Assembly (NCBI GenBank): GCA_000002445.1
Contig: CM000208.1
Span: 1-64,000, forward strand
DNA from: Trypanosoma brucei
Lineage: Eukaryota
Length of the DNA stretch: 64,000 nucleotides
Direction: 5' to 3'
Position 1 is the stretch's first letter; each line of letters opens with the position of its first letter. This document shows positions 1-64,000 of the stretch, piece after piece. A model generated the notes under the pieces. It had not been told where the DNA came from. It did no database searches and saw nothing but the letters and a program-made list of their open reading frames with translations. The translations under genes were made by a program, and so were the position numbers.

Positions 1-10623: not shown

Positions 10624-11595
10624 TTAAATGGTAGAATCAGTACTATTTACATTATCAGTGCTATTCGGGTTGAGCAGCAGCGAAGTGAAGTCGCTGTGGA
10701 TTTCTTTGAAGCGAGAGCGCAAGGAAGTTATATTTTCCACCATCTCTAGGAGTGCGGAAGTTGTTCGGCCGGCGGCAAAGGAAACGATGAGCGGCCCAAA
10801 CATGCTTTGCACTTCGAGCTTAAGTTGAAAAAAAGTGGCGTCATCTTGAGGCCACTTCAACACTTCACTCGAATGCTTTTCGGCACCGTTCTTATATAAG
10901 TTCTTCCTTTGTAGGTTTAAGCACCTGCTTACAGAACCATTCAACACGTTTACTTCAATACGGCCTCTTTTATAATGCTTCAGTGCGTCTTCACTTACGC
11001 CATTTCTCAACGGACATGAGCTATCGCCACACTTAACTTCAAACTCTTTAACGCCATCGAATTCTCCATTTTCACATTTAGGATCAATACTAGTTGGTAT
11101 CGCCTTTAGGTCATCCCAAACAGTCCTAACAATCTCAGCAATACTTGTATAGTATTTATTTGCCTTTATAAGGGCATCAGGTATTTCTTTCCTTACGGTC
11201 CTCACACTTTCATTAACCTCAGCAAACAGCCCACCCACCTTTGCCACAAGGTCCCCCATTGTATTTCCATAAGATATAAGTTTTTCCAATTTCTCACTTT
11301 CCCCTACCATCGCACCACTGATAACACTCAAATATTTAACACTTTCACCTGTTTTAGCCTCCATACTATCCAATATACGAGACACATTGGCATATACTTC
11401 CTCATTGACAAGTAGCTTCTTCTCGCCATCAGTATATAATTTATTCAAGGCATCCGAAAGGCAACGGAGATAACATACAGTCTCACTTAAAGGTGCGTCA
11501 CCTTCATAATCTGCCACCAACGCATGGTCATTGTCCCCATAAGCACCAACAATTAAAAGTATAAGAATTGTCCATTCCAAAATGACGACCCTCAT
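10624..11595 (-). CDS. ESAG1-like secreted or membrane glycoprotein (323 aa). N-terminal signal peptide MRVVILEWTILILLIVGAYG and multiple N-glycosylation sequons. The assignment to ESAG1 rather than another ESAG/GRESAG family rests on size and on its position immediately upstream of the 70-bp repeats.
   Basis: - Clean 323-aa ORF with a signal peptide and NxS/T sites (NVS, NES, NGS, NIT, NST).
- Same orientation as the VSG.
- It is the first gene upstream of the 70-bp repeats, where ESAG1 sits in expression sites.
- A truncated ~80%-identical paralog lies at 51435-51839. Confidence 0.5.
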   Translation of the reverse strand: MRVVILEWTILILLIVGAYGDNDHALVADYEGDAPLSETVCYLRCLSDALNKLYTDGEKKLLVNEEVYANVSRILDSMEAKTGESVKYLSVISGAMVGESEKLEKLISYGNTMGDLVAKVGGLFAEVNESVRTVRKEIPDALIKANKYYTSIAEIVRTVWDDLKAIPTSIDPKCENGEFDGVKEFEVKCGDSSCPLRNGVSEDALKHYKRGRIEVNVLNGSVSRCLNLQRKNLYKNGAEKHSSEVLKWPQDDATFFQLKLEVQSMFGPLIVSFAAGRTTSALLEMVENITSLRSRFKEIHSDFTSLLLNPNSTDNVNSTDSTI

Positions 11596-12851
11596 GATCT
11601 ATACTTCACTAAACCTAAATGTACGAGAGAAGAGCACACATATCATAACGCGCGGTAACAAATTTTTAATAGGCGTATAATCTTAGTGGCGCAACGTTTC
11701 CTTTTAACACAAGGTAAACAAATATAATCAAATCTTCCCCACCTGCGGCTGTTGGCCACTTTATTTCTCCGTGGTGAAATAACGAAAAAAAAGTTTTCGG
11801 CGACGTCGTTGTTTCACAGATGTTACCACGTCACAAATTTGTATGTTCGCCACCAATTAAAGAAAAATTCCTCCGCATCATTACACAACCCCCTAAATCC
11901 CTTCACACACACACACACACCACCAAGCCCAAGGGTAACCCACCGACTTCCACTATAACTCTCCTAAATTTTGAATCCTGCTGCATCATGTCGTCAGTCA
12001 TGCAGACGCACGTTGTTACCAAGAGAAAACTATCTTCGAAGATAGTCCACTATCAATCGCGTTCATCACTGATGGTGAATGCATTTGCGCCCCCAAAAGC
12101 CCATAACTATTCCTCGACAAGAAATCTAGTATCTTACCCACGTGTCACCAGTTCACAAAACTGACCAAGTCTTATGATATAACATTACAAAAATTAGTCG
12201 TAATAGTAGTCTGCACAATCTCTCCAACTCTGCAAGATGCAACAACCTGTGAGCACTTGCACAACCGCTACACTACTTGAGAAGGAGAATCTAAAGCGCG
12301 ACAAAGTGTAACATTATAAGATAAGGCTAGATGCGGATACCCGCACATCACTCAAACTTGTACAATTGAAGCTCGGAGATACATACAACAAGTGCCCTTC
12401 GCAGTGCAGCGCTGAATTAAAATAATTCGGGGCAACTAGTTGTGGTCAGCTCCGCCCACTGCGGTGCTGTTCTCTTTAGTCTTTTTGAAGTGAACATCCC
12501 CCTCTCCACAACATTTGCAGATGACCTTCATTACCCCTAAGCCTCTGTGACCACACAGATTCGTGTTCTCCTTCAACCTGACGTGGTTCCTTTCAACCAC
12601 CTCTTGAAAAAAGGTGCTTGGTATATTCTCCAAGCTTCTTTCAATTCCCCTCTTTCTGTGAACAAAAAGAGTTAATATTTAATCCATTTTATTCGGAAAG
12701 GGACCGCATCAAATTCCTGCGGCGAATAGTCACGTGGGTAGTGTCGGACCAATAAGCACAAATTTCCATTTTCGACAGTTTTAAAGTCAAAAATCCTCAA
12801 CAGATAACCGAAACATAGAATCTTCGACCGCAGCCGCACTTATTTGGCTAG

Positions 12852-15800
12852 TTTTTTTTTTTTGAATTTTCTTCGTGCCTTCGTGAGAGTTTCTCCCAAC
12901 TGGCGCGGCCATCAGCCATCACCGTAGAGCCCTGAGATGCTATCGGTCTGGCGACTGTGGCAGAGTCTCCCTTTTTTTATTCATCCTAACACACCCTCTA
13001 TAATTTTTGTTGTAGCTCCGCAGTTGAACAGAATACAGCAGATGGGGCGAGAAGCCCCCCACCCCGGACTCTCCAAAAGATGTCAATTAGCAGTCCTTTT
13101 GTTTTGATTTTTGTTATTTGTTTATTATTCTCTCCCCCTCTCCCTCTTTCTGTTTTTGTTGCTTGCTGACTGCATACCTCCTCTGTCTCTGAGGGTGTCT
13201 GGACTACTCCTGCGGCCGGTGCTTTTCCTGCTAGCTCCACACTCGGCAATAAGGGGGGAAGTTGCAGAAGGGAGAGTGGGTTGTATGACTGTTACCTTAG
13301 GTGAGGACTTCACCTGCGGCCGGCTCCGTTCAACCGCAATGAGAAACTACACCAGCCTTTTGGAAAAACATACATCCTGCACACACACACACCTTATACC
13401 GCAAACCTGACACGTAACTCCTTCAAACCGGGACAGCTCATCAAGTGCAGCGACGTTTCTTCGCAGTCGCCGCGTTGGCTGGTAACAGCGCGCTCTACCT
13501 TCATACCGTGCATCTTCTTTTGATGTAGGGTGAGGCCAGTTTTGTTAGCACACTGCCTTCCGCATGTCGGGCACACCAACATGGATGTGTTTGTATGCGG
13601 GGAATCAGTGGCACACAATTTTGTGCTTTTGCTGCATTTAAGCTCGACTCCCTCACCTTTGTGGAAAGCCTTACAGTGTCGGATGAGGGAGTCCCTGCAA
13701 CTGAGCACTTTTTGGCACACACCACACTGCACCTCGCCTTTCCCCGGGACGTCAACGTTTCCCTCACGGGCACGCTTACGAGGGAATTGCACCACCACCA
13801 CGGTACCGTCCTCCGTCACTATGCTCTTATGTTTGAATTTCTTGTGTAGTGACAGGGAAGAGCGTGTACCGAAGCTCGCCTCGCACAGGTCACATTGAAA
13901 CGGCAGCTTCCGTGTATCCTGAGAGGCTGGCGCTGCTGGGGCTCTACCATCTCCTTGCACTGAGTCCTCGTTCTCTCGCCCCCTTTTCACGCGGCAACTA
14001 CCGCTGCCTATGCCATGTATTGTTCTAAGGTGGTGTAATAGTCGGCCTGGCACTGCGAATTTGGAGGCACAGATGGTACAATGAAGCACCTGCGGTCTCA
14101 TCGTAACTCGTGTGCTCGATGGTAGGGGAACGATCGCCACCACTGGAGGGGGCTCCGGGGGGATATCCACTGCAGGTGTTGCATCGCCGTATTTGATCCT
14201 CCGGAGGGCATCAGCTCGCACAAAGCCATGTTTGTTTACCATATGCGTTACAGCACTCGAGCGGCATTGGTATGTGGCATCACATTCCGTACATTTGGTC
14301 GGTTCGGAGGTTCTTTGAAGAGTGCGTGTCGCAACAGTTGGGGCTGTTTGTATTTTTGGCCCTATCTCTGCATGTTGCGGGTTGCACCATCGGCACTGTG
14401 GAGGCACACTCGGGTTAATCTTTCGCAACATCCATCCATAGTGTCTTGAAGACCCAACCCGAAAGCGTGCCAGTGCCGTTTCTTCTTCCCTCGTCAGTTC
14501 TTCCTTATGTTTTGTTGGAAAGTGGTTGCCCGTGATACCAAACCTATGAGTGTTCTCATGGACTTCTTCCGACCTAAGCACTCGCTTCGCATAAGCAATG
14601 ATGTCGGGGATCCATGTGTCTCGCAACTGTGGTAAATCTGCGGCCTTTTTGGCCATGTCATCGCAAACCTCATTCCGTTTCACGCCACAATGGCCAAACA
14701 CAAATTGCAGTCGGATACGTATCTTCCTTCTCTGAACTTGAAGCAGAAGCCTCCATAGTCGTCTTAGAATTGGGTCCGTTACGGCTAGGGGGCCTGTCTG
14801 CAGTGCTGTTAACATTGACAGCGAGTCAGAGAAGATGGACAACCTGCTCGGTGTGGTTCTGTATGCCGGAAGCCATTTCAGCAGCCGTTGCAGTCCTATC
14901 TCTAATGCTACGCATTCCGCTCTGTAACTGCATGAAAGTTCCCCTGCTCCTGTCTTAGGTGCACAAATCAGCGTGTTGTTTCTATAGAGCAGGGCAGCTG
15001 CTCCGGACTTCTCACCGAGGGACACGGATCCATCAGTCCACAATTCGTAGTGCTCTCGCCGCGGTGGCTCCTTCCCCCTCCGTGCAAAATGTCGTTCAAT
15101 CCACTTTTCGGAAGCCTCCCTTTTGACATCGTCAGGGTCATCAGCGCACACAGGCTTTATCTGCGTGTGAAATATCGGTCGGCAGCTGTGGCGGAGCGTC
15201 GATGTCTCTAGTGGGTGCTCGCGTGGCTCAATGCGGAGGTGGGGGTAGGACCGCATGATACGGGAATGTAGGGCTCTGACTGGGTGTTTGCTGTGGTATA
15301 CTTCTTCAGCACTGCGCCGCAAACATCCGCCTCGTGACTCACACATCAGCATGAATTTCATGCTGCGCACAAGAGTGGTCGTCTTGAGTGGCAGGAGGTT
15401 TGCTTCCAGCAGAGAGTCCTCTTTGCGCGTCCCATGCGGTATGCCGGCTATGATGCGACTGGCTTTGTGTTGCGTTGCTGCAAGGAGGTCACGACTTCGT
15501 TTTGAAGCGTCCCAGTACCATACCTCAATGCCATACATGGTGTGTGCCTGTACGAGTGCTAGATAAAAAGCTCTCAGTACTTGTCGTCTTGGCCCCCATG
15601 TAGAAGCTGAGATGGCTGCTATCTGCAGTAGTCGGAAGTCCATCTTGCGTCTCGTTTCGGCCGCATGTGTTGCCATCCCCTGCAGACACTGGAATGTTAC
15701 TCCTAGAAGCTTCGGTGTCCTGTCAGCTCCTATTCTTTCGCCGTCCAGTTGTAATGTAAGGGGGTGGCGCTCTATACACCCGAAGAGTGTGCACTTTGTT

Positions 15801-18114
15801 TTCGCTACGTTGACAGACATGAAGTACTCTTTTGACCACTGTAACACCACGTTTAGGCCGCATTGTAGTGCGTGGTTGATGACATCCCTCTCTGTGTGCC
15901 TCGCAAGTAGCGTCAGGTCGTCTGCAAAGAATCCGTGCTGCAGTAACGGCACTTCTGCAAGGCGTTGGCTCAACGAGTTCATGACAATAATGAACATGAT
16001 TGGGCCAAGGACAGTTCCTTGTGGCACTCCTCGCTCAAATGTTCTGCTTCTGGAAAGCTTCTCCTTGAATCTCACTCTGCCAGTTCGGTTACTCAGAAAT
16101 GATACGCACCACTTCACAATGTGGGGTGATACCTTCATTCTGTGCATTTCCCTCGCAATTTTGTCGTGGTCTACTGTATCAAATGCCTTCTCGTAGTCAA
16201 CGAATACAGCACCCGTACGATATTGGTGCGTGGGACGGCAGAGGGCAGCGCGGACGTGCAGGAGTTGTTCGAGCGTTGAGCATCCGGGGCGAAAGCCTGA
16301 TTGCTGCGGCGTCAGCTGGGACTCAACAGTGTCTCTAAGTCTCGCGGCAATTATGCGCTCCATGACTTTGCAGAGACAGCTCGTGAGCGTCACAGGCCTG
16401 TAAGAATCGAGGTCCTCCGCCTTTTTTCCGGCCTTCAGGATGGGGATGATAACACCAGTCTTCCATGCAGGCGGCACGACTCCCGTTCGTAGGCTCTCAT
16501 TGAATAGCCTCAGAACAACATTCAGCGCTGTTCTGCCGAGATGTTGTAGTGCTTCGTTGTATAAGCAATCAGGTCCGGCTGCGGATCCACTCGGTAGCAG
16601 TTTGATCGATCTCCGTAGTTCAGCCATCGTGATGGGACTGAACTCACTCGCTATCGTCTTTATTGGTGCCGGTGGGTGTGAGTCGGGGTGCCTTCTTGCG
16701 CGGGACGAGTACAGTTTACTGAACCTCTCAGCTTGACGGTAGTCCGTGATGGCCGCGTTATCTACAAGTACAGCCGGTGTGGTTAGTGGTCGTGGCGCAT
16801 ATACCTTCTTGACAATGTGCCAACTGCAGCGGTCTGACACCGCAAGTCTGGAGCATAGCGTGCTCCATCTCTTCTTTGTGGTACGGTCCAGGATCTGCTT
16901 ACGCGTGGCTACCAACTTTTCCCTTCGGTGGGAGGGTCCGCATCCAGCGATCTCTTCATCGAGTTTCGCGAGCTCAGGTGTCCAATGTGGTGGCGTTGCT
17001 CTGCAGCCACGGGGGACGGAGACCTTCGTCGCAATGCGGATGGCGGAGCTCAATTTCTGTTCCAGGGTGTTGACTTTCTTCTCTCTACCAATTTTCCTGC
17101 AGACCTCGTCAACCTTGAGACGGAAATTCCTCCAGTCAGCTTTTAGCCATGCGTACATGGGCTTTCGAAGCCGCGGGCAACTCAGTGCATCTGTGTCGTC
17201 TCCAACGATAACGTCGAAAAATATGTGATGGTGATCGCTATCGGGAGAATACAGCGATGTCCACGTGTACACTGTGCAATTCCTTGACAGTGTCACATCA
17301 GGGGTGGACTCCCCGTGGTGGCGCGCGTACCTGGTGCACTCACCAGTGTTGCAGACCAGAAACTGGTTGTCAATGCACCACTGTGTGAGGGTTTCACCCT
17401 TGGTATTTGGTGGGCTCGCGCGATCCCATGCCAACGCGTGTGCGTTAGCGTCTGCACCGATGAGCTGGGCACCGTCAGTCGTCAGAAGCGTATCTAGGTC
17501 AGTTGCCGTGAAGGTGTGTTTTGGTGGGATGTATGCCGACGTGACAGTCAGCGCCGTTCCACGTGCAAGGTGAATTGTTGCATGCACTTGTTCAATGCGA
17601 CCAATAACGGCCATACCGGTCTCGACTGGTAGGTCCTCCCTCACTAGTATTGATACACCACCTCCTTTGCAGTTACGAGCTATTCCGTGATGTTGGTAGC
17701 CAGCAACGCTAAAGCAAGCCGCCTCTCCAGGCGTCATCCTTGTCTCGCTCAACAGACAAAAGGCGATCCGCTCATCAACAAGGGTTTTGTGGAGTGCTAA
17801 TCTCTTTCCTTGAGATAGCCCGGCGCAGTTCCACTGCATCCCGCGCAACGACGGGCCGGGATTCTCTTCCACATCACCGGACAGCAGCATCTTAGTGCGG
17901 ATGATACTGCTGATGGCACGCTGGCACGTGCCCAGGGACCGACAAATGAAAGACGGTGTCCCAGCAAGACGCTGCTGATCCCTGTGCTGTATGATGCCGT
18001 AGCCGGAGCACAGCAGTGTTCCCCATGAAAGGAACGCTGCTGGCTCTTGGCTTCCCCCGATGATACGGGGTACTGGACCCTGGCACCACGTTGAGGTGGC
18101 CGGCATCGCCAGGG
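12852..18114 (-). mobile_element. Full-length ingi non-LTR (LINE-like) retrotransposon, ~5.26 kb. RIME-type 5' and 3' ends, a poly(A) tail (polyT on + strand at 12852-12863) and an 11-bp target-site duplication tatttggctag (12841-12851 and 18115-18125).
   Basis: - 5' end ccctggcgatgccggccacctcaacgtggtgccagggtccag at 18114, read on the minus strand.
- 3' end ...ggctgatggccgcgccagttggg...gaaaattc-A(n) at 12852.
- Identical flanking 11-mers on both sides. Confidence 0.93.
13394..18106 (-). CDS. ingi polyprotein, uninterrupted 1570 aa, in this order:
- N-terminal 2A-like peptide (LLSGDVEENPGP).
- Endonuclease-like region.
- Reverse transcriptase with the FADD (YXDD) box.
- RNase H-like region.
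- C-terminal array of C2H2 zinc fingers.
   Basis: - Single long ORF across the element.
- DVEENPGP motif.
- RT motifs (...PQGTVLGPIMF..., GFFADDLTLLA).
- Multiple CxxC...HxxxH fingers: CTECDATYQCRSSAVTHMVNKH, HCTICASKFAVPGRLLHHLRTIH, FQCDLCEASFGTRSSLSLHKKFKH, LVCPTCGRQCANKTGLTLHQKKMH. Confidence 0.9.
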   Translation of the reverse strand: MPATSTWCQGPVPRIIGGSQEPAAFLSWGTLLCSGYGIIQHRDQQRLAGTPSFICRSLGTCQRAISSIIRTKMLLSGDVEENPGPSLRGMQWNCAGLSQGKRLALHKTLVDERIAFCLLSETRMTPGEAACFSVAGYQHHGIARNCKGGGVSILVREDLPVETGMAVIGRIEQVHATIHLARGTALTVTSAYIPPKHTFTATDLDTLLTTDGAQLIGADANAHALAWDRASPPNTKGETLTQWCIDNQFLVCNTGECTRYARHHGESTPDVTLSRNCTVYTWTSLYSPDSDHHHIFFDVIVGDDTDALSCPRLRKPMYAWLKADWRNFRLKVDEVCRKIGREKKVNTLEQKLSSAIRIATKVSVPRGCRATPPHWTPELAKLDEEIAGCGPSHRREKLVATRKQILDRTTKKRWSTLCSRLAVSDRCSWHIVKKVYAPRPLTTPAVLVDNAAITDYRQAERFSKLYSSRARRHPDSHPPAPIKTIASEFSPITMAELRRSIKLLPSGSAAGPDCLYNEALQHLGRTALNVVLRLFNESLRTGVVPPAWKTGVIIPILKAGKKAEDLDSYRPVTLTSCLCKVMERIIAARLRDTVESQLTPQQSGFRPGCSTLEQLLHVRAALCRPTHQYRTGAVFVDYEKAFDTVDHDKIAREMHRMKVSPHIVKWCVSFLSNRTGRVRFKEKLSRSRTFERGVPQGTVLGPIMFIIVMNSLSQRLAEVPLLQHGFFADDLTLLARHTERDVINHALQCGLNVVLQWSKEYFMSVNVAKTKCTLFGCIERHPLTLQLDGERIGADRTPKLLGVTFQCLQGMATHAAETRRKMDFRLLQIAAISASTWGPRRQVLRAFYLALVQAHTMYGIEVWYWDASKRSRDLLAATQHKASRIIAGIPHGTRKEDSLLEANLLPLKTTTLVRSMKFMLMCESRGGCLRRSAEEVYHSKHPVRALHSRIMRSYPHLRIEPREHPLETSTLRHSCRPIFHTQIKPVCADDPDDVKREASEKWIERHFARRGKEPPRREHYELWTDGSVSLGEKSGAAALLYRNNTLICAPKTGAGELSCSYRAECVALEIGLQRLLKWLPAYRTTPSRLSIFSDSLSMLTALQTGPLAVTDPILRRLWRLLLQVQRRKIRIRLQFVFGHCGVKRNEVCDDMAKKAADLPQLRDTWIPDIIAYAKRVLRSEEVHENTHRFGITGNHFPTKHKEELTREEETALARFRVGSSRHYGWMLRKINPSVPPQCRWCNPQHAEIGPKIQTAPTVATRTLQRTSEPTKCTECDATYQCRSSAVTHMVNKHGFVRADALRRIKYGDATPAVDIPPEPPPVVAIVPLPSSTRVTMRPQVLHCTICASKFAVPGRLLHHLRTIHGIGSGSCRVKRGRENEDSVQGDGRAPAAPASQDTRKLPFQCDLCEASFGTRSSLSLHKKFKHKSIVTEDGTVVVVQFPRKRAREGNVDVPGKGEVQCGVCQKVLSCRDSLIRHCKAFHKGEGVELKCSKSTKLCATDSPHTNTSMLVCPTCGRQCANKTGLTLHQKKMHGMKVERAVTSQRGDCEETSLHLMSCPGLKELRVRFAV

Positions 18115-20375
18115 TATTTGGCTAGTTTCTTCCAACACAATCACAATTATCAGCAAAAATCACAGCAAACAACTTATTACTTATAAAGAAGAACCCTTTG
18201 TAGTAGAAAATTATTAACAAAACAAAAGCATTGAAACGTGTGCAAAACAGAAAAACGTTGATGCACGAAAGCACACGGGCGTACAAACGCGTTTATTATA
18301 TCTTTGATGTTATAATGAAGAGAAGGGCTCCAGTGCGCATAAAATCCTCCACAATCACTGATGATTGTACTTAACGTCAGTATACAGTGCACATACCGGC
18401 AATAGAGGTAACCGTTCCTGCCTACAAGTAATACGCACAATGCTCCGGACAAGTGACTTTTGCTTCGACTTAAGATACCCAATACTTTTCTACTTGCATA
18501 TAGATTCAACACACAACTTTGCATTTCGGCGTTTCTCACATTTTGGTGAAGGATTGATGAGGTTCTCACTATCGTTGTCGATTGCGTCATTGGCACTGCA
18601 TAATGGTTTGCTTTCCATTTTGTCGGTAAATGTCTCGGGTTTAGGTAAATTTATCAGGTTGATATTCTCCTGACTCGCCTGCTCCAACTTTGTTAGTTGA
18701 GTGCTCATTAATCGACTTTCTCCTTTTGCTAATCAATCTCCTGAGTTCAAGATTTAACTCACATACGCCATCTCTTAGGTTAATCTGCACCAGCACTGCC
18801 GTATGCACATCTTCCGGCAGCCGCTAGCCCTCAAGCAGTCCTCAATATGACAGGAGTGTTTTGTAGCTATTGGTGTTTTCTGTTTTGTACTTCGCAGAAA
18901 TCCTGCCTTACGGACCACGCTTCCTGAGCAACCGTTAGGGTTAATTGAAGCATGTTCCGGCACACTATGGCTCCATTCTGGTGGTGATAGTTGACTGTGT
19001 AGGTGCCACAAAATGCCGCAAACACCACCTCCAACGTCCCTTGTGGTGAAGGGTTCCCTCCAGCATTTGGTCGCCTTCTAAAAAATACTCCACCTTTTTG
19101 GTGTCTTCATCGTGTTTGCATACCTTTATATATCATCGTCATCAGGCTAATAGGCACCACACACCGTGCAACTCTCATCACAATCTTCAAGGAAAGGCGC
19201 GCACAACATGTCAATGCTCGAAGCCAACCCCACACCCGTCCCTGTTGTCCATAAACTTACTCAGCAGGCTCACATCCAGCTGACTACACTTGCTGCATGC
19301 CTTTCGTCTCTTTCCTTGCATCCGTAAAGCACCGCGTTTATGCTTTTTCGATTGCGTGCGACTAATGCATCCCCTCCATGTTAGCCCCACACCAAATTAT
19401 TTGGCTTGTAAAATCAGTAGTGAGTTTTAATTGAGGGTTACGCCATTTAGTAAAACTAGTTGTCCTTCATTTTCGGCTTCCGCTCCCTGTCTTTCACCTG
19501 ATTCTTGTCTAACCATCCCTCAAATACGGCTGTAAAGCGCGCAGTTCATCTCTGCATCTTAGCCTGTATGCATAGACTCGCCTTTATTAAGTCCTTATTC
19601 AGAGGCTTCTCGAAACCCTAAACTGGGCATTTAAAGGCTGATCGCTTCAATCTCTACAAAAAACCCTAAATTTACCTCGACAGCCTTGTAGAAAAGATAC
19701 GTTTACCAATATCATTATTTTGCACAAAGAACAAACCTCGTTCATTGTCACGATGCCTTCATTCGCTTTCATTCCCCGCTCTCCATTGAAAGTGCTACGA
19801 GAACCTAAGCAAATAAGCGGCACTTAACACCCCATCCAACCTTCCAAAAGCCTTCAGCACCTAAAATTAATCCGTAAAAAACACCTATCAAGTATCACTC
19901 AACTGTTCACAAGGCAGAAATGCGTGTACATACACTTCATGTTAATGTAATTTTTTTCGCACGACTGCGCGCCCGATAAGATGTTTCATCTTCACTCCGC
20001 CTGTAAGAAACACTCAGGTAGGTAAAAGAAAATAAGAAACAACTATGATGCTCGTAGCACCACAGTTACAAGATAAATAGTGGATTAGACCTTTGCTGAT
20101 GCACATAAAACCATTGTGTTGCGAGTGCACGTCACGCAGCATGTAGAAACAATTCACCGTTAATTGGAATCGTTCAGAAAACATGCAATAAACCGTTTAA
20201 CAGAACCCTATGGCACAACAGTGGGGAAGTTGCCTTAACAAATCTATGTGGTGACATCTCATCTGCCCAAATATGCCTCGCAAAAATCTGCGCACTTCCC
20301 ACAAAATTAAAAACGGCATCCCGAATTCATAGCCTCGTGGCAGAGGTAAGTAAAATTTGGGGAATTTTATTAATA

Positions 20376-21295
20376 TCAGAATTCACCACTTTTCGGTGAA
20401 CCACATAAAAGCAATAAAAACATTGTCATTGCTGTACCCATTCTAGTTGCACTTTTTAGAGCAAGGAAGCCGGTCCTTGAGGCCCGTTTTTTACTAAGAT
20501 TAGTTTCGACAGATTTGCCTGAAGAATCATTCTGCACTTGTTGTTTTTTCCTAGCTTCGTCTTCAGAGTTGGGGTTGTCAGTAAATGCTTGGGGTATATC
20601 TCCGAGAGGTGGAAGTTGTATATCTTGTTGTGATAACGCCTCTTTCTCCTCGGATTTGGGCTGGTTTTCTTGAGTTTCGTTTACTCGATACACGATGTTC
20701 TTCATTTGCCTCTCTCGTTTTTCCATTTTGGCTGTTTCCTCCGAAGCATTTGGCAACATGTCGACAAGTTTCTCGAGTCGCTGCATCCAAGGTATTTTTG
20801 CAGTATGTACTTGGTTTCCCCCCCCCCCCATTCATAGAGGACACACGCTCCAGAATCCTGTCGGTCTTCCCCGCCACAAGAGACCAGTTCCCGCTTCTCC
20901 TGGTTACCATATGTGTAAACAAACAATCCCTTACAGCTGCCGATGCCTCTTGGCACGGTTCTGCACTCCATTTCTTCACGTAGTCTCTTGAGTGTGTCCT
21001 TTGGATTCTTGAGATCAACATTGTATTTGACACATTTCTCCCTGAGTATCTCCCACTGCAGTTTAAGACCCCCTTCCTCGCTCCACACAGTAGTATTACT
21101 TCTCCAGTCGCAGCCTTCGCAACACAGATGCTTGGTGCCGCTTCCATTCACGTGCTGCGCACATAAACACAAAAGGTCCGTGACTAGCGCACCACCAGCA
21201 TATTTTGGACGTTGCCCCAGCACGCTTCCGCAGTCGTCATAGCGAAAGCGGTGTCTCCTCAGGGAATTGCCACCACGGTCATTCTCTCCGTACAT
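20376..21295 (-). pseudogene. Frameshifted pseudogene, ~300-340 aa if repaired. The reading frame breaks at a C11/G11 homopolymer at 20818-20828. The hydrophobic C-terminal tail (MTMFLLLLCGSPKSGEF) suggests a membrane or GPI-type protein; family not recognised.
   Basis: Three overlapping minus-strand ORFs (20702-21295, 20578-21147, 20376-20831) in different frames tile one ~0.9 kb stretch of coding-like composition. The frame shift coincides with the poly-C run. Confidence 0.45.
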
Positions 21296-21343
21296 AATTG
21301 AGTTTATCCCCTCTTGTAACGTTAGGACATTAGTTTGTTTAGC

Positions 21344-21673
21344 TTAAAGCTCACTTGTTTGATAGAGTTTGAACGCTTTCTCTAGATGATCGAGAACATC
21401 AGGTGAATAGTCCGTCAGTTCTGGTTCTGTGAGTCTAGACGCTTTCAATCGCTCCTCCGCCTCATGTTTGAACCTTGCATAGGCATCGCACACGCTTTCC
21501 CTGTCACTTATTTGGTGCGCTTCACAATTTGGTGATAGCTTTTTCCACAGATGTTCCTGATTGGGCTCAGGATAAATTGCATCCACCGCCGCACCCACAG
21601 CTTCATTTTTTATCCTCTGAGACAATTGTATTAGTGGTGCCGGTCCAAGTGTTAAACGCACAAAACCACACAA
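21344..21673 (-). CDS. Hypothetical small ORF (109 aa) immediately upstream, same strand, of the frameshifted pseudogene. It may be a further fragment of the same decayed gene.
   Basis: ORF of reasonable amino-acid complexity (…YARFKHEAEERLKASRLTEPELTDYSPDVLDHLEKAFKLYQ…). No recognisable family. Confidence 0.2.
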   Translation of the reverse strand: MCGFVRLTLGPAPLIQLSQRIKNEAVGAAVDAIYPEPNQEHLWKKLSPNCEAHQISDRESVCDAYARFKHEAEERLKASRLTEPELTDYSPDVLDHLEKAFKLYQTSEL

Positions 21674-24600
21674 TACTTCAAATTCTACCTAGTTAACTAT
21701 TTTGACAGTTAATTTGAGTGGCTATCATTGCTACAGCAACCGCCACCCACACCTTAAACTTCCATATTTGGTTGATACTTTCCTTGCGTGGAGAAAAATA
21801 GGTGGTAATTTTTTCCAAAGACAGAGCTTCCATTCACAGGGTTCGTGTGGTAGCCACAAGCAATTTGATTTTACGTGCGTTAGTATGCTTTAACGGTTCT
21901 AAATTTGTATTAACGGAGCGTTTTGAATCAAACAGTCTGAAACGGTGTCATAAAACACTTAATTATAAGATATTTATACTAACTATCCAAACAGTTCCAG
22001 GGGTACATCGATTGTTTCTGTATCATTTATTTTAATGATTCCGGCTCTGCATTTGCTTCCTCATTCTTTTTTGTCCACGTGTCCTTAGTAATGAATATTA
22101 ACAAAGTTCTTATTCAGGCATTTTATTGCTTTTGTCCATTGCATTTGCGTGACTGAGCCAATCAATCCTCTCCATCCGGACCGTCAGCGCTCGTTGCAAC
22201 TTTCGCTGAACCAAATCCGTTATTCTCGTTCTTTACTTAATTGCCCTGCCTCAATACGACCCCGACCATAGTTGTGCGGTACTTTGTCAAAAGCGATTAC
22301 GTTGCACATATCCTTCGCGAGTAACCTCGCTCGTTTTCCCATTTTACTTAATTCTTGGTTTTCATGATCTCAACCACGGATACAGCTCACTGTAGCCTTG
22401 ACCGCTAACTCCCAACAACCAGAAAAACCTGCTGTACATGCAGCCTCGTCAACCCCAGAGTCAATATTGATGCAGTTCCCCCGTTTACAGCCTTTGAGGC
22501 ATTTCCCGAGTCTATCATGGTGGTAAATGTCCTCGGTATCATTAAAAGCATTTATTAAACCGTCAACGCTGTTAGTGGCGAGCTGCATGTTTGTATGCGC
22601 TTCTTCGCATTTCCCCAACATCTATATATTCCCTCGCTGCTCTCGGTCAAATTTTAATAAGAACAACCCCCTCTTCTGCAGTTTTTGATTCAAACCGGCA
22701 GTGTGTTCAGTCAGTCCTTGTGTTCCCACCGCAGGTATGACAACTCTACTCTCAAGGAAACGCCGGAGTGCGTCGACAGCGTAGTTTAAACCCTGACTAA
22801 CAACTCCTTTCCATTTTGTCCCTGTTTTGGTATTCCATCAATGCGTCCGTCGACTTCGTTCTAGCCTTTCTGACGATTCTCTTCAACCGAAAGATGAGCT
22901 GTGTCCTCACATGAAACAGTTTGTACCTAACGATCCCCTGCTTTCTTCGGATTAAACGCCATAATATCCAAATATTCGTTGTGACTCGCCATATGCACTT
23001 GCGCCCACTGGCTTTCTTCCTCTTTGTGCGATGACCGCACACGCGCCTCATTATCACCGTTTCTCTATTCGTTAGCTCACAAAAAGTCTGAGTCGCTTCC
23101 TGGCACCTTTTCCACGCTTTACACATGTATCGACGGGCAAGTTCTCGTTACCCTGCGATGGTGCTCTGGGACTTGGCAGGCACTCAGCTTCTTTCGCGGG
23201 CAAAACGATTTGTTAGCTTGGCGACGAGATGTTTTATCACCATCTGGGTTTTACCGTTTCTCGCCTGTGTCTACGCGACCATTGTTTTGTGGCTTAACCG
23301 TCCCTCTGGACTGAATGTTAGAAGTTTTTTTCATGACGAACTGCACCAGTTTCATGCATTGGCCACCTTCCATTCTGTTCCACTGCGCTCATCAACCCCA
23401 TTCCTTCTCATCCTTGGTGTCCTCGAGTTTCTGGAGGAAGTGCCTGATCGTCTCTCGGTATTCTGTTCTTCCGTTGTTGCGAACCTCCCTTCACTTCCCT
23501 TCCCGACTGTGCACTATTTTTTGTTTTTGCACCACGTAAGTCTGGCTTGTCTGAGGAGTTTCAAATAGCACCCTGAACGCCGCCTGCTTTCCGTTGTTAT
23601 GTTTCACCTCTTTGTGCCTCCATCCGTAGTTGTTCCTGGGGCGATGACAATTCCAGGATCGTGCTACCGTGTGTGCGTTAGATTACCGCCCCCTGCATCA
23701 AGTAGGACATACTGAATCCGCGAAGGCTCTCCGGCTTTCGTGAGGTGTTTCTAGCAATTATCACCTTTGTTTCTTCAACTTCTTGATTTATTGTCTTTTA
23801 CTCATCTATTATCTCCCTTTCTTCAGGTCCTGCATGCCAAAAAGTATACTGTCATATTGGGCGGGAAATCATATCATAACTGTGGTATGGTTTTGAGGGT
23901 TGCAGTCTTTTACCGTGCTGGTGGCGGCTTTGCCGTCAGAATTCTTGCCGCATACTTTGAGGTTGTATGTGCTATTCATGAATTTACGATATTCTTTTGA
24001 TATGTCTTCTGAGCCAGCAGCGACTTTGCCCGACGGAGCACAACAGCAGTCATTTTCATTCAGCCTTTCCGCAACTGCCCTCCTCGCATATCATACTCGC
24101 CGTCCACACAACATAACTTCCAATTTCACTGAAAAGGAAATAACAGAAAAGCTCTTGCTTAACATTTTCTCCCCCATATGCTGTGTCGTATTTTACTCGG
24201 TCCGTCACCTCTTTCACCTCGTTTTGTTTCTGCATTTATGTCTGAAGAAGTCTTTTTGCCATGCAAATGTTCAGCTATGCTTTCCGCGTCGACCTTCGCC
24301 GTGTCGCCATGTCGCCATTGTATGCTCCTCAGCCTCATATTTGAAACTTTGTAATATCCATCGCTGCCCTCTTTTAGTCAAAAGATGGGGAGATGTTTCA
24401 CGTTCCTTCACCGCCTTGTCACACCACGCAAGCACAGCCGGTATGTTGTTCCTGAAGGCTGAACACTGTTCATTTCCTAAACCACACTATATTTTTCATC
24501 GCTTCGATAGTCATTTTGTAGAAAGTTGTTCCCGTATCACCTCTCTGCCTCCCGTATGCATTTTCACAAAGCCTCTATGCTATTGTGATATCAGCGTGTT

Positions 24601-27600
24601 CGGTGGCGCATGCCTCTGACCTGACATTTTCCCCCGCTTTCCCCTCAATTTCCGCTCCTGCACGGTTCCACGCCCTTACTCCCTTTGGTCACCTCTATTG
24701 GATTCCCCATAATTTTTCTCCGCTTTTAAGATGTCTTCATGGCCTTCCGCAGCTTGGACTCAATGTGGTGCTGACGTTACGGATGCTATTTGATTCCCTT
24801 CCCAACCCCTCAATTGTCATGATGGGGGCAATGGAAAAAAAGCCATTCCGTGCGGCACCACACGTATCAATCCTACTTTTTTTGTCAGCGTGATATCAGT
24901 GCGCGCAATTTTCCTTGGAAGGAAATTTCCCCTCAACCTTATCAGGCGCGGATTCACATTAAACGGCTCATATGCAAAGAATTCGGTAACAGCTCACTAA
25001 GTTGAATGTCGGCACGCACCTCATGAACAGTGTGGGGAAGCAGTCGCTCTCTCCATCGGATCTGATCGCATTCTTCGCCTGTAAACGGGTGCGGTTGCAG
25101 ATTATTGTGGGACGAAATTGAACTATGATACCCGCACCATCCTTCTACACGGTTCTTAAACCTCCCGATCAACACTCCCGCCCTCAGTTTCTTCACAGCG
25201 ACATCCGGCGTCACGACGGAAAATGATTTAAATCCCTCAATCAGTTTTCTCTGCTTCAAGAACGAGATGTTGATTCCACGCTTCCACTGCTCAAGGGTTT
25301 TGCTTTTTTTCTGGAAATGGCTTCCGAGTCGCTGTTAATACCATCTTCCAACTCTGTCCATCTCCTTAAAATCGTTGCACCGAATCTCATCGTCTCCCCG
25401 CCGTCCCGCATCTGCAAAGGTCCCCAAGAACCTGTGTCATTTTAGTGCGTGCGAACGGTTCAAATAGAGTGTTCGTTGCCATTGGATGCAGATCCGGGTG
25501 ACAACAAGAGTTTTCGCATAAATATCCGCCAAGGTTTGCACCCGCCGCCTTGCCGTTCGTGAGCGATTGCCTGTTGCGCGAGAGCGATGCTGGATGACGG
25601 TACCTGTATGAGTGCTGGTTTAAGGCGCACCCAATTTTTTCTTTTCGCGGTGGATGGCGTGGAGTCGTCCTCTGTCCACGCCCCTAAAACTGTTTTATTA
25701 AGCGGGTTCCTTCTTGAATAAGTGAAAGCCGTACTCTTCGTCAAGTCCAAGTATCGTCTTATTTTATTTTCGAATACTGTCGGTTCGGCGCCCAGTTTGG
25801 TGGTGCGGTGCCCCTGCCGCCACGGATAGTTGTCGACGACACCAGAAGAAGAGCTGCATAGCTCCATTGAGCTCATCCGCTTCTCTCACCACTTTTTCCA
25901 CCCTTTAAAAAAACACCTGCTTTTCAATGCATAAAATTAGCCAGCTTTCACTCTTCTACAAATACGCTGACCTCCAAGAGTATGCGGCGTACAAATTCCC
26001 TATATGCCATTCACTGCTTCAGCATCGAGAGCCACACAACTGTGATCGTAAATGAAGCTATTCTCCGCCATCTGCTAATTTGCCTCGCCATCCCTATTTC
26101 AGGTAATGCCTGCGGAAGGAAATTAGCCTCCAATCAATCTCTATTGGGCTGAAGCTTCATTATGGGAAACTCTGAAGCTTCATTACAGACGCTAGTTGAT
26201 TATCAAGTCCCACCACACAGATCCTTTGACCATTTTGCTATGTTGACCAGCCCGTCCAGTGATTTTGCTGTTTCTATACCTTCTGCAAGGGAGTTTGAGT
26301 ACCGCGGCCTCGCGTACACCTTCACTTTGCTGCAGGTTTTTGCATTTAAATCACGTCAGCTGCTCGCTCAGATATTATCGCTGCTTCCGTTGGCCCCACC
26401 GTTGGAAATATTGAGTTGGATTTGTGCCCAGGATTGTGAATAGCATCCCTTGGAAATACTACCTGCCTACACTCGATACAAATTGTGGTTCCTCTTAACT
26501 TTTATCGTTCCTCCCCTCACATCTTGCACTGCGCAAGTACACGAATATTGCCCGATGTCACCTCCTCTCCTGTCACCAAACATTCGAATTGCCTCGATGA
26601 AAAAATATCACGCGTTCTGCAGCTACAGTACTCTCTAAGGTCATACAACCGATTCAAGTTCCCTTTACCAGACTTGTTGCTGGACTCCCCCGCCATAGCA
26701 GAGCATACCACATGCAAATTGACGGCAGACCTCACCTTCACTATTCGTCCTGGTTGCTTATATTTAGAATTTACTTAAAGTAATACATTTCATATTTATC
26801 TTAACAAGGTCACGCAACACCACACAGACACGTCAAAAACAATGAAATAAATCATAGCTTAATAGTGGGAAGTAGTAGCGGGTGAGAGGAGAGGCGATAA
26901 TAACAGTTTTCGGGTCCGCAAGGCCGAAACATACCGTAGAATTTTAAAGGGTTCGTAATGCATTTACCGGCGTCTCCTCGCTACAGCATTATTATGTTTT
27001 TCACGCGAAAGCATAGGATGGAAAACTGTTTGCTACCGCCGCATACCACTCGTTTAAGCAACTTGCGGTTAAGCGCTCGCGAAAACAATTAAATTAATGG
27101 CCTTCCAGGGGGGTTCGATAAATAAGCTATGCTCGTTAATTACTTCTTTTGTATTTGCATGCTTTTGCGATTTGTTCCCAATTAACTTGGCTTCCTCAAA
27201 TGTCACTACCCCGTAAGTTTTTCTTGCTTACTTATCATTATTAAAACATTTTATGTTTTCATTTGCTATTCGCATCAGTAAAAAAAAGTTTTGAGGTTAC
27301 CAGTGGAGTCTCGAATTTCCACGTCAAGTTGTTTTGCTCTTTCCTTATAATATAAGCTTAATGATATCGGTAAATTTTTCCTTAACATACCTTTACCCTC
27401 ATAGTAATTTATCTCCTAAGCGCGAAGTGATTCCTACAATTTTCAGAATGCAAAAAAAATAACTCACTGGTGATGGTCCCTTCAACGCTTTTATTTTTTT
27501 TTTAGTTTCCTTGTCTTATAAACGATTTTGTGAAAATTCTAACCGTCTCCCGCCTGGTAGCTGAGCCGCCTTTACTGACATTCTTCTTTATATGCTTAGA

Positions 27601-27854
27601 ACCTTTAATTTATCCTCCCTCCCTCCTAACTTTTTGCTTTACATTTTCAAGCCACTCGTGACGAGGTTAGAGCCGCTCACCCCATCTGTAGTGTTCTCCT
27701 TTTAAATATTGTTTTGTTATAACACTTTTTAAATGTTTTTCTCGTAAGAGAGTTGTGATTAATTATTTTTTTTTGCTACGATAGCCTTTACGTTCTGCAT
27801 GGTCTACTTTATTGAGATCTTGCGTGCTCACGCGTGGATTTTCAACGAAGAATG

Positions 27855-28664
27855 CTACGAGCATATGAAGCTGAATGCTGCAAAGAGGATCGTGCGGCGT
27901 CCTCCACGCCATGCACTGTTACCGCTTTGCGTGCTGCCTCCCGCTGCCTTCTGCACATCCAGATCGTTTGTCAAGGTTATCGCTGTACTGCTTTGCCCTG
28001 CTCCCGAACCTACTTCTTCTGGCGGCAGCCGCACCACGTGCGTGCTATCGTGCCCCATTGCCTTCACACTTGCAATAGTCCTCTCCCCGCTCCCCTCTTC
28101 TGCTCTCCCCTCTTCTTCGTTGTTATCCCTTGCGTTTTGCTGCCCCCCTGAGACTCCCGATTCCCGCCCTGTTTGACCCACATTCTGTTCAGTGTGGTCA
28201 GCTACTGAGGACTCAGGTGCCCTCGAGACTTGGGAACCGTTGGATAGTTGTTGTACCTTATTATCTTCTTCGGTCCTATCTGTGTTGCTTCCTCCCGTTC
28301 CACCCACTTCAGTGGTTGGACCCCCACCGGTCGAAATAGACGGGCTGACAACACCTTCGCCGGTTGGAACATCAGGTTTCTCCTGCTGCTTTCCTTGATC
28401 TTGATTGCTATCCGCACCACCACTCGGTGTGTGGGGCCGCGGAGCAGAGGAAAACGGAAGTGCTGGATGGAAACGAGTACTCCCATGGTGGCGGTCTTGA
28501 TTTGCATTCAGGGACCCGCACTCCACACCTCCACGAGCGGAGGGTCGGTATTCAGTGCATCCACCGGTTCCGTACGAAACCGCTGTTGTTCGCATACTCT
28601 GCAAGGTAATGGTTGACATGCAAGACCTTAGTGTAAACAACAGAGTTAGTGTAATTTTTAACAT
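27855..28664 (-). CDS. Hypothetical low-complexity ORF (269 aa): G/S/T/E-rich acidic protein with a hydrophobic N-terminus (MLKITLTLLFTL…) and a hydrophobic C-terminal tail (…RRTILFAAFSFICS). It could be a mucin/procyclin-like surface protein or an artefact of a stop-poor GC-rich patch.
   Basis: - Long ORF.
- Repetitive GG/TGG/EE-rich composition.
- Several other frames on both strands are also open across 27800-28650, which weakens the call. Confidence 0.25.
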   Translation of the reverse strand: MLKITLTLLFTLRSCMSTITLQSMRTTAVSYGTGGCTEYRPSARGGVECGSLNANQDRHHGSTRFHPALPFSSAPRPHTPSGGADSNQDQGKQQEKPDVPTGEGVVSPSISTGGGPTTEVGGTGGSNTDRTEEDNKVQQLSNGSQVSRAPESSVADHTEQNVGQTGRESGVSGGQQNARDNNEEEGRAEEGSGERTIASVKAMGHDSTHVVRLPPEEVGSGAGQSSTAITLTNDLDVQKAAGGSTQSGNSAWRGGRRTILFAAFSFICS

Positions 28665-31600
28665 TCTTCGCCTTTCCAGGTTGCTGAAGCGCCAATTCTA
28701 TACAGACCCCTTTGAGATAAAAAAGGATGATCGAACTGGGAACTCCCCACGTATCTACACACATTTTCTTTGTGTAAGCGCAACAATCTTAGGTTTTACA
28801 CATCTACTTTGGTTTATTACGTTGACTGTTAGCTTTACAGGTTAATTCAGATGTGTCCTTTACAACTTGTTGCTGACGTTCGGCCATTTCGACGGATCCT
28901 TCGGATGTATTTTATTTCATCTCAGATTTAACTTTAACCAGAATGAATTACGCATAAAGGCGTTAAAATAACAATAAAAATAACTAATTACATCCGTCAC
29001 TGTTATCATTATTTTTAGTGTCTCGTTACACGCGTACATGTTTCTAGAACAACATGGGTTGCCAACACATTACTTCCCTTATAAAATTGACCAGTGGTTA
29101 ATTTTAGATGAATTGAGCGAGGAAATAAATCAGAATTCAAAAAAATGACTTGCAAGATCAGTTTTTTTCACTTTATTGCTTCCCCCAGTGCGCACAAACC
29201 GATCGAGGGACAGCATCCCTAAAACCATCTTTTCGCCCTCGCAACAACAATAACAGCGCCGATGGATATAAAATTGTACTTGAAGCGATTGATATCATCA
29301 TACACCTTTATACGCAAAATGTCTATTAATGTACATTATAGGAAAATGATAACAACAACTCACCTCACAATAACCATCATACCAAAATACTGAAAACGCG
29401 ATTAATCCAGTTCGCTCCCCACGTGATCTGTTCGGGTGCGTTTTTATTCTTTTCGCTTGACGTCTATTCCCTCTTATATGAACAACGCATCCTTCGTTTT
29501 ATCCCAATTTTCACTTGTTCTTTCACTCAACTTCCACTCAAATCATTGGGTCCTTTTCTTTACTTCTTTACTTTTCCACGTACCTGTCCGAGGGATGCCC
29601 CTATGTAGTCCAAATCCGTCAGTTCGGGCCTAGAAACTTTGCTGTGGCAACATTTTTCACTGTTTCGCTGTTAAGATAAAGGTACATACAGCACGAGTAC
29701 TCAACCACCATATTACCCTTGGTGTGGTTACCCCATGGATGACGACCATAAACACAACGAGTGTGATGCGGCGATTTTCCGCGTCAAAAAATGCGAAAAA
29801 GTTCCAATTTAAAAATAAAAATAAAAAAACAAAAAATTTCCAAGACAACTTAAAATAAAACCTGATGTTGAGGAAAATAATTAAACAACATTGCATATCC
29901 GGATAGCTGATTAAAGGAAACAATGTTTGTAAGACTATATGAATCATATGGTTAACTGTTGTGACTATATTCACAAACGATATGCATATACACGCATCAA
30001 ATATCGCTTTAGCAACTCTTTTTCGCCGGAAATCCTTCTTTAAAGGTTTTAAGGAACACAGTCATCGCCGCTACTGGCTTTTCACCTATTTTCCATGAAG
30101 CATCATTCTAGCACAATGCTGCATTTAATTGCCTTCACACACATTTTTTTTCTAGGATCACCTCATACGTTTTACACGGCACCTTATCTTTTAAAGTCTT
30201 TGATACTTCTGTGAACAAGAAGTGTTATATATTGTTTTTTGCCCGCTCTTTCCTACGCTGTCCTAACAATTGAATTAGCGTTCTCACACGGAGATTTACC
30301 CCCCCTAATTATAACGTAACTTACACTGTTAATCCCCCTGTTACTATGTTGTTATCAATATGTGATTCCTTCCACCATTCCAACCAGTTGGGATTTATCT
30401 ACAGCATCAGTTGCCCTCACTCCATATCTCTCTTTTTCGAGCCTTCCTTGAACACCTCCACCTTTTCGCAGTTAAAAATGGTCTGGAGACATCGTAAGTT
30501 GCCTTGCGCGCGCATACAATCCAGTTCACACTATTCCTTCGCGTTTCATGCCTCCACAAAGCCCGCCCGAACAATCATGTCTGTTTGATCTCAGATTGCT
30601 TTAACCTCAAAAACTATTTTTGGTCCTATGTCTTTCTTCTGTTTGTTGCTTTTGCTTGACTGCTGACTCTACGGAGTAACCTCACTTCACCTTTTCTCCC
30701 AGCATTCTAGATTTCCACTTCAAATCACAAGCAAATTAAAGAAGTGAGCTTTCCCTCTGCTTTCCGGACTTTTTTTGTGACACTTCACTTTAAATTTTCC
30801 TTAGTAAAGCCGAAAATACAAAAGTAATTTACCGATGGGTTACCCTATATAAATACAAAAAAATTACACTTAAATGTTGTAAAACAACTCACGTGGAACT
30901 CCTTTTTTCTTCCGGTGGCATTGTAGTGGAGGCACTTGTTTCGGTGCCAGAAGTTGTTTGATCACTTGAAGTTGCGCTCCCCGATTATTCGTCTGCTCTC
31001 TCGGTTCGTGACTTTTTTTTTCAGGATCTGGGTGTGTTCTTGTACCTGTGGCCGTGCATGGATATGGCTCTGGATTTGTGTTTCACCTCGTGTCTGCGTT
31101 TATGTTTACACTGTTGCTCATATTTCCAGCTTCGTTCCTCAGTTTTTCAAGACTATTAAGCCACTCAATGCCGCTTGCATTGCTTGATCTGATATTTTTG
31201 GATACACTACAAACTTCGTCACTTTGTGCTTCTACCTGTCCATTGCAAGTGTGCAGTCTGTGTTCTTTACCTCCAACGTAGGTAAAATGCGCACCACCTC
31301 TTTCCGTACGGGTCTTTATGATAGTCCTCCGCTGCGTTTTTTTGCTCTCGAAACTCGGCGTCCGTTGGCAGACCCTTGTCCTGTCCTTCTTTGCATATAG
31401 CTTCTAATTCGCATCATGTTTCTTATGATTTTCCGAATCTTGCTACCATCTAGAAAGTATTGTTCCACCGTTGTCTTTGTGACAAGGGGTCACGCGCGGG
31501 GACTGATACCATTCTTTTCGCACAAGCAAACGAGATCCTTCACAAGCGCCTTTCCCGCTGCAATGGGGGTGCCTCCAGTATATTGTACGCAATCCATTTC

Positions 31601-34600
31601 CCTGTATATTCCCCAGGTCATTTTATCTACATTAGTGACGTCCGTTCCAAAAATATGCATCTCTAGCCTTCTTTTGCAGAGAAGCTACACCTACTGCTGA
31701 TTTTCCCCCATTTCTTCTACCCACTCGCTTATTCGTTCAGTTAAACGAACAAATTCACATAACACTTTAAACTCTTCCTCATTAACAATGTCTTTTCAGG
31801 ACCCGGATACATGGGAAAGCATGAAAAACATAGCTACAAATAATCCAGCTGATATCTTCCACATTTTTGTTCCACCTTCTGTAATTAGACTCCTTTCTTT
31901 AAAGGCAGTTACCAAAAAGACAAATAGTTGTTTATTCGCTTTTCTCGTATGAAAATTATGAACACAACGCACCAGTAACGCTTCTACTGAGAAGTTTCTC
32001 TTCCTATTCTGAGTATTTTGAATTGAAGGAAAAATAAGACTCCTCGTTCATCACATATTTTCTTCGCTGTGGAACGTCTGTAATAAACATGTCGCATCAC
32101 ACAGCCCGTACAAACTAATTGGCAGCAAAGGCATAAAGGGTAGCGCCCGATCCAATCGTACGATTTTAGTAACCACAGTGTCAGGCCTTTAGAGGTCGTA
32201 AAACTTTCATCATGACGACGAGCTCAGCGGAATTTAGCTTGAAACTCCTACGCTTCTTCCCTTGGATCAAACATGGACGCTTGGCAACACTTGAGGCACT
32301 ATCAAACCTTGACGTGGCATGCTTTCCTCGCATGAAAGCACACCGTTTTATATAAGTGGCTTCTCACATGCGAGAAAAAAAAACGAATCATCATTTATTT
32401 CTTTGCCGATCATTCTCCAGCAGCGACTCGCTCCCCAACACAAAGTGGCGAAAAAGGCCGTCGAGGCGCGGAACCACAAACATACGACGTGGATCCCCTC
32501 GGCAACCATTAGGGTGGTTAAACCCTTCCATTGAGTTGATTAAATTTTTGATGTTTTCACATATCGGGAGATTTGCCGCCAGGTGGAATATCCTACCAGG
32601 CTCTGAACACAATAGACACAGGCTCAACATTACAACGGTAAAGTGCCGGGAAGATGTTATTGAGTTTTGACATTTTACAGCGGCCTCAGCCTTATTTACC
32701 CCCTTAAAGTCGCTACCATTGCCGCTTAGTAATGATTACTCATGCGGGCGCAGTTAACTTCAGGTGACATATTATTCTACTGTTACTGGCGCACCAATAG
32801 GTAAGTTCATCTTCCTGTGTGATCGAATGATGCTACATGTCGCTGGTAATGATTTCACCGGTTTGGCTTCCCTGCTGCAGAACCCGTATGTGCGGGGTCA
32901 ATAACTCCTTCGTCTTGGAAATGAAATTATAGTTTGTACATGCTGCGGACAACTTGAGTCTGTACTCCTGGTACCTCTCGCGAAAGTTTAATTTCGCCGC
33001 TGTTCTGGAGCTTCGTACTCCACCGCACATTTTTGTCGAGTTCATATTACATTCCGTTGTGTGTACGGTTGCCCCCGACCTTGCAACGTGACGGTTTAGG
33101 CCTTTGTGCGCTGATAAGCCTCTTGTTTTGTCAGATGTGAAACCATATAATTTGCACAGCGGCGGTGAGCTGTCTGTAGCAGTGCCGTCGGTTCCGTCAT
33201 TTGTTCTGTTGATGCCGCATTCTCGCGCTTCTCACTGCGTGGCTGCGCTTCCCCCACTACTCCCCGTTGTGAGCGGTTGCAATACTTCACCGCGACACTT
33301 TATCCCATGGTACATGGCGTAGCCTCTGTTTTCGCGCAATAAGTCCCTATCGATTGCACTTTACAATGCATTCCCTTTTGTGTTGTTTCCAGTCCCATTG
33401 CCGTCTATTTCAGGAAAGAGTACTCTTTGTTTGAACACGTTGTCCTTCTGTCAACTATACAACGTCAGTCCGCCTGTTTTGTCCGCCGCAGAACTTTGTA
33501 CTGCTCAAATCCAAGAATACAGACGGTTCTCCTCGTCCATACCTTTTTTCTGTTTTTGTTTCCTTTACCACACACACACACAGAAACTTTTGTGGCGTTT
33601 AGCGATGAGGTGTGTTAGCTATATCCTATTTCCGTTGGATTTACCGAATATTTCGCCTGCATAAGGCTCCGAAACTTTAGTAAAGGTTTCGCTCAATACT
33701 TAAAGCTGCACAGAACATTTTGGCATACATGATCGCCCATCGTAGGGGGTGGTATGATTCCGTTGGGATGTAGTCTCCCCTCTCGTGGTGTGAGCGGGGC
33801 GGATAAATGTACCATCACTATTCCATTAATCCAAAACTGAATGGTGTTATCCCTCATCCCGCGCACCAGACGCCATTCAGAGATGTTAGAATATTTTCCC
33901 AAACACCACACAAGGCACGCTGTGAAGTCATTACCCGAAGACAAGCAGGGAAAGCAATTGCTCACATGATGCATAGGAGCCTTGAGATCTCCCCGTTAAC
34001 TGCGAGCTACTGATATCATTGGCGGTAGTGTACGCATAACATCCCAGAATTTAAACAATACACCTCAACCACATATGTGAAAACACAACCCTTCGAAGGA
34101 TTTAACGTCCGCAAATCGGGTGGAAGAAGACGCTGACAAAACAAATTTTTAAAAAGCTGCAAGCAAGTCTGCTAAAAGTCAACCGCACAAGCTGTTGCAC
34201 ATCCATAACCCATACGTATTTCACCGCTCACAAAAGTTGCCCGTAAACTCAAATTCCCATCTTCCACCGCAAGATGCCACAACGAACCATGGCGCTCAAA
34301 GTTGCACCCCTTTTAAAGTAATGGCAGTCAAACCTCAACAGTCACCGTATAGCAACGCGCATATGTCCCAATAAAGAAATCGCAATCGTCTACACAACTA
34401 CTGAAATGGTGATACCCACCTCCAAAGAAGCAAAATTGCTTTTATGGTTCCTATGAAATCAGTCCTTGGTGTTTCAGGATTACTTTACGGGAAGCGACAG
34501 CACCCGACACAAGCACGGATCCACACGCACAAGCAAACAAACACGGTGAATCCCCCAGTACAGTGGGCTAGTTGTTGGATTCACAGTTTGATCGTAATAA

Positions 34601-37600
34601 AACAAAAAGAAAGTAAAGAAAAAAATAGGTGAAACATCAAGGAAAGCGACGAGATATCAGCACTTCTCACACAAAATATGGAGCCCTCCACTACACAGAG
34701 TTTACCGAAACGGCACCGCATTTTTAGAAGGACTCATTCGCATAGGTGAATAGTCTTGCCTTACTTCCCTATAAAGTATTAATAGAAAAAATATAACATA
34801 ATTAAAATGTTTTTGTTCATATCTGCTTTAATAAAATACAACTTATATCTCAATTATATTTTATTGTTACATATTTAACCACCACTATTACTTACGAAGC
34901 GGAAGTGTCTGAAAGCGCAGTTTTCTTACCCTCCGTGCTCCCCTTTGCTTGCCCTTTGGACAGCCGCGTGGTTATCTTTCTGAGGTCACGTAACTCCATG
35001 CAGAATTAATTCTTCCATCACACAGCACACTCCATCTATGGCTACGGCCACATGAATCATGGCATTGGAATGTGTGTTGCAATTCCCACCATATTCTTTT
35101 CATAATAATATGCATGATTGTTGTGTTTTGTTCACGCATACATAGTATGCCACTCTTCCTCCTCTTTCAGAAGGCAACTATTCACTACTGTTTCCCAAGC
35201 ACGACATTTAACCACGTCATGTGCCTGCAAATAATAAAACGATCCTCACAATCTATCCATGTTTGAGTCGTTAATCGTCATGGTTCGCGTTGCTGCAGTT
35301 TCACGACATCGGCGTCATGTCCTGAAAAGACCTTTGTAATGGTGTGTGAAACTCCAGTGCTCTCTTTATTAACTGATGGGGAGTTGATTCAAATTCAATA
35401 GTTCCTCATTTTCGCTAACGTATCGGAACCCCAGCCGAATATCTTCAGGCAACTTCACTTGGGAGAGGAATGACTTTAGATCAAACAATTCCACTGACTG
35501 GTCATGGAGAGTATTTAAATACTGGGAAAAGTGACCCAATGGGACATATGCCTCATAATCATCCCTGCTCTTTTTAGCCTTTGGTCATGCAATAAATCAA
35601 CGCCTTCTTCCAATTCCGTGTTTCCTCCATCACAAAGAATGGCGCACAACCCATCCTGTCGTATGTCTCTCTGAAACTGTGCTAATGATACGCGATTGCT
35701 TAATTATTTGGGACTTCTTTTTCCACAATGTGCAATTCTGACTCCTTCTTTGATACTTTCTCTCTTTCTTTCTGCATCATCTGTGCTATTCATGATGCTC
35801 CAACCCTCATCAAATCGCTTACTCGCTGCTTGCATCATCCTCTGTCAAATCCACGGAAGGGAAGTCATTCCCACATTCATTTCCTATTGGAGAGGTGAAG
35901 TCTTTTTTTTTCCTCATCCCGTGAGGTCACCTTTGTTTTCCCTTGTGAGTGCCAAGGAATGCTGTGCAATCGATAATTTGGGAAAGTTATTCACCGTTAT
36001 AAGTCCCGGCTTCCCTCACACTGAGGCCGCACATTCCTTCCAATTATATCTTACATCAAAAACACTCAAAGAATCGACTTGCTGACGGCAGCTGTCAAAC
36101 ATCTGAGATACCGCACTGTGCTTCGTGGCAGTTCTATTGTGTAGATGTGCTTTCCCAATTGTATTAATAATATGTTGTCAATGTCGTGCTCCATTGCAAC
36201 TACTGCCGCTCCGCGTGTCAGCAGTGCTCTTCTCTTTATGGGATGTTCTATCATTACGTATGGTCGTTTCAGTATGGTATCACTTTTCCCCTTTGTGGTA
36301 ATCGCTATGAACTTCTTCCTCTTTTCTCCAGAGGTTCCTCCCTATGACTTTTCTCACACTGGTAATATCCTTTTCCCAGTTGATAATTATGCATCGTGCG
36401 ACTCTGTGGGTATCGCTTTTGAATTTCTTTGGAAGGTTCCCTCCAAAAAAATTCCACTATTGAGGCTTGCTTTTCGTATGAGTGTGGTATAACATTTTCC
36501 TTTTTTGGAGCTGTGTAATTTCTTTTTGCCATCGAATGGCTGGGTGTAATTCAGGTCACTACTCATATTGCAACTGGATACCACTCTGGACGGAACTTCC
36601 TGCAAGATATTATCGAATCCCCATCACAACATCTGTTGTGCTTGTTTGATGGGTTCACCTGTTACCGTATTGTAAAGACAGACCCAAAAACAAAATCCGC
36701 GTCGGTGTGTCCAATAGAAATGATGGAAGAGCTCTCCTGTACTGAAATTGCAGTGCTCTTTGCGAGTCGTAAACTTACAACAACAAATGGAAGTGCAGTT
36801 ACATCCTATGCTAGCATGCGGTAATGATTTTCCGTCAATGCATAAAAACTCCACATGATGAATTCCCTATTCCTCACATGTTTTAGTCCTCGGCCACATT
36901 CACTTTGCTATTCTGTTGGCTCCTGAAACCAGTGCCATGATGTACGGACAGCTTTGTGTGGGAACTGCAATAAAAATAATAAGAATAATAATAACTCCTT
37001 TCACCAATGAGTTTACTATTGGTTGTAAAAGTGCTCTTGGTATCACTCCATTATTTTTTTTTTCCAATCCCCAGCTGCTGAGGGACTGTTGTATTTTTTT
37101 ATGTTAATGTATGGTTTTATTCCCCACCCCTTTCAGGTGACTTTCTCCTGCACGGTTTTTACTTTCCCATTGTATAATGTTTCTCAAGGTGTTTCCTTTG
37201 TGAAGCTTTGGTTATGCTATAATTAAAGGCCACTCAACTCCCTGCTTCCGGGAACTGTTGTTGCATTTATTCCCCTTTAGTTGCTGCAAATTTCTTTATT
37301 TGACAAGTTGTACTGCGATGCTTCACTTGACCATATGTGTAACATCGTGTCTCGTTGCTTTATAAAAACTCAAAAAGAACACATCAGCTGATATTCTTCT
37401 GTTCTTACTTCGTACATTCACATCTCTTCCCGTCAGTTCGGAAACTCCCACTCAAACTCACCACTCTGTGAAGATTTGTAGTTTCCGTTAGTGATGGACG
37501 TACTGAAGTGGACATGTTTGGCACTTCAAAAACTAATTCTTTAAACTTACACCTTCCTTCTTGCATACAGTTTAATTTCGAGAGTAAAGGAATAGTTGAG

Positions 37601-37920
37601 TATTACGAGAAACCATAAGCCTAAAACATTCTCAACGCAAGCTTTCAATAAAAGCAAACGCATTAAGATGGTTTAGTGAACACATGCAGGATAATCCCTA
37701 GCAAAGGTATTATTCACACCCAATAAACAACTCAAACAAATAACACCACCATACATATCGCAGACATACGAGTTGCACCTGCACAAACAAATAAAAACTG
37801 CTGTGACTCATCAAACGTAAAATATTATGAGCACAAAAACATAAATGTCCTTGATCCTCCATAAATGTATAACACAATATTATTTTGCATTATCATCGTA
37901 AAAATATTTATTTTTATATT

Positions 37921-37946
37921 GATATATATATATATATATATATATT
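37921..37946. repeat. (TA)13 microsatellite
   Basis: atatatatatatatatatatatatat, read directly. Confidence 0.9.
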
Positions 37947-38668
37947 CAGCTAAAAGTCAAGAGTATGCTTTGGCCTTGTAGAACTGTAAATGCGTGAATA
38001 TTCTGATATTATTGTTTCCCATTTTAAAACGAAGATACTTGAAGATGTGAGGAAACGACTCCATTAATGCTTATGATGCATCAAATAATTCTCTCGTAAA
38101 GAAAGGAGCAAGCAGATGCTCAGTACACCGTGTCCCTATTTGTATCTTTAAATTAAGGTTCTCTTGAATGAAGTAAAGAAAAAACAAAGAAAAGGCAAGA
38201 AGTATATGATATAAGTGATAATACATAATGAAATGACCCAACAAGAGGGAGAGGAAGTTGCATGCCTTCACTACAGTCATACAAATAAAGCCAGACCCTT
38301 TACACTCGTTTTACAATGTTCTGTCGTATCGCTCTGTATAAACGAAAAATACTAATAGGAAAGGGAAATGTAAGAAGAAAGTAAAAAGCATCAAGTAGTT
38401 CGAGGATTATCGACACTCAGCTACGTGGAATGATACGTATCGTCAATGTGAGTTTGAAATGCTCACCATCCCAATGAACTTACTTGTATGTTACTTAATC
38501 CTGGAAAATATTTCTCTGTTCGTTCAAGTTACCTGACAACTCTCCTTCCACACCCTATGCATTGTTACCACCTCCATTGTTTACTCCGTTGATCCTGTCA
38601 TATTCCTCAAGTTTTTCTTTGCATTCGACGTATAGTGCAATAATGCGCTCATTAAGTGAGACGGAAAA

Positions 38669-40078
38669 TTAACGCACTTCCCTTTTCCAAAATCTTTCCT
38701 CACGTTTACTTTGTTCATCCGTGGCTGTCCTGCTACAACATTGCGGTTTCGTAATTTTTTCGTCGTCAACCCTTTGGACGTAAATTATTTCCCATACCAT
38801 ATCATTGGAAAAATTGTCCCAATGTTTGAAGTAACTTCGCAAATACTTCTTCATCTTAAATAACCCACCGGTACTGCAGGGATGACTACCAGAAATTGTG
38901 TACTGTAGTCCCACAAAAGTCTTCGGGTTCTCAACAAAAAAGAACGCATCAACAACTGGGAAACTCCTTGATTGCGGCTTGTACAATTTCATGTATTGAA
39001 TTTCGGCTCCAGCTACAATTGGAACATCCTCAGGAACCACAATCGAAGGACTCATGAGTCTTGGTTCTTGCAGCACCTGCAGCACACTTTGTGGAATTTG
39101 ATCCTCAGAAAGTGAGAGGCCCTGTAACTCCTTTGCCAACTCAATTAGTGCATCCTCATGTGACAATGCTTCAATCCCACTCTGCTTGAAACGATAAGCA
39201 GCGAGGGTCCGGTTAGACAGCAGTTCAGATACTAAAGCAGACTTTTCCTGTATAAAAGGTTTCAGTCGATCTGAAATAGCTTCCCCCGTGTAGGATGAAA
39301 GCGGTCTCAAGCGATACGCATCACACAGGAGATCCTTTTCCTTCACTCGAACAGCCCTCACTAACTTGTGTGATACCTCATCTGTTTGCCACATACCTGC
39401 GTTTTGGAAAAATTTAGCGTAATCATTCATATCCTCATCTCTCATTTTGCCAATGACCTCTCGAATTAGTTCCCGCTGCCTTTTATACCAAAGTGAATCA
39501 ACAATGTGACGAAGCAGTGGACCAACGATACGAATGCGAGCTTGAATTTCTTGCCATTCACTTTCAATTTTCTCCTTCGCAACTGGAGGACTCCACTTGT
39601 AAGCAAGAGCAATTTTCCCCCATCTCGATATATGTATGGCTTCCAAATCCTTCAATGTGTCACAGTTTATGTAAATATGTGTGGCGCCGTTTTGCTTGGC
39701 CCATTCATAGAATTGTCTGACGTTTGGAGAACTCAAAGCAATACCAGAAAAATAACCAGGTGGTTTCACTGGAGCCGGATGATCCTTGTCCACGTCGAAT
39801 ATAAGGTATCCCTTGATTTCTCCTGTCTTACATGAATCTCTGGCTATTTGCTTAACAACTGTGAATCCATTGTCACAATCTTTGTAAAACGTAACATATC
39901 CTGCTCCATCGCCTTTGGGTTTACGAAACACATACGCCTCGCCCTCCACAACGTATATGATAATCTGAAGCTGACTCGCTTCATAATGCAGTAGTTTGTA
40001 TAACAGTATTTTTTTTTTGGAATTTTCTTCGTGCCTTCGTGGGAGTTTCCCCCAACTGGCGCGGCCATCAGCCATCAC
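38669..40078 (-). pseudogene. RHS: Retrotransposon hot spot (RHS) family pseudogene, the part of the gene 3' of the ingi/RIME hot spot. The annotated 469-aa ORF is chimeric: its first ~20 codons (MMADGRASWGKLPRRHEENSKKK) are the 3' tail and poly(A) of ingi copy 2. The true RHS portion is 38669-40008.
   Basis: - The ORF starts inside the retroelement 3' end (atggctgatggccgcgccagttggggg…aaaaaaaaa) and continues in frame into host sequence (ILLYKLLHYEASQLQII…).
- The same hot-spot position is hit by a RIME in the second copy at 54179.
- The downstream motif FPVVDAFFFV is shared by both copies. Confidence 0.6.
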
Positions 40079-43000
40079 CGTAGAGCCATGAAATGCTATC
40101 GGTCTGGCGACTTTGGCAGAGTCTCCCTTTTTTATTCATCCTAACACACTCTCTATAATTTTTTGTTGTAGCTCCGCATTTGAACGGAATACAGCAGATG
40201 GGGCGAGAAGTCCCCACACCCCATACTCTCCCAAAGATGTCAATTAGCAATCCTTTTGTTTTGATTTTTGCTATTCGTTTATTATTCTCTCCCCCTCTTT
40301 CTGCGTCTCTTGCTTGTTGACTGCATATCCTCTCTGTCTCTGAGGTGCCTGGACTATTCCTGCGTCCGGAGCTTTTCCTGCTAGCTCCACACTCGGCAAT
40401 AAGGGGGGAAGTTGCACAAGGGAGAGTGGGTTGTATGACTGTTACCTTAGGTGAGGACTTCACCTGTGGCCGGCTCCGTTCAACCGCAATGAGAAACTGC
40501 GCCAGCCTTTTATAGAAACATACATCCTGCACACACACACCTTCCACCGCAAACCTGACACGTAACTCCTTCAAACCGGGACAGCTCATCAAGTGCAGCG
40601 ACGTTTCTTCGCAGTCTCCGCGTTGGCTGGTAACAGCTCCCTCTACCTTCATACCGTGCATCTTCTTTTGATGTAGGGTGAGGCCAGTTTTGCTAGCACA
40701 CTGCCTTCCGCATGTCGGGCACACCAACATGGATGTGCTTGTATGCGGGGAATCAGTGGCACACAATTTTGTGCTTTTGCTGCATTTAAGCTCGACTCCC
40801 TCACCTTTGTTAAGAGCCTTGCAGTGTCGGATGAGGGAGTCCCTGCAACTGAGCACTTTTTGGCACACACCACACTGCACCTCGCCTTCCCCTGGAGGCG
40901 TCAACGTTTCCCTCACGGGCACGCTTACGAGGAAATTGCACCACCACCACGGTACCGTCCTCCGTCACTATGCTCTTATGCTTGAATTTCTTGTGTAGTG
41001 ACAGGGAAGAGCGTGGACCGAAGCTCGCCTCGCACAGGTCACATTGAAACGGCAGCTTCCGTGTGTATCCTGAGAGGCTGGCGCTGCTGGGACGCTACCA
41101 TCTCCTTGCACTGAGTCCTCGCTCTCTCGCCCCCTTTTCACGCGGCAACTACCGCTGCCTATGCCATGTATTGTTCTAAGGTGGTATAGTAGTCGGCCTG
41201 GCACTGCGAATTTGGAGGCACAGAGGGTACAATGAAGCACCTGCGGTCTCATCGGGACTCGTGTGCTCGATGGTAGAGGAACGATCGCCACCACTGGAGG
41301 GGGCTCCGGGGGGATGTCCACTGCAGGTGTTGCATCGCCGTATTTGATCCTCCGGAGGGCATCAGCTCGCACAAAGCCATGTTTGTTTACCATGTGCGTT
41401 ACAGCACTCGAGCGGCATTGGTATGTGGCATCACATTCCGTACATTTGGTCGGTTCGGAGGTTCTCTGAAGAGTGCGTGTCGCAACAGTTGGGCTGTTTG
41501 TATTGTTGGTCCTATCGCTGCATGTTGCGGGTTACACCATCGGCACTGTGAGGGCACACACTCGGGTTGATCTTTCGCAACATCCATCCATAGTGTCTTG
41601 AAGACCCAACCCGAAAGCGTGCCAGTGCCGTTTCTTCTTCCCTCGTCAGTTCTTCCTTATGTTTTGTTGGAAAGTGGTTGCCCGTGATACCAAACCTATG
41701 AGTGTTCTCATGGACTTCTTCCGACCTAAGCACTCGCTTCGCATAAGCAATGATGTCGGGGATCCATGTGTCTCGCAACTGTGGTAAATCTGCGGCCTTT
41801 TTGGCCATTTCATCGCAAACCTCATTCCGTTTCACGCCACAATGGCCGAACACAAATTGCAGTCGGATACGCACCTTCCTTCTCTGAACTTGAAGCAGAA
41901 GCCTCCATAGTCGTCTTAGAATTGGGTCCGTTACGGCTAGGGGGCCTGTCTGCAGTGCTGTTAACATTGACAGCGAGTCAGAGAAGATGGACAACCTGCT
42001 CGGTGTGCTTCTGTATGCCGGAAGCCATTTCAGCAGCCGTTGCAGTCCTATCTCTAATGCTACGCATTCCGCTCTGTAACTGCATGAGAGTTCCCCTGCT
42101 CCAGTTTTGGGTGCACAAATCAGCGTGTTGTTTCTATAGAGCAGGGCAGCTGCTCCGGACTTCTCACCGAGGGACACGGATCCATCAGTCCACAATTCGT
42201 AGTGCACTCATCGCGGTGGCTCCTTCCCCCTCCGTGCAAAATGCCGTGCAATCCACTTTTCGGAAGCCTCCCTTTTGACATCGTCAGGGTCATCAGCGCA
42301 CACAGGCTTTATCCGCGTGTGAAATAGCGGTCGGCAGCTGTGGCGGAGCGTCGATGTCTCTAGTGGGTGCTCGCGTGGCTCAATGCGGAGGTGGGGGTAA
42401 GACCGCATGATGCGGGAATGTATGGCTCTGACAGGGTGTTTGCTGTGGTATACTTCTTCAGCACTGCGCCGCAAACATCCGCCTTGCGACTCACACATCA
42501 GCATGAATTTCATGCTGCGCACAAGAGTGGCCGTCTTGAGTGGCAGGAGGTTTGCTTCCAGCAGAGAGTCCTCTTTGCGCGTCCCATGCGGTATGCCAGC
42601 TATGATGCGACTGGCTTTGTGTTGTGCTGATGCAAGGAGGTCGCGACTTCGTTCCGAAGCGTCCCAGTACCATACCTCAATGCCATACATGGTGTGTGCC
42701 TGTACGATTACTAGATAAAAAGCTCTCAGTACTTGTCGTCTTGGCCCCCATGTAGAAGCTGAGATGGCTGCTATCTGCAGTAGTCGGAAGTCCATCTTGC
42801 GTCTCGTTTCGGCCGCATGTGTTGCCATCCCATGCAGACGCTGGGATGTTACTCCTAGAAGCTTCGGTGTCCTGTCAGCTCCTATTCTTTCACCGTCCAG
42901 TTGTAATGTAAGGGGGTGGCGCTCTATACACCCGGAGAGTGTGCACTTCGTTTTCGCTACATTGACAGACATGAAGTACTCTTTTGACCACTGTAACACC

Positions 43001-45266
43001 ACGTTTAGGCCGCATTGCAGTGTGTGGTTGATGACATCCCTCTCTGTGTGCCTCGCAAGTAGCGTCAGGTCGTCTGCAAAGAATCCGTGCTGCAGTAACG
43101 GCACTTCTGCAAGGCGTTGGCTCAACGAGTTCATGACAATAATGAACATGATTGGGCCAAGGACAGTTTCCCTGTGGCACTCCTCGCTCAAATGTTCTGC
43201 TTCTGGAAAGCTTCTCCTTGAATCTCACTCTGCCAGTTCGGTTACTCAGAAATGATACGCACCACTTCACAATGTGGGGTGATACCTTCATTCTGTGCAT
43301 TTTCCTCGCAATTTTGTCGTAGTCTACTGTATCAAATGCCTTCTCGTAGTCAACGAATACAGCACCCGTACGAGATTGGTGTGTGGGACGGCAGAGGGCA
43401 GCGCGGACGTGCAGCAGTTGTTCGAGCGTTGAGCATCCGGGGCGAAAACCTGATTGCTGCGGCGTCAGCTGTGACTCAACAGTGTCTCTAAGTCTCGCGG
43501 CAATTATGCGCTCCATGACTTTGCAGAGACAGCTCGTGAGTGTCACAGGCCTGTGAGAATCGAGGTCCTCCACCCTTTTTCCGGCCTTCAGGATGGGGGT
43601 GATAACACCAGTCTTCCATGCAGGCGGCACGACTCCCGTTCGTAGGCTCTCATTGAATAGCCTCAGCACAACATTCAGCGCTGTTCTACCGAGATGTTGC
43701 AGTGCCTCGTTGTATAAGCAATCAGGTCCTGCTGCGGATCCACTCGGTAGCAGTTTGATCGATCTCCGTAGTTCAGCCATCGTGATGGGACTGAACTCAC
43801 TCGCTATCGTCTTTATTGGTGCCGGTGGGTGTGAGTCGGGGTGCCTTCTTGCGCGGGACGAGTACAGTTTACTGAACCTCTCAGCTTGAAGGTAGTCCGT
43901 GATGGCCGCGTTATCAACAAGTACAGCCGGTGTGGTTAGTGGTCGTGGCGCATATACCTTCTTGACAATGTGCCAACTGCAGCGGTCTGACACCGCAAGT
44001 CTGGAGCATAGCGTGCTCCATCTCTTCTTTGTGGTACGGTCCAGGATCTGCTTACGCGTGGCTACCAACTTTTCCCTTCGGTGGGAGGGTCCGCATCCAG
44101 CGATCTCTTCATCGAGTTTCGCGAGCTCAGGTGTCCAATGTGGTGGCGTTGCTCTGCAGCCACGGGGGACGGAGACCTTCGTCGCAATGCGGATGGCGGA
44201 GCTCAATTTCTGTTCCAGGGTGTTGACGTTCTTCTCTCTACCAATTTTCCTGCAGAGCTCGTCAACCTTGAGACGGAAATTCCTCCAGTCAGCTTTTAGC
44301 CATGCGTACATGGGCTTTCGAAGCCGCGGGCAACTCAGTGCATCTGTGTCGTCTCCAACGATAACGTCGAAAAATATGTGATGGTGATCGCTATCGGGAG
44401 AATACAGCGATGTCCACGTGTACACTGTGCAATTCCTTGACAGTGTCACATCAGGGGTGGACTCCCCGTGGTGGCGCGCGTTCCTGGTGCACTCACCAGT
44501 GTTGCAGACCAGAAACTGGTTGTCAATGCACCACTGTGTGAGGGTTTCACCCTTGGTATTTGGTGGGCTCGCGCGATCCCATGCCAACGCGTGTGCGTTA
44601 GCGTCTGCACCGATGAGCTGGGCACCGTCAGTCGTCAGAAGCGTATCTACGTCAGTTGCCGTGAAGGTGTGTTTTGGTGGGATGTATGCCGACGTGGCGG
44701 TCAGCGCCGTTCCACGTGCAAGGTGAATTGTTGCATGCACTTGTTCAATGCAACCAACAACGGCCATACCGGTCTCGACTGGTAGGTCCTCCCTCACTAG
44801 TATTGATACACCACCTCCTTTGCAGTTACGAGCTATTCCATGATGCTGGTAGCCAGCAACGCTAAAGCAAGCCGACTCTCCAGGCGTCATCCTTGTCTCG
44901 CTCAACAGACAAAAGGCGATCCGCTCATCAACAAGGGTTTTGTGGAGTGCTAATCTCTTTCCTTGAGATAGTCCGGCGCAGTTCCACTGCATCCCGCGCA
45001 ACGACGGGCCGGGATTCTCTTCCACATCACCGGACAGCAGCATCTTAGTGCGGATGATACTGCTGATGGCACGCTGGCACGTGCCCAGGGACCGACAAAT
45101 GAAAAACGGTGTCCCAGCAAGACGCTGCTGATCCCTGTGCTGTATGATGCCGTAGCCGGAGCAAAGCAGTGTTCCCCATGAAAGGAATGCTGCTGGCTCT
45201 TGGCTTCCCCCGATGATACGGGGCACTGGTCCCTGGCACCACGTTGAGGTGGCAGGCATCGCCAGG
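40009..45266 (-). mobile_element. Second ingi copy (~5.26 kb), degenerate. The polyprotein is broken into at least 5 ORFs by frameshifts. The poly(A) is at 40009-40018 and the 5' end at 45266. The two flanks differ, so there is no target-site duplication.
   Basis: - ~97% identity to the ingi at 12852-18114 where compared by eye.
- ORF fragments 40068-40922, 40968-41393, 41512-42207, 42208-43191 and 42890-45358 are collinear with the intact polyprotein.
- Flanks are gtagtttgtataacagta on the 3' side and tgcaaacattgtatgtcac on the 5' side. Confidence 0.9.
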
Positions 45267-45699
45267 GTGCAAACATTGTATGTCACCCACCGCATTCCCC
45301 CCGTCAAATGTATCGCACAATCATGCAGAAGCTCTTCGCTGTCGAAGTAGAAAGACAAAGAGAACCGCTACCACCAGTCACCCTAACTTTCTCCCCCATT
45401 TTTTTTCTTCCATACAACACTGTCATCGGACGTGCATGCCGATTCCTAGGACGGCGTTCAGCTTGAATTGTGTAAGAAATGGATTGTAAGGCACTACCGT
45501 GCAAAGGGAACCCAACTAAATTCCATGCCGCATTTTGAAGTATGAGCAGACGGATATGTTTCCTTAGGAATAAAATCAGGGGCTTCCTCAACGACATATA
45601 GGAATGACAATCCCATCTCGACGGTTTGCTGTGGAGCCGGAACAATAGCGTGTAGCTACCAACCTGAGTGCATAGTAATGTTCGAGGTTTTGCATAAAA

Positions 45700-48105
45700 T
45701 GATAAACATATTAAAACCGAAGGGAGCTCATCCGTGTAAAATGTCTCTTTCTACTGACCGGCGGTCGCTGTTCGAGGCACTGCGAATGGGAGAAACAGCG
45801 GTAAAGGCAGGAATTTTTCGGCGGACTTGGATAGTACTCTTGGGTATCGGATATCATAACACCAGCATCTACCTTCAGCTTGTGTTTGATCATTGTAGTG
45901 TAGAAAAGAATGAATTGACGGACAAAAAAGCGAGGGCATCTGCCAACGTTCCTCAACAAGACGTTGGGTGAATACCCGACATCACTGCCTTGGAAAAGTG
46001 ACACCTCATGGCGAGCAGAGAGAAACTGAAGACACACAGGTTGGAAATGACCGGTGAATGGCAACCAACTAAAGAAGATTTGCCACTAAACCGATAGAGC
46101 AGGTGCAGTCGCCAATTCCGCATTGGGACATCGAATACATATGGATAGTTGCTGCTGAGGATAGACAAAACAGTTCCTGACAAGTGCAGATGGTGTGAAA
46201 CCCATCCCTGCGCACACTGCGGGAAATTAAATTCCGATAGAGCTCACATAGTGTTTCATACGAACCGAATTCACAGTGTACCCTACCATGAGGCATTGCG
46301 CCGGTTGAAACGTGCTGCACACCCTGGTAATGCTGGCCACATCAAGGTGGTGTCAGGGTCCAGTGCCCCGTATCATCGGGGGAAGCCAAGAGCCAGCAGC
46401 GTTCTTCTTATGGGGAACACTGCTTTGCTTCGGCTACAGCGTCATAGAGCACAGGGATCAGCAGCGTCTTTCTGGGACAGCGTCTTTTATTTGTCGGTCC
46501 CTGGGCACGTGGCAAGCGTGCCATCAGCAGTATCACCCGCACATGCTGCAGAACTTGGGGTGTTGCCTGAAATATCACCCTATAACCCCCGCCCCCCACC
46601 GAAGTCGCATGTTCTCATTGTCTGTAACAAATCCTATGGAAACAAAGGAGGGCTCACATTGCACAAAACTCGATGCCTTCACGGCAAAACGAGAAAGTTA
46701 GACGATGAAATGTCGGAGCAACGGAAAGATGATGAAAATATCAAAGAGCACAAATGGGTTTGCGCAGAACGTGGCTTTCAATCCAAGAGTGCAGGTGTAC
46801 TAACATTGCGCAGGCCACAGAAACACCCCATGACCAACGACAGTCCCTTTCCACCCCACACTGGCGGAACCATAATCCACACTGAATATGATAAAAAACA
46901 CACTCCAGTGAGAAATCTGTGGGTTCAAATTGATTTAGCAAAAAGGTTCGACAATACGTCATGGAATAAAGAGCAGAGGTCAGCTTTAGCACATCATTCC
47001 AGTGGTGGAGAAACGGATAGGCACACAAAGTGAAAACCGACCGCATCAACCCAACACCAATGAACAAAGTGATAACACCACCAGTTCAACCCCTGGAGAA
47101 AATGAAGCGATATATGGACCTCGCAGCTATATATTTCACACGTAAATTGGACTAGTGATAAGTCACGGGATGAAATACTGCGAAGTACAACCGCAAACGG
47201 GGTCGCGAGGAATAAAAAGGCAACGGGAACTCGAGGAGAATGCAAGTATTCCAACGAAGGGCTCCCGAGCGACGGAAACGAGAGGGCATCCAGTGAACGA
47301 CCCAGTAGGCACATCTGAGCCGCTACAATGCACGCAATGTGGCCTTGTATCACAATCAAAAGGGGGAACAACACCAAACACCAAGATTCAACACCGCAGA
47401 GGCCATCCCCTGGATAGTAACGCTGGTACAAAACGGAGCCGTTCCATCACAGAACAAGAGGTATCCCTCATTTGGAACACGCTAACTATAGGTGTAAATG
47501 ACGCCTGTTGCACGCAATGCCGTCATACGCATGTATCAAAAGACAGCCTGATGGAGCACTTCGGGGGAATGCATAGACAGCATCCCTTCTCCGTAGCAAA
47601 AGAATCTCCACCACCGCTCCAGAGCTTCAACGTCAGAGGGTTTCATCTACACTTCACGTTCGTGAACCGAAATAAGACGTCCCACTCAACATCAGGTTCA
47701 TCCGTACATCGCCATCAAAAACATGAAATCTGCGTTGAAAGGAAACATACACACTCCAACGAATGCGAAGAGAATCCCACCCACATACTCGTGCGCTCAA
47801 GCCTAAAGTGCTCTGCAGTTACTTCGGGCTTGAGGGCGAAAATATGCAGAAGATAGTGTTCACCAAGAACCTTGCACAATTCCTCCTAGAAATTGAGAAA
47901 CCCCTCATTCTCTTCCAACATGTACTTTCTTCCTCGTGGAGGAACACTCCACTCAAGGAGAGACTAAACACAATGGTGTGCCCAGCATTGGTAAAAACTG
48001 TAAACTCCCCACTACTCCTCCACATTTGGATCGTAAAAATATATGTAGAAGTCTTGAGCCCTCCAGCACGGTGTCAGAGCCACCGCAGGATTGAGAATTA
48101 AAAGT
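45700..48105 (+). mobile_element. Degenerate ingi-related element(s) (DIRE-like), composite. It has three parts:
- 45740-46310: diverged RNase H region (LQLVFDHCSVEKNELTDKKA ~ ingi LQFVFGHCGVKRNEVCDDMAKKA; IPDITALEK ~ IPDIIAYAK; CRWCETHPC ~ CRWCNPQHA).
- 46320-46560: a ~85%-identical copy of the ingi/RIME 5' 250 bp, beginning exactly at ccctgg.
- To ~48100: diverged C2H2 zinc-finger C-terminal region.
   Basis: Plus-strand ORFs 45678-45971, 46149-47033 and 47155-47856 align segment by segment with the C-terminal third of the ingi polyprotein at ~35-50% identity. They are broken by stops and frameshifts, and there is no long poly(A). Confidence 0.6.
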
Positions 48106-48528
48106 TCAGTAACGCCTACTTGTCCCTTACAATTAGTTCCAACCTAACCTATACAAATCATCAATAACACAAATATAGTTTTATCTAACACAGATAGTAA
48201 TAAATTAATAGCACACTCACAACAGAGCACCATATAAAGGAAAATGTTACATAAAGTTTTTAGCTCCCTTGAGATGCCGTGGCATCACCAGAGGGCTCTC
48301 CAAATAAACCACCGCTATCTTGATAACGGCACTCAGCGTTGCTGGTAGTTACTGCTAAACAAAAAAAAATATTGATATCACATTCATTATTCATCTTAAC
48401 AAAACAAATTCATATGATATTATTTATACACTCACATATTAAAAAATTAAACAATATGCACACGTATACATGCACAAACCATAAAGAAAAAAGTCGGTAC
48501 ACAACAATGTTGGTAACGTACCAATAAA

Positions 48529-49972
48529 CTAAAACATACAAATAAGAGATAAAATTAATAATGTAAACCCCCCAGTTTCCATATTCAAATGAGTAAGTCC
48601 ATCATTATTTACATCAGTATCATCACCTTCACCGTCACCTTCGCTTTTACCTCGGCTACTCTTCCATAGCTCTGCATCACCACCAAGTTTCACTTCAAGA
48701 AATATTTCCTCTGCCTCATGTTGGTACTCTTCCAACTCATGAAGATGGCTGTCAGCTTCTTTGGCATACTTCGCCATTTCTTGTAGTTCCTTGGTGGCGT
48801 TAGTGAGGCGGTTGTACCAAGGAATTCCACCATTTTCAAGTGTGTGATTGTAACTGACGCATGTAAACCCAGCAGTGTGACCTGTGCATGTGCGATTATC
48901 GTTATGTTCTGTTTTCACATAACGAAGGATACCTTTCACCCGATGTCCGCGCTGTTCCAAATTTACTAAAGCATCAAACTGATCTAATGCACTCTTCAAG
49001 GTTTTCGCATTAGATGCAATATTCTTGTACATGCAAGCTTTACTAATCACATCCCATGCCTCAGTATGGTTGTATTTTATATTTTCAGGCTTGCAGGTAT
49101 TATAGTTGCTCGGACAATACTCAGCCATCATAGTCCAACTACCATTTTTAGGTCTCCTAATTTCATCCTTACAAGGACAGTTATATCCACTGTATATGTT
49201 TTCACTACTTGAGCCAGTATCCATTTGATATGTATTTTTCTTTCTTAACAATATCAATAGCCTCTCCCACACATAAACAGAAGAATTCATTAATTAGCGT
49301 CTTTCCAACTTGTCTCCATAAGAACCGCAGCTCGTGGCCGCGCTGTAGACACTATTAACAGCAGTGATTTGTTTCCTTTCATGGCTTCCTCCAGAGTTTA
49401 CTCTCATTTCTTGCCACATCCACAGCGTCGATATATACAGCTCTCGGCAAATTTCCTTCAGCAGAGCGCCTTGCATTTAAGGCTTTTGTCCTATTCACTT
49501 CTATTCCTTCCTTCAGCTTTTTCGCCTTTTCAAGTAGTTGCTTCATCTCCTGATATGCTGTCGTGCTGTTAGATGAATTGCTCGAGCCCTTATTGACACC
49601 AACAGCTTCTGCCTCACTGACCATTTCCTCCAAATTCTTCAGAATCTCTCCTTCCTTCTCACGATTCTTAAAGGAGGGTTGTGGGGCCTCTGCTTGCGTG
49701 ATTCGGTAAATCCTGCACAGTGTCTCGAATTCACCAACGTTGTGGTGCTTTTCTTCTTGATGGACATTATCCCTGATCGCCCTCCAATCAATCAACTCGG
49801 GGGTCCACTTGAAAGACCACATATCACCCTGAGAGGAAGGAGATAAGACAGCCGCAAGCAACGCAATGGCAAACACTGTTTCGCGCCTCATCGTGATTTT
49901 GCCTCTACATTCATTAGTCAAAGAGAGGGGCAAAAGCTTATCATTACAATAATTATTGTTATTGACAGACAC
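48529..49972 (-). pseudogene. Frameshifted gene for a ~450-aa surface-type protein. It has an internal-Met signal peptide (MRRETVFAIALLAAVLSPSSQG, likely start ~49891), a Cys-rich central region and a GPI-signal-like hydrophobic C-terminus (…METGGFTLLILSLICMF). It is VSG-related or ESAG-like (ESAG2- or ESAG6/7-sized); family not resolved.
   Basis: Two collinear minus-strand ORFs (49379-49972 and 48529-49290) are separated by a short out-of-frame gap. Together they give a signal peptide plus GPI architecture. Confidence 0.45.
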
Positions 49973-51434
49973 ACTCAGTAAACAAATACATCAATATATC
50001 GAAATTAATAAGTGCCTGACACAGACCAACTACAGTATCCAACAAAGCAGGAAGCACATCCCAATACACATATTTACATGGGTTCACCCTCCTAAGCTGC
50101 ATATTAACATTAAACACCCTCACAGCTGTTTTCCCATTGATTGTCTTACTCTTACATATATCTGCATACAATAAATCCACTTTCTTAAGCACCATGCTAG
50201 GTCCTCCAATTTTCCAACTGAGTTCCTCTTGCACTCTCTTGATTTCCTCAATAATAAGCTTATCCATTCTCCTATCGAGCACCTGCACTTTTATGTTAAA
50301 ATTATCCAAATCCTTCATTGGCTTTATTAACTTCGGCTGCTACCTTATTGCTTTATTCGCTAGTACATTGCGTGCTTAATTCGAATGCACGTGTTACCCT
50401 TATCCAATGCACACAACTCTGCTGCTGAGCCTCATTTAGCATATCATCCCTTCTTCATACATGTGCTGACAACACTCTTCGTTGTCCTCTCTGCGTGCAT
50501 GCACAGCTCCTTGCCTCCAATTTTCTTTAATCACACACTCTTAAATGTAACAGTTAAATTTTCAAAACACTTTCATTAGACACTTGTGCTTATTATTGAA
50601 ACCTTTCATAATACTGTGATATGATGGAATATTATGTTAGTTGCCAACATACAAAACAGTCCCAGAACAACAAGTGACCTTCCCCATCAGCATCCTCATT
50701 TATATTATTTGCGACATGCAAAATAATCACCATCCTCTCAGTTAACTCTTGCCATCCTCACACCATATGCAAAGAGCATTAACACACTCCACCACCCCAG
50801 AGGAAAAATAATGGAGGGGCAGCCTTATTTATCATCACTCACGATTAAAATAACTCAAAACAGAAACACTCCAACGAAAGATATTATAACCTACGACAAA
50901 CATGTAAGTACGCACATGCAAAGTTATGTATATTTATTATTATTATGATTATGGTGAGGAGGAGTTATTTCTATCAATGCACTTTCTCACAGTAATACAA
51001 CTAGTACTATTCACACTGCCAATAAGATTCGTGTCGAGTTGCAGTTAGGCAACATTGCTGTTTACTTCGCTAAAGCATGAGCAGTTAAAAAAAGTATTTG
51101 ACACAAGGTAAGGTAAACGGAAGACGATTTGGCAGCAACAGCTGAAAGCAATGAAGGAAGAAATGATGTCGTGTACTTCAACTAACAGAAAGAAAACATT
51201 TCCATTTCACCAAATTATTTAATTAATTTACAGAGCCGCCCATATATAAATTATCCTGTGGAATGAGGAAGCTGCTTATGCTGCCGCTGACACAATCCCA
51301 CAATGGACGATATTCACCATATTGGGATACGGGCTTACCTATTTAATATCACCCCATACCGTCCTAACCGTCTCCGCAATAACTTCCTAGTGCGTATTTG
51401 CTTTCACAACAGCATTCGATAATATATTGCTTAC

Positions 51435-51839
51435 TTACCTGACACTTTCGTTAACTTCAGCAAACAACCCACCAACCTTGGCCACGAGGTCTCCCATTAT
51501 ATTTCCGTAAGATATAAGTTTTTCCAATTTCTCACTTTCCCCTCCCATTTCACTACTAACAACACTCAAATATTTAACATTTTCACCTGTTTTCCCTTCC
51601 AAGTCATCAAGTATACGAGACGCATTTGCATATACTTCCTCATTGACAAGTAGCTTCTGTTCGCCATCGGTGTATAATTTGTTTAATGCATCCGAAAGGC
51701 ACTTTATATAGCACACAGCCTCATCCAAATTTATGCCGTCGTGGTCATCTATCGATGTACAACGACCCTCCTCTGCCTCACCAAAGAAGGTCACATAAAA
51801 TAACAAAATAACTAATCCCAGAACCGTACCCTTCATCAC
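51435..51839 (-). pseudogene. Truncated paralog (N-terminal 134 aa only) of the ESAG1-like gene at 10624-11595
   Basis: …CYIKCLSDALNKLYTDGEQKLLVNEEVYANASRILDDLEGKTGENVKYLSVVSSEMGGESEKLEKLISYGNIMGDLVAKVGGLFAEVNESVR is ~80% identical to residues ~40-150 of the 323-aa ORF. Homology stops abruptly at a stop codon with no continuation downstream. Confidence 0.7.
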
Positions 51840-52748
51840 CTATGATTACATGTAACAAGAAGTATGAAGAAGAAAAACACATACAAATGTCCCACAAAAT
51901 GTATTCACCGCACTCCATCTACTCCCTTAATATTTGGAAATACCAAACGATCATATTTTCTGCAGCTGCTGAGGCCATGTCGTACATCCTACCACACAGA
52001 TATTCCACACCTCTGTCCACAGAATGAAGTCCTCTAGGAGATTTAACCGACATCATCAACCTACTTCGTGTGTAAAGATAATAGAAACAAAGCAGAACAA
52101 AGGGTAAGATCCTATTTATCAACGGCAAATTCATTAATAAACCCAACTCCTCAGCAGGGAATCAAGAACAGGAAGCCACGAAAAGCGTATGGCACATATG
52201 ATTTTCACCTCTCAGTTACTTGAGGTGGATTGCATGATTTACCCACCTTCTAAAAACACACCCTCCGAGAGGCCCGATTATAAGAAAAAAAAAACTATGA
52301 CGGTTGAAAAGACGTTTTTCATAAACCTTCACTTTACTCGTGAGGATGCATGCGTAAACAATGATAACGATGAGAATGCTAACGGAAACAATGACGAACC
52401 GTGAGGATCCTAGAAAAAAAAACACATACTTTTACATTAAGGAAACTTAATAAGCAACAAAATATAAATATTCCCTACACAGAGGTATAGGGGGTGTTCG
52501 CCAACTTTGCAACGTTGGCCAAAAAGTATTTAAATGTATCGATCATTCGTGTAGTCAACTAAATAAGAAGTAACATGTACTACACGCACAAAAGCACACT
52601 TATAAAGCCTACAAACCCACTTGTCCCCTTTTAGAGAAGATCACTCACTCGGCAGTGATAGGAGAGGTGATATTAAAAGTTTTCCCTTTATAATTATTTT
52701 TGACTCCTCAATTCGTTGCAACATAACATAACATGCAAAGATGTTGCA

Positions 52749-55387
52749 TCAGGCAGCGGGGCCACCAGCAATAGCGTTTGGTTCATCCTGGGTGATCTCC
52801 CTAACAATATCCTTTTCCATCTTCACTTGAAACTGGTTGATTCTATTCCACAACTCTGTAGTATGACCGCCTCTGCCCCCAACTGGTTCGCACCTCCGCC
52901 TCTCCTTGATTGCTCTGCTGTCACTGTACTGTATGTAAACCAGCTCCCATTTCAAGTTTCTTGCGAGCTCATCCCATTCACGAAACAATTGTTTCATTCC
53001 CTTGATAAACTTATCTACCTTCGTTCGTGCCAGGTGATGCGTCGGTGCCACTGTCGTCTGGAGCAGAACAATTGTTGTTGCGGTGATCGCCCTTCCTTCT
53101 GTATCAACAGCTGGCTCAGTCACAAAGAAAAAGGCGTCCACAACGGGGAAATTTCCCTGTACAGGTCGGTGAAGGCACCCGACCTCGATGTCTTGGCCTC
53201 TCGTTTCGGGGTAAATATGACGAAGTGAAGTTGGAACACGTCCCACGGCATTACCACTTGCCAGAACGGATACATGTAAATGCATATTTTCTCCAATGCG
53301 AGGGAAATACCGCAGGTGCGCCACAATCGTCTGCACAACATTTCTCATCGTGAAGGCATATATGCCCACATTTTCAAATTCATCAGCGGCATGCTCTGCT
53401 TTCCCACGAAAAAAATTCCGAAGGTAATTGTCTTGCATACATGCTTTGTCCACCCACACTCTCAATTTCTGCTCAATATAAACGGAAACAGCTCTGTTTC
53501 TGCATTCTTCTCCATTCTCAGTTACAACCCGGACCAACTTAGCTAACATGTATGTAGTCCCGTCATGGAGCTATTGAACTCGGCCATTCAGCACCTCCAT
53601 GCACTGTTCGGTATCGCGAGCAGCGATTTTTCTCAGTGCCCCTTTTACTTCTGTGATTTGGTCACGATAGCGTTTGTCACCTTCCAGTACTTGGCGGGCC
53701 AGTGGGCCCACCTTCTTAGCCCATCCTAATATTTTCTTCCATTCATTCTCAACTTTTATGATGTGAGTTTCGGTGATTTTACTTGCCTCCAACTTTGACA
53801 GCCGCCTCCACGCAACCGCAGCCTTCAGTTCCACCTCTTCATAGCAATTGATGCAAAGGAACTCGTAACCCCGTGGTTCCTTCCACTTTCTGTAGTTATT
53901 TGGATCTGGAGATGTCAAGACAATTACGGGCCACGTTTCCGGAAAGTCTGTTGGTCTTGGTATTTTTCTCTCTTTCGCCAGGTCGCAAATAATGTAACCA
54001 AGAAGCCATTCGTCAGCCAAGGCATTGACAGCATCCACTCCATCATTTTCCTCATAGAATACAACCCTTCCCGGGTGACCATTTGTCGCCCTGAAGAAAA
54101 TATACGCCCCACCCTTCACAAAACAAGCGATAATCCGCAGCAGCTCCGAATCGTAATGCAGCAACCTTTGGAGCAGGATTTTTTTTTTCTTCGTGCCTTC
54201 GTGGGAGTTTCCCCCAACTGCCGCGGCCATCAGCCATCACCGTAGAGCCCTGAGATGCTATCGGTCTGGCGACTGTGGCAGAGTCTCCCTTTTTTATTAA
54301 ACCTAACACACTCTCTATAATTTTTGTTGTAGTTCCGCAGTTGAACGGGACACAGCAGATGGGGCGAGAAGCCCCCCTCACCCCGGACTCTCCCAAAGAT
54401 GTCAATTGGCAATCCTTTTTTTGGAGTTCCACATCACCGGACAGCAGCATCTTAGTGCGGATGATACTGCTGATGGCACGCTGTCACGTGCCCAGGGACC
54501 GACAAATGAAAGACGGTGTCCCAGCAAGACGCTGCTGATCCCTGTGCTGTATGATGCCGTAGCCGGAGCACAGCAGTGTTCCCCATGAAAGGAATGCTGC
54601 TGGCTCTTGGCTTCCCCCGATGATACGGGGCACTGGACCCTGGCACCATGTTGAGGTGGCCGGCATCGCCAGGGTTTGGAGCAGGAACGAGCCAACACCA
54701 ACTGATTTCCCAATACCTGCAGTGCCGACGAGGACGCAAGGAATCTGTTTTTCGATCAGCCCTCACTCCAGCCACAAATCCAGCCTCTGCTTCACAAGAT
54801 ACCACACTCTCATTACCTCTCGACGAATGTGCACATCTCGGTCAAACACATGGACCTTTGGATTTTCCTCACCCTCTTGAATTACTCTTCGCGGAATGCG
54901 GAACCGGTTATATGGCCAACCCTTGTGCGAGGTGAGCACCGCAATCTCTAAATTACCACGTCGAGGAAGAGGTTCATTCATAGTTCCCGGGCCGTGGCTG
55001 ACATCCACCACTCTTTCCGTCCACAGCTCAGGTTCTCGACCACAATTTCTCACCACCTTCATCATAACCCGACATCACATAACTCCACGTCGCATTGTAT
55101 ATGGATTCATACACTCCTTTAAGTTCGGCACCACCAGCTGTTAGGGCAGCTCGTATCATTGCTTTTTTGACGGCCATCAATGCTGCATCCAGTTTTCTCC
55201 TCACTACGGGACCAACAAATTCCCTTATCTGAGTGGTTGCATTCTCTTCCCATTGTTGTATGTCTTCAATTCCATTACGAGGCAGATAAATAACCGCCCT
55301 CAGTAATTGAAACTCATCGATATCCTGTATTTCTCCAAGAATCCCTGTATCAACAATATAATCCTCCCGGATTCTTAACAAACACAT
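52749..55387 (-). pseudogene. RHS: Second RHS-family pseudogene. The 3' portion (52749-54178) carries a frameshift at ~53550-53570. The gene is split at the hot spot by a RIME (54179-54674). The 5' portion (54687-55387) is itself frameshifted.
   Basis: - The ORF 53571-54230 begins in the RIME 3' tail (MAAAVGGNSHEGTKKKK) and continues into ILLQRLLHYDSELLRII…, homologous to ILLYKLLHYEASQLQII of the first copy.
- 52749-53549 shares the FPVVDAFFFV block.
- Upstream ORFs 54763-55065 and 55028-55387 lie on the same strand. Confidence 0.6.
54179..54674 (-). mobile_element. RIME (~0.5 kb internally deleted ingi derivative: the 5' 250 bp and 3' 250 bp halves joined at ~54420) with a poly(A) tail and a perfect 12-bp target-site duplication tttggagcagga (54167-54178 and 54675-54686)
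   Basis: Both RIME halves are read directly. The halves join at caatcctttttttggag|ttccacatcaccggacagcagcatc. Identical 12-mers flank the element. Confidence 0.92.
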
Positions 55388-58300
55388 TCAGGGCCACATT
55401 CTCTGTGTTGTACGTGTTCGAAAACTTTTGCATCAAAAATTCATGCAGTTTCATATCCTTCAAACCCGCATAGCGTTCCAGTAACACATCTTCCACGCTA
55501 CTTTCCAACACCCATTTGCGACAATTGGTTTCCTTCCCCGTAAAGTACAGTGGGACTGCAACGGAAGATATTCCGATGAGTACTCCAGAGAGGCAGAGTT
55601 ACGGTGAGAGGAGAAAAGAAATATGGTCTTGTACCATACCGTCTCAGGGATCCACAAAGTGGAAGTGCAAAACAGCGTTTGGAAAACATCATCAACAGAA
55701 TTGATAGCCTTAGACTTAAAAATAAATAAAAACAAGAGTTGTATAAGGTATAATAATAATATGATACTGCGTCGTCAAGTATCATTCGAAGAGATGCATG
55801 CACATGACTAGCCTTTGAAAGTCAACAACACAGTTTATCCACAGTGCTAATAGATTTCACTCACTGCACCAAGCAAAGATACAAACAGTTGAATCAAAGT
55901 AACAAGAACACATTATATATCATATCAATATAGGATTAAATGTGTAAGGGCATCCAACCACATACGCGATACGTAAATGTGATAGCAACCACTACACATA
56001 CCGTAACTAAACTGCTGCGCAAGAATATACTTTATTCTTAATGAATATCCAGTCTCATATGACAGTTACTCGACATACATGTAGACAATTTCTTTTAAAT
56101 AGAATCCACATATGATAAATGGATACAATCCCCTTGAACAGTGTTGGAGATGTATTAATGGTAACATGACTCAAAGGGAACGCAGTACAATAACGGTCCG
56201 CGTACTTTCCATAGGATTCACATATCATACCCAGTGTAATTATAATGAGATACAAATCACATACACCGACACACATATATTGAAGAACTTTAGTGGAAGA
56301 GTAACTCAATCACAAGTCACGATTAATCAAAACAGTAAACACAACATAAAATGCAGTAAAGAATGTGTGAGTAAAGGAAAATATACAAATTATCGGACAG
56401 CAACACACATATATATGAAATATGAGTAGAACAATTCATGTAAATATACAGCAAGATCAACAACAGCATAATCTACGGCATTACAACAATTGTTGTATTT
56501 TCATTGTCGGCTGAATGAAGTAACTAACTGCAGAAAAAAAACCCACATACACCTATGTTGCTGTGAGGAGCAGCTGTGATAAAGGTCTGGTGAGAACTGT
56601 TGCTCGATCACTTCTGCGCCCCACATGTGCAGGGTAATGTTGCTGCGGCTTTCTACTATTATTAATGCATTTGTTCTTACCTTCATACGTATCAGCAAGC
56701 TCTGGAATTTTAAAAGAACTGCGGGACATAAATGGTTTGTGGTTTCTCTTTGTCCAAAATTTTAATGATAGAAAATGAAAAATACTGTGAGTGATGTTAA
56801 ATACAAACAAAATTGCGTTACTCTCCTTGTTAATATCAACGGTACACAAGGACATACCCTGTTACTCTCATGACGATCCATGAAGTAAGAAAAGTGTCTT
56901 TCATTATAACAAAGCGGAAAGAAAACTGAAAAAGAGAGATAAGTTCCCAAATATTTCCCACATGTTCGCCTTTCTTCCTATAGAAGAGCAACTAACTGAA
57001 GCAACACATGAATTTCTAAAATAGAAGTATATACCTTTTTTCCAGTTGCAGCGTGAGTTTGCAGCACACACACTCACTCACCACCACCGACATGTTTTTA
57101 CGCGCTCTCTACGCTCACATTACACAACCAACTGAAAGCATTAATATTCAAAAAAGGAAGCCTATCACTATTGTATGAATTTTACGCCCTCTGATGATGC
57201 TGATGATAAGGATTAACCGAGGCAGATGTATTCCCAAGTCCCTTCCTCCACTCCGTTATTTAAGAAATTCCGATATTCTAAAATAACAAAACACAACAAA
57301 AAGGTGCAACAGTACCAACGTACGCACACCAGTCGAACACTCTCCTTTAGAAGACCATATGCACGCTCCCTCATACTTTCATTCTCTTGGAAAGTCATGT
57401 CCCATCTAGAAAAGCAAAAATAAAGAGAATCATTACTGATTAGATTAATCATGCAAGTAGTAATATCCGTCCAAATTCATTCATCAATGAAAGACAATAT
57501 CTGAAGTACAGCAGTGTAAGTGGATCGTGCAAACAAAAACAATTACCCATATTTTGCTCCGTCATTGAATCTTTGTGATAGAGAACGCCGATGGTAGAAT
57601 AAAGGAGACACTATTAATGTGATGGGGTTATGCATGCGCCACTCCGACTGTTCACAAATAAATGCAAATATCACAGTCTCAATATTTTCCAAATATACCC
57701 AACAAATAGGAAGCAAGTATTTTCTAGAATATGTGAAATACACGTCACCGCATCCACAATATAATAAGCGAAGATGAGACTCCATTTTCAAAAGCAAACA
57801 TACAATCATGACAATACCGAGCACCATTTCCCTCGTGTATCCAAAAGACTCTGATACATAAGAGAGCAATTCATAAAAGATGTTTAGAATAATATGGGGA
57901 AGTAGGAAATAATGATCGGTGCTTCTGGTACTCAGCCTAACAGAAATGAATATGATTGACGCAAATTATGTATTTTCTTTTTTTTTTAAGATGGAAAAGA
58001 TAAACTGAAATGGGAGCAAACATGCAGGATGGTAATTTTCCAACGGGTTGAAGCACAAGCTCTCTTTGTATCAACAGTTTGTGCTCAACATTTTTTACTC
58101 AGTGCACTTTTTTTTTTTTACGTGCATGCTTTAGTGAGACTTCATTCAATCATCCAGCTGAAACGCGGAACACTCCCAAGCCAATCATCCAACACTTCTC
58201 TGATGTGTTTTTTCTCCATTTCCTCTTGCCTAATTGCTAGAACTCAGCTTTCCGTGACTTCTGTTGGAAATACCACCTCATTCCTACTGTTTGAAACCGC

Positions 58301-60644
58301 AGTCACGTCACCAGAAAAAGAAATCTTTAGTTTTATTTCCAAGTCCCGCTATGACGTTTTCAGCTTAGGAAGGCGACTACCTCTTCTCCATCTGAATTCG
58401 CGTATTCTGTGCGGTAAGAATCTTGCACTTTGGCACCTAGTTATAAAAAAAAATCCATTTTTTAATCGGATGCTCGGTCAGTACATTCGGTTTCTAACAT
58501 AACAGATCCACTGCCACAGCCCCATGTATCTCTCACTCCACACTTTGGACCCTCGACGTTATGCAGCGCCGAAAGCGCTCGGGTCACTCCATCATCACAC
58601 AATCCCCCTGAAGAAGAGGACATCACAGGCGTTTCGTTTCCTCATTGACGGCATGACGGGTCTCGAGACCACATCGACGTGACCTGTGGAGTCAGAACTC
58701 AAAGAGGGTACGTTGAACTAATTCACCTTTTTTTTTTCTGTTATGGGCGGCTGTCTTTACAGAACTCTTATCGATCGACTTTACAATGCACTAGAAGAGA
58801 AAGTGTGTGCGGAATCACGTGTTTTGCTACTATGACGGTGGGTCAACCCTCAACAACAAATGCTTTTCGGGCCATGAAGTTCCATTGGCATGCAAATGCC
58901 TGCAGAGGTCTTGTTTGCCCTGTGGAAGCTTCGTGACCAAATAAATGTCACAGACTCCAGAGCCCACAAATGCGCACGTATTGCACCTGCTTATGCTACA
59001 CCACTTTTTCCATTTGACCCCATTACGAACTTCTTTCGTCCGCAAGCAAAAGTCTCATCCGTAAATGAAACCAAGCAACCGACGTAGCTACGCACCACAT
59101 CGTGGTGTGGTGTTGTCCTTTAACGCCTCCAGGAGCGGAAAGATGCCCCACCGCAGTTTTGCTCATGCACAAATACCCTTAGGCGACGATGCGGAGGGGA
59201 TCCCGGTTCTATTTCCACCATGAACTCGCACGGGACAGGTTGGTACTCCTGCATCTGTTGTTGTTAGCAGAGAGGATAACCTCCAGTCCGTTATGCCGGA
59301 CAAAGTTCGTCACCACTCTCCAGCCAAACGGTCCCCGCTCCGGCTTACTCAAAGATGACGATACAATGAGGAAAACCAACGGTGGTGGCGTGCCAGACTC
59401 TGGTGCGTGTCAACCTCCCGGTAGAAACCGGAGAAGAAGAGGGAGGAGAAGTGGCGGCGTGAAAGCCTCACTGCCAATACGTCAGAGGAAGCTAAACCGA
59501 CATTAGCGATGGTGTATTTTTCTAGAAGGGCGAAACCACTCTAAAGTGCGGGTTGCCTGCCATTGGTGTTGGAGCATCAAAACCGTTCTTCCTCTCACAT
59601 GGATCCTTTCTTGAGCATGGCAAGCCGAAGTCGTCGAGTGACCGCCTATGCGGCATCCGTCAACGACGCGCACATATATTTCGGCGAATCTCCCACATCC
59701 CTGTAATGGGACAGTTCGCACATATTTCTGCCTATTCCGCAGCAAATCCATGACCGAAGAAAGCATGATGGCTTTGATTGCGGCGAAACGTGTGGCTACG
59801 GTTGCGCGGTTGTAGTACACCAGCATGTTTACGGCAATGATGAAGTTGGATCAACGACTGTTGGACGTGATGATCTTGTGCCTACAGAAGATTGTGGCGA
59901 TAAGCGAGATCAAACACGCAAGTCCCTTGACAAAAGGTCGGAATGGCTCAGATTATTACTTTTCGTCCGGATTGGAAGGAGTGTGTGGTTTTTGCGTTTG
60001 GTGTGGATTACGACAAGTCGTCGGGTGGAGATCCCGGCACCGATACGGAAGCATTTCCAATGGAACAGGGACAGTGTAGCGCTCCTCGATTGGTTGGTGA
60101 CACCCAAGACAGCCAAGTCCAATTCACACCGAGCAGGTCGTTAAGTTCGCATTCGGGGATTAGGACGCTCTCGATATTACGCGACTACTCTCCACTATGA
60201 AGCTCAAGGAACGTATAACAACGCTCACAACAACCAAAGTCGAACGTATTCGGGCTTCATGGGAGATGATGACGCACCCCGTTAGAAGAAGGAGTTTTAC
60301 AGCATGCTACAGCCACAATTTGTGGAAGAGCACAGCATGGATCCTCACATTATTCCCCAACCGATTGAGCACATTTATCTGTTCCACTTGCCGAGGAACA
60401 CTGTCAGCCGCTTGGACAAATACACCGCCATGTTGACTAATATGTAGAATATCGTCTCTATGATGTAACCCATGTCTTAGATGAAGGATAAGAGCCATGG
60501 GAGCCGCCAGGGCGGTGTCCCTTCAAGACGCACGGTTACACGATAACAAGGAGGGCGCACGCCACACGCCTGTTGAATACTCAGGACAAGGCTTCCATTC
60601 CTTTACAGCAAGTGCACGTCCCACTGCTGGAGATATATTGAATC

Positions 60645-61142
60645 CCTGGCGATGCCGGCCACCTCAACGTGGTGCCAGGGTCCAGTGCCCCGTATCATCG
60701 GGGAAAGCAAGAGCCAGCAGCATTCCTTTCATGGGGAACACTGCTGTGCTCCGGCTACGGCATCATACAGCAGAGGGATCAGCAGCGTCTTGCTGGGACA
60801 CCGTCTTTCATTTGTCGGTCCCTGGGCACGTGCCAGCGTGCCATCAGCAGTATCATCCGCACTAAGATGCTGCTGTCCGGTGATGTGGAACTCCAAAAAA
60901 GGATTGCCAATTGACATTTTTGGGAGAGTCCGGGGTGGGGGGCTTCTTGCCCCATCTGCTGTATTCCGTTCAACTGCGGAGCTACAACAAAAATTATAGA
61001 GAGTGTGTTAGGTTTAATAAAAAAGGGAGACTCTGCCACAGTCGCCAGACCGATAGCATCTCAGGGCTCTACGGTGATGGCTGATGGCCGCGGCAGTTGG
61101 GGGAAACTCCCACGAAGGCACGAAGAAAATTCCAAAAAAAAA
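60645..61142 (+). mobile_element. Solo RIME on the plus strand, ~0.5 kb, poly(A) at 61134-61143, 12-bp target-site duplication atatattgaatc (60633-60644 and 61143-61154)
   Basis: - Starts ccctggcgatgccggccacctcaacgtgg.
- Ends …ggctgatggccgcggcagttgggggaaactcccacgaaggcacgaagaaaattcc-A10.
- Identical flanking 12-mers. Confidence 0.92.
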
Positions 61143-62363
61143 ATATATTGAATCATTTCTCGCTTAAATTCGAGTGTGGAATGTAGATTTCAGCATCTCT
61201 GGGGACTGATCGGACTGAGACCAAAAGGGACCAGTGAAAGGAGCCCTCAGGTTATTTCCATCGGCGATGATCGTCTACTTTGGAAGGTCGGTATCGTAAA
61301 GGATGCCTCCTCCGTACCAACAGGAGCTCGGGTCATCCCTCTTCTCAATTGCAGAGGATAAACTCTCCAACGAGCGTCGCTGGTGAATTGCGGGGCCTCA
61401 AGAGAAATAACAAAAGCGGATAAGCCTTACGAGGCAATTGTTCCTTTTGGAACACATTTCAAAATACCTTCATGCGGTTACTATCCTGAGTTGTCGACTT
61501 TTTCTGTCTGTTTTTTTTTGTTTTTTCTTAGAGGCGTTACGTCGTCGTCTTTTGCCTCGTACAGAGAACTTGTCCCCGCCACAGAGGCCGCTTTGTTACC
61601 ACTGTCCGCACTTGGTTTAGTAAGTGGGTATTGCTTTTTTGCCTGTTTAAAAATAAGAAACGCACGGTTACATCCGATTGGGAACCCGCAGTTGATTTGG
61701 TCACAGATGGCTCTTTGAGGGGTTGTGGGTCTGGGGCATGTCCTCTTATTGGATTCCGGTGAGGTGAAAGTAATGTTATGTGCTCTCGTTGGTTTAACTT
61801 CCCTTTTCTTATCATGCAGGCTCAGGCCCGTGTCCTCCGACTCTTCTCAGTAGCATTCGTGGAATCCTTTCCCCCTGAGTATTGACATTTGGGTTGATAA
61901 TACATTCCTGTAAGGCGCGGAAACAAAAGGAAACACAAAAGCCTACGGTCTTTCCGTGGCCATGGATGAGATGTTTATGATATTTGATTCCCACAACATT
62001 AGCACAAATTACTCGTTTAACCGCTCCGTCACCAAACCGGCGGTCGGCTCCCGCGGAGGCACACGGTTTAACTGTGCAAAGTTGGTGAAAGAGTTTAACT
62101 TACAAAAGGAAGTGGCGGTGTCCCGAGGCTTTTGGGGACCACATGAACTGCCCTTTCACAAGTCTACAGTGAAATAAATATTCCGCTGCTGCTTCTCACC
62201 CAAGTATTCTCTAAGTGTGCATGGATGGTTATAGATTTTGTTTATAATTCCTTGACTCTCTCTCTCTCTCTTTAATCTTCTTCCATAGATTAAGGAATTG
62301 GACCGTCCCTAAGTTTATATTCTACTTTGTGTAGCCTGCCCTTGACTTCCTTTCCGTCTCTTG

Positions 62364-62390
62364 GGGGGGGGGGGGGGGGGAAGTTTATAT
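62364..62390. repeat. G21 homopolymer tract (…cttggggggggggggggggggggaagtt…) preceded by a (CT)9 microsatellite at 62255-62272
   Basis: Read directly. Confidence 0.9.
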
Positions 62391-64000
62391 TGTGTGTGGC
62401 TCCAACGTGTAAAAGTAAAAGTCAGATACCCTGAAAATATTTCTCCTCGGCCCCCCCAGCAGCAAACAGACATCTCCGAGCTGCAGGGGTCTGACGTTAG
62501 CGGTGTTCTTACTTTTTGTTACGTGTCTCGAAAGCTCTTTGTGCGGATGCACAGTTGCCTCCAACGCTTTTCCGTTCCCATCCCCTAATAAGCGTTTGCT
62601 ACCCGCCTTAGGGGTTAGAGGTTCCTTAAGCAGGAGCCCTCCAAACAAAAAATATATTTAGTTTTCTTCGCGTCCAGTTGCATAAAGTTTTTTCGGCCTT
62701 ACGCTGCTATAGTACCTAGTTCTCTGTGCAAAATTTTTTCGAGTTGCAGTCTTTGCGTGCCTGTGCACGTCATCGTTCCGTAATCTGTGAGGCCACAGGG
62801 TTGGGGGCTGGGGTTTGTGTCGTACTGACTGCTAAGAAGGGGTTTCACGACAGTTGTAAATAAAAAGGATCCGACTACTTTGCCTCGTGTCGCTTTGCTT
62901 GGTAAGGGTTCCGGCTTCAATAACGCTTTCTTTAGTCGAAATGTTTACAGCATCCAGTGAGGAAGGGAAACTCTCCGGCGTCTGAGTTATATTTATCTAC
63001 TAAACTTCCACACTTCACTCACATTCCTCTCATGACCCACACTTTCAAGTTTTTTTTTTGGTGTAAAAGGCAAATGAAGAAACGGTTCGAGCAACATTAC
63101 CACCGCGGGGCAGTGCTGTGCGGATATGCTGCAACTCATAGGGCGCCAAAGCGCTCGGGCGAAGCGACATTGACCGCTCATTGGCCGGCGCTTTTCTGTG
63201 TTTGTGACTTTTGTTCCCTCGATCCGTTGCTTTGTCATCGATATTGTGCCAGTAAACTCTAGTGAGTGAAGCGAGACGATGTCGGTGGTACGTCCACTAA
63301 CTTTTAGAAATGTTGCAATGGTTATCCGACTTTTTCACCTAACTACTGCTGTTGTGTGTCGTGGACTTTGGTTCAAATTTCAGCGTGCCCTTTAGCCAAC
63401 ATATCGATGATTTAGTTCTCAGAAGTAAGCATCACTCTCCCGCCACCGTTTCGCGTGATGATTCTCCTATCAACTTTTGTCATTTCAGTGTTTGTATATC
63501 GTTTGAGAGAGTGTGTGGGGTTTGTGATGCTGTGAATGTTCATCCTTGCGGCTGTCATAGTATTCATGGAACAATTCACATACATATCCTCAGAATTCCA
63601 CGGCCTCTGTTTCCTTTTCTTGTGGCGGGTTCCTCTTCCGTTATTAGGGAAGGAATCTATAATAATGGTGCTGTGAATAATTCTTTCAATAAGGTACGAA
63701 GTTTTTCTTTGTCTCATCTATTAGCAGTTTTGAGGTGTATCTTCCAGCATGTCCTCACAGCTGTTATATTCAGCACCCTCCTTTATGTGATGAATGAGGA
63801 ACAACATTTTCTTCCTATGAATTGTTTTTTGGTACTGTCTAATCCACTACAGATGCAATGGCGTCATTGGTGTTTTCAACTGCCATCAACACGTGTTTTT
63901 ACCTATTTGCCGAGTTCGGGCACACAATGTTTTGGTAAATTTGGACAATCCACAATTTTGTTCGTGTCCCTTGATACTGCTACATTGAGTAATATCCAAC

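What the first reader, a model, noticed from the sequence alone, without database searches (positions are those of the whole stretch)
12852..18114. Potentially transposition-competent ingi: uninterrupted 1570-aa polyprotein with 2A-like peptide, intact RT and zinc fingers, and a perfect 11-bp TSD
Most ingi copies in T. brucei carry frameshifts. This copy has one continuous ORF spanning essentially the whole element, plus intact termini, poly(A) and an identical target-site duplication (tatttggctag), all signs of a recent insertion. The copy at 40009-45266 is ~97% identical but frameshifted, which allows a within-window comparison.
Basis: partly seen in the sequence, partly recalled or inferred. 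Interest (0 to 1): 0.55.

Follow-up and report, generated by a model that had tools for sequence, protein, structure and literature searches.

The report
Near-intact ingi retrotransposon with truncated ORF
This is a young, full-length copy of the well-known Trypanosoma brucei "ingi" jumping gene whose enzyme domains are all intact, but its reading frame stops 87 codons early and loses a conserved tail, so it is an ordinary, probably impaired copy rather than a clearly transposition-competent one.

Summary
The raw observation holds. Window 12852-18114 (minus strand) is a 5263-bp Tbingi element with:
- a 1570-aa ORF (13394-18106)
- an intact Pr77 5' end and a 2A peptide (DVEENPGP)
- APE, RT and RNase H domains with every catalytic residue present, and five C2H2 zinc fingers
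- a 12-nt poly(A) and a perfect 11-bp TSD (12 bp if one A of the tail is counted)
- the published ingi target-site signature upstream of the TSD (6 of 7 positions)

The second copy (40009-45267) is 96.8% identical, frameshifted and has no TSD.

"Uninterrupted" is overstated. A potentially functional ingi is described in the literature as encoding 1657 aa. Here the ORF ends at codon 1571 (GAA to TAA). A +GT microsatellite frameshift and a second stop (CAG to TAG) follow. Removing these lesions and a 6-nt insertion restores exactly 1657 codons.

The lost part includes the motif CF.KRLAQFLIAVER. This motif is conserved in T. theileri and T. grayi ingi-like proteins, with synonymous codon changes, so it is under protein-level selection.

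Verdict: a known element and a recent insertion from a selected lineage (dN/dS 0.29 against the second copy). Autonomy is doubtful. Strain polymorphism could not be tested. Low interest.

The parts
12852..18114 (-). Full-length Tbingi non-LTR retrotransposon, copy A, 5263 bp
   Evidence: It aligns end to end with copy B. Its first ~250 bp and last ~250 bp align with the two RIME elements in the window.
18115..18125 (-). Target-site duplication, 5' copy. In element sense it reads CTAGCCAAATA, or ACTAGCCAAATA (12 bp) if 18126 is included.
12841..12851 (-). Target-site duplication, 3' copy, directly after the poly(A)
18127..18148 (-). Upstream target-site signature. In element sense it reads AATTGTGATTGTGTTGGAAGAA, matching 6 of 7 specified positions of the ingi4 motif AxxxxxxxTxxxGTxGGxTxxx.
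   Evidence: The motif is from PMC3820030. Only 0.12% of window positions score 6 of 7 or better.
18036..18114 (-). 79-bp signature / Pr77 internal promoter. The DPE CGTG is at +25..+28 (window 18090-18087). One private substitution lies at +44.
   Evidence: The DPE is defined in PMC4748587.
13394..18106 (-). ORF of 1570 codons plus a TAA stop
17852..17875 (-). 2A ribosome-skipping motif DVEENPGP (aa 78-85)
   Evidence: The ingi 2A sequence is reported as active in PMC3708506.
17231..17839 (-). AP endonuclease domain (aa 90-292). N93, E121, D219, N221, H223, D270, D291 and H292 are present.
15692..16420 (-). Reverse transcriptase domain (aa 563-805). Present are motif A D637, motif B Q696-G697 and motif C F727-A728-D729-D730.
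14639..15052 (-). RNase H domain (aa 1019-1156). D1025, E1064, D1094, H1139 and D1149 are present.
13508..14293 (-). Array of five C2H2 zinc fingers (CX2CX12HX4H), aa 1272-1533
13394..13396 (-). Premature stop TAA at codon 1571. Copy B has GAA here.
13379..13393 (-). (GT)n microsatellite carrying one extra GT relative to copy B. This shifts the canonical frame.
13347..13349 (-). Second stop TAG in the repaired canonical frame. Copy B has CAG here. The stop lies inside the conserved motif KRLAQFLIAVER.
13122..13393 (-). Decayed remnant of the last 87 canonical codons, ending at the canonical TAATAA stop (13122-13127). It contains a 6-nt in-frame insertion (13142-13147).
12852..12863 (-). Poly(A) tail, 12 uninterrupted A
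40009..45267 (-). Comparison copy B. It is a degenerate ingi at the RHS hot spot and has no TSD.

Best explanation
Copy A is a full-length Tbingi element (ingi4 subclade, APE-type non-LTR retrotransposon).

How it got there. It inserted by target-primed reverse transcription at a canonical ingi target, upstream of an ESAG1 gene in a telomeric VSG locus.
- Shown: the element-encoded endonuclease type of site (GTxGG-containing signature, 12-bp staggered cut giving the TSD), the poly(A) at the junction, and the AAA/TTT microhomology at the nick.
- Inferred: the insertion is young. It came from a source lineage whose protein was under purifying selection until close to the time of insertion.

How the family works, from the literature. 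Pr77 drives transcription. The 2A peptide releases an 85-aa leader from the APE-RT-RNase H-zinc-finger protein. The C-terminal fingers act as a nucleic-acid chaperone in the T. cruzi relative L1Tc.

What is wrong with this copy. It does not encode the canonical 1657-aa protein. A nonsense codon at position 1571, followed by a +GT frameshift and a second nonsense codon, removes the last 87 residues. These include a roughly 33-residue segment with the conserved motif CF.KRLAQFLIAVER.

Most likely reading. It is a recently inserted copy with intact enzyme domains and a defective C-terminus. It may still express active endonuclease and RT, and it could be mobilised in trans as RIME is. It is probably not a fully autonomous element.
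For: Identity and boundaries.

TPRT hallmarks:
- Perfect TSD and poly(A).
- Target signature 6 of 7, with a background frequency of 0.0012. RIME1 in the RHS hot spot scores 7 of 7 in the same register, which validates how the motif was applied. The motif is from PMC3820030.

Intact machinery:
- Catalytic residues are invariant in alignment A1.
- The RT alignment to R2 and L1 structures keeps motifs A, B and C.
- The RNase H alignment to E. coli RNase HI keeps H124 and D134; D1025, E1064 and D1094 were assigned from conserved motifs and are invariant in A1.
- Five zinc fingers and the 2A motif are present.
- The DPE CGTG is at +25..28 (PMC4748587).

Selected source lineage:
- dN/dS between A and B is 0.29 over 1568 codons (p about 1e-10).
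- A keeps the ancestral residue at 8 of the 10 firmly polarisable differences.

Truncation:
- The canonical ORF is 4971 bp / 1657 aa (PMC3447711).
- Removing the GT and the 6-nt insertion and reverting the two stops gives exactly 1657 codons ending at TAATAA.

The lost segment is functional coding sequence:
- A HMMER search of 1.8 billion proteins with copy B's C-terminal segment finds T. theileri and T. grayi ingi-like proteins (E 5e-14 to 8e-10). Their alignment runs through the motif.
- In the 15-codon block CF(Y/S)KRLAQFLIAVE(R/W), 13 residues are identical between T. brucei copy B and T. theileri. Nine of those 13 use different codons.
Against: - No experiment shows that the last 87 residues are needed.
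- Between A and B the tail as a whole evolves almost neutrally: pN/pS 0.83 and 7.7% divergence, against 2.4% in the ORF. Most of the tail beyond ...AVER is therefore probably dispensable.
- All three disabling lesions fall in the last 5% of the canonical ORF, while 4.7 kb upstream has none. The chance of this is (263/4974)^3 = 1.5e-4 if the lesions are independent and uniformly placed. That pattern would be expected if the truncated protein stayed under selection, that is, remained functional.
- The youth of the insertion rests only on the TSD, poly(A) and ORF state. No strain comparison was possible.
Confidence: 0.62

Rival explanations
1. One reading: copy A is a retrotransposition-competent autonomous ingi. 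The missing 87 residues would be dispensable. Possibly the truncation already existed in an active master lineage.
For: - All catalytic residues, the 2A motif, Pr77 with its DPE, the zinc fingers and the CEET..H...CP motif are intact.
- The TSD and poly(A) are perfect.
- dN/dS is 0.29.
- Lesions are confined to the tail, with p = 1.5e-4 under independent uniform decay.
- The distal tail evolves neutrally.
Against: - The ORF is 87 codons shorter than the published potentially functional form.
- The stop removes a motif conserved from T. brucei to T. theileri and T. grayi, with synonymous codon turnover.
- Five mutational events lie within about 50 nt around the (GT)n run. They may be one complex event or a short conversion tract, which would remove the statistical argument.
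- The copy was chosen because it has a long ORF, which is an ascertainment bias.
Confidence: 0.25
2. An old insertion whose ORF has been kept open by gene conversion from other ingi copies, not by recent insertion.
For: - ingi and RIME are reported to recombine in trypanosome genomes (PMC2854126).
- Copy B has lost its TSD and has a non-matching 5' flank, consistent with ectopic recombination in this very region.
Against: - Both junctions, an uninterrupted 12-nt poly(A) and a perfect TSD are preserved.
- The target signature next to the 5' junction is intact.
- Conversion would not be expected to spare only the tail lesions.
Confidence: 0.08
3. Assembly artefact: a consensus-like collapse of several ingi copies that produces an artificially open reading frame.
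For: The region is repeat-rich and subtelomeric: telomere, RHS genes, two ingi copies and two RIME elements. Such regions are hard to assemble (PMC2854126).
Against: - The copy carries private substitutions and a unique lesion cluster.
- It is joined to unique flanks by a perfect TSD.
- The neighbouring copy B was assembled with all its defects, so collapse is not evident.
Confidence: 0.04

Closest known systems
Tbingi (ingi) of Trypanosoma brucei, ingi4 subclade; the 'potentially functional' form has a 4971-bp ORF of 1657 aa
   Same: - Length of 5.26 kb.
- RIME halves at both ends.
- Pr77 / 79-bp signature with the DPE.
- ATG at position 9 and an N-terminal 2A peptide.
- APE-RT-RNase H-C2H2 order of domains.
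- Poly(A), 12-bp TSD and the upstream GTxGG target signature.
   Different: The ORF ends at codon 1571 instead of 1658. Downstream there are a +GT frameshift, a second stop and a 6-nt insertion. The conserved C-terminal motif CF.KRLAQFLIAVER is not encoded in frame.
TbRIME (the non-autonomous partner, an internally deleted ingi)
   Same: It shares the first ~250 bp (97.6-98.0% identity) and the last ~250 bp (92-94%). It has the same TSD length and the same target signature. If copy A is not autonomous, it would depend on trans mobilisation as RIME does.
   Different: Copy A retains the 4.7-kb coding core with intact catalytic domains.
Tvingi / Tcoingi (T. vivax, T. congolense) and L1Tc (T. cruzi)
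   Same: Same domain order, with 2A before APE. Amino-acid identity to the T. vivax and T. congolense proteins is 40-43%. All catalytic residues are shared. In L1Tc the C-terminal C2H2 fingers have nucleic-acid chaperone activity (PMC5814959).
   Different: They belong to different subclades with different target signatures (PMC3820030). L1Tc itself was not available for alignment here.
T. theileri 'Tbingi protein' fragments and T. grayi hypothetical proteins (P0011-P0018)
   Same: They share the last zinc finger, the CEET..HLLSCP motif and the CFSKRLAQFLIAVER motif with the canonical T. brucei tail, as seen in copy B.
   Different: They are short ORF fragments of degenerate or 5'-truncated elements. 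Copy A lacks the second motif in frame.

Membership tests
Tbingi (ingi clade, ingi4 subclade) | 5' 79-bp signature / Pr77 with DPE CGTG at +25..+28 | tested here: met
   The definition is from PMC4748587.
Tbingi (ingi clade, ingi4 subclade) | About 5.25 kb, made of a 4.7-kb core flanked by the two halves of RIME | tested here: met
   The element is 5263 bp. Positions 1-248 and 5015-5262 align to both RIME elements in the window.
Tbingi (ingi clade, ingi4 subclade) | Single ORF with APE, RT, RNase H and C-terminal C2H2 fingers, and a 2A peptide near the N-terminus | tested here: met
Tbingi (ingi clade, ingi4 subclade) | Poly(A) tail and 12-bp TSD | tested here: met
   11 bp are unambiguous. The 12th base is an A shared with the poly(A).
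Tbingi (ingi clade, ingi4 subclade) | Conserved upstream target motif AxxxxxxxTxxxGTxGGxTxxx followed by xTxTxxTxxxxx | tested here: met
   6 of 7 upstream positions match (background 0.12%). 0 of 3 positions inside the TSD match.
'Potentially functional' / retrotransposition-competent ingi | Uninterrupted 4971-bp ORF encoding 1657 aa | tested here: not met
   The ORF is 1570 aa. A TAA at codon 1571, a +GT shift and a TAG follow. The definition is from PMC3447711.
'Potentially functional' / retrotransposition-competent ingi | Catalytic residues of APE, RT and RNase H intact | tested here: met
'Potentially functional' / retrotransposition-competent ingi | Conserved C-terminal motif (CF.KRLAQFLIAVER) encoded in frame | tested here: not met
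   The motif lies beyond the stop and itself contains a stop in copy A.
'Potentially functional' / retrotransposition-competent ingi | Demonstrated mobility, or insertion polymorphism between strains | not testable with these tools
   No T. brucei genome or protein data were reachable.

The most novel reading that the evidence does not exclude
Copy A represents an ingi lineage that lost the last 87 codons and still retrotransposed. This would show that the cross-species conserved C-terminal motif is dispensable for mobility. It would also place a live source element directly upstream of a telomeric VSG / ESAG1 locus.
Probability: 0.15. Interest if true: 0.4.

Novelty: already known. Interest (0 to 1): 0.22.

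Why it matters
ingi and RIME are the main mobile elements of T. brucei. They shape subtelomeres, RHS genes and VSG-associated regions, and only a few copies are thought to be able to drive transposition. Knowing which copies are truly competent matters for understanding genome plasticity near antigen genes.

This copy shows that a long open frame, a perfect TSD and intact catalytic residues are not sufficient criteria. The 3' end of the ORF has to be checked against the 1657-aa form. The work also delimits a conserved C-terminal motif, shared with T. theileri and T. grayi, that can serve as an extra intactness criterion. Beyond that, the element is a textbook member of a well-described family.

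Tried and rejected
- Exact-protein look-ups for the ingi ORF and the neighbouring ESAG1, to find the locus in other assemblies and test presence or absence. Nothing is on record.
- Homology search with the full ORF. No T. brucei proteins are in the database. Only T. vivax, T. congolense and distant LINE proteins came back, so no direct alignment to a 1657-aa reference was possible. The reference length was taken from the literature and reconstructed from copies A and B.
- Rfam scans, with gathering thresholds on the whole window and permissive thresholds on the 5' end, looking for the Pr77 HDV-like ribozyme. There were no meaningful hits, which is consistent with no curated model covering this ribozyme.
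- Search for a paralogous empty target site inside the window. None was found.
- Pairwise BLASTP of the tail against distant LINE proteins. The matches were only weak (E 0.3-2.6). The exhaustive HMMER search superseded this.
- Attempts to read Bringaud et al. 2004 and 2009 and Kimmel et al. 1987. These papers are not held. The number of intact ingi copies per genome could therefore not be cited.
- The idea that A's 3' end is an older, recombined piece was rejected. A's 3' RIME half is no more divergent than those of the other three copies, with 6 private substitutions against 8, 6 and 3.

Full report
OBSERVATION

The mechanical ORF list gives one 1570-aa ORF at 13394..18106 on the minus strand. 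The element runs from the CCCTGG terminus at 18114 to a 12-nt poly(A) (poly-T on the plus strand, 12852-12863), a total of 5263 bp. TATTTGGCTAG lies directly outside both ends, at 12841-12851 and 18115-18125. Because the next bases are T on both sides, the duplication could be 11-14 bp, and the family-typical 12 bp fits. A second copy at 40009-45267 is 96.8% identical, with 150 mismatches and 12 indels. Within the region matching the 1570 codons it has five frameshifts and one nonsense codon, R1017*. It has no TSD.

WHAT IT IS

- Pfam finds Exo_endo_phos (aa 90-292), RVT_1 (563-805, E 3e-45), RNase_H (1019-1156) and C2H2 fingers.
- The first ~250 bp and last ~250 bp match two RIME elements elsewhere in the window, at 54179-54675 (minus) and 60644-61145 (plus). 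This is the defining ingi architecture (PMC2323293).
- The 5' end carries the Pr77 signature, with the downstream promoter element CGTG at exactly +25..+28 (PMC4748587).
- The ATG is at element position 9.
- DVEENPGP at aa 78-85 is the 2A ribosome-skipping motif. This motif is known for ingi and was reported to be active (PMC3708506).

CATALYTIC RESIDUES

I aligned the ORF with T. vivax and T. congolense ingi proteins and two more distant homologues (alignment A1). The following residues are invariant columns and are present in copy A:
- APE: N93, E121, D219, N221, H223, D270, D291, H292.
- RT: D637, Q696-G697, F727-A728-D729-D730.
- RNase H: D1025, E1064, D1094, H1139, D1149.

Alignments to solved R2 and LINE-1 ORF2p structures cover RT motifs A-C. 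The alignment to E. coli RNase HI covers the H124 and D134 equivalents. There are five CX2CX12HX4H fingers, starting at aa 1272, 1343, 1405, 1461 and 1512.

INSERTION MECHANISM

The published target signature for Tbingi/TbRIME is AxxxxxxxTxxxGTxGGxTxxx^xTxTxxTxxxxx, with a 12-bp TSD (PMC3820030). With a 12-bp TSD (ACTAGCCAAATA in element sense), the 22 nt upstream of copy A read AATTGTGATTGTGTTGGAAGAA. This matches 6 of the 7 specified positions. Only 0.12% of window positions score that well.

RIME1, which sits in an RHS pseudogene, scores 7 of 7 in the same register and has a perfect 12-bp TSD. This validates how I applied the motif. Copy B scores 1 of 7, which fits a recombined 5' flank.

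The combination of target signature, staggered-cut duplication and poly(A) junction, with A/T microhomology at the nick, is what target-primed reverse transcription by the ingi endonuclease and RT would leave. The enzymatic steps themselves are inferred from the family.

STATE OF THE CODING SEQUENCE

Between copies A and B, dN/dS is 0.29 over 1568 codons: 54.5 nonsynonymous and 58.5 synonymous differences (p about 1e-10 against neutrality). Much of their divergence therefore arose in source lineages under selection for protein function.

Ten amino-acid differences can be polarised firmly with the T. vivax and T. congolense proteins. Eight are derived in B and two, both conservative, in A. B has also lost two zinc-finger histidines (H1358Y and H1482N). 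Up to codon 1570, copy A is close to pristine.

THE CATCH

A potentially functional ingi is described as having a 4971-bp ORF encoding 1657 aa (PMC3447711). Copy A stops 87 codons earlier. Comparison with copy B shows four changes:
- Codon 1571 is TAA in A (window 13394-13396) and GAA in B.
- A (GT)n run immediately downstream has one extra GT in A. This shifts the frame.
- In the repaired frame, A has TAG where B has CAG (13347-13349).
- A carries a 6-nt in-frame insertion (13142-13147).

Undoing these changes gives exactly 1657 codons ending at a TAATAA (13122-13127). This confirms that the published form is the reference state. No single read-through or frameshift event could rescue the tail.

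DOES THE TAIL MATTER?

Two lines of evidence point in different directions.

Evidence that most of the tail is unconstrained. Between A and B the tail is 7.7% divergent, against 2.4% for the ORF and 5.5% for the non-coding 3' RIME half. Its pN/pS is about 0.83. Much of it therefore evolves neutrally.

Evidence that the start of the tail is constrained. I ran an exhaustive HMMER search of 1.8 billion representative proteins with copy B's C-terminal segment. It found eight proteins with E between 5e-14 and 8e-10. The six whose source was looked up come from Trypanosoma theileri (four, annotated 'Tbingi protein') and T. grayi (two). Their alignment runs from the last zinc finger, through SQR..CEET..HLLSCP.L..LR..F, and on through a second block, CF.K.L.QFLIAVER. 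After that block the sequences diverge.

That second block lies entirely beyond copy A's stop, and A's second stop falls inside it. In a T. theileri locus (L001), 13 of the 15 residues of this block are identical to T. brucei copy B. Nine of those 13 are encoded by different codons. This is a signature of protein-level purifying selection. The selected coding region of ingi therefore extends at least about 33 codons past the point where copy A terminates. The remaining ~54 codons look dispensable.

COMPETING READINGS

All three disabling lesions fall in the last 5% of the canonical ORF. The chance of this is 1.5e-4 if they are independent and uniformly placed. That could mean the truncated protein remained under selection, that is, remained functional. 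However, five mutational events lie within about 50 nt around the microsatellite. This suggests one complex event or a short conversion tract, and the copy was also picked because of its long ORF.

I put about 0.6 on 'young, enzymatically intact, C-terminally defective, probably not autonomous' and about 0.25 on full competence. The remainder goes to gene-conversion maintenance of an old insertion or an assembly artefact. The private substitutions in the 5' and 3' RIME halves (2 and 6) are in line with the other three copies (2-4 and 3-8).

CONTEXT

- The window begins with 619 bp of (CCCTAA)n telomere repeat.
- A VSG-like ORF lies at 1712-3154 (minus), with a signal peptide and a GPI-anchor-type C-terminus. 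Pfam is silent on it.
- 70-bp-type repeats lie at about 5.5-6.4 kb.
- ESAG1 lies at 10624-11595.
- Copy A lies just upstream of ESAG1, in the same orientation.
- Further in are VSG pseudogene fragments, RHS (pseudo)genes interrupted by copy B and RIME1, and a DIRE-like fragment abutting another ingi-like 5' end.

These features place the window in the T. brucei group (inference). The strain could not be identified.

WHAT COULD NOT BE DONE

The presence/absence test across strains could not be run. Neither the ORF nor ESAG1 is on record in the contig index, and the protein database returned no T. brucei ingi. The literature does document ingi presence/absence differences between T. b. brucei and T. 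b. gambiense (PMC2854126), so the test is meaningful.

VERDICT

This is a real, well-delimited and already well-understood element. Its inference of transposition competence is only partly supported, because the ORF is prematurely terminated and lacks a conserved C-terminal motif. Interest is low.

Noticed in passing
window 1-12000: The window starts at a chromosome end.
- (CCCTAA)n telomere repeat at 1-619.
- A VSG-like ORF at 1712-3154 (minus), with a signal peptide and GPI signal, not recognised by Pfam.
- A short 70-bp-type repeat array at about 5534-6390.
- ESAG1 at 10624-11595 (minus).

No other ESAGs were found among the ORFs scanned with Pfam, and the tandem-repeat scan reported no 50-bp repeats. 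The locus looks like a truncated or metacyclic-type VSG expression site, with ingi A just upstream of ESAG1.
   Followed up: partly
window 38669-45358: ingi copy B sits in an RHS gene, at a position homologous to the RIME1 insertion site in another RHS copy. It has no TSD, and its 5' flank does not match the target signature (1 of 7). This suggests a chimeric junction made by recombination between retroelements. Copy B has also lost two zinc-finger histidines.
   Followed up: partly
window 54179-54675: RIME1 (minus strand) lies in an RHS pseudogene. It has a perfect 12-bp TSD (TCCTGCTCCAAA) and a 7 of 7 target signature. Its Pr77 downstream promoter element reads CATG instead of CGTG.
   Followed up: partly
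window 60644-61145: RIME2 (plus strand) has an approximately 11-bp TSD (ATATATTGAAT) and only a 3 of 7 match to the target signature.
   Followed up: partly
window 45432-46549: A DIRE-like fragment on the plus strand (45432-46310) has 35% amino-acid identity to ingi residues 986-1305. It is followed within 12 bp by an ingi-like 5' end (46322-46549, 89% identity, target signature 6 of 7). This is a tandem or nested retroelement arrangement next to the 5' end of copy B.
   Followed up: no
window 20376-21295, 48529-49290, 51349-51648: VSG_B-type pseudogene fragments lie at 20376-21295 and 48529-49290. A second ESAG1-like stretch at 51349-51648 is 81% identical to the ESAG1 at 11111-11410.
   Followed up: no
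window 13347-13397: Five mutational events (a GG-to-AT dinucleotide change that creates the stop, +GT, C-to-T, C-to-T) are packed into about 50 nt around the (GT)n run of copy A. This is denser than expected from the element's overall divergence, with Poisson p between 0.0004 and 0.13 depending on the rate assumed. Possible causes are microsatellite-associated mutagenesis or a short conversion tract.
   Followed up: partly
L001 5881-6468 (T. theileri NBCO01000026.1): Only the C-terminal ~185 residues of an ingi-like ORF are present at this T. theileri locus, so the element is 5'-truncated. Several similar short 'Tbingi protein' fragments exist in T. theileri and T. grayi. All preserve the frame through the CFSKRLAQFLIAVER motif.
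   Followed up: partly
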